Part shown: piece by piece, positions 1 to 64,000 of the stretch
How positions within the stretch are numbered: the first letter of the stretch is position 1
Layout: each line of letters begins with the position of its first letter
Assembly: GCA_964106915.2 (NCBI GenBank)
Contig: OZ066917.1
DNA: 64,000 nucleotides
Source of the DNA: Podarcis gaigeae
Lineage: Eukaryota
Reading direction: 5' to 3' (one strand)
Made by a program: the position numbers and the translations under genes
The notes under the pieces: generated by a model
Database searches by the model: none
Seen by the model: only the letters and a program-made list of their open reading frames with translations
What the model was told of the DNA's origin: nothing

Positions 1-1531
1 GTAATGGTTTAAGAGCTGTATGAAGATGTCCGTGAGTTGTCACCGCTGCATATACAGGCAGCAGGTTCATTTAGGAAGCAAGGCTTTATGTAGCAAAGAA
101 TTAAACCAAAAATAATAATAGTACTTTTTTCTTAAGTTAACCCAAAAGTTATTTTTAAATATGCACACATAATATATACTTGCATGCATACAGAATTATA
201 TGAATATTGTATATGCATTCTGGGTAAATGCACCAAAAGGATCTATTCTCCAGTTCCTCAGTCTAAAGTATGAGAAGATCCCATCGGCAGGTCAGTGTGT
301 CTCCTTGTGCTTCCCAAAGGGATTACGTCTTCAATCCTATTCGTTTTGTTCTGCCCTGGCATGCTGAATGAGATCACTGGGAGGAGGAGGAGGAGGAGGC
401 ACAAGATGGAGCCCTTGCGATCTCTGTGCACTTCAGCAAGTCTCTCACTTCACCCACAGCAGTGGAAATCAGTGTGCGTTGCTCCTGTGCTCTGCATTGT
501 ATTCCTGAGCATTTGTTTGATCTTGGTCAAATATAGCAGCCATTTCTATAAAACTCCATTGATGACAGGATATGGAAACTCCGGGTGGTGGGCAAATCCA
601 CCCATTATTCCCCATAGCAGAGAAATCCGTGATTCGTTTCTGAATCCGCTTTGCTTCTCCTCTTGCACTGACACCTAATGCTAAAGCCCCAGTCGGCCTC
701 CTCATCTCAATGAGGGACAGCTGCCTTGGCCATTCATTCCCAATGAAACCTGAGTGCACAGCACAAGCACACTGCAAACTAGTCATGGGAAGGGCTTAAC
801 ATCTGTGCCGTTTTTGTTCTGCACACACACGGATTAGGTGCAATTTGCTTTCTTGCCCTATACTATAGGAAACACAATTATCCCCTTTGTTTCTGCTTCG
901 CTTGTTAGAAAGAGACTACTCCAATCTCTTTTCTCCTGTAAGCATGCTGCAAGGCTTTATGATCTCATCAACCTTACTCCACCGAGTCTTGAAAAACATA
1001 AACCGTTCTTTTATGCTTCTCAGCGTTCCAATTTATTCAGATCAAAGAGCTACAGAAGTCTCTGCGCAGTCGTAGGGTGAACCGGTGGCCATCTTGAAAG
1101 CGTAATTGAGCAACCCCCATGGCTCCAGCCAACAATTTTCTGATATTAGAAACCATACCAGACCCTGCTGAGCTTTGCGAATGTGCTAGCAGTTTTATTG
1201 CTGCGCCACATCCTATCTAAAAGTCAGGGCTTGGAATGGACCAAGATCTTGCCTAGGACTTGGGCACTGCTCTGCTTCCCCTCTGCCATTATGATCTTCT
1301 CTCATAGTGAAGACAGGAGGCGGAGGGGGCATGATGTCTGAACAACTGCCTCCTTTCCTACAGACCCCTCCAGGTGTTAAGGTCAACAGAGGGGACCCAT
1401 TTGTTAGATCCACCAGTTCCACCTCCGTCAGAAGTCCATGAAGTGGTGGCCTGGGAAAGAACATTCTCTGTGGCAGCCATTTAGTTGTGGAATTCCCTCC
1501 CCACAGAGGTGTTTGTGGCTTTTTCACTATA

Positions 1532-2065
1532 CAGTCGTACCTTGGTTCCTGAATGCCTTGGAACTCGTACATTTTGGCTCCTGAACAGTCAAAAACCGGA
1601 AGTGAGTGTTCCAGTTTTTGAACCATTTTCATAGAATCATAGAATCATAGAATCACAGAGTTGGAAGAGACCACAAGGGCCATCGAGTCCAACCCCCTGC
1701 CAAGCAGGAAACACCATCTGAGCACTCCTGACATATGGTTGTCAAGCCTCTGCTTAAAGACCTCCACCACACTCCTTGGCAGCAAATTCCACTGTCGAAC
1801 AGCTCTTACTGCCAGGAAGTTCTTCCTAATGTTTAGGTGGAATCTTCTTTCTTGTAGTTTGGATCCATTGCTCCGTGTCCGCTTCTCTGGAGCAGCAGAA
1901 AACAACCTTTTTCAGAAGCCGAAGGTCCGGCATGGCTTCCGCAGGTTCCGATTGGCTGCAGGATGCTCCTGCAGCCAATCAAAAGCCGTGCCTTGCTTTT
2001 TGAATGGTTCTGGGAGCCAAAGGGACTCCCGGAATGCATTCTGTTCGAGAACCAAGGTATGACTG
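1532..2065. mobile_element. Tigger/pogo-type MITE interrupted by a CR1 3' fragment
   Basis: TIRs CAGTCGTACCTTGGTTC / GAACCAAGGTATGACTG flanked by TA. Confidence 0.8.
1630..1906 (-). mobile_element. CR1 LINE 3' fragment
   Basis: (ATTCTATG)n tail; ORF2 C-terminal peptide [23 protein letters not shown]. Confidence 0.9.
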
Positions 2066-2412
2066 TACACCTTTCAGTGAATGCTGAAGACCAACCTCTT
2101 TACCCTGACCTTTGACACTTGAGATGCGTGCTGTCAGAACCTAACCTATTTTGTAATCTGTTTTAATTCTTGTAACTCGACTTGGGACCTGCTGGTGAAG
2201 AGCAAGTAATAAAGACTTTATTATAAAGTTGATGATAATGATGGTAAATAATGATGATGATGATGTCTTTTGAGGAAACCCAGTGCGATGGCTTTAACTA
2301 AGCAGTCAGCAGGGCAGATGGGAGAAAGGGCAACTGAGCTTCTTGTGTTCTGATTTGCTTCAGAACTTACTGCACCTTCCTCCTGCATGATCCACTCTGC
2401 TCAGGTTTACTT

Positions 2413-2580
2413 TCACACCCACACCATACATTTAAAGCACATGGCTTCCCCAAAAGAATCCTGGGAAGTACAGTTTATCCCTCACAGAGTACAGTACCTA
2501 GTGCTCTTAAACTACAATCCCCAGGTTTCTTTTTGCTACAAATGCATGTGGAATGTGCTTTCAGTGTATGGTGTGGGACT
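2413..2580. mobile_element. Palindromic squamate MITE remnant
   Basis: Ends CACACCATACATTTAAAGCACAT / ATGTGCTTTCAGTGTATGGTGTG; related degraded copy near 16860-17105. Confidence 0.5.
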
Positions 2581-2830
2581 CTAGATCCAGTGTCACATCA
2601 TACAGCTTGCTTCATCCTGTCTTAATGTTCTCTGGCTACAAATATCAAGGATCCTCAATGGGATACTTCAAGAGCTGTTCCCTGGTTTCTTTTCTTCAAA
2701 AGTGAAGAGTTGAAAGTTGCTCAGTTTAGAAGTGGGAAAGAGAGGCGGTTGGAAACATCTGCTTATCTTGCTACTGTTGAATAACTCCTCTATTTGTCTT
2801 GTTTTTGTTTCCTTCATACTTGTCCACCAG

Positions 2831-2910
2831 GGATTGGAATTGCCCTGGCAGCTGCAGTGAAGGGCTATCGCTGCATCATTGTAATGCCAGAGAAAATGAG
2901 CATGGAGAAG
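2831..2910 (+). CDS. CBSL: CBS-like coding exon ([27 protein letters not shown])
   Basis: ccaccag| acceptor, |gtgaga donor, 80 bp as in human CBS. Confidence 0.95.
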
Positions 2911-5900
2911 GTGAGAGAGGGGAGAGTTCTCCTGACTGATTTAACATAAGAGTAAGCCATGGTCAAAGTCTGTTTTGATTTGAACTGTCATAGTTTCTCC
3001 CATCCTAATGCTTCATAAAAGGAAAACTAGCCAACCCTGTGCGTTTGAGGGGCTTTGCAAGGGGGTTATCTGTTGATCCTTAGCGCCTCACAGAACATAG
3101 TGAAGCCACTGCCGGATGAGAGTATCACCATAACAGATAAATTGAAATTATTAGATGTAAAAAGCTGCCATGTACTATGTCAAAGGTTGTAATTCAAATG
3201 CCAGTTATGCTAGAGTGCAGGAGGAATCGCAGTCATGGGTTTCCTTGAGCTCCAGGGCAAACAGATGGCTCAAGAGTTTATTTTCATGCTGGGCAGTAGC
3301 TTCATGTGTTGCACATCTCCATGATGCACACACAACTGCCCCCAATGTGGAAGTCAATGGGAAAGCAAGTGGCGCCCTCGTGGAGCTGGGAGATGAGGCC
3401 CCGTGATTTCTTATGGTGTAGATTATGCTGAATTTCTCAGTGTAATTTCAATGATGTTGTAGCAGAACTGTGTGGCCGTTCCTTTGCATGTGTAGAATTG
3501 AACTCCTTGTTTGAAATGAATGGAACAGTCTCCACAAAGAAGAGCTTTGTGAGCATGTTGGGATGCATTTGGGACCTTGGATCTGAGTAATTATCTTCAG
3601 GGAAACTCATGCTGCAGTCCCATTCACATTTTCTGAAAATCAGTCCCACGGAAGATGGTGCATACATTGTACTTCTACATGCATAAGTACAGGGACTACA
3701 TTGTCACTGTGAACCAGCATCAATCTTGGTACTCTGCCTTGTGGTGGCTACAGTTAAACCAGCATTGGTATGGGGGAGTAATATGTTGCTGCTTTTAATT
3801 CACTATTTTTTAAAAACTTGCTTGCCTGACCTTTGAGATGGACTGAAATTTAAATTTAAAACCCTTAAATATGCATTGTATATGTTGTGTATTTCTTTTT
3901 TCTTGTGAAAGACTTGGAGGCTGGAAATCTGGAGCTTACGTACCTTTCGCCCCTCCAGGTGGATATCCTGAGAGCCCTCGGGGCTGAGATTGTAAGAACT
4001 CCCTGCACGAGATATGACGCCCCAGAGTCAAATGTCCGTGTTGCTTGGAAACTGAAGAATGAAATCCCAAACTCACATATTTTGGATCAAGTAATATATT
4101 TCTTATTGAAGTGCTTTGACTGAATTACTTGATTTAAAAAAACAACAACTTCTACCCATCTAATTTGTTGATACTAGCCTGTGATTCAAAAATATGTGAT
4201 TTCTAATGCGTACCTCTTTTTAAAAAAATTCACAGCTTCTTAGTAAACATAGTTCAGGCATTTGGCTGTAGGAGTAAAACAAAGAAGTTCACAACCTATT
4301 GATACACTCATCCATTTTTGCTTTTTCTCTAACTCTGATCTTGCTAAGCTTGGCGGGGGGTGGGAACTAAACTGTTCATTCTAGGCATCATTCCTTCTGT
4401 TTCCAGTGTTAAGGTTGTTATTGCTCAACTTGAATGGAGAGAGTTCAGGATGAGGAAGAGCTACAGAGCAGCTGGTCTCTCAGCTGATCTGATAAGGGCT
4501 CTGCTGCCACTCTCTGTCTCTCTCTGTGCTGCAGCCAAAATGATCTCATGCGCTGCTTGTGAACTTCCCAGAGGCATCTTGCAGACCATTTTGTTCTGAT
4601 CTAGCAAGGCATTTCTTTCCGAGAGACTTCATGGTTATTATCTGTCTGCTTTCTCTACAGTGCTGCATTTGACTCCATCCATTTGACAGTAACTTTCCCT
4701 TTTTTCTTTTCCCTTTACGACAATAGTACAGAAATCCAAGCAACCCGCTGGCGCACTATGACACCACAGCTGAGGAGATTCTGGAGCAATGTGACGGTAT
4801 AATTAATAATTATTTTAGGGATAATCATGCTGCTCAGCTTACATTGTTTTACAGAAATGTCTTAAGATATGGTCATGGATATAACTACCGTTGCCTGTTC
4901 TCACTATTGAATTGCACTTCTCCTGATTTGTAGGAGAATGAAAACCATGGGTGATATCCGATGAAGTTTTATACAGCGCACACCCATTGAAATGAATGAA
5001 CATGACTAATAGAGACCCATTAGTTTCAATGAGACTCCTCTGTGTGCAAAATTAGTTGAGGTGCAGATTCCTAGCTTGTGGTTATTGCCTTTTACAGTGA
5101 AATGTATTAGGGCCGCAATCAAATATATGCTTAAGACTCAATGGATTTGCTTACAATTATCTAACCCTGATAGTTTATTAATTCCACAATTCCACAAGCA
5201 GGGGTGACAACTTGAATAAGATATGGGGGGAGGCAGGTAAGTCCTCGCCGTATAATTGACCACAAGACACGGCACACACACCCTTTGAATGGCAATGTCC
5301 ATCAACTTGAGGGGGGGCGGCGGCGGCCCCTTCAAGTATTTTAGTGTGGGGTTGAAGGGACCTTGCCCTCTAGGAGTTAGCTCCTATGTCCACAAGTAAT
5401 TCAGTAAGTACCAGTAGTGGGCAGCATGGTGGGGCATTGGCACTGACCTGACTTGCTGACAGTTGAATCACCACTGCTTATTTGGAGGTAGAGAAGCAAA
5501 AGGAAGAAGGAGGTGGATGTGTTGCAAATTTACCAGCAGGGACAACCCATTGCTTCTAATAATGCATTTAAATGGTGCCAACTTCCCCACTGCCTCTCCT
5601 CTTTCCCTCCTGGTAAGCAGTAGCAGCAGTGACTCACTCACCGGAAAGTCATGTAAGTGTTGCCATCCCAACATGCAGTGGTAATTGCACAAACGTAAAA
5701 GGAAACAGTTCCTAAAAGTTCCTAGTTAAGAGTTCCCACAATTTCATGCAGCTGTTGGCTTACTGTATCACACAGTAAAAACGTAAAGTACGAAGGGCAG
5801 CTCCATTTCCTCAAGCCTGCACTGCAAAAACACAACAGGAAGTTGTAGCCAATGAACAACAGTTTATCTTAATTAAAGCTTAATCCTAAATGCTTGTGTT

Positions 5901-6013
5901 TTATTTTGCCGTGGATACTGTTCTTATTGTCAGTGGACCATTAATTAAGGTTGCATAGGAGCAGAGCTATGCATTTTGGAGCTTGGGGAAAGGTATGCTG
6001 TCTGATTGATTGA

Positions 6014-6057
<44 letters not shown>

Positions 6058-9000
6058 CTCCCACTGCAGGCAAAGTTGATATGTTTGTGGCTGGAGCTGG
6101 AACAGGAGGCAGCATCTCTGGAATTGCCAGAAAGTTGAAAGAGAAATGTCCTGAATGCAAAGTAAGTGAAAAGGCTTGTTTGGCTTCGCTCAGACATCCA
6201 GCCCCATGGGAACATCATTCATGCCACCAGGGCCTGGGGAGGCGGTCCAACACAAGCCAACTTTTTGCTTCAGCAAGGAGATTGTACGGACATCCATTTG
6301 ATTCCCCAAGTGTGCCAGACTCTTTCTGCTCCTGAAGAAGTTGTGAATACCAGATGCACACAGCTAAATTCTTATGCGCAGTCACCATGCTCTCACACCG
6401 TAGCATTTACATGTGCCCCTGAAACCTAAGCCTCATCCTGACCAGGCAAGTGCAGTTTCCCATTTGCTTGACGGTTCCAAGGGCGGGATACTCATTTTTG
6501 TGTGAAGTTGTTGGTTGCTCCTTTAAATATTTTTTAATTAATTTGTTAATTTTCCTTCACAGATTGTTGGAGTGGATCCTGATGGTTCCATTGTGGCCCT
6601 GCCCAGCTCACTGAACACAATATCAGCAGAGGATACCACAATGGAGGTGGAAGGGATTGGACATGACTTTATCCCAACTGTCCTTGACAGATCTGTAAGT
6701 GGCAGCGTGACGAAGATCAGGAGATAGAGAGATGTCACTTGACTCTGAATGAAAACTTTCAGAATCACATGAAGTGCATTAAAAGTTGCTAAGGGTGGTT
6801 GATTCATTGACTATGTACATGGCAGCTGCTTAAGACAAGGCCATTTCCCACAGCTGCATTTCAAGTCACATTTGCACATTGCTGTTCACTCTAGCCCTGC
6901 AGATGTTTTGAGACTACAATTCCCATCATCCTGGACCCCTGGTCCTGTTAGCTAGGGATGATGGGAATTGTAGTTCCAAAACATCTGGAGGGCCGGAGTT
7001 TGCCTATGCCTGCACTAGAGTCTTCCCCATGCCGGCACCCTCTATTCATGAAGTTGTCATCCACTCATGGGCTGTCATCTGTATATGAGCAACAGCTGTC
7101 TAAAATGTACACATTTCAGCTTAACTGTGAAGTGAATGTAGCTTACATTTTCAAATTAAAAGGAAGTTGATTCGAGAAAAAGCACATCAAAGTGCAGTAT
7201 TTCTCAAGAAATTGCAGGATAGATACGGATTCTGGCTAATTTCATGTGCAAATGGCTTCCAATACTAGCAGTGGAAGCCCACTGGAACCAGAGTTGAATG
7301 GTAGCAATGTCCACGGCCCTAGTACTCATTATCATCCAGCAAAAGCCATAGGAGAGACTCTGCTGCAGCATCTCATATAACCTTTAATCATAAATTGAAG
7401 GGAAATGGCCTGAAATTGATTAAAACAGCAGTGTACTAACACTGCAACCAGACGGTGATGATAGGCAACATTGCGGTGCTTTTTAAAAGCTGTCTGATCC
7501 TGTCCACGTTTACTCAGAAGTAAATTTCACTGGCTTTGATGGGACTTAATCTCAAGTATGTGCATTGGATTGCAGCCTAGCTGAAAATGCTTTGAGCTGA
7601 AAATGCTTTGAGGCATACTTCTGAAAATATTTTTGTCCCGCTGATAACAAACATTTTCCAGGGCTGCAAGTGAGACTGTATTTGTATATCCTACCTTATC
7701 TTTGAAAAGTTTAGGAAAGTTAAAAACAGGTATAGCTAAGCTTACTGAAAGGGAAAAAAATGATCCTCTTTGAAACTGCCCTCAACTCTGAAGAATCTGT
7801 TGGATCTCTGCCATTACGTGTAGCAGAAGTGCAGGACCCAAAGGCCCCTGAAATCTTAAAACTCCATATTTTGTTTCTTTTCTAGGTGATAGATCAATGG
7901 TGCAAGAGCAATGACAAGGAATCATTTCTTATGGCACGAAGACTGATTAGAGAGGAGGGCTTGCTCTGTGGTAAGCATTGCTGAAGATCCATTGTTTAAA
8001 TCATACCCTTCGCAAATGGCAAATGACTTCTTGGAAAGCATTGTTCAGAGTCTGAGCATAAAGGTTACCCAAGGAACCAATTAATAGTCTGATTTAAGGG
8101 CCCTTTCACACAATCCTTATTTTCATGCCGTAAGTATACAGTTGCTAATCATTTACTTGTGTAGAATCCACGTCTTTCCTTGAAGTAGTGTTGTGCAGAT
8201 ATTGTATTTTGAGCACTCAGAACTCTGTGTGCAAAAGCAACATAACCACCCTCTGTCTGTCTCTCCAACACACATGTCCAGTGCTTTTTTTCTTAAAAAA
8301 ATGTTTAGGGGTACTCTCATTTTTACTCAAGAAAATCACCATTTTATAGTTCAAATCAGGAAAAATAAATACAGTAAATGGACAAAAATACAAAGATTCA
8401 CAAAATATTTAGGGGTATGCATACCCCTGCGTCCCCGTCCCCCCCCAGAAAAAGCACTGCGCATATCTGTTGCTATGCCTTCTGAGCACAGCATGGAATC
8501 TGGTTGCATGGAAGGTCAAAGGTCTCTGTTGAATAGTACATGGGGCATCTTTACTACTGAGTTGCCACGCACCTCCCCCACACCATGCAATTTTTGTGGT
8601 AGTTTAAAATGCTCTGCTTTATTTTCTGTTATTTTTGTTGTTGCCATTTTAAAAGCTAAGCTAGATTAGGGGTGAGCAGAAGGCAGATCAGGATCTGCTG
8701 CAATGCCTTCAGACGTGCATTTGTTGAACAATCGGAACAACAATGATCGGGCTCTCTCAACACACACCCTTGCCCAGTATTTTGCAATCTATGGGCCACG
8801 GTGCCGCTGGACGAAGGTGTACTTTTTGGGCACGGAATGGGGTGAAGTGGATTTTGTGTGACACTATTGAACTCATCTCTGGTGCCGAAAACAGAAGGGG
8901 ACCCAGTTCCTTAATTCTTGGTGTATGATCTCCACCTCTGCCTCCCCCACCTATCCCCCCCCCCAACTCCAGTTGGTGAATCTTGGGGTTCAAATAAAAA

Positions 9001-12000
9001 AAACAACAACAGAGTAGATTCTGCAAGTTTGGTATCTGCTCACCTCTCATTTATACCTCTGTAGAAGTAGCTATACACAACTTAGAACTCTACTGTCTAA
9101 GAAAGACATTTATCCTTGATTTTTTTTTAAAAAAATGCAACAACAACACTGAACACTAGCAAGGCTGCGTTCTTGCATCAATGCCCCACCGTTGGCTCAG
9201 GAGGGCACCAAGTGGGAGATGGCTGTATCTAAATCATTGTTTAATTGTTGCTCATTGAGTAGTAATCTCTTTTTTTCCTGTGGCAGGGGGCAGCGCAGGC
9301 AGTGCCATGTCTGTGGCTGTGAAAGCTGCAAAGCATCTGAAAGAGGGCCAGCGCTGTGTTGTCCTCCTGCCTGACTCTGTAAGGAACTACATGTAAGAGA
9401 CAATGCCTTCTTTCATTTCTGCTCTCCTGTCTACAGAAGCCCATGGGTTGAAAACACTCAGACGTATGTGAGAGGAAGGATCTGTGAGGAAAGCAAAAGA
9501 ATGTGAGCTTGTTGCTCTCGTACCACATTAACAGCAGTGCGGAAACTGTCAACAAAGAAGCAGGAAGCGAGTTTTATGAGGGACTAATTCTGTTGATACC
9601 AGATACTTGTAAATCGCTAGACATAAAATTACTTTCAGTTCAGTGATGTGGAGGGGAATGAAAAAAGACAACTCCTGTTATTGTTACATTATCGCATGGA
9701 TAGTGTTATGAAAGTTTTATAGCTCTCAGCGGAAGAAACAGAAGTCTTGCAAGTCATATCACCTGTTACGGATTTTAGTATATGGTTCACACCCAGCCCA
9801 AGTTTTTCTAGAATGACTCTTGGGACCTTTGCACACTTATCATTTCTAGTGGTCTAGTTGTGTATGTGTGCGGATTGTTTTTGGCATGCTGCCACATGAC
9901 GCTGGCATCATTCAACTTGTATTCCAGCATAATGAACTCCAAAAACCCGCTTTTCCTTCTACCACAAAAACCATGACATTTGTGAAAGATTCAGAATAGA
10001 TACTCAGTATTTTCATTGGTGTGTTGTTTGTACAAGCATAGTCCCTGTTTCTGTGTGGAGGGATTGTGAGTTGGTGGGTATGGTTTGGGGGACATCTATT
10101 TTGTACCACATTCCTCTGACCTGTGGAAGATATCAGTTTGAAAACTCAGTTCAGAGGAAAGATATAGGCAGCTAGAGGCTATGGTACTGAGTCAAAGTAC
10201 TGCCAATGACAGCATGCATTATAAGATGCAGACAAAACTTCATCACAATATCCAGGTCTGCCATAGCTCTGGCAGGCATGCAGTTCCTCTTTTAATATCC
10301 TATAATCCGACAAGATTAGAATTCTGGAATGCTAGGCACTTTGTACACACAGAAAAAGCTGCAAAAGGAATACCCTCATGCGGAGGCTCATAACTCTGAC
10401 GTTTATTGGCTGGAGGACCATAAGGGGTGTGACTAAGGCCACAGAACATTTCTCCATTGGGGCACAACCTGCCATTCATGTGGGAAGGAAAACCCACACT
10501 CACTCTATAATAACAGCGACAGGTGACCAAAGCTGCAGGCAAATGCCTACAAATTCACTCTTAAAAATGGCAGATCAAACAGCAACTATGTCACTATTAA
10601 TGGCAAGTGCGGAAAGTCCCTTAATGTTCAACTCAGGGCTACTTAAAGACATTCTATGAGTACCTGAAGGTTAGGCTAGTCCTGTAATGGAAGCTTGGAT
10701 GAAACATCAAAGTCTGACACAAGGTCTCGGTCTTTCTTAATTATCTCTAGGTCTAAATTTTTGAATGACAAATGGATGGTCAAGAATGGATTTCTAAAAG
10801 AAGATGTGGAAGAGCATCATCCTTGGTATGGCTCAGAGTCACTACACTTGTTAATTTTGCCTGACATAAAGTAAAAGTAATCTGAATGGCGGGGCAGGAG
10901 AAAGCAAAGACTGTTTGTTTGTACCAGTGATAAAAAGATGCCTTAATGCTTTCACTTTTTGTTGATGAAATCCAGATGCGCTCAGGAGGAGTGCATCTAA
11001 ACTGATCTTCTGGTTGAAGCAGGTGTGTGTGAGTGGTGGGATCACAGACTGCAACTAATCCTTTTTGATCCATCATGATTTGCATGACACGCTCTGTCTA
11101 ATTCTCTTCTGTGCTTTGCCATGCAGCATGCACAAGGACAGGTGTATTATGAAACATAAGGATAGTCGGGCTGGCAAATATTTTTGTCCCAGTGTTACAT
11201 CCTTGTAGATGGGACCATGTTGGAAAACGTCGGGCCTGGCTCCAGATTCTGGAGGCGCTGGACACAGTATTCCTCTCCAGTGCCCTAGTGCCTGCCATGT
11301 GAGCCCCCACAGGCATTGTGGTACCTGCCAGCCTCTCCCTTGTGTTCATTTGTGGGCGTACGTGGCGGTGGCACTGTAATAAGCCGGGAGCAGAGCTGCT
11401 GCCCAAGTAAGTGAGTCCATTTCTGAGCATCAAGGGTGATGCAGTAATGGGCTAGGAGCCAAGAGATTGTACTAAGTGAGTTAGTGTGTATGTAAGCAGA
11501 AGGAGGGAGACTGGGGTGGTGGATAAAAGCTAGGCATCAGTCCCAGTGAGCCCTGCCAGTGGGACCTGGCAAATGCCCCACTATGCCAGGTACTGGGCCT
11601 GGAAAATATAGGAATCAGTCCTAGATAGTTTGCTGAGCTGCAAAGCATTTCCTTAAGTCCTTTCAAAATTTTTGTGTGTGTGTGTATAATACACTGAGCA
11701 GACTGCTGCGGTTTAACACCACTTGCTGTCCTTCCTGTCCCCCCCCCCCCTTGTGATAGGTGGTGGACTATCAAGGTGCAGAAGCTAAGCCTCTTAGCCC
11801 CTCTGACTCTCCTCCCAGATGTGAACTGTCAAAAGGCCATTGAAATCCTTCGTGAGAAGGCATATGACCAGGCACCAGTTGTTGCAGAATCAGGGTAAGT
11901 CTCTTATTCGCTGAAGCCTCATTCTAACAGTCTTCAGGAGAATTCCACAATTCTCACTGTATAAAGCACTAATGAGAAACAGCCTATCACTGACATACTT

Positions 12001-13548
12001 ACTGAAATCTTTAAAGAAATACTTGGCGTAATATGGGCCTTAGCTAATCTATTGCAAGGACAGTGCCTACGCATGAAGGATTCCTGTAGGCTTAGCAGCA
12101 GGCATTGCTGCTTTGTACTTTGGCAAGGAGACAAAGCATCAAACTCCTCCTCTGTCTGCGCCACCCTCCCCACACAGCTGGCATAGGGAATCCCCAATCA
12201 AGAGCTATGTCACATCCGCTTTGGTTCTTATAGTCAAAGGACCTAGAACTCTCATTGGTGGTGTGCTATTGAAAAGCTTCCTTTGAGAGTTTGTGACTTT
12301 TGGAGCATTTTCAAAGAGCCCAGTTACGTTAAGTATTGGCCTGCCACCAGTGAGGCTGAATAGAAGGGGCATTGGTACTGGTCTAATTCTAAAAGTGGCA
12401 GCCTTGCATGCCACTGAGTGAACTCCCCACCCCACCTATCTTGTTCTGTGTCTTCTCTGTATATGCATGAACTGCTGGAGCTCTCATCTCTGTGTTGTGA
12501 AAATTCAACTGCATTCATTTTGCTTTTTTTAAAAAACCAAACAACTGTGTGTTTTCTTGAAGACTCATCTTGGGAATGGTAACTCTGAGCAACATCCTCT
12601 CCTCCGTCCTGGCAGGAACTGCCCAGTTCTCAGACCCAGTGATGAAGGTCATGTATCAGCAGTTTTCCAAGGTAATGTATGCCCAGTACCTGTTTTGGAG
12701 TTGCTGCCTAGGGCAAAGGATGAGGATCAGAGATACATGAAATAAGAGCGAATGCTGAGGTAGAAAGGACCCCAAGGATCATCTAGAGCAACCCCCTGCA
12801 ATACAGGAATCTTTTGCCCAACATGGTGCTTGAACCCATGACCCTGAGATTAAGAGTCCCATGCTCTACCAACTAAGCTAAGGAGGCTGATTTCAAAACA
12901 CTGGAGATGCCAGGGAGTGAACCCGGGATAGGTAGGTTCAAGTAGGTTGTCGTCTTGAGATCTTGCCTCATTTAAGATGGTTCTGTTGCTACAGCACTAT
13001 AGGACAGGAATAGGGATCTGGTGACCTTTTGGATGTTTCTAGACTACAGCTATCATCCCTGACCATTGGCTATGCTGGCTGGGGCTGGTGGGAGTTGGAG
13101 TCCATCCACATCTGGAGAACCACGGGCTCCCCAGCCTTCCATAGAGGAAGTAACATAGAAGCAGGATCCTTCATGCCAAGACACTGCTGGAACATCTTTT
13201 CTTCCCCAAGAAAACTGAGGTGGGGTGGAGGTCATCTAAGCACAACCTCAGAGGGAACAAGGTGTACTTGACATGGAATGTCCATCTCATACCTTACATC
13301 TTCCATGTGGTTCCAGCAGTATGTCACTACTTTATGTGGGACTTTATGTAAACTGGGCCCTAGATGTCTAGTAACAATTTGATTCACTTTATGTTTGGGA
13401 CTTTATTACAGATTAGCCTGGATGATACCCTTGGAAAGCTTTCACACATCCTGGAAAATGATCATTTTGCTATTGTTGTGCATGAGCTGGAACAATGTAA
13501 GTAGCTTTTCTAGTAAAAATAATAAAATGGCATATTACTTATTGTGTG

Positions 13549-13593
<45 letters not shown>

Positions 13594-14555
13594 AGATGAC
13601 CTAATATGCCCTTCGGGCATAGATATACATGAAAGGCATCACATGTATGTATTAGTATATTAGTTTACTATTTGTTAATTTATTGCATTTATAGCCCAGC
13701 TTTTTTCCAAGGAGCTCAAGGTAGCATTGTAGACATCTGCAAAGGAAAGCCTATACGTCTGGCTTTCCTTTACAGACATCCATGCCTAATATGTGGACAC
13801 TGGATGGGATGACACCTGGGGCGGACTGCACCTACCGCACCCCCCTTTCTCTGCCAGTGCATGTGGCACCTCTGGGGGGGAAAGCCCTGAACATAGCCAC
13901 TGTGGCTAGTAGCCTTTTCTTCTGAGAATTTGTCTAAGCCTCTTTTAAAGGCATCCTAGCTGGTGGCCATCAATCCTTCCATACTTTAACTGTGACCTGT
14001 GTGAATAAGTACTTCCTTTTGCATGTCCTGAATCTTCCAGCATTCAGCTTCATTTCATGGCATGGTGAAGGAGGGAGGAAAACTTCTATCTGTCCATCTT
14101 CTCTATGTGCATAATTGGACAGTGGTATGAAGGAAAAAGTTCCCAGATGCCACAAATAAAGATAACATTTCCTTGTGGGCAGGGCTTTTCTTTAGGGGGA
14201 ACTCTCAGTTCTGGCACCTCTCAGGTGGGCGCCATTGCCATTCTAAGAGAACGAGGGAGGTGTTCATGGTGAGATACAGTGCCTCTTTTTCTAGAAAAAT
14301 AGCACTGCTTGTGGGTTTCCTTGGATGCTATACTGGAAGCATCAACAGTATGTAATCTTCCTTCATTTATGTCTTCTTCCAGACAATGCAGATGGCAGCT
14401 CCTTCATGAAACAGATGGTATTTGGTGTGGTCACAGCTGTTGATCTTCTCAGCTTTGTCACCCCCAAAAACAAGACCCAGGAACGAAGAGATGTGACACT
14501 GGAATCAAATTCTTCTGAAAGAATTTTCCCCATGGCAGAATCTGTGGAGAAATAG
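2831..14555 (+). CDS. CBSL: Cystathionine beta-synthase-like protein (divergent CBS paralogue, probable sauropsid cysteine lyase); 5'-partial, 12 coding exons in window
   Basis: GT-AG exons 2831-2910, 3959-4090, 4727-4796, 6070-6161, 6563-6694, 7886-7970, 9287-9392, 10751-10825, 11760-11894, 12563-12671, 13412-13496 and 14383-14555 join in one frame. They align to human CBS from G151 to the C-terminus with the same intron positions and phases. The heme and PLP-lysine exons lie upstream of the window. CBS family assignment is secure; paralogue identity is inferred. Confidence 0.93.
3959..4090 (+). CDS. CBSL: CBS-like coding exon ([44 protein letters not shown])
   Basis: ctccag| ... |gtaata; 132 bp, one codon shorter than human. 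Confidence 0.95.
4727..4796 (+). CDS. CBSL: CBS-like coding exon ([23 protein letters not shown])
   Basis: polypyrimidine tract, caatag| ... |gtataa; 70 bp. Confidence 0.95.
6003..6056 (+). repeat. (GATT)n microsatellite adjoining a CBS-like splice acceptor
   Basis: Direct reading. Confidence 0.95.
6070..6161 (+). CDS. CBSL: CBS-like coding exon ([31 protein letters not shown]), PLP phosphate loop and CXXC
   Basis: ctgcag| ... |gtaagt; 92 bp. Confidence 0.95.
6563..6694 (+). CDS. CBSL: CBS-like coding exon ([44 protein letters not shown])
   Basis: tcacag| ... |gtaagt; 132 bp, two codons longer than human. Confidence 0.95.
7886..7970 (+). CDS. CBSL: CBS-like coding exon ([28 protein letters not shown])
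   Basis: ttctag| ... |gtaagc; 85 bp. Confidence 0.95.
8279..8459. mobile_element. hAT-type MITE (CAGTGCTTTTT TIRs)
   Basis: TIRs; inverted relative at 46304-46446. Confidence 0.75.
9287..9392 (+). CDS. CBSL: CBS-like coding exon ([36 protein letters not shown])
   Basis: tggcag| ... |gtaaga; 106 bp. Confidence 0.95.
10751..10825 (+). CDS. CBSL: CBS-like coding exon ([25 protein letters not shown]), interdomain linker
   Basis: ctctag| ... |gtatgg; 75 bp. Confidence 0.93.
11760..11894 (+). CDS. CBSL: CBS-like coding exon ([45 protein letters not shown]), CBS domain 1
   Basis: tgatag| ... |gtaagt; 135 bp. Confidence 0.93.
12563..12671 (+). CDS. CBSL: CBS-like coding exon ([36 protein letters not shown])
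   Basis: ttgaag| ... |gtaatg; 109 bp. Confidence 0.93.
12745..12880 (-). mobile_element. tRNA(Lys-CTT)-derived SINE with CR1-like 3' tail
   Basis: - strand TAGCTTAGTTGGTAGAGCATGGGACTCTTAATCTCAGGGTCATGGGTTCAAGC followed by CR1 3'-like sequence. Confidence 0.75.
13412..13496 (+). CDS. CBSL: CBS-like coding exon ([28 protein letters not shown]), CBS domain 2
   Basis: ttacag| ... |gtaagt; 85 bp. Confidence 0.93.
13552..13589 (+). repeat. (CA)n microsatellite
   Basis: Direct reading. Confidence 0.95.
14180..14307. mobile_element. hAT-type MITE
   Basis: CAGGGCTTTT...AATAGCACTG ends; 8-bp TSD CTTGTGGG. Confidence 0.85.
14383..14555 (+). CDS. CBSL: CBS-like last coding exon ([57 protein letters not shown])
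   Basis: ttccag| acceptor; [13 protein letters not shown] motif; TAG at 14553-14555. Confidence 0.92.
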
Positions 14556-14952
14556 TAGAAGACCTTTAAGTATAAGGGTCTGATTTTGTTTTCAAGTATG
14601 GCTTTCTATTTTAGAATTAGCATTTTATTTAGTATAGTATTATACTAGTATCTAGTATTTCTATTTTAATTTGCCTAGCTGTTCTTGGTCTGCTATGTTC
14701 ATAGCTATGCTCATCCTAAATGCCACCAAGAGAAATAATTTGGGATCAGGATGATTGGACAAGATTACATACAGTTAAAATAAGTAGCTATTCTGTGATA
14801 GCATGTTAAAAAAAATTAAGATTCTTGGGAGGAAGCAGTAGACTAAATGGATTCTCCTGTAAGGTTGCCTTGTTGCCTTGATTTTTATCAGACATTTTGT
14901 TGTTTGCATTAACATTGACTGGTAAGTGCATTTCAAAATCTGCTGGCAGAGC

Positions 14953-14958
14953 AATAAA
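14953..14958 (+). terminator. Candidate polyadenylation signal of the CBS-like gene
   Basis: AATAAA about 400 nt after the stop codon. Confidence 0.4.
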
Positions 14959-17210
14959 GAAATACTACAGATGCAAAGGCTGCCTGACTTGATTGTAGAA
15001 CTGACAATAATACTCTTTGCTTGTACAAGGGAAGTGTGAACTGGGACTGTACAGATGGATGAATGTTCATAAACCCCCTTTCCCCCAGAGAAAGCCTTCC
15101 TGCTGTTATGGTTGACTGCTGGAAGTGTATACTGCTACAACTCACTGCTGCATCAACCTCTTAGAACATTCTTGGCCACGAAAGGTTCCTGGGCATAGGA
15201 GACCATGTGCATGCCAATGGTTCCTACTTCTAAGAATCTGACAGTCATAGAACTGCCATAGCGGGGGGGGGGGGGCTTAAGGAGATCTGATTCTGCTACA
15301 GATAAACACAGCTACATGTTGATGACTTCTGTAGCCTACCTCTGAATATCAGTTTGGGGAAATACACACAGTCACGATAGGTGAGTCCCAAGGGCCAGAT
15401 ACAGATACTTGGATGACCACATTTGCTCCCCTGGTCTGAGGTTCCTCATTCCTGCCTTAAAAGAACTACCTATGAAGCACAATAGCGACTAGATTACTTC
15501 AATCTAGACCCCAAAATTAGTTGCAATTAAGTCCCATTGAGAGTAATTTCTATCTGCCTTCACATCAAATGGAAATCTGAAAGCTTTATAATTACATTTA
15601 ATTGACCTTTTTTGCAACCCAAGGTGTTATATTTGGTTCATAATGGTAACTCCCCCGCCCCCCATATAGCAGAAAACGGAACAGATGATTTTAATTCTGC
15701 AGAAGTTCATAAAGCAGAGCAGTAAACAGTAGACTTGCACTCTTAAGTGCATAAGCATCAGAACTACTTAGCTATATAATGTCAGTCTCCAATGTAGCTT
15801 TCTGTCTTTGAGTAGACTGGAGAAACGGGGGCCGTGATCTACTTCCCGTTGCTCAGTCCACCTTTTTGTGAAGTTGAGGAACTTCCTTTAGCAGAAAGAA
15901 GGCTGAATTCAACAGCTATACTGGCCATTGATTGTGCACCTTTTCACCTGCCATTTGTCTGTACCTTTTTCCTTTTTTGGTATGTAGTTTCTCCTAACCA
16001 AGCACTTACCTTGTGAACAAAGATGGAGGTTTAAGGTGCTCTGAACAAGCTGCTGTGCATGTGTCAGCCAGCATTAGATCCCACTGCAAGGAGAAAAGGT
16101 TCACCCACGAAGAACTCAAACCACATGTGAGGTTTATAACTGGATTCCACTGTAGATTGGTTGGGGATGGGGAATGACTGGTCCATACAAGTAAAGAGGC
16201 CAGTTGTCAACACTATATGCACATACCTATACAATGCTGACTCGGGAACCTACCACAGAGTAGATATGGGTACACTCTCCCCTCCATCTCTCAGTATGGG
16301 CAGAAATGCTTATCTGCATCTTGTATGCCACCGCATGGGTTTTACTCCATGTGAAAGTAGTTGTATAAAACATCCATTTGCACGCATACATCTCTGGACT
16401 GAGCCCACCAATGGACTGTTCCAGTGTAAACATTTCCCATGCATGAAAATTCAGATATTTTAAAATGAGGGTCACTGAATGCTGCTCATGTGGATGCTGT
16501 TTACAGCAAAATGGCACTACATATTTTTGCCTGGCTAGACAATCAAGACTTCTCAGAAGTTGGCATGCTTATGAATGTGATTCACAGACGTGGCAGAAAT
16601 TTATGCAATCATTTTAATGGGAGCTTTAACTACGTCTCTAAGTACGCACATGAAAATCGGTGGGATCGCTGACAGAGTGCTCCTTACAATGGTAGCGACA
16701 CCACAATAGCCAGGTTAATTAGAAAGGCCTTTTGTATTGCTGGCTGTACACAAACTAAATATAATTACACGTGTTCATTCATTGTGCAATATGTGAACAT
16801 ATATTCCCTTTTGTGTTTTTAAAAATCCTGGCTCTTATTTTCACCAGATATCCTGTTAATTTTTTATTCCAATGTATTAACAGTTCAATACTCACCAACA
16901 CATTCCTCTCACAGAGCTACAGGTCCCAGAGCTTTCTGGGAAGAGAGATTGACTGTTAAACCACTTTGAGAATTGCAGCTCTATGAGGGTAATAGTGGTC
17001 TTTGAAGAACTCTCAGCACGCTTAACAAACTTCTATTCCCAAGATTCTTTGGGGAAAGCCATGACTGTTTAAAGTGGGACTGTACAGCTTAAATGTATCG
17101 TGTAGACTTGTCTAGGCTCAAAGAGTTTCTTCATAGGCTAAACCAGACAGTATAAGAGGAATCACATAAGGAAAATGGGATGAAAGTATAGATGGTGGGT
17201 TTGTCATGTA

Positions 17211-17464
17211 CAGGGGTCAGCAAACTTTTTCAGCAGGGGGCCAGTCCACTGTCCCCCAGACCTTGTGGGAGGCCGGACTATACTTTTTTTTTGGGGGGGG
17301 GAGAACCAATTCCTATGCCCCACAAATAACCCTGAGATGTATTTTAAATAAAAGGACACATTCTACTCATGTAAAAACACATTGATTTCCAGACCGTCCG
17401 CAGGCCGGATTTAGAAGGCGATTGGGCCGGATCCAGCCCCTGGACCTTAGTTTGCCTACCCATG
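17211..17464. mobile_element. hAT-type MITE
   Basis: 8-bp TSD GTCATGTA; second family member at 54607-54850. Confidence 0.9.
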
Positions 17465-18549
17465 GTCATGTAGTTTGGCTGGATCAGAATCACCATGATT
17501 ATTATCAGAATTACTGCACGCTTCCTCAATGTCTGCTATTTGCAATGGGATCAATTGGAGCTTCCCTCCATTTTGAATAGAAGGCATTGGGGAGTGATTA
17601 CAACTGGGAGCATGGTGGGGCCAAAAGTTTAGAGGCTCCTTTCTTCATGCCACCGTCCAGGACAGCCTCACCTGCTCCACTGTGCAGAGCCAACTACCCG
17701 ACAAACGCCACGTCTTGCTTGACCCAAGGTCATGAGACAAGCTCATTTCTCATCCAGGCAATCTTTTGTGATTCAACCCAATCACAGGAAAGGGGCAAAT
17801 GTTAACTAGATAAGGGAAGGGCATGGTGTGAGGTTTGCAGTTAAAACAGGAACATGCTTAGCAGGTAGAAGCAGATTTTAAGCAGGTTAGCCTACATTTT
17901 TCCTGTGAGGTAAAAAATGAAAAAGTCATTGCTGCCTTGTTGTCTGGCAATTATTGCCCATTCTAAACAGTGGACTGACGTGTAATTCCACGTGTACAAA
18001 ATGTTAAAATGTTGCTGTGGAATGGCAGGCTATTCTGAAGAAGATAAATGCCAGTGCATTTGTAATGTGCCAACCTGCATCTTGCCTCATCCCTTGCTGC
18101 TCAGTAAGCAACAGTGACCCAGCTGCCAGGAACCAACCAAAGCAGCTCCATGCCACCCATTGAGCCACTTCCACCCCCTCCCCCGATAAAATGAGGGTAG
18201 CAAAACCTACTTCTTAATCAAGGCGATTATATAGATTATATGGGTAAAAAAATGGAGACAAGATAAAGCAAATTTTGACATGCTTGGCAAGGGTTTAAGG
18301 AACTATGGAATAGTAAACAAGGGACAATTAACTACAGTCCTGTATAGTTACAGGATGTACTTACATTAAATTTAAGACGCTTTCTTATATAGATAGAGAG
18401 GATCCCAGCTGTTAGAATGCAAATTGTAAATTATTTCTGCTTTGACAATAAATAATACTATAATAAAAGACCCACTGGTAATAAATTAGAAAGGGCTCTT
18501 AGCTCCTCCCAGCTGTTCAGGTTTATGGGTTTTCCCTCTGTTGTGACAT

Positions 18550-18557
18550 TATAAATA
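18550..18557 (+). promoter_or_regulatory. TATA box of the fibulin-2-Na-like gene
   Basis: TATAAATA about 90 nt upstream of a CAG|GTAAAC donor, which leaves a ~65-nt ATG-free first exon. Confidence 0.65.
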
Positions 18558-18579
18558 GCATACCTTCCAGCTGAACAGC

Positions 18580-18645
18580 TACTGAGGAAATATCACTACC
18601 TGGAGACCAAACCACTTGCAACACCCACACCTGAAGCCTATCCAG
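18580..18645 (+). other. Predicted non-coding exon 1 of the fibulin-2-Na-like gene (intron 18646-19643)
   Basis: Starts about 30 nt after the TATA box; ends at ccag|gtaaac; matching acceptor tttgcatttgatccag| at 19643. Confidence 0.6.
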
Positions 18646-18836
18646 GTAAACTAAAGCTATTTCCCCTTTTCATAGATCAGCTAAGCATTTGACCCAATGC
18701 ATGGAATAAAGTTAGAAATAATATTATTATTATTATCATGGAATAAAGTTAGAAATGCTTACTGCATCTGAAGGACAGTTTGCTGTTTTTAAGAAATAGA
18801 AAGAGCTGCACAAGGTCCTTCCTTCCTTCTGCAGTA

Positions 18837-19075
18837 CAGTGGTACCTCGGGTTAAGTACTTAATATGTTCCGAAGGTCTGTTCTTAACCTGAAACTGTTC
18901 TCAACCTGAAGCATCACTTTAGCTAATGGGGCCTCCTGCTGCTGCGCCGCCGGAGCACGATTTCTGTTCTCATCCTGAAGCAAAGTTCTTAACCCAAGGT
19001 ACTATTTCTGGGTTAGTGGAGTCTGTAACCTGAAGCGTATGTAACCTGAAGCGTATGTAACCTGAGGTACCACTG
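18837..19075. mobile_element. Tigger/pogo-type MITE in intron 1 of the fibulin-2-Na-like gene
   Basis: TIRs CAGTGGTACCTC / GAGGTACCACTG, TA TSD; second copy at 62504-62738. Confidence 0.9.
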
Positions 19076-19149
19076 TAATAGGTTTTTAACAGAATGTTAC
19101 CAATTTTTAGCACTCCTCAAATTTTATGAAGCTAAGGTTTGGAAATTTA

Positions 19150-19308
19150 NNNNNNNNNNNNNNNNNNNNNNNNNNNNNNNNNNNNNNNNNNNNNNNNNNN
19201 NNNNNNNNNNNNNNNNNNNNNNNNNNNNNNNNNNNNNNNNNNNNNNNNNNNNNNNNNNNNNNNNNNNNNNNNNNNNNNNNNNNNNNNNNNNNNNNNNNNN
19301 NNNNNNNN
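19150..19308. other. Assembly gap (N run)
   Basis: 159 N. Confidence 1.
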
Positions 19309-19647
19309 AAGGGGTTGTAAGTGGCACTTCCTTGTGCAAGTGGTCCGAGTATCATCGGAGACTGGAGAAGGCAACTATCAGGAGCAGTATGTTGCTTTGA
19401 AGGCAATCCATTGGGAAGTGTACCCTGAGCTCCAGTGTGGCTGATTCAGTGAGCCAATCCGCAATGTGCTATGTAATCAGTGTTTGTGCCCCTGGTGTGA
19501 GAAAATGCTATGCAAATTGGTGTTCTACTGAGAGAGGGCATTAGCTCAGTATTTAAAAAGGCAAAGTTGGGCGAGATAATAGAAAGCAATGAATGAGCAA
19601 AAATTGCTCTGCTGCTAAAAGGACCTCTTTGCATTTGATCCAGAGTA

Positions 19648-20157
19648 ATGAAGCCTAAGCACTTCCTCTGCCTGCTGCTGAGCTGCTGCTTCCTACAAAA
19701 TGGTGGCTGCATGCATCACAGGCCAGACTGTACTGCTGTTCTCTGCCTAGCTTGTCCTGACAATCACGAAGCTGTGACCCGTAAGGACCAGTGCTGTCCA
19801 CGCTGCATCCCTCGGTGCAAGTGCCCTGCGTTTCTGGAGGAAGCTTGTATCCAGGAAGGCTACAAAGATGGCTTCCTTCTCCTGGGACAGTCTGTCATTA
19901 CTGACTTTGGGACCCGAAAGTGCACCTGTGGAGAAGATCATAACATTGTCTGCGCTTCCACTTGCCCTAAGATTTCTCCAGCTTGCAAGTATATAGGAAG
20001 ACCCCAGGATGGCTGTGGAATGTGCGCTTGTCCCACTGATGATGAAAACTTTGTACCTGCTGGTGAAGTCATTGAAAGAGAATGTAAAATTTGTAAGTGT
20101 CCCCCAAATGGGGGGCAGCTTCAGTGTACCTTAACCCCTAAATGCTCGCTAGGGTAA
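19648..20157 (+). CDS. Secreted cysteine-rich protein, 169 aa: signal peptide plus a stand-alone fibulin-2 N-terminal (Na, VWC-like) module (fibulin-2-like, not the FBLN2 orthologue)
   Basis: Intact ORF with a basic/hydrophobic signal peptide (MKPKHFLCLLLSCCFLQNGGC). The 22 Cys of the mature part are colinear with the 22 Cys of fibulin-2 Na. Shared motifs: DCTxVxC, CCxxC, GQSxxxDFGxxxCxC, CxxCxCPxxGGxLxC. Splice acceptor 4 nt before the ATG; purine at -3. Confidence 0.88.
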   Translation: MKPKHFLCLLLSCCFLQNGGCMHHRPDCTAVLCLACPDNHEAVTRKDQCCPRCIPRCKCPAFLEEACIQEGYKDGFLLLGQSVITDFGTRKCTCGEDHNIVCASTCPKISPACKYIGRPQDGCGMCACPTDDENFVPAGEVIERECKICKCPPNGGQLQCTLTPKCSLG

Positions 20158-20364
20158 AAAGTGCCCTGTATCATGGGAGCTGGGTGGTGGTAGTTCCATA
20201 GCATCCTGGTCTTTTAGGGAATACAGTAGTAGAATTTTAGCTTTGAGAGGGACCTTGAGGGTCATCTAGTTCAGAGCCAGAATCTTAAAGCTACATCAGC
20301 TCTCATGGATGCCACTGAACTTTTCCTAAGAATTAAACAGTTACATAATCTATGGTATTATTTT

Positions 20365-20382
20365 AATAAAAATAATAATAAA
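20365..20382 (+). terminator. Polyadenylation signals of the fibulin-2-Na-like gene
   Basis: Two AATAAA (20365-20370, 20377-20382) about 210 nt after the stop. Confidence 0.6.
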
Positions 20383-21548
20383 GATTGGAGTTGAAATATG
20401 TTTGGATCCTTACTTAAATCATTATTTGGTTGAGGCAAATATGGGAAATGCTTGGAATTTTGAAAAATAACTGTGATAATAATGGTTAATAACATATTAT
20501 ATGCATAAATGAGGAAACTTTGGCATACCCAAATGGGATGCAATGGCTAAGTGGCGCCATTAATTGGCTTTCTGTAAAAGCAAACATGGCAAGGTTTTAT
20601 GGTTTGGGATATTTTGGTGTGTTTTTTGCAATTGTTGTTATGCCCCAACCCAGTGAGGGGAGTCATAACTAGTATGTATTCTCACTCTTCACATTATCTA
20701 CAAAAGTACAGTGTATAAATTGCTTGGGTATAATGAATAAAGGGAAGTTCTTCTCCCTCTGTCAAAAATACTAGAACTTGGCAGCAAATGAAATTTCATT
20801 GTCTGGGGATTCTGAAGCAGCAAAAACATGTCTCCGCACAACACAGAATTCATTTATGCAATTCATTCGTAAACGTTGTAGTGATTATCATTAGCTTAAA
20901 GGGCATTAGAAGCGGATTAAACAAATTTGTGGAAGACTTCTCTATCAACAACTGTTTTGAATAATGCTAAATGGGGTCCTTACGTTAGGGATGGGGCACC
21001 TGTGGCCCCCCAGATGCTACAGAAGTCCATCTCCTAGTGGCCAGGACACTCAAGAGTTGGTTGCATTTCATATATGCTAAAGTGAACAGCGAAGCAATCA
21101 GCATTACAGTGGCACCTAGAGACAGTAAGCAAGTATGAAATCACTGACAAAGGGGGACAGCACATCACCACCCATGCATTCCATACACTGAGAAAACGCC
21201 AGGAAGAGAACCCCCAAATGCTTGGGGGCAAGATATCCATGAACAGAACTGCAAAAAAGCAGCTGCACATATTGAATGCATGCACTCATCTTAAAGCTGC
21301 TGCTTTAACAAAATGAACAAAATGGGTTCATAGCAACAAGAAAGACTACAATTCCCCCCCCCCCCTTTTGGTTTCCAATATGGGCTGCTCTTGGCTAACT
21401 GGATTGTTTTTATTACAATACAAGGGGAACTCTGCCGCCCTGCTCTTATATACTCTTATGCTCTTATATATACTGCACTTATATACTCCTCTCCCTGACA
21501 ATCCCTCCACAAGAGACTTGCTTGCTGAATCAAGAAATCATCCCAGCG

Positions 21549-21694
21549 CAGTGGCGTAGCATGGGTTGTCAGCACCCGGGGCAAGGCAAGTAATTTGCGC
21601 CCCCTAACCCGTGGATTTGTGCCCCCTAACCCTAACCCCCAGATGTTGCGCCCGGTGCGGCCGGCCCCCCTGCACCCCCCACGCTACGCCACTG
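21549..21694. mobile_element. hAT (Tip100-like) MITE
   Basis: TIRs CAGTGGCGTAGC / GCTACGCCACTG; 8-bp TSD TCCCAGCG. Confidence 0.9.
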
Positions 21695-23469
21695 TCCCAG
21701 CGCCTCCCTTCTGTTCTGAAGTCTGGTCTGCACGTGTTTTCAACCTCACCCCCCCCAAGTCCATGCCTTCTTCTCCCCTTTCCTTTTCCGCAACCTCCAC
21801 CTTGTTCACAGGCAATCTCCAGGGTCATCTCCCACATCTCCATCCTCCCACACATTGCAACTACTAAGCACCCTTTTCCCGTTCCACCCAATTATGAAGC
21901 CACCCCTGCTCCTTCATCTTCACCCCATTCCCATGCCTCCTGCCCCCTTTTAGCAACCCTCCTTTGCACTCTCCCATTTTCTCCTTCACCCTTTCCCCTC
22001 CCTCTCTCCAACTACCCCTTCCACACAGAGCACCCCCCTTTCCATACCAACTTCCTATCCTGCAGCTCCCTTTGCGCAGACACACAATTTTCACCACCAC
22101 CCTTACCAACTCCTCTTTGCATAGAGACAACCCCCATTTCCATGCCTCTTCCCTCCTATATCACACTTCTGCAAATATATGTTACTGTATGTTTAAGATT
22201 AATAGAGCAAGGCTGTTTGTTTGTTCAGCTGCAGAAGGTTAAGTGATGGATGTTGCACCTGTATGGGTGTTTGCTTGATAATAAAATGCCTGTCCTAGAT
22301 TACTGCATTGAATTTGGAACTTTGGGCTTATCCACACTTCCTCTTGCCCTGGGGAAAACCACTCTTTAGTGCTCAATCAGCACAAACAGCAATTTGGGTT
22401 TTCCCTGGGTTGCTATTTGTTCTGATCTATTGCTAAGGAATGGGTTTTCCCTTGGGAAGAAGCAGGGCAAGGGGAAAACTGCTTGGACCTGTGCTTTCCA
22501 GGCACAGCAGAAGCAGAAGTGTGGATGAGCCTTTTGTGTAGTAGAGAACACATGGTACCAGAAATGAAATGAAATTTGAGGACTCTTACCTCTCACTATG
22601 AGGCAGCTGAGTGGAAGAAGGGAAGGACTGAGTAAAACAGGGATGCAACAGCGCTGAAGGGGGAAGGGGTTTTCAGACAATGGCAAATGTCTGAGGAGAG
22701 CAAGCTGAGTGAGATTCTGAGAGGAAAGAAACAGTGGTCTAAAACAAGGTTTGAATACAGCAAGAAGCAAGTTGAGAATGATTTTGCTGTGCTGGCTTTC
22801 TGATGTTGGCTTCTGTATCATAACCATCTCAATTATTTCTCCTTGGTAAAAAAAAATTTAAACCAACGAACAGACAAATGCCTCAGTGTTTCTCCCTTCC
22901 CAATCTATTCAGATATTTCCTGTTGTTTCCTGTTGCCTCTCAGTGTCAGTCCTTTCATGCTCCCATGCCACAACCACGGCTTTTGTGTAACCTGCCTTCT
23001 TTTTTACGCCCCTGCCCTGCCTTCATGAAAATCCAGGATGCTACAGATCCCCCGGTTGGGTCAGCACGGTGATGGACTAGTGCAAATATAGTATTACAAT
23101 ATTAAATAAGCTATCTATGACAAAGAAATAAAATTTTAAAAGCAAGGGCATTTGATTCTCAGTGCTGCATCTGCACGAACGTTCAGTAAGCAGTGACTCT
23201 CAAGTATCTTAGTAACAGGCCCCATAAGAGTATTTTGTTTCAATATTTTATCCACATAGCTACTACCATTTCTCTTGGGAGTCAGTATTCTCCAAATATT
23301 GTGCCTGAAATCATACACAATCACCAGGTGGTGTCATCAAACTCACTGGGGCTTAACTTCTGAGTAGATATGTGTAAGATTGCCCTATTATGACCCTAAC
23401 TGGAAATTTTTAAAAAAACTAGCTTGGGATGGGGTAGGACCTTCTAAATGGTCTTTTTAAAGGACTTAA

Positions 23470-26400
23470 ATGTTTGATATCCCTTTCACTTTTATTTCAG
23501 AAAAACAAAGAGAAAATATTTTGAACTAATTCATTGCATAGCTTTTCGTTAAGCTTGTCTACAATTAAAAACACAACATTCCCAGATCAGTAAGAATGTT
23601 GCATTTTTGCTCCCATAATCTAAATAAAGACTTGTGTAAAGAAACATGCAAAATATTTTCCAACTTAAAGACCTGGGGAAGGATTTCCAAACAAAACTGA
23701 TGTACAAAAGAAAAACAAAATTGATATCTGCATTATAGAGTATTGAAACAGGAACACAGTAATGTGACAATTGACCTTAATTAAAGCAATGTGAAACTTT
23801 ACTTTTAAAACACAAAGTGAAGAAATCATGCTTTGAGTTCAGAGGTTTCATGTAAAACACATTGATGAATCATAATTATTTTGCCATGCTGGTTCAAATA
23901 TTTCATTAAATGACAAAACAAACTGAACAACTAAGTTTATCAGAGTTTAGATTTTAAAGATTGTCAATTATGAAGATAAAATATTTCCTGATACAACTGA
24001 AGACATGTTTTTTCTCTCTGCCAAAATGCACAGACTCTAACAAATGCCAAGTACCCAAAACATAAGGATTAGATACTATAACTTTTTTTTAGAAATGGGG
24101 CTCCAATGACTTATTTTGCAGACAAAACCCATAATCATTCATCCTACGTAGGTTATGGACCTCAAAGTCTAGCGTGCTTTCCTTTGTATTTCCTGCATCA
24201 ACAAACCAATATTTAAATATGCTATAAAGAGTCTACTTTGTATAATGCTGTTATCACAGGCAGACAAGCACTTGTAAAAGCAGTTGTCATTGACCTATAT
24301 AATAGCCACAATCCGAAGGAGTGGGCATATGAATGAGGTGGAACCACACACACAGTCAAAAGCCTTTTCTAGTTGTCACTGAAGCAAAAGTCTCCTCAAA
24401 ATGATAAACAAGTTTAAGAAAATGTAATTTGGGTTTGGTAAACACAATCTACTTCCACTTGTAATGGCATTCCAATCATCAGTAACATCCAATATGTTTC
24501 AAAGAGAAAGTAAAGCACATTAAGTATTGAGAAATGGATGCTTAGCACATTTCTATCAAATGTGATGCATGTAATTAAACACACCATGATTGGCTGATGC
24601 AGCCTGAATCTCATCATGAATCCTGGATTAGTGGTCCACTTCTGGGTTCCTTTGTAGAGATACTACCTCATTAAAGTGATACTAACTTTCCTACAGTTGA
24701 ACTGGAAATCCCAATACATCTTTTGTACCTTTCTCTTGTACTACAAGAATTTTTAAAACATGTCCTTTTGACCATACATGGCCAGGCTACAGTGCTATCC
24801 CAAAAACACAGCTCAAGCCTTCTGCCCTGTTTTTTGCACATTAATGGCATAGCAAGCATACAGCTAGTTCTGGACACCTACTGCAGTTTATTTTTCTTAA
24901 CCGTGTGCGGCATTCAACTGAGTTTTACTCAAAGGAGACCTGCTGAAGGTAAGGACATGATGACTTAGGTAGGTCTACTCATTTCATAAAGTTCGACTTG
25001 GAGTAAAACTAGAATACCATTCTCTTTTGGTAGATCAGTTTACTATCTCAGGAGAAGGATGCCAATACATACACCAGTCATAAATAATAGCACCATTTAA
25101 AGACACATCAAAATAAACTACACTCATTCATCTAATGTGATGATTGAAAATGATTACTTAGCTCGCATGTATTTGGATATCAAGTTTTGAAGGGTTTAAA
25201 ATTTTCTTAAGTCCAGCAATGCTTTTCCAAACATTTCTGTGGATAAGAGAAAGTTTCAAGGTATCTGGGCAGAGCTGCAATTTCTAGCTCAGTGCTGTTA
25301 TAACTGTTCCAACCAACTGCAATGAAACTAAACAAAAACACAACTCAGCAAGGAAAGGCAGAGCATTTGCCACCTCCCAGTTTCAGGTATATCAAGAATT
25401 TGCTTGTGCTGAAGGGTAGAAGACCCATGTCCAGAACTGAGCAGAAAGTTGGAGTTCAAACCCAGAATCATCAAACCAAAGATACTGATGATTTGCTTAA
25501 TGTGAAGTCACAGCATATTAGTTACTAGCTGGCATGCTCCAAATTTGACATTTCTAGATCTGTTAACCATGGCTGTGAGAACAGACATGTGCAAATGAAT
25601 TTAACATTAAAATATATACTTCAGAGGCTATGAAATAAATGAAGAATGGTTTGGTTTCCTTTTGTTAAATAAGGCTGCATACAGGGGAGGCCTCTCTTTG
25701 AAATTCAACAGCATTTGGCTGCTTTGTATTTTAAAAGGGCATACAGCGGCCAATATAAACTCATGTCATGTGGAAAATACTTTGCACAGTAAACTGTTTG
25801 CATGCAGGTAGCCCATCACAGTGGTTTTAATCCCTAGAGCCCAAACTGGGGGGGACGGACCCAAAAGGGTGACAGCAGATCCAAGTGTGAGCTGCAACTG
25901 CCCTCTGTCTTGTACTTAAAATGGCCACAATCTACCACCTGCAAATATGTCTTGGGTACTCCATTCTACATGCCTTTGCCCCAAATCCCCTTTACACTTT
26001 CAGAAAGCCTGCTTTTGCTCTGAATTACATTACAAGCATTTCGAGTCTAGGTGTTTTAAAAATGAAAAGAAAATGTTGCTTTGGGTCTTTCTCTTGCTAA
26101 CACTTTCTAATATCTGGAAGAGAGAGTGGAAATATGCAGCTAAAACAGGGAAACGTTTTTGTATAAGAAAAAAAAGGGGTATGAAGTGCTACTGAAAAAA
26201 GTCAAGAAAGGGTGTTATCTTAGGTAACTATTTTAAAGCCAATAAAACACAATGAACAGACTACCATTGAGCTATGGTACGTTCAGATGCACAAATGTTC
26301 GTTGCATTTCATTAGCTCTTTCAATGGTGGTGTTTAAATGTTGTGGTTTTAATGAGGCCTGGTATTATTCCTATATAAACTTGCTACATTATACAAACGT

Positions 26401-29101
26401 TTCCCCAAACAAACCTCTTGTAAACATTTTTTCACATCTTAACACTCTTCAGAAAATTTCAAAAAGCATGAAAGAGAAATTATGGGTTAGCCCAACTTTC
26501 ACACAACTGTAAAAGTGAGTGTGGTGTCTATCTAGGCTTTATGCAAAGCGTTTCAGTACATTCTTGATCTAAGGTTGTCATCTCTCAGCTGTCCCCTTGC
26601 TTTGTATTCGTAGCTTTCTAAGGCTGTATTTTTCCTCCCCTTGTGAGGAGATCACAGCACTCTTGTCAACCTCTGTCTGCTGCCTTGCTTATCTGGTGGT
26701 CAGGAGAGTACCTGTGGAATATGAGATAAAAATAAGACATGTACTCTGTAAAGTGGGTCTATTTTAGCATTAATTGTAGTAGTGTGGTTGTCAATGAAAA
26801 AAAACAACACTTCTGTATAGTAGGGGATGGTTAACATAACATCTCAGATCTTGTGCTGTCTATACCAGTGCTAAGCTACCTGGACAGACAAATAATGATG
26901 GTGTAGAGACATTACTCACCCAGGCCATGTTTTTGGGAAATTGATTATGGATTGTAAAAGAACCTCTATCAAGTAAATAGAGCCATGCTGTCACCATAAC
27001 ATTTGGATTGGGTCTGATATAGCCTAGAGGTAACAGAATAAAAATGTAATTTGTTCTTCCCAACTTCATACTTACCTATACAGGAAAATAGGGCTTGTTG
27101 AAAGGTGCCAACTCTTTTTAAAGCCCACCCAAAAACCCCAGGGAAACAAATTCTTTGAAGGCTTCGTAGAATCAGGACTTCCAACCAAGTTAATTTATCA
27201 CATTCAGCTAGAGATAAATCTGGATTTTGTTGGTGCAGATAACGTCACCCAGTTCCTCCAAATAGCTAACCAAGCCCCCAGGGCCTATTATCTAAAGCAA
27301 GCAATGGGAAAATACGAACTCCCAGTAGTGTCAACGGCACTACACACAAGACTATAAACAAATTCAAGAGGTATGGGGTGGGGAGCTAATGACATTTATG
27401 GTGAAGGCTAATTTATCATCACTATTTTTGAGTGCTGAATGGTATAGTTAGTATGTTGAAGCATTGTTGAGATTGTGCAAGTAAGGTTGTGCTTGAGAAA
27501 TTCATTTTTATCTTAACCTTATCACATACTTTGGCTATAAAAACAACAAACAATTGAGAAGAGGCAATAGTGCGGGGGAAAGATGTATCGCAGTTCAGAG
27601 GCTAATATCCATGTTCTTTCAACAGGTGTGAAGTGTGTACTGCTATAGATTTTATCTTGATTATAAGGCAAGATTGTGGGTTTTTACTCCCTATGAATAC
27701 CGATTTATCAAATCGCTTGAGAAACAGGTTTCGATATAGACTGGAATGTAACATTAGTTGATACGGAATACAAATCAATGCTTAACAATAACCAAGACCC
27801 CATTAAGGACTGGGTCCTTCTCACATCACCACTTTATGCCACAATAGGCTGTACCACTATGGGATAGCAGAGATCCATAGAATATGACATAGGCATTTTT
27901 ATTCAATTTGGACTGTTTTCATAACCTTCCAAATAGGAGTACTAAACATTTTTCTCATGCTCAATACAGTCATCATCCCAATTCTTAGAGAATTTATAAA
28001 AATATTTTACTCCAATAACCTGATAAGGTAAAAATAAGTGTTTTATAGCAAATTATGAACAGACTCACTAGCTATGAGTAGAGCTGCTAAGTTGCAATCC
28101 AGAAATCCCCCTTGTACCATTAAATCTACCACTGAATTGGGACACTGCTTCTTTTGCCCATTCCACTTCCTTTGTTGCCCTCCCCGCCATCTCAACCCCA
28201 CATATTTCAAGTAGGATTCCAGCATGCCACAGGGCAGGTGGATAAAACGACAAGTAGCAGCTGTGTCAGTGACAAATTCCAAAGGTACAGGGAGAATCTA
28301 GGGTTTCCACCGAACAACTAAATGAGAAATTAAGTTCATTTTAAATGCCATACATTCGTTACTGACTCACATGTTTCCACTTTCTTTTATGTGTTTTGTT
28401 GCCCATTTCAGACTGGCAGGTTTTTTTTAAGGTGCAGAAGCATCTTTCAAATCTACATGGCTAACTTCATAAACAAATCCCAAACACTAGTCTGACATGC
28501 TTTACATTTACATTGTTAAACCACCTAGAGTAATCTTAAAATGACAGGACTAATTGCATAACTCTCCAGGAGACTGAAGTACTTTCAAATTCTCCCACCA
28601 GGGCAATTTCATATGTCACAAAACTGCAGCAGAGATGATGATAGACAACAGCAACCATTGAGTAAGATGATGATTGTGTGATGGGTATATATTTAAACCC
28701 ATGCTAATGTAAAATTAACTCACCCGCGAGGCATCCATCATCTTTCCCCCAGGACTGCAGTCCCATGACCCCCCCATTCCCTTATTAGGGGAATCTGGGA
28801 TCAATTTTGTGAGTGAAAAAATTACCCTGAGAAAATAATGGGGTGATTATGTTTTTTTTCTCTCTCTCTTAAATTACTAGAATTTCAAAACCAAAACCAA
28901 AAACAACACATTTGAAAGAAGTTGCTGCACCTGTAAAGACACTCTTTAAGCCGACTATGAAATACAAAAAGTGCACTCTTCTATATCTACATATAAAACA
29001 TATTAGAAATAAAACTTGTGTAAAATGTTTGCTGTGCAAACTATAAAAAGTCAGTCAGTCTATTGTTTTTCCTATATATTTAGGCCAGATTCTCTTGCTT
29101 C
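23470..29101 (-). other. PKNOX1: Probable long PKNOX1 3'UTR
   Basis: AT-rich stretch after the stop with few recognisable repeats; - strand AATAAA at 23491-23496; end not verifiable. Confidence 0.35.
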
Positions 29102-29313
29102 CTATTGCAGAGAATCACTGTTATCCAAGACCAGCCCACTGATGTTTGTGGTTGAGAGGTCTGCTCCATCATCTTCAGTGCTGTCCACAGATTCATCCTC
29201 ACTTTGCCCTGCCATCATGACTTGTTGAACAGCCAAAGTAGTACCATCAGACGAAAGAGATTGCAGACTGTCTACATTCATGTTGACTGGGGCTGTAATT
29301 GTTACAACTGCTC
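29102..29313 (-). CDS. PKNOX1: PKNOX1 last coding exon (GAVVTITAPVNMN...DNSDSLQ*)
   Basis: 212 bp to TAG. Confidence 0.96.
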
Positions 29314-30625
29314 CTGAGAATGGGGAGGAAAAACAAGGGTCCAGTTGGAACAACAATTCAATTCTTTTACAAAATCCACAGTTCTTAGTCTGAAAAACCT
29401 ATTAATGAAAGCCAAAGATCTAAAAATTAAAAGTGAATGAAAGTTGAATAAGCTATTTGAATTATCTTTCCCCATACAAGTAATTTTGAAAAAGTTTTAG
29501 TCTACACTATTGAGATTTCTGAGTTTTGAGCATCTTGGAACACATTTCTCATTTATCTTAATAAACAGTAGGTTTGTACTTTTAAAATTGGGCAGCCAAT
29601 GAAAAGCAATCCCAAAGCTGTTAACTTTTAAGGCTACAATTCTATATACAATTCCTTGAGGACAAGCCCCAGTGAACAAAGTGGAACTTGCTTCTGAATA
29701 AACATGTGTGAGGCTGAAAGTGTGTACCAGACACAGGCATGTTTAACCACATTGAGCCATTACAGACCTTTGTTTATATGAATGGAGGGCAAAATAATTC
29801 AATTTGGCACATGGATCATGTGATCCATGAAGAACTGCTGCTATGCTAAGGTCATGTTCCTAATTGCCTGATCAGTGCTGATGGAGGGAGCTACAGCTGG
29901 GTAGAGGTGTCCATCTACTTGGCTCTGGTGGGCTCCACTGGCTGCAGAGACATATGCTGAAAGCATAGCTGATTGGGCAGTTACCTCCAGCAGTATTCCC
30001 ACTGCCCAAACAGGGTGCTCCAGTGCTGAAGCAGGGCTGGGGATGAATCTGATGGATCCTCAGCAGGCCAACTGCCAGAAAAGAGGCCCAATTCAGACCC
30101 ACCCCCTGCTGCACCAGCCTGGAGCTGGCACGGCAGAAGAGGAAACTGGCCCCCAACTGGTCTGCCTTCAACAGTGTGAGCAGCAGTGCTTCAAGTTGGG
30201 GGTTAGAATTGCTCTGAAATCCATTTACGTCAAGGGATTATGTTTACTAGAGAGATTGCACCCCTTTCATTCATACAAACTGTTTGCAAAATTGTCTGAC
30301 AGGCTCAGGAGAGTCTCTAAAACATCCAGTTTGCAAAGAGTAAATAAATAAATAAAGCTGAGGAATCTGCTCACCGTCTGACATTGTAAGTTCATTTGAT
30401 TGATGCTGAGCTACTCCTGATGCAATGGAGTCTGGCCAGAACCTTTGAACTGGTCGGTTTTGAGCTGTTTTCTTCTTTGTTTTTGGAGTTTCAGAACAGC
30501 TGGAGTCCAACATTGGCTGAAGAATTCGTCTTCTAGCATTGATAAACCTAAAATGACCAAAAATTAATCTTATGAAGACATCCATAAAATCAGATTCTCT
30601 ATACCCAAGCCCAGTGCTGAGCAGG

Positions 30626-30663
<38 letters not shown>

Positions 30664-33600
30664 ACTGATACAAAGGGAGTATGATTCTGCTGCCTTTGGG
30701 TGTGGTAGAGAGTTCCCTGCAGGGAGCTTTCTGGCATACTGAAATTCAGTGCTTAGCAGAATCGCCTCCACACAACATTAGTCAATGTGAAGGGAGGGTG
30801 ATTCTGCTTGGTCCGGGTGCTCCTTGTTTCTCCTGTCCTGTCAAAGGAGAGGAGTGGGGAAACAATCACTTTGCCAGCCCTTTGTTCGGATCTTCCCAAA
30901 GCACAGAACATGGGCCTGATAAAGTGGTACCAAAATGCAAGTCCTGCACAAGGGATTCTCAGAGCTGGGCAAGACAACACACCTGGTCAATCATGTGGCA
31001 TACTCACTTGTGAAGGATGATTCCAGTAAGGATCTGACCCATGACCACCTTTGTCCTACATCAATCCCGTCCAGTTTTAGCTTTACATAGCAGCCCAAAG
31101 GAAAATGCTATATATTTCTATGTGACTTTTCAATATAGGTGAATTTTGTAACACAAAAAATGGCATATTCGTTGTTTCTTACCAGTTGTTAACCTGAAGT
31201 AATGTCAGATTGGTTTGTGCTGCTATCTGTTTTTTCTCATCCTCTGTTGGATATGGATGCTACAGACAGGAAGGGGGATGGAAAAGGTATAAAAACTTAC
31301 TTTTTGACTCTTAAAGATATGCAATAAGCACAATGCAAAAATCTGCAACCATAAAGCAAAAGGAATACAATTTAGTGTGGGATTAATTCTATGCTAATTA
31401 GATAATTTCTGACCAGATAAACTAATTTTTGACAACACACGTCACAATGATTTCATATGTGTAGATTGAAATTTTCATTGTTTTATGTAATATGTTGATT
31501 TTATGACACTGATTACAGATAATAATTTATTACTCTAATAATGAAAGCAACATTATTATTTAGACTCCTACTTCTGTGAACTTAAAATACTCACTGCTAT
31601 TACAAAAACCAACGCATTCTCATCCCTAGTACTCCAATTTCTAGTCTCTGGCGCTAGTTCCCAGAAAAAATTTATTCACAGGTAAGGAATTGAAAAAGAC
31701 TGCAAGGGAAAGGAAATCTACAATAACTTCAAGGATTCTGTCACCTGCAGGGATCTCCAAACTCTTTTTACTCTTTACTTAAAAAAAATAAAAAATTAGC
31801 CTCAATTTTTTGTTGCTATATTAAGTTTTATGAAATCATAAAATAAACTAGCCAGTTTCCCCCAGATGTAATGAATGTATTCCCCCCCCCCCGAATTCTC
31901 ACAGAAAATTTAAATTCCCTATCTTTTCAGCATATTAGCTGGCAGAGCAATCTTTGCTGATATCCCTGATCCATTGACAGTTACTGGCCCTGTTTAGGCA
32001 TAACTGATAAGACAATTAGTAATTGGGTGCAATATAAACTGAGATTATTAAAATGCTTAGCACAGTAACAGAAGAAGTAGATAGTAAACTGTCAAGCATT
32101 TATTATTTAAATGGATGCAATAAAAAACATTCCCTCCCAGGAAAAAAGAAGGCAAGTGCTAGCTTCAGAACATCTTTAACCTAGCTCTATGCAAATCTAA
32201 TATCCAGTGAAGTCATGAAACCTAAAAGAAAGCCAGAAAGGGCGTCAACATCAACGTTCAAATGTTAACCAGGTTGACCACTACATGATTTTTTAAAAAA
32301 GAATTAACAATATAACTTTATCCTTAAATGTCCATGTGGGGGAGGGGATTATTCTCTCAGCTGTCCTTGCTAGATGGCATGATCCTTTGGGAACACAGCA
32401 TGTGATAAAGCTGGATTTATCACATTGTGTCATATGGTAGGGATGAAATACCGTGTGGAGTTAAATAAAAGCATTACCAATTAAAAATCTACAAGAGAAA
32501 CATAGCTATTTCTAGTACTATCTATAATGTACTAAGTACAGTAATTCTAGTAATTTATCAGGAACTGTTAAGAAATAATACAGACCCATTTTTGTCTCCT
32601 TTTAGTATCATAAGATGTTATGCAGTACAGTTCAAAAGGGAATACTGGACCACATATTACATTTAGCCATGCAGAAAGTTCAAGCTATTTTAATACCTTT
32701 GGATGAAGCCACCAGCACTGGTAGCTTGTTACATATATTGCTCTATCTGCTAGAGCTGAAAATACTACTGCCTAAACAGTACAATTTGAGGGGATTGAGT
32801 ATAATAAATTTGATCACGAGTAGATGGACTGTGGAGCATTCCTGTTGAGCGTTCTTCCCCTACCTCCAAAAACATTCAGCCAAAGGGACTGAATTCTTTA
32901 CAAAAGTACATATAACATGCAAATTAAGAAGAAAACCTGTAAAAACGTTTGTCTGAGGCCCCTTTTGAGAGTGTGGAGTGCATTTAGTAAGGCAATCTGC
33001 ACAAAGAAACATGCTACTGTATTCTAGCCCCCTAGGAACTGTTCAGATTAACAGAGATATAAATATATCCCTCAAAGGACTACTGTTCAAGGGAGCACAG
33101 GATTAAAAAAAAATCCTCAGCATGATGTAATAAAACCAAAAATATCTATAAAATTTAATATCACAAGGTTATATAATAGACATCTACTGAATTTGAGCCT
33201 GATTCAACTCTAAATACCAAGTTAATATATTCTGAGTAGGTAGTTAAAAGCTTCAGATTTTGCCAAAACATATCCCCCTCATGCACATACCAGCAGAAAT
33301 GATCAGAACAGTAGTGATTCCCAAATCACTGTGATCAACCTTACCCCTATGTGCTGGAAAAGCCAAGACCTCATCACATTTGTAGCATGCTTTGGAAGAA
33401 CTCCTCTCTTATTTTTTGATGACCCGTCATCTTGATGCAAGATGCTTAAATCTTGGTTTAATTGTAACTGGAGCTGCACAGAGATTCAGAATTAGCAGGC
33501 AGTTAGTAACACACCATAATATTACCATGGTTTTTAAAATATTTCACTAAAAATGCTTATAATATAAAACAAACCTGTGAATTCTGGATCCTGATGGTTC

Positions 33601-36600
33601 CAGGTGACAAAGCTTGTGTCACTACTTGACCTTGAGGTGTGACCACAGTCACTGGCTGATACACCGTACCACCTTAAAAGAATATTATAGCAATATTACA
33701 CTACAGCAAAGGCACAGTATGATGATAACATTTTCATATAGATGTCATTAAACAAAGAAAACAATAAACTATTTACACAACACACAAAACTTACTTTAAA
33801 ACTTCGCTATAATTTTAACTTCGCTATCATTTTACATAAGCTTGTTGTTGTTTTTTTAAAAAAAGAAGAATAGACAATTGCATTTGATTCACCTTTCCAT
33901 GCAGCCATTATTGTGAAGATGCTAGGCCAGCTAGTTGCATAATAATTTGTATTTGAATAATATAAAATAATAATGTTTTCATCAGCAGCCATTATTATTA
34001 TTACTTATTAAATTTGCATACTGCCCTTTATCCAAAGATCCCACGGCTACTCACAACAGAAAAATAAAAATGAGGATACAAAAAACTTAATAAAACAAAC
34101 ATTCCACACGGCTGCTTCAATAGGAGAGCCATAAACATGGCCCATTTCATTGGTTTGGCTCCCTCCCTCCCATAACTGTCTGCTTCAGTCAACCTGGTCA
34201 TTTTATCAGTTATTTTGTATGCATTTGTATTGAATGTTCTCATTTTCCTCATCCTTTCCCTACCCCCCCATTTTTTATACCATGCCTACCTGCTTATATG
34301 CCATTATTTTAAATTGTAAATGACCTTGACTACACAGGCAGAAAGGCGACATATAAACATAGTAATCAAAAAATCATCTTAAGAATTCCTTTTCTTAGTC
34401 ACTTAACAGACACAAACTACATCTACGATGAGCGCAGTGTTTGAATTTTTATTCAGTGCTTCCTACCTGCAACGGTTGCCATAGTTACATTTCCCTGCTG
34501 CAAGGCTGATGCAGGTACCATAATCCCCTGGGGACTGAGTGTACCTGTGATGGCACTTTGAATTGGCTAGAAATAGTAAACAACAAAAATTACATGAACT
34601 TATAACAAAGGATGCTCCTGTCACTTTAAGTTAAAATGGTACTGTACCAAATATAAGATGTTCAAAACATAAACCCGATGAGGATAATGATGATGTCATC
34701 ACTACCAACCAGTATGATCAAAAACAGTGATGAAACTAGTATGAGAAGGAAATTCAATGAAAGGAGGTGGTAAATAACCTAGATATTTCAGTTTGACAGT
34801 ATGTTGCATTTATATTTGGTTTTCCAAGTGTGGGTTTTCTTCTCCACATTGGACCGCCTATCAGAATATAGAACAGATATGCAAATTCTGGATCAGAAGT
34901 AACCCAGCTGACAGTGCTTATCCCATTTAATATTAGGCTAGTCACATGCTACTGTAATCAAAGTGCTTGTAAAAAAGACAATTGATAAATTTTAGTCAAT
35001 GCACTACATATTTAGGAATTGTTATTCTACAATAATTTAGAATATCCCAACATTTAAAAAAAAAAAAGTTTATGCAAATTTGCTTATGGCTGCAACCCTA
35101 TTACCTGGAAGTACGTCTTACTGAACTCATTGGGACTTCAGAATAGACTTGTTTAGAACTGTGTTATAAGTAAAAAAATATGGCAACCACATGTACAGTC
35201 AGAATATATATAACACTGTATTGTTGGGGATGAAATTCTAGCCCTTCTAAAGTTAATGCTAGAAAAATGCATGAATCCTCACAATTAAACATGGTCAATA
35301 TTTCATTGTTTTCCGCAGCAAATGTAAAGTTTTAAGCACTTAAAATTTGAACTTTTTGGATCTTTTGCAAACTTAAAATTTATCTGATTTATTGAGGTAT
35401 CAGCCAAATCTACAGGTAAGTCTAGATGACAATGCAATTTACAATTAGTACACTGACATGGGGCTGGCATGATGGATGCAATGAAACACAATGAAGAAGT
35501 TCAAAAGTATACACCAGTATCTCAATACTAATCGTGATAAACTTAATTTATGCCATGGAACTTGTGAGCAGATGTTGTCTGACTGGCTTCTAGGAGAGCT
35601 CTCATGGTATGAATGGTGAATGTAGCCATATGCTAAAGTTTTGAGAGGTGTGCTCTGAAATTATAGCAATTCTGATGGCATTTTGACTTATGTTCAAGGA
35701 AAAGAGAGGGAATGAACAAGATATGAAATTATCTACAAACTTCTGTTCCTCCAGTTACTAGCAATTCAATTTCAAAAATATAATACTTCTGTGTAGCAGT
35801 TGGTTTTTTACACTTTCCAATAAATTAAACAAAACAGAGTGCCTGCATGGACACATTTTTCATTATAGGTGTTATGTATAGGAGGGCCCATAGCTCAGTG
35901 GTAGAGCAAATATTTTCCAAATGGTTCCAGGCTTAAAGTCTGGTATCTCCATATAAAGTATCAGGTACCTGAGGCCTTATAACAGACTCTGCCAAACAGA
36001 GCAAACAATTCTGAGTCCAAGAGATCTGAATTCGTATAACACAGCTTTTGGGCCCTTATGTGCATGGAATGCAGGCTGTGGGATGTGAGGAGCTTTATTT
36101 TATGTCCTGAAGCCTTGTGTATGTGATGAGAGAGCAATCACAGAACCCTATTTCTACATACAAATCACCACTTGCTGGGATGGGGCCATTATCTACAATG
36201 AGATGAACAAAGCCAACCCCCAAATTAGGTTAAGGAGGTAGTGCCAAAGAGGTGCAATGATAATCGTGTCATTTTTGCTCTACTGCTCACATTTTCTGGT
36301 GACTCTTTCCATGAAGACAGCTGCTCCAGCAAATCCAAGCTATCTCTATCATGTTTAAAGTTGCTGGACTGCAGACAAAGAGTTGATAGATTATGATCAT
36401 TCTTTAAGAATTACATTTCCATGTACGTGACTGCTAAGAAAAAGGGAGATCTTATAATCTTAACAATATCACAAATCCTTAAAAACTGCTAGCTTGCCAG
36501 TCACAGATCATCTATTTGTAAATTGCATGGTTTACAAATTCAACCAATACTAACATAGTAATTTATATTTTATCTGCTCTTTCTTTGTTTGTTTTAAAAA

Positions 36601-39600
36601 CTAATCTTACCTATCCTGAGTCTTTGGGATAACGTAGATTATAAATCAAATAAAGAAAATATATTTCAGTTTGCATGAAAGGTACCTGGGGTTGTACAGG
36701 TGAATAAGGACTCCCAGATTCTCCACTTAGAAGAGTTTCACTGTTCATTTTCGTTTTCAGACAGGCAATATAGCGACTACAGAAATCCTTACAGAGCTCA
36801 TTAACTTTTTCTAGCTCAAGCAGATGAATTCGTAGAACCTGAATTGCCTTTACCATCTAAAAGAGGGAAAAGAGAAAGAATTCAGAGACAAGTAAAAAAC
36901 TAATGAAAACAAACATTTGCATATGTCATTTAGAGTGTGCTAAGTTGTTCAATATATGTTTGAGCTACTTTTTTTGCTTATTTTCAACAGGGCGGTTTAT
37001 AATTATTGTTGCTTTCTCCTACCCAGATATTGTCTCAATGTAGGAAACTACACTGTTAATTGCTTCCACAAAACTGGGGACTGCCCACAGCATGTATAGG
37101 CTATATACCGTATTTTTCGCCCTATAAGACGCACTTTTCCCCCTCCAAAAATGAAGGGGAAATGTGTGTGCGTCCTATGGGGCGAATGCAGGCTTTCCCT
37201 GAAGCCTGGAGAGCGAGGGGTGTCGGTGCGCACCGACCCCTCTCGCTCTCCAGGCTTCAGGAGGCTATCCACTAGCCGTGGGAGACCCAGCTCTCCCAAG
37301 GCTAGCGGAGACCTTGCCGGCACCCAGAAGCTTGGGGCGTGCTGAGCTCCGCTCGCCCCAAGCTTCGGGATTAGCGCAGCGCTCCCCTAGCCGTGGAAGA
37401 GCCGCGCGGCTCTCCCAGGGCTAGCGGAGACCTTGCCGGCACCCAGAATCTTGGGGCGCGCTGAGCTCAGCACGCCCCAAGCTTCGGGATTAGCGCAGCG
37501 CTCCGCTAGCCGTGGGAGAGCCGCGCGGCTCTCCCAGGGCTAGCGGAGACCTTGCCGGCACCCAGAAGCTTGGGTCGTGCTGAGCTCCGCACGCCCCAAG
37601 CTTCGGGATTAGCGCAGCGCTCTGCTAGCCTTGGGACAGCCGCGCGGCTCTCCCACATCTAGCAGAGACCTTGCAAGCACCCAGAAGCTTGGGGCGCGCT
37701 GAGCTCCGCGCGCCCCAAGCTTTGGGATTAGTGTAGCGCTCCGCTAGCCCTGGGAGAGCCGTGCGGCTCTCCCAGGGCTAGCGGAGACCTTGTCGGCACC
37801 CAGAAGCTTGGGGCGCACTGAGCTCCGCGAGCCCCAAGCTTTGGGATTAGCGCAGCGCTCCGCTAGCCCTGGGAGAGCCGCGCAGCTCTCCCAGGGCTAG
37901 CGGAGACCTTGCAAGCACCCAGAAGCTTGGGGTGCACTGAGCTCCGCGCGCCCCAAGCTTTGGGATTAGCGCAGCGCTTCGCTAGCCGTGGGAAAGCCAT
38001 GCGGCTCTCCCACAGGTAGCGGAGACCTTGCCAGCCGCGCGGCTCTCCCAGGGCTAGCGGAGACCTTGCCAGCACCCAGAAGCTTGGGACGCGCTGAGCT
38101 CAGCACGCCCCAAGCTTCGGGCTTAGCGCAGCGCAGCGCACCTGGGGGGGGGGGGGAATAAAATTTTTTCCCTTTATTTCCCCCCCAAAAAACTAGGTGC
38201 GTCCTATGGGCCGGTGCGTCCTATGGGGCGAAAAATACGGTAAATGCATTTTTCGACACAGATCTGATTTGTGCAGATTATCATGTATGATGCAGCCCTC
38301 CTATTTAGCGCATTTTTTTCCATTTTTCTTGTACAAGGCTACAAGTTTTATAATGAACAACATGCAGAGATTTTCACATGCCCAACTTCCATATGATAAG
38401 TAGTTGAGCTGATCAGAAATAGCAATATGCATTATCTTCAAGTGTCAACTCAAGTACAATCAGATGTGCATTTGGCACAAAGCCAGCCACTCAATTTATT
38501 TTACTTGTTAAGAAAATGCAGCCTCAGAGTGGCTTACATTTACGGAATAAAAATACAATAATTAAAACATAAAATTACAAGATGATGCAATCTACAATCA
38601 GTGGCAGACAAAAAAGTGGGAAATAATCAGGAGTAATCAACACTAAAAGCATAAAAGGCATAAAAGAATAAAAGCTCTGAGTAAAAAGGAATCACAAAGA
38701 GCACAATGAAAATCCACTTGCACAACAGGACTTCTGGTTTCTCATCTTTATCCACTGCAGCTGCCCACGCGCCCCAAGAATCTGAAGCGGATTTTGAGGC
38801 TGTGTGGAAGGATAGGGGAAAGTAGAAGCCAGGGGTGTAGCTAGCTGCTCTGGCACCCGGAGCGGTGGTGGATCGACCCAGGGGAGCGGGGGGGGGGGTC
38901 GATCTGCCCAGGGGGGCGGCGCAGCGAGCTGCCCACGGAGTCCATCTGGCGGACACAAGCCCCACACTGCCATTTTAGGCAGTGTGCAGCTCCGAGCCAC
39001 CATGTCACTCCCAGGAGAGACGCGTGGCCTGGGCACGCTGCAGGCCAGGCCCCGTGGAAAGTGCTGCTCCCCCCCCCCCCGTGGTGTGCCATTTTATCAC
39101 CCCCTCAGGAATGACACCCAGGGTGGTTCACACCCCCACTTCCTACGCCCCTGGCAGAAGCCATATTCCACAAATGGATGTTCACTCAAAGGAGAGAGTT
39201 CAATAAGCAGGCTGCATCTCTGCATGGGTTCTTCGCCTGGTCACTACCTGCCCCATATCAGATGGCAGTGGCACCAGGAGAAGGGCCTCTGGAGATAAGC
39301 TCAATATTCAGGGAGCACCTCTATTGCCAGAATCAGCAGGCACAAAATATCATGAAGTTTCCACTTATGGAACTACATGCACAGGAAAGAGCCAATCAGG
39401 GCTCTTTCAAGCAACCATATTAAATCAAATGGTTTGTTGAGATGTAAACCACAAATCCCAGCTGGGTGGGTGGGGAGAGAGGAGGAAAATGGAAAGAATT
39501 GAGGAAGTAGTGGAGGAGGACAGCAAATTAAATGCAAACTACCAAAACCCTACAAATAAGAACATCTGACTCAATGGAAAACATATTGATATGTCAAAAG

Positions 39601-42600
39601 AGTCTCATGAAGCAGACAGATTAACTGCAAACAAACAACTATCTAAAAAAAGAAGCTACCCAAGTTGATAATGTGCTATGTGATGGAGGAGCTTCTGTCA
39701 GTAATACTGACAGGGAATGTCTGCTGCTACCAAGGACTGTAAATTTCAACTTCTTTTAGTTGACATTTCACACTTCAGTTTTCTCAGTATCAATTTACTT
39801 TTTTTAAATATAAAGATTTTATAAATAAATTGAAATCTTATCTAAAATGTTTTTACTTACTAGATTATCTGTTTCTGGATCTTCACAAAAAAATGGTTTT
39901 CCTTCCTTCTCCTGCTTCCTAACAAAGTTTTCAATATCTACATCAAAACTTGCAGACGTTGTGCCTTCTGAGCCTTGTGTGGATTGTTCACATTTTTCAA
40001 ATAATAGTGCTAATAAGGGGAACAGTGGATGTCTAGGAATAGAAAGACAAGCAAATTGTAGGTCTGTGGAAATGTCTATGTGCAAGTTAGTTTGATGAAA
40101 AATTCTGAGCAATCTGGACATTGCATACATACAATCCTATTATTTTAGATTATTACATTAGTATTACATTTAATGTAATAAAGTTACATTAGCAATTACT
40201 ATGCTAGGATCGGAACTGAATATACTGTGATCTCCCTTATTTGCTCTTCTTTTTAGCATGGATCAAATACTGCAACTGTAGAGTCATTTAAATATCAATG
40301 TCATCCCACAGTTTGACATAAATGATACTGATGGGTAGCTTGAACTATTTGGTCTCACTTACATTTTTATCAAGCTTTGTTCAAATAAAGACCCTAAAAA
40401 TCCTGAAATTTAATACAATTATATGTTTTAAAATAAAAAAATAATCTAGTAGGGATGCCATTCTTTATTTTCATAGATTGTAATGATGTAGCTCTAACAG
40501 AAAGCAAGTTTAGACATATATAACTAAATACAAAGACAATAAAAAGCTTTGCCCTGAGATGCGGGTCACAATCCTGAACACTTAAGTATGTTTAACGCCA
40601 ACAGAAGTTAGCAGAACTTGCTGCACAAGCCTTCTGCACAAGGCTTCTGTCCTCAATAGGGCTTAGTCTCTTGTAAATGTATAGATTTCAGTCTTAAGCA
40701 TGAAAATATGTATTAACCATCTCACAGTAATTAGAAAACCCCAAATGTATGAACTTCTTGGCAAGTTACAATACGTTGGCTGATTTAAGCTTAGGCCTCC
40801 TCTTCTAAACTTATTCTACTTTCTGAGTCCCCCAACCTATCACCAACCTCCCCAGCTGCACTGATATGTGCAACAAACTTTGGACTAGGCACTAATTCAA
40901 TACTGGTATTAGGAAGGGAAAACAGAACAAGTTATATTTGACACCTCCTAAAACCACAAATAGGAAAACAGCATTAGTACAAAGTAGCACCTTTTCACAA
41001 GTCAATGAATGGGGGAGCAGTTGCCCCTACAAATCTAATGAGGATATTCTAGAGAACTCTAATCCCACCCATGGCTTGGCTGGTGAGGGGGGAAAGATGC
41101 ATCAGCCTCAAGATCTTATCATGTCTAGAACAGTGCATGCCCCCTTCCAAATGCTCCATGTCTCCTACACACACAAGCACCACCCCATGATTTGAGAGCC
41201 ACCCCATGACCCACTAAAGAGAATGATACACTTTACTACTAGAAACAGCTCATCTTGTGAATACTGCTACCTGTAAATAGCCTGCTTATCTGCATCCATC
41301 GGAGTCTGGGACTCTACTGGGGAAGGACTCAATCCTCCTGCATCTGCTTCCAAGCAGTTTGGATCCTGCTCAGTTTTTAATTCTGTTACTACTTGCATCT
41401 GCTGGAAAAGAAAGATGCTTTATATTGCCAACAGCATAGATTCACAACTAAATGGTTCATTTTCTAAGCAAAGAGAAAGCCAAAGGCCTAGTAAGTTGCC
41501 AGAAGGTTGGTATGACTTGGCAACCATACAAAAAGAACAAGCATTTAACAAACAACTCATTTAATCCTTGCAACATTTGGAGGCAGGAAGATAGTGGAAA
41601 GGTCACTATAAGTTTGACTCCCATTAGTAGGTTTCTTTTAGTCAATTGTCTGTTACAGAATCCTGCGTTTCATAAGCCAGCTATTTTTGGATAAAGCTAC
41701 ACATACACTGCTTCAACAAAAATCACTTTAAGAAAGCAGACCTTGAAAACATCTGCAATAGGCAAAATGTCATTTGCAAATAGAAATTATCATTAGAAAT
41801 AATTCTGTATGCTACACATTTACTTGAAAACTCAATAGAGCTCATTTCTAATTAAGAATGTTTAAGATTTCAGGCTTTATTTTGGGCACTGGAGTGCATA
41901 TAATTCTTCAGAGATATTGCAAAGAAAGGACCATTTCACAATTATTGTATGAAAAGTATATAGCTTGATTTTTAGGTGTTTCAATATTAAATGTTTCACT
42001 GTTTGTACTGTACTGAATATAAATAAGGACTTTTGTATATATGTTAAAGAGTTTGTGAAAAAAATATGAGATAGATCCAGTATATCTACTTTTTGATAGG
42101 AAGTTGCAGTTTATTATGAATTAGACTAGTTAGTAAGGGCAATAAAACAATCTAACTGTAGGACTATGGTCACAATATTTTCTTCTGTCCGTGAAATCTG
42201 GGGAGATACTAGTAACTCCTAGCTGCAGCTCTGTACCATGCCCTTGTACTGCTGTGGAAGACCTGGATAGGTTAAAGGACTACTGCTTCACAATTTGCAC
42301 AAAGTGAACATTATGTTCAAATGCTATTACCCATCTTGTAACAAGCTGAACAATTTGAAAAATTAAGAGACAGCTAAGTAAGTCGTGAAACCATTAAAAG
42401 CAATGCCAAACGAATGCAAGAAGGAGCTATTTAGGTGCTTTTTCTGGAGTTGCTGAACAACCCCAAGCATATATAAAATCAAAAGTAAACTAAGGATGGA
42501 ATCCTATGCACTCTTACCTCAACAGAACTTACAACTGAACATATATAACATATATGATTGCATTGTAATTAGTTTACAAATTTCAGGGGATAGTACAATA

Positions 42601-43451
42601 GTCACTTCCACTGTAAAATCAGAAGTACTGTATACTGTAAAAAAGCCACTCTAGAATCACCTAGAAATTTGTTTATGGCCACATGCTGTGATATTTTCCT
42701 TAAAGTCAAGTGATACAACTAAACAAGTTAAAAAAGACAACATAACCTCATCAGGTGCCTAGACGCTTCTCCCCACCCCTACCTGTTATTTATTCAACAA
42801 AATAACCACTAACAGTCAAAATACCACATAGAGAAGTACAACATTATATGGGTGACAACCCAAGCAGCTAAACAAGTTCAAGTTTGATAGCAACGTTTAG
42901 GCAGTATTTCACAAAATAATTGTTTGTGTACATGTGTGCGAGAGAGGGGGGCTCAATGACAAAACAAAATAAATCCTGGTTCAGCAAGTTTAGAGCAGAA
43001 GCTCAGTGGCTGAACACATGCACTGCATGCAGAAGATCCCAGCACTGCCAGTTAAAAGCATCAGGTAACAAGTGATGGGAGCTATCTTTGTCCGACACCC
43101 TGGAGAGTTGTCTCAGTCATAACAGGCTGTACTGGGCCTATTCTGACATGCTCTGTGGTTTGCTCTCCCCAGGAACAGATGCCCAGAGTCTTCCTCATTA
43201 ATCTTTAGGCACCATGCTAAGTCCTTTTTCTTTATCCAGGTCTTTGGTTAATTAATGTTACCTCCTATGGTGATGCTTAGCTTTGAGTGGGATAGGTAGG
43301 ACTTGTCCTTATTAATATAATGCTAGATAAGCAATTTATGTATGCTTTGTATTGTTCATACTTTTATATTTTTTCTGGTTTTGAATTGCTTTCATGTATT
43401 TTACCTTGGCAAGTCACTTTGAGAATTTATCGTATAAAGCGACTGATAAAT

Positions 43452-43493
<42 letters not shown>

Positions 43494-43813
43494 TCAAGGA
43501 ATCAATCCTAAATAATTTTTGCTTCTGAAAATTCCGTTGTTTCCTACCTTTCTAGGATGCAGCTTAAGAGCACTAGAAAATGGGCAAAGGGCAAGCCAGT
43601 GGTGTGACTTAGATACCATATCAAAATAACAGCAGAGGAAAAGTAATATAGATCGGACAGAAATAGTTTCATGTCTTGGACACCATAATTATTTAACATA
43701 TTATTTTTACCTACTATGGTGCACTTCATATTTTTCACTTTTTTATTTAAAAATGTTCTTACTTGTTGCCCATCTTGATAGTTGTCTATAGTTAATGTCT
43801 GCGTTGCCATCAT
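29102..43813 (-). CDS. PKNOX1: Homeobox protein PKNOX1 (PREP1), TALE class, complete 436 aa, 10 coding exons
   Basis: Exons 43763-43813, 41271-41398, 39861-40032, 36686-36856, 34467-34566, 33575-33672, 33345-33473, 31183-31259, 30375-30547 and 29102-29313 sum to 1311 nt. They give MMATQTL..., the HR1/HR2 domains, the homeodomain HPYP...WFINARRR and the C-terminus ...SDSLQ*. Tail-to-tail with a CBS-family gene, as at the human locus. Confidence 0.98.
30375..30547 (-). CDS. PKNOX1: PKNOX1 exon (FINARRRILQPML...ELTMSD)
   Basis: 173 bp; homeodomain helix 3. Confidence 0.97.
30627..30660 (+). repeat. (AC)n microsatellite
   Basis: Direct reading. Confidence 0.95.
31183..31259 (-). CDS. PKNOX1: PKNOX1 exon ([26 protein letters not shown])
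   Basis: 77 bp; TALE PYP loop. Confidence 0.97.
33345..33473 (-). CDS. PKNOX1: PKNOX1 exon (LQLQLNQD...KNKRGVLPKHATNVMRSWLFQHIG)
   Basis: 129 bp; start of homeodomain. Confidence 0.97.
33575..33672 (-). CDS. PKNOX1: PKNOX1 exon (GGTVYQPVTVVTPQG...IRIQNSQ)
   Basis: 98 bp; GT-AG. Confidence 0.95.
34467..34566 (-). CDS. PKNOX1: PKNOX1 exon (PIQSAITGTLSPQG...MATVA)
   Basis: 100 bp; GT-AG. Confidence 0.95.
36686..36856 (-). CDS. PKNOX1: PKNOX1 exon (MVKAIQVLRIHLLELEKV...SPVQPQ), HR2
   Basis: 171 bp; GT-AG. Confidence 0.97.
37108..38240. mobile_element. Non-autonomous Tc1/mariner (Tc2-type) element with internal tandem array
   Basis: TIRs CCGTATTTTTCGCCC.ATA.GACGCAC at both ends, TA TSD. Confidence 0.9.
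37270..38135. repeat. 119-bp GC-rich tandem array (about 7 units) built from palindromes
   Basis: CCCAGAA recurs at 37323, 37442, 37561, 37680, 37799, 37918 and then 38075 (after a partial duplication). Confidence 0.95.
38830..39153. mobile_element. hAT (Tip100-like) non-autonomous element
   Basis: CAGGGGTGTAG / CTACGCCCCTG ends; TSD GTAGAAGC/GCAGAAGC. Confidence 0.8.
39861..40032 (-). CDS. PKNOX1: PKNOX1 exon (HPLFPLLALLFEKCE...ETDNL), HR1
   Basis: 172 bp; GT-AG. Confidence 0.97.
41271..41398 (-). CDS. PKNOX1: PKNOX1 exon (MQVVTELKTEQDPNC...DKQAIYR)
   Basis: 128 bp; CAGCAG acceptor; GTAG donor. Confidence 0.95.
43453..43492 (+). repeat. (AAT)n microsatellite (LINE tail)
   Basis: Direct reading; explains the spurious poly-Ile ORF. 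Confidence 0.9.
43763..43813 (-). CDS. PKNOX1: PKNOX1 first coding exon (MMATQTLTIDNYQDGQQ); exon probably begins at 43850
   Basis: ATG at 43813; GTAAG donor. Confidence 0.95.
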
Positions 43814-44857
43814 GGTTACTTAGGGTTCTTATAAAGTCAAATCATCATACCTTAGGGGGGAAATCCAAAAAGGTTAGTATTTTTACAGTATTTTACAAAA
43901 TACATAACTGACATCTGCATGTGCAGCAGTAGAATAGGGGCAGAGGGGATCGAGAATGCAATCACATGTATTTGCTACACCAACCTAAAAGATCTCAGGA
44001 ATGTTCTCAAACCCTTTTTGACAAAAGCACTCAATCATATTTGCCAGAAAAAGTGATAAATGCAATATGGTTAAGCCACTTGATCTTGTTCTTTATTGCA
44101 ATGAAGAGTTTTACAACAAACGTGCAATTAAAATCACAAGTTAGTGGCACAAAATAAATGATCAAACTTTTATATATGAATATCATATAGTGGTTTTACT
44201 AGCAAAAATAAAAATGTCAAAAGGGAAATACGACAAAAGAATGCAAGACAATGAACAATGCAAACCCACTGTGAAAATTTTTGTTTTTCAAAATATTCCC
44301 TCTTAAGGAACATTTGATACTGGTCGCAGTCACAAGACCAGATGGCAAATACCCTGAAGTTAGATCTCTTTTTACATTTGGAGGTTATAAAGAAAGTTTA
44401 AAATCATCTAGTAGCTGCACTAAGGAACAATTATGATAATTTTAAAAACAAATGGAATCTCTCACACAGGACACACATATTTTTCGGTGGCTGCAACAAG
44501 GAATAGCAACTATAAAACTCCTGGCATTTCTCACATAGAACACATATAGCTTTCCTCATGTGTATATGCTACACAGAGGTGGTGTCTCTTTGTATGCCAA
44601 AGAGAGCATTGAGTCCAGCAAGCCAGAAATCCCAAAAGGGGCAGACTCCTCCACATCATCATTGTGGATATTACTAGGCCCCATTAAGAATTTGGTACAG
44701 TGAGCTGCTTCTTTTTTTTCATACACGTGTCGAGCAACTTTCCCTAATGTGATGCCCTACAGTGTTTCGGAGTACAGTGTTTTGGAGTACAACTGCTATC
44801 AGTCCCAGCCATCATGATCGGTGGTGAGGGATGATGAATGGGTGTTATAGTCTAAAG

Positions 44858-44993
44858 CAGGCATCCCCAAACTCGGCCCTCCAGCTGTTTTGGGATTGCA
44901 ACTCCCATCGTCCCTAGCCAACAGGACCAGTGCCCGTGGATGATGGGAACTGTAGTCCCAAAACAGCTTGAGGGCAAAGTTTGGGGATGCCTG
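44858..44993. mobile_element. Short palindromic hAT MITE
   Basis: TIRs CAGGCATCCCCAAACT; 8-bp TSD GTCTAAAG; relatives near 6895-7012, 13010-13140, 57305-57440, 59530-59708 and 63395-63525. Confidence 0.9.
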
Positions 44994-46303
44994 GTCTAAA
45001 GCATATTGCAGGAACAGGTTTGGAAAAGTTGATGCAGCACAACCTGTGTAAGCTGGGCTGCACAAAAATACAGCCTGGCATCAGTCGTTTCTCCTACTGC
45101 AGGGACACTTTTTCTCCTGCTACATATTATATCTGTGTACATTGTAAAGCTTGGTGTACAATCTGGTTCACAGAGTCCCTATGGATGAAATAAGCAGCCA
45201 GTTTAAATGTGTGAATCAGCACACAGATGCAGGCATACACAGCCCTTGAGGATATACATTGTGAAGATATATAATCTGTGCACTAAAAATGCAAAGATCA
45301 CTCACATGATGCATCAGATACTGCAGAAAACATGCAGGAGACGCAACATGGAGACTTTTTACATTAGAAGAGCATAATTTGTTCCCAAATTACTAACTGC
45401 AGCTATGCTGGGAGAAGTTTCACCTGAAGAATTTCTGATGGTCAGGTTTATCTTCCTTTGCTTATTTTCATATGCATTTTCAGCAACAAGCAGAGAAGCC
45501 TCCATTTTTCTTCCCTAGGCAAGCAAAATAGCATAGAAAGCAAGCAAAAACTTATCATTCCTTTGAAAACTCATTTCCCACCCTGCACACACACGTTCAA
45601 TGGGGATAGGAGTGGGCAACAAGCAGAATGTTGTAAAATTTGGAGCCACAAAGAGCCACAAGAAAGTCATATGGAAACAATCTACATAAAATACAGGTTG
45701 TCAACAACAAACAGCTCTTGCAACAGAGGCTCTCAAGCTTTTCAAACACCAGGAAGCTTCATTGTCCAGCACCATTGCTATCAGGCTGCTTTCATCTGTA
45801 TCCATCAACGTGCAAAACATAATCTGTGGCTCTCATGAGCTTGTTTCTCAACCTGTTGACTAAGCATGGTCCTGAAAGTTCTCAAACTTTAGAGATAGAA
45901 AGTAGCCATCAGAACTACTGTGTCTACTAGTTTTACACATATCTTATTGATGCTGTTAGCTTATTAACCAGAAAGATATGTGAAGCAAATGCTCCAGTTT
46001 TGTTTTGTTGTGGAAATGTACTTCAAACAAATCAATTTTGGGACAGATAGGGGTCTGTTTAAAAATATATATACATGCCTAAGTTCTCAGGAAGTAGCCT
46101 TTCATTTACTACCTCATACTAGAGAATGTAATGGAGACACGTAAGATCATGAGAGAAGAGATTCCCAAAGGAATTGCAATCTATTTTGTTAGTAGCTCCT
46201 CTATTTTCGGCAGTCTACCCTGGGGACGACTTTGGAAGAAATCTTGCAATCCTTAGTGTACAATTTCAAATGGTAATTTCAAAAAGTTGCTGGCTACCAT
46301 AAG

Positions 46304-46446
46304 CAATGCTTTTTTATGGGGGGACGCCGGGGTACACATACCCCTAAACATTTTGTGAATCTAAGTTTGGCCTCATTGAGAGACAGTATTTCAATGAGTA
46401 GGAAAAAGAGAGTACCCCTAAACATTTTTTTTTAAAAAAAGCACTG
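46304..46446. mobile_element. hAT-type MITE
   Basis: TSD ACCATAAG/ACCGTAAG; related to 8279-8459. Confidence 0.8.
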
Positions 46447-49096
46447 ACCGTAAGAGATTAAAACTCCTGGGCTGGTTCTAGGGTGAGGAATTTCCTCAGC
46501 TAATGAGCTGTTTTTTAATTTGCCAGCAAGGACTGGGTAACTGATTTCATATTTACTCTATAAGAGTTATGGTACTTCAATGACAATTTACTACAAGTAA
46601 CTGAAGTCTCAACTGATACATTAAACTGGTTTCATAATTACATTTTTTCCTAATTTTCTATTCACTTGGAGTTCTTTTCTGATGAGTCTCTTACCTTGAT
46701 AGCAAATAGACATGTTCACACCAAAATGATTTCCACAGTAAAAAGCTGATTGCACAAAACAACACAATACTATGGCATTCAAACACTAAATTAGGAACTT
46801 GAGCAACTCCTTACTACTAAGCATTTTGCCCCTTAACATTAGCCAATGAGACTTATAATAGATTTGACTTTTCAGTGGGGTCGTCTCTAGGATATATGAC
46901 CTGCAAAATGCACTTTAGAAAAACTGTTAAGCATTTTACCACTTTATATTTCACTAGGGGTTGCACCTCTGCTCATTCCACTTGCCCTTAGAGCATCCCC
47001 TTCCTACCCCATGCAATTACTATGATCACTTTCCACCTTCCCAAACCCATTTCTGAAGCCACTTTCCCCTTCCCTTCTGAGGTTCCCTTTTGCATCCATT
47101 TTCACCTTCATCTCCCCACTGCCTTTGTGCACCCTCTTGCACACGAACCACCACCATGATAACCTCCTGCATCTTCCTCTTCCCAGACACTTTTACCTTG
47201 CATCCCATCATGAAGTTACCACCCCCTTCTATTCTTCAAACCCTTTCATGCCCCGGCTTTAATCTTCAACAGCTTTACCATACCTCTCATTTTTTCCAAC
47301 CCCTATTGCACCTCCATTTTCACCTTCACCCCTTTCTGTCATGGTGACTGCTATTGTGCAAACTGCCTTCTTTTTTGCTCCCCACCTCATTCTGCATGCA
47401 AATCCAGGATTGTAATGCAATACTACTAATCCTGGAAATGGGGCTGCACAATGTCAGCCTTACAGTAACACAGATTATTAGATCTGCTCCCCAAATGCAA
47501 GCTTTTTGGTGATGTTGGATGTGTATGTACTCTCCTTTCACTATGCAGAGGCGTAGGTAGGGGAGCACTGGGCGCCACCCTGTGGGGGCAGCACTTACCA
47601 TGGGGCCTGCAACATACCTGAGCCACGCGTCTCTCCTGTGAGGTGACACAGTGGCTTGGGCACCTGCAATCTGACCACAAATCTTGAATGAAGAGATCAA
47701 TAATAGCAGAGTGTAGAAATTTAGATATGGGAACCAAGCTGTGCACACATTATTGCTGAATAATTTCAGATATCATAATTGGCATTCAGCTTAGCCATCT
47801 ACATATGCTTGCTGAATAAAACAGTAGCAACCCAAATTAAAATTACTTCTTTCTAAGACCTAATCTTGCAAGTCTGAATTCATCAGAACTTAAAGGTACA
47901 ATTATGCAGTTGCACACTAAAATCAAGAAATGTTTTCCATGCAGCAAGCACACAAGCAGTATTTCCATTGGGCTATTACACTGGTAGCCTAAGGATGGAA
48001 GAAGCAACACTGCACTACTTCCGGACTGGGATAGACCAATACAGTGGAAAGTCAACAGCATATTTATTCACTCAAAGGATTTATAATCCACATTTTGAAA
48101 ACATGCTCCACAGAGGAGCTCACATCTAAAAATACAAACTTGAAATGCAGCATATACACTATTTAAAATAGCAAATTTTAAATGCTAAAGAAGAAAAAAA
48201 CTTCAACAGTGATAAAACAATAAAGCTCAGTGAGACCTGTGTTAAAACAGCATTTATAACCCACTCTGTGTCATTAAAAGACAGAAAAAATGTCTTCAAG
48301 ACCTATTTAAATGACATAAGGGATAGAGTTTGCCTTCTTAGACTTTTTATCAGCCTGGTTGGTTTTGGGCGCTGAGTACCTGAGTAGGCCCTTTAATTTG
48401 GATTTCCTTGTGTGGGCAGGCTAGCATGGTTCATAGAATCAAAGAATTATAGAGTTGGAAGGGACCCTGAGGGCCATCTAGTCCAACTCCCTGCAATGCA
48501 GGAATCTCAACTAAATCACACGTGAAAGATGCTTGAAAACCTCCAAGGAAGAAGAGTCCACCAGCTCTTGTAAGAGTCTATTCCACTGTCGAATAGCTCT
48601 GTCAGAAAGTTAGAACTGATGTTTAGTTGGAATATCCTTTCTTATAACATGAATGCATTGGTTCAGGTCCTAGCCTGCAGAGCAGCAGAAAACAAGCTTG
48701 CTCCATCTTCCATGTGATAGCCCTTTCTATATATTATGTTGGAAGCTACCCAGAGTAGTTAGGGCAACCCAGTCGAATGGGTGGGGTACAAAATTATTAT
48801 TATTGAAGATCATATCTCCAACTCTACAATTCTGTGATTCCTCTCAATCTTCTCTTTACCAGGCTAAACATATCCAGTTCCCTCAACTGTTCCTCATAAA
48901 GCTTGGTTTCCAGACACTTTATCATGTTGGTTACCCTCCTCTGCACACATTCCATCTTGTAAATATCTTTCTTAAATTGTGCTGCCCAGAACTTGACACA
49001 GTACTCCAGGTGTGGTCAGGACTATTACTTATCTTGATCTGGACACTATCCTTCTGTTGATGCAGCCTAGAACAGCATTTGCTTTCTTTGCTACTA

Positions 49097-49437
49097 CAGT
49101 GGTGCCCCGCAAGACGAAAAACCCGCTAGACGAAAGGGTTTTCCGTTTTTGAAGGCGCTTCGCTAAACGAATTTCTCTATGGGGTTGCTTCGCAAGACGA
49201 AAAAATCTTGCGAGTTCCCGTGTTTTTTCCTCACTTTTTTCTGCCCTTTCCCTAAGCGCTAAGCCGCTTATCAGCTGTTCCGCTGATAAGCCGCTTCTCA
49301 GCTGATCGCTAAAAGCCGCTAGACCGCTAATAGCGCTAATCCGCTAAGCTGTCAATGGGCTTGCTTCGCAAGACAAAAAAACCGCTAGACGAAGAGAATC
49401 ACGGAACGGATTAATTTCGTCTTGCGAGGCACCACTG
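49097..49437. mobile_element. Tigger/pogo-type MITE nested in CR1
   Basis: TIRs CAGTGGTGCC.CGCAAGACGAA; TA TSD. Confidence 0.9.
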
Positions 49438-49587
49438 TATATTACACTGTTGACTCATGTTAAGTTTGTGGTCTACTGAGCCTTTTCACTTATATTACTG
49501 GTAAACCTAGTGCCTTTTCACACATATTACTGGTAATCCAGGTGGCCTCCATCTTATACTTGTGCAGCTGGTTCTTCCTACCTAAGT

Positions 49588-49676
49588 ATTCACTCACCGT
49601 TATGGAGGGAATCCCGTTTATTTTATTTTCCTCCAATATGCTTAAATTCAGCGTGTTGCCACATCTGATCTGAGAT
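49588..49676 (-). pseudogene. 28S (LSU) rRNA 5'-end retrocopy, 89 bp
   Basis: - strand ATCTCAGATCAGATGTGGCAACACGCTGAATTTAAGCATATT...GGATTCCCTCCATAACGGTGAGTGAA matches the start of vertebrate 28S; 10-bp TSD CTACCTAAGT. Confidence 0.88.
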
Positions 49677-52328
49677 CTACCTAAGTGTAGAACCTTACAA
49701 TTGTCCCTAATGAAATTCATTTTTTTAGTTTGGGCCCAGTTCTTCAATCTGTTAAAGTAATAATGAATCCAGATTCTATATTCAGCTGTATTGGCTACCC
49801 CTCCCAGTTTGGTGTCATCTGCAAATTTGATGAGCATCCCCTCAACACCTTCATCCAAGTCGTTTATAAAGATGTTGAACAATGGACCTAGGGAGAACCC
49901 TGTGGCCGCTCCTTTGTCACTTTTTTCCCCTGAAGAGGAATCCTTAGTGAGCACTCTTTGGATTTGGTCAACCAGCTACAAATTCACCCAACAGTTACCA
50001 AGTCCAGCCCACATTTTTTTTTAGCTTTTTTTTCAAGATAACACACTGGCAACCAAGGTAAGTGGTACAAATTTGGTGCAATCTGTTCTGACCTCCTAGT
50101 CCCAACTAGTAACAGGGTAGCCATATTTTGCACTGCTGAAGTTTCTAAATCATTTTCAAATGCTGCCTCATGTAAAGTTCATTAACATAATCTGTACTGG
50201 GTGGTAACAAGAACATGGACAGTGAGTCAAGTTCTGACCTCTCTAGATAAGGTCACAGTTCTATACCTGCCTCGACTGATTAAGAGCACTCCCAGCTACT
50301 AAGGTTATGTGCATAGTGGCAATAGCAACATCAGTCTCATTCCCCAGTACAGGAGCATCTTTTTCAAAGTATTTCACATGGCTCAATTTATATGCAAATC
50401 TGAGCTAGTTTTGCATACCAATCTTTCAGAATCTAGTGTCCTTGAGAATGACTTTATTCTCTTTATTCATGTGAGTCATGACCAAATGTCAATGTTTACT
50501 TATTAAACTTAGTCAGGGCTCTGTACATATTTTTGTAATGCAACTCACAGTCCAGAATTACCGTAAATATCTTAAGAATCTTAGTTTCCCTTAAAAATAT
50601 GACATTTCTGTTAGGTTTGCAAAGATAGGCTTGGAAGTATATAGACAATTCTTGCTGACATTGATGGAGCAGCTGAACAAGATTGCTGGAGTGCATTTCA
50701 AATGGATTTCTTAATGTATCTACCATGCTCTCCCCAAATTGACCAAGAAAATTATGCAAAATTAGCAAATCCATGCAAATCTGTTACATTTGTTTGATTT
50801 ATACATGTCAAGAGATCAGCCCTTTTTTGGCACAGAATGTACATTTAGTTATATACAGAACTCTTGTATGTTGGTTTAGCACAAAACATGCATACTTCCA
50901 CTTATACCACAAAACTCGTAAGAATTGTAGACAGATCGTCAGCTTGGTGAGGAAATTTCTCCTAGCCTCTGTATTTGAGTGCCTGCAAACCAGCACCTAT
51001 CCTTTAAAATTTGGTGCTTTTCTTAAATCCCAGCACTGTTGTGTTACATATACCGCTTCCTCCTGGTTTTTCAAAAATGAATTGAAGGGATGCCCAAGAG
51101 AAGCTCTGAAGCAATTTTTTCTTCAATGTGTTTTTCAAAGACAGCCGTTATAATTTAAAATTTAAATCATTTTATTTCTTGGTTTCTTGATTAATGCATT
51201 TGAACACTGGAACCTGAACAGGGTTATAGGCAATGACCTAGTGCAAGAATAGTGAACTGGCGCCTCATGATGTTTACCAACATCATAATCAAGCTGAGCC
51301 TGGAGAACATGATCACACACACTTTTTTTTTTCAAGTGGTACTTGCATCAAGGAAAATGTCATACTTTCCCAGTTCTGTCAGAAGTTGGCACTTGCACTT
51401 TCAATGCCAGTTCCAAAGATATCTTTCCCCATATATAGCCAAGTAAAAAACTGCTAACATTTACTCAGGAGACAGGTGGATGATCTGTTGTTTTAGTCCT
51501 TTCTATCGTGTATGGGTGTATTTACGTCTCCACCGCTATTTTTTTATGTGAAATACACATTCCTGGCTTTCGTTAGGACTGAAGGCAGGTCACTAAGCAA
51601 ACATCTGGGAAAAAAGAAACGCTCAGAAACCAGGAGGCGGCAAAACGCCTCACGTTTATTAGCAACAACCGGGTTACACATAACGACAATTCCCATGGAT
51701 TTTCCCAACACTTAACAACGCTGCGCACCCGCCCGTCCCCCCCGCACCGGTTTGTGAGGTGAGAAAAAGGAGGGTTGTTTGAGAGGACGAAGAAAGGCTC
51801 TTCCCTCACGGGGAGGGAGCCCGAACCGCACTCGAGGAAGCAAACGGACGCGAGGGGCGACCACCAAACAGCTGCCACAACCCACCCCACCCCCGGCTCT
51901 CCCCGCCGCTTCCGAATCCACAGCGAAGGAATGTCCCCGAAAATGGCCCCCTTTTAAATACCGCCCTCCGCGCCGCCTCGCGCCACAAACAGCTGTTGCC
52001 CTTTCCCTCCCCCCCATACCTACTCCACCCCCTGAGGCGCGCGACACCTTCCCCTTCCACGGAGCGCGCGCGCGCACGCGCCGCCTCCTACAAAAGCCAA
52101 CGGCCAGTCGGCGGCTGTTCCAGAAATTTCCTCACTCCCCCCTCCCCTCCCTTTCCTCGCGCCTGCCTGCCGACGCCCCTAACCCCCCCCCTCCGGGTAG
52201 GTTACGGTGCGGATGCCCCCGCCCCGCTATTCCGTATGGCGGGCTCGCCTCCCCCCACTCTGCCCCACATCCCCGGGCCTGTTTGCGCGGCGGAGCCAAG
52301 ACGGCCGACAGCGGCGGCGGGCGCGCCG

Positions 52329-52369
52329 TGATGGATGGCTGGCTGGCTAGGAGCAGGTTTGAGTGACAG
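52329..52369 (+). promoter_or_regulatory. PBX-HOX (TGATGGATGG) plus PBX-PREP (TGAGTGACAG) motif pair at the start of PKNOX1 intron 1
   Basis: Exact consensus matches at 52329-52338 and 52360-52369. Confidence 0.5.
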
Positions 52370-52376
52370 CGCTTAC

Positions 52377-52450
52377 CTGGGTGCCAATCTTCGTCACACT
52401 GACAAGCGGCTGCAGCAATCGGGACCCGCACCGCCGCGACGCGCGTCACC
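52377..52450 (-). other. PKNOX1: PKNOX1 non-coding exon 1 (5' boundary approximate)
   Basis: Strong donor CCCAG|GTAAGC on - strand inside the CpG island. The sequence GCAGCCGCTTGTCAGTGTGACGAAGATTGGCACCCAG resembles the recalled mammalian PKNOX1 5'UTR. Confidence 0.8.
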
Positions 52451-53253
52451 ACGCACACACGGCCTCATCCAATCGCCTGCCGCGCCGCGCCGGACGCCAC
52501 CGCGCTGCACCAGGCGTCTCATCAATATTCAGCGAGGGAGCGGGGCACGTCGTGTTTTTAGATACGCCCACCGCGACGCACGCCTCGGTGAAGGGGCGGG
52601 GCGGTGGCAAAGGTGCCGCCCTCTCGGGCCTCTGCGCGCGGCCGCAGCATGCTTATGAATACTCATGAAGTGGGCGGGGGGCGCCACGCACCTCTCTTCG
52701 GACGCCCTTTCCCGCTTCCTTTAGTTTGGTCTGGAGGGACTCGGAGGTGGAAGGGGCGCCTGCGGCGTCGGCAAAAGGCTCCGTCCCTTGGGAGCCATTT
52801 AGCCCACAGACCGAAGCCGCTCGTGACGTCAGCTGCCTTTCCCTCAGTGGGAGATGGCCGAGGCGAGCCCCGTGGGCCGAGATGCGAGGGGAGCCCTTGG
52901 CTGACCAGTGCCTTTAGGAAGCCGCGAGGAACTCTTCACAAGGAACCCGTGACTTACTTCGTCTTATTATCTCACTTACCCTACGTAAGAGCTCCAAAAC
53001 AGTAATTTTTTAGTAAAAATGGAGAAGCAAAACAGGCGCACATCCCCCCCTCCAGTATTTTTAACTTTCGGCTTCAGTTATTGGGAAGAAAGCAGCCTCG
53101 GGTGGCGATCAGCAGTACCGGACTGTTGGTTGTGACTTTGCCATTCTTTATTCGGATCGTGTTGCTCTTTGGGGAGCAAGACCACTGAAAACGGCAGAAG
53201 CGTGGAAGGATTGCGGCCCATCTCTCCTGAAAACGCTACTTGTCCTTTATACA

Positions 53254-53498
53254 AAACAAAAAAAAAATCCTTCCAGTAGCACCTTAAAGACCAACTAAGT
53301 TAGTTCTTGGTATGAGCTTTCGTGTGCATGCACACTTCTTCAGATACCTGAAGAATATCTTAATATTGGTATCTGAAGAAGTGTGCATGCACACGAAAGC
53401 TCATACCAAGAACTAACTTAGTTGGTCTTTAAGGTGCTACTGGAAGGAATTTGTTTTGTTTTGACTATGGCAGACCAACATGGCTACCTATCTGTAAC
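53254..53498. mobile_element. Penelope-like element terminal remnant (inverted pseudo-LTR fold-back)
   Basis: 81-bp inverted arms 53268-53348 and 53368-53448; 13-bp TSD TGTCCTTTATACA; hammerhead core motif. Confidence 0.75.
53368..53407 (+). ncRNA. Minimal type I hammerhead ribozyme motif (inverted copy at 53309-53348, - strand)
   Basis: GGTAT-CTGAAGA-A-GTGTGCATGCACAC-GAAA-GC-TC-ATACC. Confidence 0.6.
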
Positions 53499-54606
53499 TG
53501 TCCTTTATACAGTAGTTCGATAAGAGGTAGTTAAAGGGCTGGGGAGCTATACATAAAATTTTAGGAGCTTAACTGAGAACAGTCATACTAGTTTCTGCTT
53601 TTGATTGGGATTTTTATATTTTAACGTATTTGCATCTTGGCCTCCTCCTATAAAAACTTGTTAGAGAAAGGTTACGAACATAAGAGTGAGTGAAAGCAAA
53701 GCATGGGAAACATCTCTGGAAGCCAACCCTTCGCTACTTTCGCTTCCAGCCTTCTCTGGCTTGAAAGAAGGTGGGGATAAAAGAAAATGCACACCCTTGA
53801 CATGTTGTATATCTGGCCCCTTTAGTTGCTGTTTTACTTTCCACTGAATCCTACAGAAGTGAGCACCACCTCCTTAATCTGTGCTCATATGAGAAAATAG
53901 GCTGTTGCCCATAAAAGCTCAATCACAACTAGTTCTTTGCAGAGATGTGTAAAGTGAATAGGGATCTACCTACTTATATAAACATTTAGTTCTTTATTTG
54001 CAGGGTCAACAAACTGCTGCTTACCTAGAGCCTTCAGGCATAAATTGGATAGATTAATAAATAAATTATCCATTTATTTTCCTTCCGCAATGGCTGGAGT
54101 TTTGTAAACGTTGGGACTTGAGAGTATATATTATTAGGCTTGAGTTGCTGTGCGCAGCTTTCTATTCCCATTAAAAACAATGCAACTGTGTTGGATGTTA
54201 AAGGCTGTGGGCTAGCAATCAGGCAAACTTTTCAAAATAAAATTGATAACAAAACTTGTATGTTATGTATTAAGAAATCTAAACATTTGTAAAAGAAAAA
54301 AATACTGCTGCACCTTCAAGACTTAACAACTTATTGCACCACAAGCATCTCCAGATACCTTACAATGAGTCTAGCAGTGCTCATGCTTGCACATGAGCAA
54401 ACTTTAAGGGAACAGGTAAATATTTAAACAGGCAGAATTAGAGAATTGCATTCAATGATAGCTTCCAGCTAGCAAATATGCTTCCTGTGTTAGGCGAGGC
54501 ACTTGGATTTTACTCACAATTTTTACCCAGCACAGCCTTTTGGGTCTCCCAAAATCTGCTCCTGGTGGTTGGGAGACCCTCTGGAGCAGAAGGGGATTTG
54601 ATAAGG

Positions 54607-54850
54607 CAGAGGTCAGCAACCTTTCTCAGCCATGGTCCACCATCCCTCAGACCATGTGGTGGGCCGGAGTATATTTTTTGGGGGAAATGAATGAATTCCT
54701 TTGCCCCACAAATAACCCAGAGATGCATTTTAAATAAACACACATATTCTGCTCATGTAAAAACACACTGATTCCTGGACCTTCTGGGGGCCGGATTGAG
54801 AAGGCGATTGTGCCGCATCTGGCCCCCGGGCCTCAGGTTGCCTACCCCTG
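54607..54850. mobile_element. hAT-type MITE
   Basis: Same family as 17211-17464; TSD TGATAAGG/CGATAAGG. Confidence 0.85.
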
Positions 54851-57800
54851 CGATAAGGCATAAACAGAAGGTTACAATTGGTAGTGAGAATTAGTGAAAA
54901 TGGAGTTCCTCTCCTTGCATCAGTTGAACCATTTTATTATCACAAAGCCACTATTGGAAACAACCAATAGTATTTTCCCACAAATTACTGTTGAGTATTT
55001 ATTTACTGTTTTATATGTTCAAGGGCATTACCACCCAAAAGTATGCAGATATTGCAAACTTTGTAATGAATGAAAATTTATAAATGTGTACATGGGAGTA
55101 ACAGTTGTTCAGCTAACCATCTTTAGACTAAGGCAGGCAAAACCAGCTGGGTCTTTAGACTCAAGGAAAATTCCAGTATGGCAGTCAGAACCAGCCCTTG
55201 AGAAAATGTTGGGACTAGAGTCAATATTCAAAAATACATTCTTATTTTGATTTTTGTGATAACTTATGGATATAAAAATAATTATATTTGTAATGTTTCT
55301 AGGTATCTCACAGTGTTGTAAAGTATCAGAGCAGGTAGCATTTCTACAACAGAGAAATAAAAAATAAGGACATAAAATAAAAACATAGCCACTTTTAAAA
55401 TAACTCCCTGTTGGCTTAACTCCCAGCCACCAAATGCCTGTCCAAATGAAAAAGGGCTGGCATTGCTTTTGGAAAATGCTTGAGCTTTGGCCAAACTCCA
55501 AAAGAGAGGAGAAGCAGTTGCTGTGATTGCCTCTCCAGGTGTCCTTGACCTTCATAGGTTTTGTACAGCTGATATTGCAATAAAGGCCATCTTAGTAGGT
55601 CTGAATGATCAAGTAAAAAAAAGGGGGGGAAAGAATTAAGTGCAGTTTCTACTTAGCTAATGGTTGAAATTTTCGCATTTAAGTCTTGTTTTAAAGCTTT
55701 TGAGCCTTCCTGAACTCTTGGGATATAAATATAAAGTGCTATACAACCAAATATCTACTGGGAGTAGATACAGTGATCTCAATTGGATGTCACCCATAAT
55801 AAGTCACATATTTCCTCTTTATTTCAAGTCTATTGGTCACTGTCATGTTTAACAGGTGGTGCTAACAGCTGCTGTTCACCAACGCCACCTTGGTCATACA
55901 TAATGTGCATAGTAAATACTTGTAATACCTTCTTCCAAATGCAGAAGGAAACCGTGACTTTTGATGAGGGCTGGGGAGAAAATAATTGCACCAAAAACAT
56001 TGTGAAACTGATCCAGTGTCTTGACCCCACCAGCACCAAAAACAAAAAAAAGTATTTTCTTAAGTCATACTGCTAATTAGTTAATACATTTTCTTAGGGA
56101 TACATTCCCTTTAACTCAATTGTTAAACCTCTGACTCCCCTACAAATTATAGCACGGGGCCCCTTTTAAGCCTTTGGGTTTTTGCAATACATTCCTTTTT
56201 AAAAAAGAAAGAGTAAGAAAATCAAGTGTAAAAAAGTATTTCAGGTTTCCCATAGTATTTCAGGTTTAAAAACAGGATTGTATGGAATGGTACATTGTGT
56301 CTTTTATCCTTTTTTAAAAGTCTTTAATCACTGCCCTTTGTTTGGAAGGTATTTAACTCTGCACTTCTCAAGTGAACAGTTGTAAGGACACTCTGTAAAA
56401 GAATTTTCCTTTAGATATTCAGTGGCTGTCCATTATATGTTACTTCTTCTGCTTGGGATTCTTTTCTCTAAGCATGTCTCCCTACTTCTCCGTGTTCTGG
56501 TAATAACACAAATGACTAAGGATTTAGCTGAAAGTACTAAGGGAAACTGTTTCCCACTGTAATTCTAGTTCTATTCTGGAGAACAAGCTGCTGTCTTGTC
56601 TGGTAGAGCAGTCAGAATAGCACATTTTTAACTAAAGCACGAAAGAGCCAAGTGTGAATAATGGGGTTACTATGTAGTCATGACAGCAGAATGCCGACAT
56701 GATACTCAAGAGAGCAATGGACATGGGGCCAGAGTTTCACTAGAAATCATGTCTTTTACTGGTTAATTACTGAAGGATTCCCATGAAGGGAGAAAGAAAA
56801 GGAAGGATTAAGACACAGTTGATCAGCAAACTTCAGTTTCTAAGGAAGAGAAAGGAAGTTTGCAGCAAGGCAGAGAAAGATTTAGACTGAGTAAATGATT
56901 TAAAGAGAAGGAAACAATTGTTGGCCATTTATTCTGTCTGAATCTCAGGAAGGAGGCTGTTTCAGGGAGGCGAGGATGAACATAGCATGTGGTTTACTGC
57001 CATTTAACAACAAAAAAATCATGATGAAGAATTGAAACAACCCATTTCAAAGTGAGTGATGTGTATTATAAATGATCAGCCTCATTCTGAGCCAGCACAG
57101 TTTTGATTGGATTAAAAGACTGTGTGACAATCGCCTTCCTGCCATGCAATAAACATAATGGCTGCAAGATCCACATTTTAAATTGGGCCAGATTAAAGCT
57201 GGTAGGAGTCCTAGGGTACAAATTAAATGGAAGTCCTTGTGACATACAACAACAACAAAACTTCATTTGCAGTAGAGAAATATACTGAAACGCTGGATCT
57301 AGATCAGAGATGGGGAAGCTGTGCCTCCCCAGATATTGCTGGGCTACAGCTCTCATCACCCCTGACTGTTGGTCATACAAGTTGGGGCTTAAGAGCGTGA
57401 AAGGGTCAAACTTGGAGGGTCACAAGCTCCCCATTCCTGGATAAAGAGCTTTATTCTGCTTCCAGTTTTCTCCTAGCTCAACACCAGCTCAAAGCTTCTT
57501 CACCAGCTGCGTTAAAAAAAAATCACTGAAAAATGCTGTAATGAAAAGAAAACCATTTTATGGCAGATTCTTTCCGTCGTATTCTCTCTCTATAATTTTT
57601 TTCTGTTTTACAATTTCAAATACTCACTTTACATCCTTAAAATATCAATGATTCTTTCACTCTTCTGGGCTATGGCATTGCTATGCTTAATTCTGCTAGA
57701 AGGTATTCTATGGATAGAGGAACAGCTGCTTTTCTAGGGCCCATAAAGAGCCAGAGAAAGGTTTGCTGCATGGTTGCCTTGGTATGCGCTACAAAGTGCT

Positions 57801-59269
57801 TAATCTAGCCCTTAAATTGTCTAAATTGAGGGTCATTTGGGCAATCTTTTTTGCAGGCTTCTTGATTACAAAGGAACTTTTCCCTACGCCATGTGAACTT
57901 CCTTTCTTCCTGTTCCTTTGATCTTCTCCAGGGCTGAAAAGGAGAGTGAGCACTTCCAGATGAACAGTGGGCTTTGTTTCATTAAGGTTACATTTAGGAA
58001 AGTTTGAAAGTTGCTTCCTGGATTGAGGGAAACTCGTGGCACAGTTTTAGGAAAGTTGGGCCCAATTTTTAGATATACATCGCATACACCGCAACATACT
58101 AGCAGCATAATGGCTTTGCTCCTACACAATAGGGGAGCAAAGATATACTGCAATAACTCCCTTTTAGCCATAATCATTCTTATTCTGGAAATCCACTGAT
58201 TTCATTCTACCGGGGGGGGGGGGACCACCACCCCAAGACCCTGTCCAGGAAGCTGACAAGAATTATTTACCGGTACTTTTCCTGTGGATCCCGTGATAAT
58301 AGTTGTAACATGTTGAGTGGGCAATTTAATGGTCACATAACGCTTATGGCAGGTCTTTGTACAAACTTATTGGAACTATGGGAATTCTGATCACAAAAAG
58401 GGCCTTCCTTCCCTTTCCTCTTTTGATGTTGTGTGTTTTAGATTGTAAACCTGTGGGCAGGGAGTGTCTTGTTTTAACTGAATGTATGTAAGCGCTCTAG
58501 GAGAGCCTTTTCGGCTGAAGCGTAGGGCACAATGCTTAAAACAAATTAAAAGGGGCCTCTGCTGCGCAAAGTTTTCCTCTATAGTCACTTTCTCAGTCAA
58601 GCTGTTAAAATAACAAGAAAGACATGTAAGTTAACTGTCTTGCTGCTCTGATACAATGTAACTCAAACAAAGAGCACTTTGTCAGGTCAATACTAATATT
58701 TTCTGGCTCTTACAATTCTGTGCACTGTAACAGAAATACACATAGGGAACATGCTTGGCTTTTCCTTAGAAGTCAATGGATGAGTATAATAATGATTTTA
58801 ATTGAACTGGAACTGTAATAAAAGGGCTTTTACAAGTTTGTAAATAAAAATGGAGACATGTTCCCATCATGTATGACATTAAACAATTCTCTTTCCTTTG
58901 GCTTAATTCTTTTGTGGGTGAAATGTTTTGGTTTGAACTGTTTAATTTGTCTTCTATAATTTTACTCATTTCATTCATTAATTTATGCACCACTTGATTG
59001 AAGGGGAAAAAAACCTCAAAACTGTTTACAAAAAGAATAAAACAGTAACATTATCAGCAAAAAGAGTTTAAAACTATTTAAAACATTCAGAAAATGATTA
59101 AAACCAACAAGTTGAAAACAGCTAAAAATACATGTCAGTATTTTGCATATATGGATAGGTTTGCATAAACAAAAATGCATAAATTGTATTATTCTTTTGC
59201 AACATACCATGTGTCCATATGATGAAGGGTATGCAAGAGTGCTTGTGAATGAAAAAATAAAAAATAAAG

Positions 59270-59755
59270 TCATCCTCAAATATTTGAAGGCCTGTCACAT
59301 AGATTACGGGAACAGGGTTTTCTGTTGCTTCAGAGGGTAGGCTACAAATTGTCAGAAAAGTGTTTTTAGAGTAATTGTTAGTATGAGTTGTTTGTCAGTG
59401 AAGCAGACTCTTGGAGCATGGTAGACTCTTTTTTGTTAAACATTTTAAAGCAGAGCTGGGATGGCCACTTATGGCATACTGGAGTAGTGGGGGATTTCCT
59501 GCAGTGATAGAGGGTTGGGCTGGATCAGGCAGGCATAGGCAAACTCGACCCTCCAGATGTTTTGGGACTACAACTCCCATGACTCGATGGCTCTTGTGGT
59601 CTCTTCCAACTCTATGATTCTATGATCCCTAGCTAACAGGACCAGTGGTCAGGGATGATTGGAATTGTAGTCTCAAAACATCTGGAGGGTTGAGTTTGCC
59701 TATGCCCGGGCTAGATGAGCTTCAAGGGCCTTCCCTCTTATTCTAAACCTATGAG
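59270..59755 (+). mobile_element. Old CR1 3' end containing a hAT MITE (59530-59708), which itself contains a short CR1 tail (about 59583-59626)
   Basis: CR1 3' sequence resumes after the MITE; GTCTCTTCCAACTCTATGATTCTATGAT inside the MITE. Confidence 0.7.
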
Positions 59756-62503
59756 AATCATTTATATTGACACCATTGGTATATGAAATGCCAGTGGCTG
59801 CTTTCTTCATGCCTGGAAGACACAATTTCCCCTGCCACAAACCTGCACCAAAACCAGTTACTGTAGATAATGCATCCTGAGCCCATCTCATAATCCTCTT
59901 TCGCTATGCTGCACAGGAAATAGCATATACAGTACACACTCCATCTCAACCAAGTAATGCTCCAATGTGTTGTTGAATTCCTTCATGCTTTAGGAAAACC
60001 CTTGCATTGGAGTTAAAAGCATTTCCCACTAGAAATATTTTTCTGCTTGAGACGCTATTGAAATGTGTGATGGATGCCTGTATTCATTTTGATGGGAAAA
60101 GCTTAACAGTATGTAAATTATTTTTGACAAACACTTTATTTACACAGCCACTAATGTTCTATTACATTAGTGTGGAAGTGATGTAATTAATTTTTATGTT
60201 ATCTATGTAAAACTGTCCATTAGGTTCAGGAACCTAATTATGTTGGGATTTATGTTTGGCCTTGATAAATGTTCTTGAAAGAACGAAGAATAGAATCTTA
60301 AGACCAGAGTTCTCATGCATTACAGTGCCTGGTAAGGTGAGCTGGGAAAGCTAAAATTTCAACTCTGAATTCACAAAGTGGCATTGGGGAAGATACTCGT
60401 TCAGCCCTGGCACCTCCAAGCAAAGGCTCATCCATTTCTGGAAGGTGTGGCTAGATGGATCAGTGGTCTGCCTTACTTTCAGTCAGCTTCCTACGATCTA
60501 CCTCCTGGTTTCTGTTGGCTATAAGTGTGGAACCAGAAGTAGTTTGCTTGCATTTGAAAGATCAAAGTGCCAGTTTTTTGCTCTACCCACAGCAGCCATG
60601 TAAGAAAAACTGTGCTACAAAAACCAGGAGAGTAAAGTAGACTAAGCCATGCATTCAGTGAAAGTTGTGAGCCACTTTGGAGCTCTAAGAAAACAAACAA
60701 AAGCACATATGATACAAAGCAAGTGGTTTAAAAGCTTGATTTAAAATAATTAATGGGTATTACACTTGTCCTTTTGGTTCTGGGGTTGGCAAGTTGTTAA
60801 ATCTTTTAAAATCTTGAGAATTCCTAATGGACAGGGTTGCAAATGGGTTTTTTAGTTGATAAAGCTGGAATAAAGTATGCAGCATACAATATATTCTTTT
60901 TATAAAAATGTAGTATGTTAACTTACTTGGGTGGCATTTAATATGTAGTAAAGATGTGAATGAAGTACTAGTGTCAGAATAATCAACTCGGGGGGGGGGG
61001 GGGAATGGCCAGAAAGCCTTTATCTATTAATATGATTTTGTAATGGTTGCACAGACAGCACAAATTATCTGAGCAGCTGTGAACTTGGTTTATTTTGTCA
61101 ATTGTAACCAGTAAGTTCCATAAATATTCTAAAATATCTGGGGTTGTAGTAATAAAAGTCATATTCTGCATGCACTGTCTTGTGCTAATCGCAGCAGAGA
61201 ATTCAGTTGCATTATACTGCTTCTGTCTCTAGGGTTTATTTCACATAATCCTGCTTTATGAGCAATATAAGTGAAAACAGTCGAACTCTCCCACCCCCCT
61301 TTCTGCTATGCTGCTTCTTGTAACTGGAATGTCTCTGCTCATAAAAATAAATGTGCTTCTGCTTCCCGATATATTTTATATATGAGAAGATTGAAACAAG
61401 CCCACTCACAGTGTGTAGTGTTTAATATTAAATCATTCTTACTGATAAAACCCCCCTGACTTTTTTGGTAGGAAGGTTTTCTTTAAACATATTCCCCCCC
61501 CCCAAAAAAATAATAATGTGCTAGAAGTAGTATTCTTGGTAGTGACTTTGGGGACTACAAGTACTCAGGTGCTCAAAACAATACTTTGATCAATAACCTT
61601 GAGGCCCGTTCAATAAAGCTGCAGAATACCTTTCTTATAATGCTATATGCCAAATTTTAATGTTACAAACCCATTCCTATTAACCTTGTGTATGGTGTAA
61701 TGTGCTTTTAAGTGCCTCATGTTTTCACAGAGTTTGAAATAAGAGTGAAAAATATTTCATGAGCCAATGTACACATTCAAGTGTGTCCTTCAAAGGTAGA
61801 TTTCAGTAAATATGGGTTAATAATAAGCTGCTTCTCCCAGGAGGAAATATAGCTTTAAAAACTTGGTGGGATGAAAGCTGCCTTATCATTTCTTGGTTTA
61901 GTTTCTCCTCATTAGCCCGTTATTGACTGTGGTTCCCTTCTTGGGAATATCAAAACACGTTACGCTGCCAGAATTCGTTGGCACCAACCGACTGAGTCAG
62001 AGCCTAATGCTATTACAAGGCCTGCAACAGCTGCAACAGCCATACATCTGCAAGTCATTTGGAAATGGGATAGAAACTATCCATTACATGGAATTGTACC
62101 TTATATATTAGTGTATTACCGCTAACAGTCTTTCAGTGACAATATGAGTGGGCCTCTCCACTTTTCTAATTTAATTATATGCAGTTGAATAAATATCTGA
62201 TACTTCCAATAGGCAATATATCCTTAATAGTTCGTTACAGACCTTGGGTATTGCCCAAGCTTCTGAGAACTTTACAATTTATTATGTAACCCCGGGCATT
62301 CTATAAAAGGCGTCACCAAAGGAAATACGTTTTCCTGCAGGTTTTCTTGGGCCAATCCCCTTCTTTGACCGAGAATAGTAAGTCAACTCCTCGCCTCTTC
62401 TCTAATTTAGCCCTTCCTTGTGTCACATTCAAGTTGATTCCCAAAGAAATTCACCAAGGGTGTGCGGATTTCAGTCTAGCTACACAAAAGCCAACATGAA
62501 CTA

Positions 62504-62738
62504 CAGTGGTACCTCTGGTTATGTACTTAATTCATTCCGGAGGTCTGTTCTTAACCTGAAACTGTTCTTACCCTGAAGCACCACTTTAGCTAATGGGACC
62601 TCCCGCTGCCGCTGCATGATTTCTGTTCTCATCCTGAAGCAAAGTTCTTAACCTTAGGTACTGTTTCTGGGTTAGCGAAGTCTGTAACCTGAAGTGTATG
62701 TAACCTGAAGCATATCTAACCCGAGATAGGTACCACTG
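62504..62738. mobile_element. Tigger/pogo-type MITE
   Basis: Near copy of 18837-19075; TA TSD. Confidence 0.9.
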
Positions 62739-64000
62739 TATTAAAATGGAATTGTCCCAGTGCTCCCTGCTTGTCAGCTCACTTCTACCAAAGGGGTGCT
62801 AGGCAAGGGAGTGAGCTCTCTTATAACCCCAATGTTTGGCATGCAGTTTCTCTCTTCTAACCTGAGGAATGAACCAGAAACCCACATGCTACAATGCAGT
62901 TAGTGCCACTTCCTATGAAGCAGTTGAGAAGCCATTAAGAAAAGGCATTGTGAGCCAAAATGAGGAAGGGATGGTGACAAGCCGTTCTCTCTCACCCATA
63001 CTTTCCCTTCGCAGCTGTTTTCCTGCTAGAAGAAATCAAGAAAACCCAGATTGTAAATTGTCATGATGCTGTACTGTCTGATTCAGCCCATACCAAATTT
63101 CAGCTGTGCGTCACTGGAAACTCTCCTGCTGCTCCATGCCTGAAAGGGGGCTCCACAACCCTCCACTGCTTGCTCCTTGCTGAAGCATTGCATGGTATTA
63201 AGAGACAACCTTTTGCTCACAAGTATCTTAACAGTTCTGCAGCACGGGGGCTCTCTTGTTTTTGCACATCCTGGCAATTACATCTTGGTATAATTCTGAA
63301 TGATCAATCTCTAAGCCCCCACCATGCTCCCAGAACTATTGTTATCATGGTTCTGGGGGGGGGAATTACTGGGCAACTGACCCAAATCAAGAATAGGGAA
63401 GCTGTGGCCCCGCAGATGTCATTGGACTCCGCCTCACATCAGCCACAGGCACCATGGCAAATGGTCAGAAATAATGACAATGTGGCCCCCCAAACATCTG
63501 GAGGGCCACAGGTTCCCCATCCCTGGCTTAAGTTTATAACATAGCTTCAACCTTTTGGCAGACAAGGGTACTTAGAACTCATTTTCAAACTTCTCTAATC
63601 ATGTTTTGACTTGAGCGTGTACCATGTTTTGGCAATCTATCCGTTATAGAAAAACTTTAGTTTTAATATTCTCAGGTGCAAGCAAATCTCTGTCTCTGTA
63701 TAATTACACTAATCTTTAAAAGCCCCAATTACATTTATTGTAATGGGACTAAAGATGTAAGAAAAAGTTTCCTACCTCAAAATAGCTTCTATTTTGTGGG
63801 TATGGCAATAGACAACAGATGGGGAAAGAAAAAGGAGTAGAAACCCAGGCAGTCAATTCAACAGCTGCAAAACCATTCCTAATTTCTTTTGTAATTTTGA
63901 TTAATTTTGAATTAAGTATGAAAATAGGGAAGCTTGTAGTTTTTATCTTAATTACTGCATTTCAATAATGCTCTCACTATCACTCAAAACATCAGACTGA

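Follow-up and report, generated by a model that had tools for sequence, protein, structure and literature searches.

We analysed a window of 64,000 nucleotides of Podarcis gaigeae DNA, in which a first-pass annotation had proposed that an open reading frame (ORF) resembling the Na subdomain of fibulin-2 (FBLN2) belongs to a complete, TATA-driven transcription unit of two exons. The short gene lies 4 kb past the stop codon of a cystathionine beta-synthase (CBS)-like gene, on the same strand, and is followed by a PKNOX gene, which we take to be PKNOX1 rather than PKNOX2. The features of the locus are as follows.

2830..14555, plus strand: coding exons of the CBS-like gene, the upstream neighbour.
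18550..18557, plus strand: putative TATA box TATAAATA, assigned from its position.
18581..18645, plus strand: exon 1, non-coding and ATG-free, present in spliced contigs; start predicted at the A at TATA+31.
18646..19643, plus strand: intron of the 5′ UTR with GT..AG borders, measuring 998 nt in window coordinates with its run of N; contigs of X1, X2 and X4 skip it.
18835..19077, no strand assigned: high-copy interspersed repeat inside the intron, apparently SINE-like, on which thousands of contigs per run pile up.
19644..20400, plus strand: exon 2 in its short form, with a predicted end; it consists of a 4-nt leader, the whole ORF and a 3′ UTR that reaches the proximal poly(A) site, and an X9 contig covers 19643-20390.
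19648..20157, plus strand: ORF of 169 aa with a predicted signal peptide (about residues 1-21) and a fibulin-2 Na-like domain with 22 cysteines, characterized by profile match, pN/pS and AlphaFold.
20229..20274, no strand assigned: short repeat relic in the 3′ UTR, where many unrelated contigs align over this stretch only.
20365..20382, plus strand: tandem AATAAA, the likely proximal poly(A) signal, next to an X9 contig end at 20390.
20736..20741, plus strand: third AATAAA, the likely distal poly(A) signal, near an X4 contig end at 20721 and the end of an X2 piece at 20770.
29102..43819, minus strand: coding exons of the PKNOX gene, the downstream neighbour (Pfam Meis_PKNOX_N, E 3e-23; exons read).

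The TATA box was found where it had been reported, and it is the single match to TATAWAWR on the plus strand between 14500 and 19648. The promoter region (18300-18800) has a GC content of 0.35 and a CpG observed/expected ratio of 0.07; CpG-poor TATA promoters are the class typical of tissue-restricted genes. A repeat origin of the promoter was not detectable, the sequence giving one genome match in a search that skips very common words. Further, the stretch from 18558 to 18645 holds no ATG and is closed by the donor CAG/GTAAAC after 18645, in agreement with the described exon of about 65 nt; the donor carries 7 of the 9 consensus letters. The acceptor, TTTGATCCAG, ends at 19643, and the ATG follows at 19648 with G at −3 and A at +4, so that the acceptor 4 nt before the ATG and the purine at −3 also stood as annotated. 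A TATA-plus-donor pair occurs once in the window, but it also occurred in 16 of 100 shuffles, and chance alone would place an AATAAA within 300 nt with a probability of about 0.28. The motifs alone are weak, little above chance; it is the spliced joint that makes the transcription unit real.

This joint, 18645/19644, which the first-pass annotation had named as a check, was present in contigs from three of four runs (X1, X2 and X4; runs guessed to be RNA). X1 and X2 represent one sample, and the joint is thus seen in two samples from two studies; all three runs are from a related organism whose contigs agree with the window to about 96%. The spliced contigs contain 35, 47 and 54 nt of exon 1. 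Exon 1 and the intron share the terminal hexamer ATCCAG, so that the joint was listed with a 6-nt slide, as 18639 to 19638. The contigs start at 18586-18605, 36-55 nt past the TATA box, and none extends upstream; the longest begins at about 18586, 5 nt after the A at TATA+31, contigs being by nature unable to show a start. Unspliced pieces occur at lower depth in X3, X4 and X9, and in X9 the intron contig has about half the depth of the exon contig. Because exon 1 and exon 2 each gave one genome match, a processed DNA copy is unlikely as the source of the contigs. The joint also places both flanks of the N run in one transcript without an additional exon, which bears on the extra exon or mis-join that the first-pass annotation wished to exclude at this gap. 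Together, the joint and the single-copy exons support a gene that is real and spliced, with two exons of which the first is non-coding; its promoter and exon layout are ordinary.

Of 16 runs guessed to be RNA, 7 were examined; contigs covered the whole ORF in 4 of the 7 and part of it in the other 3. Their depths over the ORF, 4-75, lie up to tenfold apart between runs of one sample code, and as depth cannot rank genes, these values speak neither for nor against the high, tissue-restricted expression proposed in the first-pass annotation. In X3, promoter and exon 1 differed at 2/234 positions, against 13/412 in exon 2 of the same run (p 0.10) and 20/567 in exon 2 of X2 (p 0.03), which is only suggestive of a lower divergence of the promoter and exon 1.

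We also considered that the ORF may be the terminal exon of CBS read-through transcripts, with no promoter of its own. Besides the shared strand and short distance, such a reading could draw on low-depth contigs between CBS and the short gene in X1-X3 and on a hornbill gene model, P0117, which fuses CBS to an Na-like domain. That fusion is a single automatic prediction among 6328 longer candidates, however, and the spliced contigs of three runs begin within exon 1, unlinked to anything upstream. Three AATAAA at 18447-18480, directly before the TATA box, likewise oppose read-through, and a signal peptide of its own would be senseless behind a cytosolic enzyme. We therefore regard read-through as very improbable. 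The hornbill fusion nevertheless implies that the short gene has the same neighbour in birds.

At the 3′ end, AATAAA was found at 20365 and 20377, the first 208 nt past the stop, matching the tandem signal described about 210 nt downstream, and a T-rich stretch lies downstream of the proximal poly(A) site. An end of the unit at 20382, as originally drawn, would hold for one form: in X9, a run from another organism, the contig over exon 2 ends at 20390, just past the tandem. It does not hold for all transcripts, since the X4 contig crosses the tandem and continues to 20721, and a piece from X2 spans 20657-20770, flanking the third AATAAA at 20736. No poly(A) tail was seen in the contig rows displayed, and the contigs are unstranded and by nature show neither an end nor a level of expression. 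The simplest reading is alternative polyadenylation at two sites.

The ORF ends with TAA at 20155-20157. Its product has a hydrophobic stretch at residues 5-14 and 22 cysteines after residue 21, with no later hydrophobic segment and no N-glycosylation site in its 169 residues, and is predicted to be secreted from its hydrophobic N-terminus and its homology. The proposed kinship with fibulin-2 Na was upheld by hhalign, in which the family profile matched FBLN2 Na with a probability of 99.7 (E 7e-26, 151 columns). The closest named protein is from Podarcis lilfordi (94% identity). In the same genome the product matches one other place, an exon of FBLN2 on contig C2 (E 1e-14), with which 21 of its 22 cysteines are in register; a second copy of the short gene was found neither in the genome nor between the two CBS-like genes. 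Pfam returned no family at E<=1 for the product, and a PDB sequence search with the family profile gave 0 matches at E<=1.

In comparison with fibulin-2 itself, the short product has the same order of a signal peptide and a 22-cysteine domain within one exon, and is 30% identical to FBLN2 of the same genome. The Na subdomain of fibulin-2 is likewise given 22 cysteines in the literature (PMC12456471). Unlike fibulin-2, the product has no Nb, anaphylatoxin, EGF or C-terminal fibulin domain; Pfam detected neither EGF repeats nor a C-terminal fibulin-type module in it, while coelacanth fibulin-2 has EGF_CA. The short family further differs by a third cysteine that is shifted in sauropsids and by deletions of three residues and one residue. 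Pfam FIBL-2 (PF24532, cut-off 27) does not match the query and scores 15.4 bits on the axolotl protein, against 64.7 on FBLN2 of the same genome. The N region is called unique to fibulin-2 in a review (PMC6977632). By the domains that define the family, the short product is not a fibulin; it is built from one fibulin-2 domain.

With phmmer, 39 proteins matched at E<=0.001 among 1.84 billion, and 33 of them, after removal of weak repeat matches, are short relatives or FBLN2-type proteins. Among 934 candidates there are 33 short relatives. Short Na-only proteins are found in Podarcis, Phrynocephalus, Anolis, three sea turtles, 26 named birds, axolotl and Pleurodeles, most of them labelled automatically as 'fibulin-2-like' in the databases. 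No named mammal, snake, crocodilian, frog or fish is among the short matches, a result limited by word seeds, clustering, annotation and unnamed rows.

In the tree, a branch with support of 96/94 (100/99 in a smaller set) separates all short genes from 22 FBLN2-type rows, and the order of the short genes agrees with the species tree. Near-identical duplicates, the Kunitz- or repeat-type weak matches P0037 and P0041, fragments of the P0028, P0042 and P0054 type, and the crow protein P0038 with a shifted C-terminus were left out of the trees. AU tests, to which the caveat of long-branch attraction applies, rejected a recent lizard-specific copy (p 1.3e-4), a separate bird copy (p 7.6e-6) and a separate amphibian copy (p 0.005). 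Independently of rates, a 3-residue deletion is present in 8/8 short rows, axolotl included, and in 0/11 FBLN2 rows. The corresponding short spacing was found in 53 of the 55 matched short rows (two matched at another motif) and the long spacing in 49/49 matched FBLN2 rows, with 9 rows unmatched. The axolotl protein, on a very long branch, scores 58.4 bits on the lizard short gene and 58.1 on FBLN2. Attachment of the short genes to tetrapod, amniote or squamate FBLN2 was not told apart (p 0.18-0.22).

Taken together, tree and deletion show one family in lizards, turtles and birds, in which the salamanders probably belong, and indicate that the short gene is much older than a lizard-level event. 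The 'fibulin-2-like' short proteins held in RefSeq and GenBank from birds, sea turtles, Anolis sagrei and axolotl would be its orthologues, as judged by the tree, the shared deletions and the CBS neighbour in the hornbill. They differ from the lizard protein in that those of birds and axolotl have no cysteines at positions 146 and 166, while the sea turtle models and unnamed 127-aa forms end without the last module. The joint absence of the two cysteines suggests that they form a disulfide pair, and the loss of the last module suggests that some lineages can do without part of the domain. In addition, upstream extensions of bird and turtle proteins diverge one or two residues before the start methionine, and some resemble a translated polypyrimidine tract. 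Since the extensions change there, the acceptor directly before the ATG is probably conserved in sauropsids.

The lizard short protein is 61% identical to that of Anolis, 48% to turtle, 40% to birds and 37% to axolotl, against 79% between the FBLN2 Na domains of lizard and coelacanth, indicating that the short-gene family evolves fast, much faster than its parent. Between the ORF and X2 we counted 10 non-synonymous and 9 synonymous differences (pN/pS 0.34-0.45, P 0.018-0.07), and between the ORF and X4, among the rows listed, 10 and 12 (pN/pS 0.25-0.34, P 0.001-0.011); none of the differences alters a cysteine. These ratios point to purifying selection on the ORF, the signal against X2 alone being borderline. 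That borderline value, and the truncated, degenerate forms in some lineages, are what a transcribed non-functional relic might look like. We consider a relic extremely improbable, because the frame and cysteine pattern are intact across lizards and birds, with 15 cysteines among the 19 invariant columns of 30 sequences, and because the comparison with X4 is clear of the borderline.

How the domain left FBLN2 is a matter of likelihood. The frame of FBLN2 in the same genome runs unbroken from the ATG through the signal peptide, Na and Nb for 446 codons to a predicted donor, in line with the statement in the first-pass annotation that one exon carries the ATG, signal peptide and whole N domain. 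Because the parent segment lies within one exon, loss of introns cannot be used as a test of retroposition. Between the short-gene locus and 40 kb of the FBLN2 locus there is no DNA similarity except a repeat, the intron repeat having an 88% copy upstream of FBLN2. The ATG of FBLN2 is preceded by four acceptor candidates, at distances of 3, 136, 143 and 239 nt.

A DNA-level partial copy of the front of FBLN2 is the route we favour, with some reserve. In retrocopies it is usually the 5′ end that is lost and the 3′ end that survives, whereas the short gene has kept the 5′ part; FBLN2 too has an acceptor-like candidate 3 nt before its ATG. We prefer DNA-level copying on these two grounds. Alternatively, a truncated or later shortened FBLN2 mRNA may have been inserted behind CBS by retroposition and then have gained a TATA promoter and a 5′ exon. 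The new chromosome (contig C8 for the short gene, C2 for FBLN2) and the single coding exon would suit such an event. Retrogenes often acquire such structures: in two studies, 17 of 18 new introns lay in the 5′ UTR in one and 27 of 120 retrogenes gained untranslated exons in the other, and a retrocopy without the C-terminal part of its parent is on record (PMC3369469, PMC3203146). Retroposition is the less likely course, however, in view of the retained 5′ end and of the 10 kb downstream of the short gene, where no remnant of Nb or later FBLN2 domains was found beyond two matches at E 0.023. Less likely still is a copy of the whole FBLN2 gene that was shortened later.

The AlphaFold model (pLDDT 84) consists of small beta modules, with a strand order alike in the product and in the parent Na model. 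Fold matches were weak and fell on VWC and fibronectin type I modules; the best were to NELL2/NEL (Foldseek E 2e-4; Z 5.8, rmsd 6.2, 77 residues). In the main rival reading, the product might act like brorin or chordin, as a secreted modulator of BMP or TGF-beta whose tandem VWC-like modules block or present the ligand. Brorin (VWC2) and brorin-like (VWC2L), of the chordin family, are small secreted proteins with VWC-type modules and form the nearest Atlas cluster, the first match being VWC2-like (0.90, 181 features); the VWC domains of CCN3 and collagen 2A are among the fold matches (Z 3.4), and FBLN2 Na reaches 23.4 against the cut-off of 27.6 of Pfam VWC (PF00093), a sub-threshold match. 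Small secreted VWC-module proteins bind BMPs (PMC8377005). A complex prediction with a BMP-family dimer of the same genome (L016), presumably BMP4, spoke neither for nor against binding, with a score of 0.37 and 0.22 for one control. Unlike brorin and its kin, however, the short product has no match to them at the sequence level: the query does not match Pfam VWC, and no chordin-family protein is present among the 39 phmmer matches, as far as these are named. Moreover, the quail orthologue reached only 0.88 in the Atlas, and the short-gene family diverges fast, while BMP ligands are, partly as general knowledge, highly conserved. We consider a role as a BMP modulator distinctly unlikely.

Another comparison is with beta-microseminoprotein (PSP94/MSMB), a small, disulfide-rich, fast-evolving secreted protein, which the short product weakly resembles in fold (Z 3.3-3.5 over 36-70 residues). 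We found no sequence similarity between them, and the matches lie within the background of small beta modules; beta-microseminoprotein may offer a possible mode of action, not kinship.

The explanation we favour, with moderate confidence, is a gene in its own right with two exons; the one coding exon yields a predicted secreted, disulfide-rich, Na-only protein, likely a free extracellular binding module. In this model, transcription would start about 31 nt past the TATA box, and the CpG-poor promoter would drive a short mRNA that uses two poly(A) sites. Cleavage of the signal peptide after Cys21 would leave 148 residues with 22 cysteines, which may form 11 disulfides, folded into small VWC- or fibronectin-type-I-like beta modules. 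Because it has no EGF, anaphylatoxin or C-terminal fibulin domain, the protein would lack the parts through which fibulin-2 dimerises and is anchored, and would not be incorporated into fibulin fibres; it would spread by diffusion and find its partner in the secretions or the matrix of some specialised tissue. That the sequence diverges fast while the cysteine scaffold stays fixed points to a new partner, adapted to the lineage, rather than to a ligand that is highly conserved. The gene would have arisen once, in the sauropsid ancestor at the latest and probably before the split of amphibians and amniotes, which took place more than 300 million years ago, when a copy of the front of FBLN2 landed behind CBS; it would then have outpaced its parent.

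In the literature searched, we found no study of the short gene, though supplements may carry its LOC number, and an eggshell review (PMC8144736) does not mention it. The reviews searched do not describe the job of the fibulin-2 Na subdomain. As side observations, the fibulin passages of PMC5488037 deal with fibulin-1-like fragments, and the name 'fibulin-2-like' occurs in a fish transcriptome paper.

The short gene is thus real, old and already in the databases under an automatic name. A bolder reading, which we hold to be unlikely, is that of a tetrapod gene older than 300 million years, retained by lizards, turtles, birds and salamanders and lost in mammals, in which Na, under a TATA promoter of its own, serves as a stand-alone secreted ligand-binding module, possibly modulating BMP/TGF-beta or matrix assembly in the secretions of egg, skin or gland. 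The interest of the short gene lies in an unstudied, old and predicted secreted protein with no mammalian match in the searches made. It is also a clean case of a new gene made from a single domain exon, and the natural Na-only protein of birds, chicken-like ones included, and of the axolotl gives a direct handle on the Na domain.

Two complete CBS-like (cystathionine beta-synthase-like) genes, spaced approximately 44 kb apart, lie in tandem on the + strand of G000:C8, the contig of the same genome that carries the short Na-only gene.

CBS-like genes in tandem upstream of the Na-only gene
First copy: G000:C8, approximately 51.600-51.624 Mb (loci L007-L009), + strand, complete CBS-like gene
Second copy: locus L011 into window 2830-14555, + strand, complete CBS-like gene

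No second copy of the Na-only gene was found between these two genes on G000:C8. In most exons, the hornbill CBS-like protein is nearer to the window's copy than to the other copy.

Directly 5' of the TATA box of the short gene, we noticed one ATTAAA and three AATAAA motifs (18365-18485). This cluster might stop read-through from CBS, or might mirror the AT-rich nature of the promoter.

Exon 1 and the intron share the same terminal hexamer, ATCCAG (18640-18645 and 19638-19643, respectively), and because of this 6-nt direct repeat at either end of the intron, the splice junction slides in alignments. Some relatives (protein P0065 and sequencing run X9) carry an in-frame ATG 13 codons upstream of the start codon, within the intron at window 19609; the window itself has a stop codon in this frame. 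An unspliced transcript in these relatives could be translated from the intronic ATG. In the 3' UTR, 14 nt are missing from the window at 20199 that contigs from six runs contain; these runs represent three related organisms. Further downstream, 20984-21300 and beyond is covered by a low-depth contig of run X8.

The last cysteine module was found to be lost in P0006, P0043, P0044 and the sea turtle models P0045-P0050. The three squamate-like forms (P0006, P0043 and P0044) end at 127 aa, two of them also lacking a conserved cysteine, and the sea turtle models begin to diverge after the same region. These sequences point to a possible decay or shortening of the short gene in some lineages.

In the hornbill gene model P0117, CBS is fused to the short Na-only gene, which is probably an annotation error. 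Errors of this type may conceal the short gene in other genomes.

What the first reader, a model, noticed from the sequence alone, without database searches (positions are those of the whole stretch)
19648..20157. Stand-alone fibulin-2 N-terminal (Na) cysteine-rich module as a small secreted protein between the CBS-like gene and PKNOX1
Seen: an intact 169-aa ORF with a signal peptide and a 148-aa mature part carrying 22 Cys, ending 3 residues after the last Cys. Known (recalled human FBLN2): the Na segment has 22 Cys and reads RQDCTGVEC...CCATC...GCAC...DC..GF.RG..PAGQSYFVDFGSTECSC...ISC...CP.LPPNC...DSCPQC...C...AG...CRACHCPDAGGELIC..LPGC. The ORF matches it Cys for Cys: RPDCTAVLC, CCPRC, RCKC, ACIQEGYKDG, GQSVITDFGTRKCTC, IVC, CPKISPAC, DGCGMC, PAG, CKICKCPPNGGQLQC, PKC. 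It lacks the Cys-free Nb, anaphylatoxin, cbEGF and fibulin C-terminal domains. FBLN2 itself is not part of the CBS-PKNOX1 block in mammals. Inference: an exon-derived, strongly diverged duplicate turned a poorly understood ECM subdomain into an independent disulfide-rich secreted protein. Possible roles include growth-factor binder, or eggshell/oviduct, skin, femoral-gland or oral-gland secretion. I know of no described family of this form.
Basis: partly seen in the sequence, partly recalled or inferred. Interest (0 to 1): 0.92.

Follow-up and report, generated by a model that had tools for sequence, protein, structure and literature searches.

The report
Stand-alone fibulin-2 Na-like secreted protein gene
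This lizard gene is real and transcribed, and it encodes a small secreted, disulfide-rich protein that copies only the cysteine-rich N-terminal piece of the matrix protein fibulin-2; birds, turtles and other lizards carry the same gene at the same place under the automatic label "fibulin-2-like", no mammalian copy turned up, and its function has never been studied.

Summary
Window 19648-20157 (+) is an intact 169-aa ORF with a signal-peptide-like N-terminus and a 148-aa mature part carrying 22 Cys. It ends 3 residues after the last Cys.

The homology claim holds. phmmer against 1.84 billion proteins finds true fibulin-2 N-termini (E about 1e-11). A profile-profile comparison with fibulin-2 Na gives 99.7 % probability (E 1.9e-26) over 142 columns. 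Both have 22 Cys. No other fibulin-2 domain is encoded anywhere in the 64 kb.

The gene has two exons: a TATA box, a non-coding exon 1, a 998-nt GT..AG intron, and exon 2 starting 4 nt before the ATG. Spliced contigs from a closely related species show this junction.

It is not squamate-specific. RefSeq "fibulin-2-like" proteins of 159-170 aa exist in many birds, sea turtles, Anolis and two salamanders. The gene lies just downstream of CBS in quail, guineafowl, ptarmigan, loggerhead turtle and an agamid. None was found in mammals, frogs or fishes.

It evolves about ten times faster than fibulin-2 Na, yet dN/dS is 0.15-0.35 and the Cys scaffold is kept. The predicted fold (pLDDT 90) is a chain of VWC/FnI-like modules.

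Function is untested; I infer a soluble extracellular binding module. No paper was found. The scan noted this same stretch before (s1-681039, s1-681071).

The parts
18550..18557 (+). TATA box (tataaata) of the gene's promoter
   Evidence: Read directly in the sequence. Spliced contigs reach back at least to about 18586, roughly 30 nt downstream.
18580..18645 (+). Exon 1, non-coding. The 5' end is approximate; the 3' end is exact.
   Evidence: Contigs of runs X1, X2 and X4 join 18639(+6) to 19638(+6). The donor GT is at 18646-18647.
18646..19643 (+). 5'-UTR intron of 998 nt (GT..AG). It holds a very high-copy interspersed repeat (18786-19109) and an N run (19150-19308, left untouched).
   Evidence: Joint table and depth table; N run. 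An acceptor AG 1-5 nt before the ATG is conserved in quail, guineafowl, ptarmigan, agamid, turtle and locus L008; in L007 the nearest upstream AG lies about 15 nt before the ATG.
19644..20385 (+). Exon 2, holding the whole CDS and the 3' UTR. The 3' end is approximate. AATAAA signals lie at 20365-20370 and 20377-20382. One contig of a related species runs on past 20700.
   Evidence: No splice joint was found downstream of the stop codon.
19648..20157 (+). CDS: 169 codons plus a TAA stop
19648..19710 (+). Predicted signal peptide (aa 1-21)
   Evidence: Hydrophobicity and the -3/-1 rule; predicted helix 3-17. It aligns with the signal peptides of the orthologues and of fibulin-2. Inferred; SignalP was not run.
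19720..19815 (+). Module A (aa 25-56, 6 Cys): C-x4-C-x2-C-x12-CC-x2-C, like the C-terminal half (SD2) of a VWC domain, including a CCPxC motif
   Evidence: Read from the sequence. Aligns to fibulin-2 Na positions 3-34.
19816..20031 (+). Module B (aa 57-128, 11 Cys): the central VWC-like module. It corresponds to the fibulin-2 region that carries Pfam FIBL-2 (PF24532) and keeps the G-x-S-x3-D-F and P-x-D-G-C motifs.
   Evidence: Structure matches to NELL2 VWC and collagen IIA VWC are weak (Z 3.7-4.3).
20032..20145 (+). Module C (aa 129-166, 5 Cys; with Cys128 it gives C1..C2xxC3xC4..C5..C6): an N-terminal VWC half (SD1), fibronectin-type-I-like
   Evidence: In fibulin-2 the Pfam VWC model matches this part at profile positions 1-44 of 57. 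FnI modules align at rmsd 1.9-2.8 A over 37-43 residues, and CCN3 VWC at rmsd 2.2 A over 44.

Best explanation
This is a real, transcribed two-exon gene. It encodes a 169-aa precursor that is cleaved to a roughly 16-kDa secreted protein with 22 Cys, probably forming 11 disulfides.

The protein is a stand-alone paralogue of the N-terminal cysteine-rich Na subdomain of fibulin-2. It is the lacertid orthologue of the uncharacterised 'fibulin-2-like' genes that lie directly downstream of CBS in birds, turtles and other squamates, and probably in salamanders.

It arose by an old partial duplication of the 5' part of FBLN2, at the latest in the amniote ancestor and probably at or before the tetrapod stem. 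It kept the signal peptide and Na and lost everything downstream. Since then it has evolved about ten times faster than the extremely conserved Na of fibulin-2, while keeping the cysteine scaffold under purifying selection.

The fold is a chain of three VWC-derived modules: an SD2-like half, a central VWC-like module and an FnI-like SD1 half.

Inferred, not shown: it works as a soluble extracellular binding module. I put about 0.3 on trapping or presenting a BMP/TGF-beta-type ligand, as the small VWC proteins VWC2/VWC2L and the chordin-likes do. I put about 0.25 on competing with fibulin-2 Na for its matrix partner. The remainder is something else.
For: - ORF and Cys counts.
- Homology to fibulin-2 Na: phmmer E 2e-11 to 1e-7 against proteins that Pfam shows to be fibulin-2, carrying EGF_CA, cEGF, Fibulin_C, ANATO and FIBL-2. 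BLASTP against Podarcis lilfordi fibulin-2 residues 1-200 gives 30 % identity, E 4e-21. hhalign gives 99.7 %, E 1.9e-26 over 142 columns. All 13 Na segments cut at the conserved start motif have exactly 22 Cys. The nearest predicted structure in the ESM Atlas is the fibulin-2 cluster (TM by query 0.48, 136 residues aligned).
- Stand-alone: only fibulin-2 residues 23-176 hit the window. The stop falls at an equivalent place in all orthologues.
- Transcription: contigs of three runs of a related species, about 96 % identical, carry the GT..AG junction 18645|19644 and continue through the stop codon. A galliform contig, L010, is spliced the same way, exon 1 to 3-6 nt before the ATG. The acceptor AG before the ATG is conserved.
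- Orthology and synteny: a PALP+CBS gene lies 2.6-7 kb upstream on the same strand in quail, guineafowl, ptarmigan, loggerhead turtle and Phrynocephalus.
- Selection: dN/dS is 0.15-0.34 among galliforms, 0.27-0.35 between the window and other reptiles, and 0.2-0.3 against the close relative.
- Tree: FBLN2L and FBLN2 are separated by a 99/97 branch, with much longer FBLN2L branches.
- Fold: AlphaFold pLDDT 90. Matches are NEL/NELL2 VWC arrays, CCN3 and collagen IIA VWC, and FnI modules. Language-model features are nearest to VWC2L (0.90).
Against: - No Pfam family reaches even E 10 for the window protein. Of 11 family members, only one touches FIBL-2 (E 0.016) and only one touches VWC2L_C (E 0.049).
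- All matches to solved structures are weak (Z no higher than 4.3).
- Secretion is inferred from sequence only.
- The runs that show splicing are labelled RNA only by a guess, their tissue is hidden, and they come from a related species, not the window's own.
- The variant list behind the close-relative dN/dS was truncated by the tool.
- No binding partner is known, so the mechanism rests on analogy.
- Salamander orthology is unproven. Their branches are very long, and no DNA was obtainable for synteny.
- One unidentified lineage carries a premature stop that removes module C, so constraint is not universal.
Confidence: 0.85

Rival explanations
1. A decaying relic: a dead partial copy of the FBLN2 5' exon whose open frame survives by chance.
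For: The protein diverges fast: 56 % identity between lacertid and agamid and 37 % between lizard and bird. CDS divergence from the close relative (3.7 %) is similar to that of the 3' UTR. One lineage (L008/L009, P0042) has a premature stop and a lost Cys.
Against: The frame is intact, with all scaffold Cys, in lacertids, an agamid, Anolis, a turtle and more than 25 birds. dN/dS is 0.15-0.35 in every pair. Spliced transcripts exist. Position and intron are conserved over roughly 300 million years.
Confidence: 0.03
2. The ORF is only the first coding exon of a longer fibulin-type gene whose downstream exons were missed.
For: In fibulin-2, Na is followed by Nb, anaphylatoxin and EGF domains. Some RefSeq turtle models splice the 3' end onward over 7.6 kb.
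Against: An in-frame stop falls 3 codons after the last Cys here, and at an equivalent place in all orthologues. Contigs read through the stop into the 3' UTR without a joint. AATAAA signals lie about 210 nt downstream. tblastn with full-length lizard fibulin-2 finds no other domain in 64 kb. The next gene, PKNOX1, is on the opposite strand. The turtle genomic ORF is complete on its own.
Confidence: 0.03
3. Functional rival A: a soluble competitor or decoy for the still-unknown conserved partner of fibulin-2 Na, which tunes how fibulin-2 is built into the matrix.
For: It is derived from Na with the same scaffold. Na itself is 72-82 % identical from shark to lizard, which implies a conserved partner.
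Against: Apart from Cys, Gly and Pro turns and a few motifs, almost none of the invariant Na surface residues are kept (30-35 % identity). That argues against the same partner being bound in the same way.
Confidence: 0.25
4. Functional rival B: a fast-evolving tissue-specific secretory product, for example of the reproductive tract, egg, skin or a gland, or with an antimicrobial or protease-related role. The VWC-like scaffold would then serve only as a stable frame.
For: It is a small, fast-evolving secreted Cys-rich protein with a TATA-box promoter. It is kept in egg-laying sauropsids and not found in mammals. Weak structural neighbours include chicken MSMB3 and pacifastin.
Against: No tissue information could be obtained. 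dN/dS below 0.35 gives no sign of positive selection at the whole-gene level. Its presence in salamanders does not fit an amniote-egg role.
Confidence: 0.2

Closest known systems
Fibulin-2 (FBLN2), N-terminal cysteine-rich subdomain Na
   Same: Both have a signal peptide followed directly by a segment of about 150 residues with 22 Cys in the same order. The shared motifs are CC-x2-C, G-x-S-x3-D-F, P-x-D-G-C and C-x2-C-x-C-P-x2-G-G-x-L-x-C. The profile match is 99.7 % over the whole length, and fibulin-2 is the nearest predicted structure.
   Different: It has no Nb, anaphylatoxin, cbEGF or fibulin C-terminal domains. Identity is only about 30-35 %. It does not reach Pfam FIBL-2. It lies on a different chromosome, next to CBS. 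It evolves about ten times faster.
RefSeq/Gnomon 'fibulin-2-like' proteins of birds, sea turtles, Anolis sagrei and Ambystoma (for example XP_015738923.1, XP_060622884.1, XP_069491762.1)
   Same: These are the same gene. They are 159-170 aa with a signal peptide plus Na only. They lie downstream of CBS on the same strand, with the 5'-UTR intron acceptor just before the ATG.
   Different: Birds, the turtle and the axolotl have 20 Cys in the Na-like part. They lack the partners Cys146 and Cys166, which squamates and fibulin-2 keep. These are automatic names only; I found no study of any of them.
VWC2 (brorin) and VWC2L (brorin-like), and the chordin-like proteins: small secreted VWC-module BMP modulators
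   Same: All are small secreted proteins built only of VWC-type modules. VWC2L is the nearest cluster by language-model features (0.90) and is among the nearest predicted folds.
   Different: No significant sequence or Pfam match exists: the VWC2L models are not hit by the window protein, and one family member reaches E 0.049. The module order and Cys spacing differ. BMP binding is untested here.
NEL/NELL2 VWC arrays, CCN3 and collagen IIA VWC domains, and fibronectin type I modules (solved structures)
   Same: These are the best matches among solved structures. Foldseek gives E 1.7e-4 to chicken NEL and rmsd 2.2 A over 44 residues to CCN3 VWC. FnI modules align with residues 125-165 at rmsd about 2 A.
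   Different: The scores are low (TM 0.2-0.26, Z no higher than 4.3) and cover single modules only. They show the kind of fold, not a function.

Membership tests
Fibulin-2 Na-type module (homologues of the N-terminal Cys-rich subdomain) | 22 cysteines in the Na order, directly after the signal peptide | tested here: met
   The mature window protein has 22 Cys. All 13 vertebrate fibulin-2 Na segments cut at the conserved start motif also have 22. They are aligned. A review gives 22 for Na (PMC12456471).
Fibulin-2 Na-type module (homologues of the N-terminal Cys-rich subdomain) | Significant sequence or profile similarity over the whole subdomain | tested here: met
   phmmer E 2.3e-11 and below to fibulin-2, query 20-167. 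hhalign 99.7 %, E 1.9e-26, 142 columns. BLASTP E 4e-21.
Fibulin-2 Na-type module (homologues of the N-terminal Cys-rich subdomain) | Match to Pfam FIBL-2 (PF24532) at its gathering score | tested here: not met
   The window protein has no Pfam hit at E up to 10. Only 1 of 11 family members touches FIBL-2, at E 0.016. All true fibulin-2 proteins score 62-71 bits.
Fibulin-2 Na-type module (homologues of the N-terminal Cys-rich subdomain) | The same three-dimensional fold and disulfide map | tested here: inconclusive
   The nearest ESM-Atlas model is the fibulin-2 cluster, but TM by query is 0.48. No solved Na structure exists among the matches. The disulfide map is not testable here.
Fibulins in the strict sense | A tandem cbEGF array plus the fibulin-type C-terminal module | tested here: not met
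   No EGF_CA, cEGF or Fibulin_C in the protein or anywhere in the window. It is therefore a fibulin-2 paralogue fragment, not a fibulin.
Sauropsid 'fibulin-2-like' orthologue group | 159-172 aa, signal peptide plus Na only | tested here: met
   alignments.
Sauropsid 'fibulin-2-like' orthologue group | Located just downstream of CBS on the same strand | tested here: met
   In the window, the CBS-type exons end at about 14.5 kb and the gene starts at 18.6 kb. The same arrangement is seen in L001, L002/L003, L004, L005 and L006.
Sauropsid 'fibulin-2-like' orthologue group | A 5'-UTR intron whose acceptor lies 1-5 nt before the ATG, with the whole CDS in one exon | tested here: met
   Splice joint; conserved AG; spliced galliform contig.
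VWC domain proteins (Pfam PF00093) | A Pfam VWC match, or the ten-Cys pattern with C2xxC3xC4 and C8C9xxC10 | tested here: inconclusive
   The protein has no Pfam VWC hit. In fibulin-2 the equivalent C-terminal module gives sub-threshold VWC hits of 18-26 bits against a cut-off of 27.6. CxxCxC (146-151) and CCxxC (49-53) are present but sit in different modules. Fold matches to VWC domains are weak.
VWC2/VWC2L (brorin) family | Pfam VWC2L_1st, VWC2L_2nd and VWC2L_C domains | tested here: not met
   None in the window protein. One family member touches VWC2L_C at E 0.049. The resemblance rests on language-model features and overall shape only.

The most novel reading that the evidence does not exclude
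FBLN2L is an ancient vertebrate signalling or matrix modulator. It would have split from FBLN2 at or before the tetrapod stem; the tree even allows a split before sharks and bony vertebrates parted. It survives in sauropsids and salamanders and was lost in mammals. As a free Na module it would trap a BMP/TGF-beta-family ligand or block the conserved partner of fibulin-2 Na. That would give the first functional handle on what the Na subdomain does.
Probability: 0.25. Interest if true: 0.6.

Novelty: new variant of a known kind. Interest (0 to 1): 0.42.

Why it matters
The Na subdomain of fibulin-2 is one of the most conserved parts of the protein. It is 72-82 % identical from shark to lizard, yet I know of no assigned structure or partner for it. 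A natural stand-alone version of about 16 kDa is easy to express. It would allow the fold and disulfide map to be solved and binding partners to be screened for.

The gene is also a clean case of a multidomain matrix protein giving rise to an independent small secreted protein. It has stayed at one locus for roughly 300 million years, evolves fast, and appears to be missing from mammals. That absence may explain why it has never been studied.

For genome annotation, the work shows that the RefSeq sea-turtle models of this gene are mis-spliced at the 3' end. It also shows that the gene has a conserved 5'-UTR intron.

Tried and rejected
- Pfam scan of the protein (E up to 10) and a sequence search of all PDB chains gave nothing. 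A Pfam scan of 11 family members gave only two marginal hits.
- Literature searches for 'fibulin-2-like' and five spelling variants found one unrelated trout paper and then nothing. A search for Na-domain or VWC literature gave only general reviews.
- Genomic DNA could not be obtained for several loci: the Podarcis lilfordi orthologue (withheld), the axolotl gene (file too large) and Phrynocephalus FBLN2 (gene too long). Three tests therefore could not be run: salamander synteny, dN/dS on a complete close-relative CDS, and whether FBLN2 itself has an intron at the same place before its ATG.
- The runs that hold the transcript are coded and labelled RNA only by a guess, so no tissue could be named.
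- The AU test did not settle the age of the duplication. A tetrapod-stem origin is not rejected (p 0.257), although the best tree puts all gnathostome FBLN2 on one side.
- No second copy of the gene is in the window.
- No joined exon model was needed, because the whole CDS lies in exon 2.
- The N run at 19150-19308 was left as it is.
- No contig was taken for human, and read laying was given 2401 letters.
- PKNOX1 was located only by three short motifs recalled from memory. I used them as a lead and then read the result off the window's own translation.
Full report
**1. Observation**

Window 19648-20157 (+) is an ATG-to-TAA frame of 169 codons. The protein has 26 Cys. After a cut behind residue 21, 148 residues remain with 22 Cys, and the last Cys (166) is followed by three residues and the stop.

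The N-terminus has the build of a signal peptide. It has two Lys, a hydrophobic core at 5-16, and small residues at -3/-1. AlphaFold predicts a helix at 3-17. The mature part is about 16 kDa with pI 6.1 and no N-glycosylation sequon.

The neighbours are also as stated:
- CBS-type exons lie on the + strand from about 3.9 to 14.5 kb.
- PKNOX1 exons lie on the minus strand at about 36.8 and 40.0 kb, with a CpG island at 52-53 kb.

The gene is therefore convergent with PKNOX1. PKNOX1 was found with three short motifs recalled from memory. That was a lead only, and what I report is the window's own translation.

**2. It is a gene, and it is transcribed**

I laid the contigs of four small runs of a closely related species (about 96 % identical; 'RNA' is the tool's guess) on 18300-20700. 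Three of the runs carry a joint that skips 998 nt with GT..AG ends. It joins 18645 to 19644, four bases before the ATG, and the contigs then continue through the stop codon into the 3' UTR without any further joint.

Upstream of the small exon lies a TATA box at 18550-18557. The contigs reach back to about 18586. The transcription unit is therefore:
- TATA box;
- non-coding exon 1 (about 18580-18645);
- intron 18646-19643;
- exon 2 with the whole CDS, and AATAAA signals at 20365-20382.

The TATA-like element at about 19560 that lies just before the ORF is inside the intron. The intron also holds a very high-copy repeat (18786-19109) and a masked N run, which I left alone.

Because the CDS lies in a single exon, no joined exon model had to be built or searched.

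A galliform contig (L010) is spliced in the same way, joining an exon of about 66 nt to a point 3-6 nt before the ATG. An acceptor AG 1-5 nt before the ATG is present in quail, guineafowl, ptarmigan, an agamid, the loggerhead turtle and one further squamate-like locus (L008); in L007 the nearest upstream AG lies about 15 nt before the ATG. The gene structure is therefore old.

**3. Relatives**

The word-indexed search found three proteins of similar length: Podarcis lilfordi (94 %), Phrynocephalus forsythii (56 %) and an unnamed contig (57 %). All 22 mature Cys are invariant among them.

The exhaustive phmmer search of 1.84 billion representatives found 39 proteins. The short ones are RefSeq 'fibulin-2-like' proteins of Anolis sagrei, sea turtles, galliforms, a crow and the axolotl, plus a Pleurodeles hypothetical protein.

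The long ones (339-1176 aa) match the query over residues 20-167 with their own residues about 25-175. The ten hits I scanned with Pfam included seven long proteins. Three carry cbEGF-type domains, two of them also Fibulin_C and one an anaphylatoxin domain, and all seven carry the FIBL-2 domain. The named ones are Xenopus and coelacanth fibulin-2 and teleost proteins.

A profile of eleven family members then found 36 short proteins. Among them are 'fibulin-2-like' entries from crane, swift, pigeon, falcon, parrot, bustard, eagle, duck, cuckoo and many passerines. No mammal, frog, crocodilian or fish protein of this short form appeared in either search. That is absence from annotated proteomes, not proof of absence from genomes.

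**4. Homology to fibulin-2 Na**

Fibulin-2 Na segments from shark to bird all have 22 Cys when cut at the conserved start motif. A review states the same for the human and mouse protein, with Nb free of Cys (PMC12456471).

In the joint alignment the Cys columns correspond. A handful of non-Cys positions are shared: G-x-S-x3-D-F, P-x-D-G-C and C-P-x2-G-G-x-L-x-C.

The profile-profile comparison of the short family against fibulin-2 Na gives 99.7 % probability, E 1.9e-26, over 142 columns that span the whole of both. BLASTP against the Podarcis lilfordi fibulin-2 N-terminus gives 30 % identity, E 4e-21.

tblastn of that full-length fibulin-2 against the window hits only residues 23-176, at 19705-20148. 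True FBLN2 lies on another chromosome-scale contig in both P. lilfordi and Phrynocephalus (contig lengths).

The one failed test is Pfam. The 30-residue FIBL-2 model, which scores 62-71 bits in fibulin-2, is not reached by the window protein. Only one of eleven family members reaches it, at E 0.016. That measures how far the copy has diverged.

**5. Orthology, age and rate**

In quail, guineafowl, ptarmigan, loggerhead turtle and Phrynocephalus the gene lies 2.6-7 kb downstream of a PALP+CBS gene on the same strand, as it does in the window. The locus is thus at least as old as the sauropsid ancestor.

The salamander proteins suggest a tetrapod age, but their synteny could not be checked and their branches are very long.

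In a maximum-likelihood tree, all 17 fibulin-2 Na sequences (sharks to birds) sit on one side of a 99/97 branch and all 14 short proteins on the other. Branch lengths in the short family are about ten times longer. Taken at face value, the split predates the shark and bony-vertebrate divergence. An AU test, however, does not reject a tetrapod-stem origin (p 0.257), and long-branch effects are likely, so the age stays open.

Fibulin-2 Na itself is remarkably conserved, at 72-82 % identity between coelacanth and sharks, teleosts, lizards and birds.

**6. Selection**

Nei-Gojobori dN/dS values are:
- 0.15-0.34 among three galliforms;
- 0.27-0.35 between the window and an agamid, an unnamed squamate and the turtle, although dS is near saturation there;
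- 0.2-0.3 between the window and the contigs of the close relative, which keep the frame and all 26 Cys (the variant list was truncated by the tool, so this figure is approximate).

This is purifying selection that is strict on the scaffold and loose elsewhere.

**7. Anatomy of the protein**

Read against the VWC pattern, the mature protein has three modules:
- Module A, residues 25-56 (six Cys, ending CC-x2-C), looks like the C-terminal half of a VWC domain.
- Module B, residues 57-128, forms a central VWC-like module. It is the region of the FIBL-2 model in fibulin-2.
- Module C, residues 128-166, carries C..CxxCxC..C..C, the N-terminal, fibronectin-type-I-like half of a VWC domain. This is the part that Pfam VWC touches below threshold in fibulin-2.

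AlphaFold, run with a 46-sequence alignment, gives pLDDT 90. Structure searches gave the following:
- Foldseek's best solved matches are the VWC arrays of chicken NEL and of NELL2 (E 1.7e-4 to 9e-3). They are followed by VWF and mucin assemblies, FnI pairs and the CCN3 VWC domain (rmsd 2.2 A over 44 residues).
- VIA-align gives only weak scores (Z no higher than 4.3), but they fall in the same families: NELL2 VWC for 31-107, and FnI modules at rmsd about 2 A for 125-165.
- Among ESM-Atlas models the nearest is the fibulin-2 cluster (TM by query 0.48, 136 residues), followed by VWCE, VWC2L and NELL.
- Language-model features are nearest to VWC2L (0.90).

One detail may be useful. Squamates and fibulin-2 have Cys146 and Cys166, while birds, the turtle (intact genomic ORF) and the axolotl lack both. 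I infer that these two Cys form one disulfide.

**8. How it probably works**

Shown: a conserved, spliced, selected gene for a small Cys-rich protein with a signal-peptide-like start and a VWC-type predicted fold, derived from fibulin-2 Na.

Inferred: it is secreted and acts as a soluble binding module. Two specific versions are plausible:
- It binds a BMP/TGF-beta-type ligand, as other free VWC proteins do (VWC2, VWC2L, chordin-likes; this rests on my own knowledge of those families). I put this at about 0.3.
- It competes with fibulin-2 Na for that subdomain's partner. I put this at about 0.25. It is weakened by the loss of nearly all conserved non-structural Na residues.

A tissue-specific secretory role is the third option. 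Nothing here discriminates among them, because the tissue of the runs is hidden and no partner was tested.

**9. Novelty and verdict**

It is not a squamate invention and not unknown to databases: pipelines already name it 'fibulin-2-like' in more than 30 species. I found no paper on it, so as a biological entity it is uncharacterised.

I class it as a new variant of a known kind, namely a free Na/VWC-type module. Interest is moderate. Its value lies mostly in giving experimental access to the unexplained Na subdomain, and in being an old gene that mammals seem to have lost.

The scan's earlier notes on this same stretch (s1-681039, s1-681071) agree with this. The two-exon, TATA-driven unit of s1-681071 was confirmed here.

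Noticed in passing
L008:2383-2900 and L009 (Logan contigs; proteins P0005, P0042, P0043): In an unidentified squamate-like lineage the orthologue has an in-frame TGA where lizards have the Cys128 codon. Module C is still legible downstream in the same frame, but with Cys160 changed to Tyr. One of the three sequences has also lost Cys123. This is either a truncated two-module form or the start of decay.
   Followed up: partly
L002:13032-13544 (Caretta caretta): The RefSeq/ENA sea-turtle 'fibulin-2-like' models (P0044, P0006 and others) splice away or read past the 3' end. The genomic ORF is nevertheless intact, at 170 aa, and ends like the bird proteins. The models appear to be mis-annotated.
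   Followed up: yes
window 20083-20145 (Cys146, Cys166) compared with birds, turtle and axolotl: Squamate proteins and fibulin-2 keep 22 Cys. Birds, the turtle and the axolotl lack exactly two, the first and last Cys of module C. This suggests that the two form a disulfide that has been lost more than once, or kept only in squamates.
   Followed up: partly
window 18786-19109: A very high-copy interspersed repeat lies inside the 5'-UTR intron. Summed contig depth is 1e5 or more in all four runs, with many loose ends. It looks SINE-like.
   Followed up: no
window 36.6-40.1 kb (minus strand) and 51.7-53 kb: PKNOX1 coding exons lie on the minus strand, and a CpG island (GC 0.54, CpG observed/expected 0.87) is probably its promoter. 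PKNOX1 is convergent with the fibulin-2-like gene.
   Followed up: partly
L004:1-2829 (Phrynocephalus) compared with L001, L002, L005, L006: The gene model upstream of the agamid orthologue has PALP-CBS-PALP and 1050 residues, whereas birds and the turtle have a single CBS of 532-557 residues. This fits a tandem CBS duplication in squamates and the 'CBS-like' gene noted in this window (s1-681077).
   Followed up: no
P0036 and P0040: Two unrelated-looking proteins of about 205 aa consist of tandem repeats of a unit of about 35 residues (PDC-x-AV-x-C ... CCP-x-C). The unit matches only module A (query 23-56). A free SD2-like half-VWC unit therefore exists as a repeat elsewhere.
   Followed up: no
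L010:1-216: The first 216 nt of the spliced galliform contig match nothing in the 20-kb quail, guineafowl or ptarmigan loci. This may be a further upstream exon or a chimeric contig.
   Followed up: no
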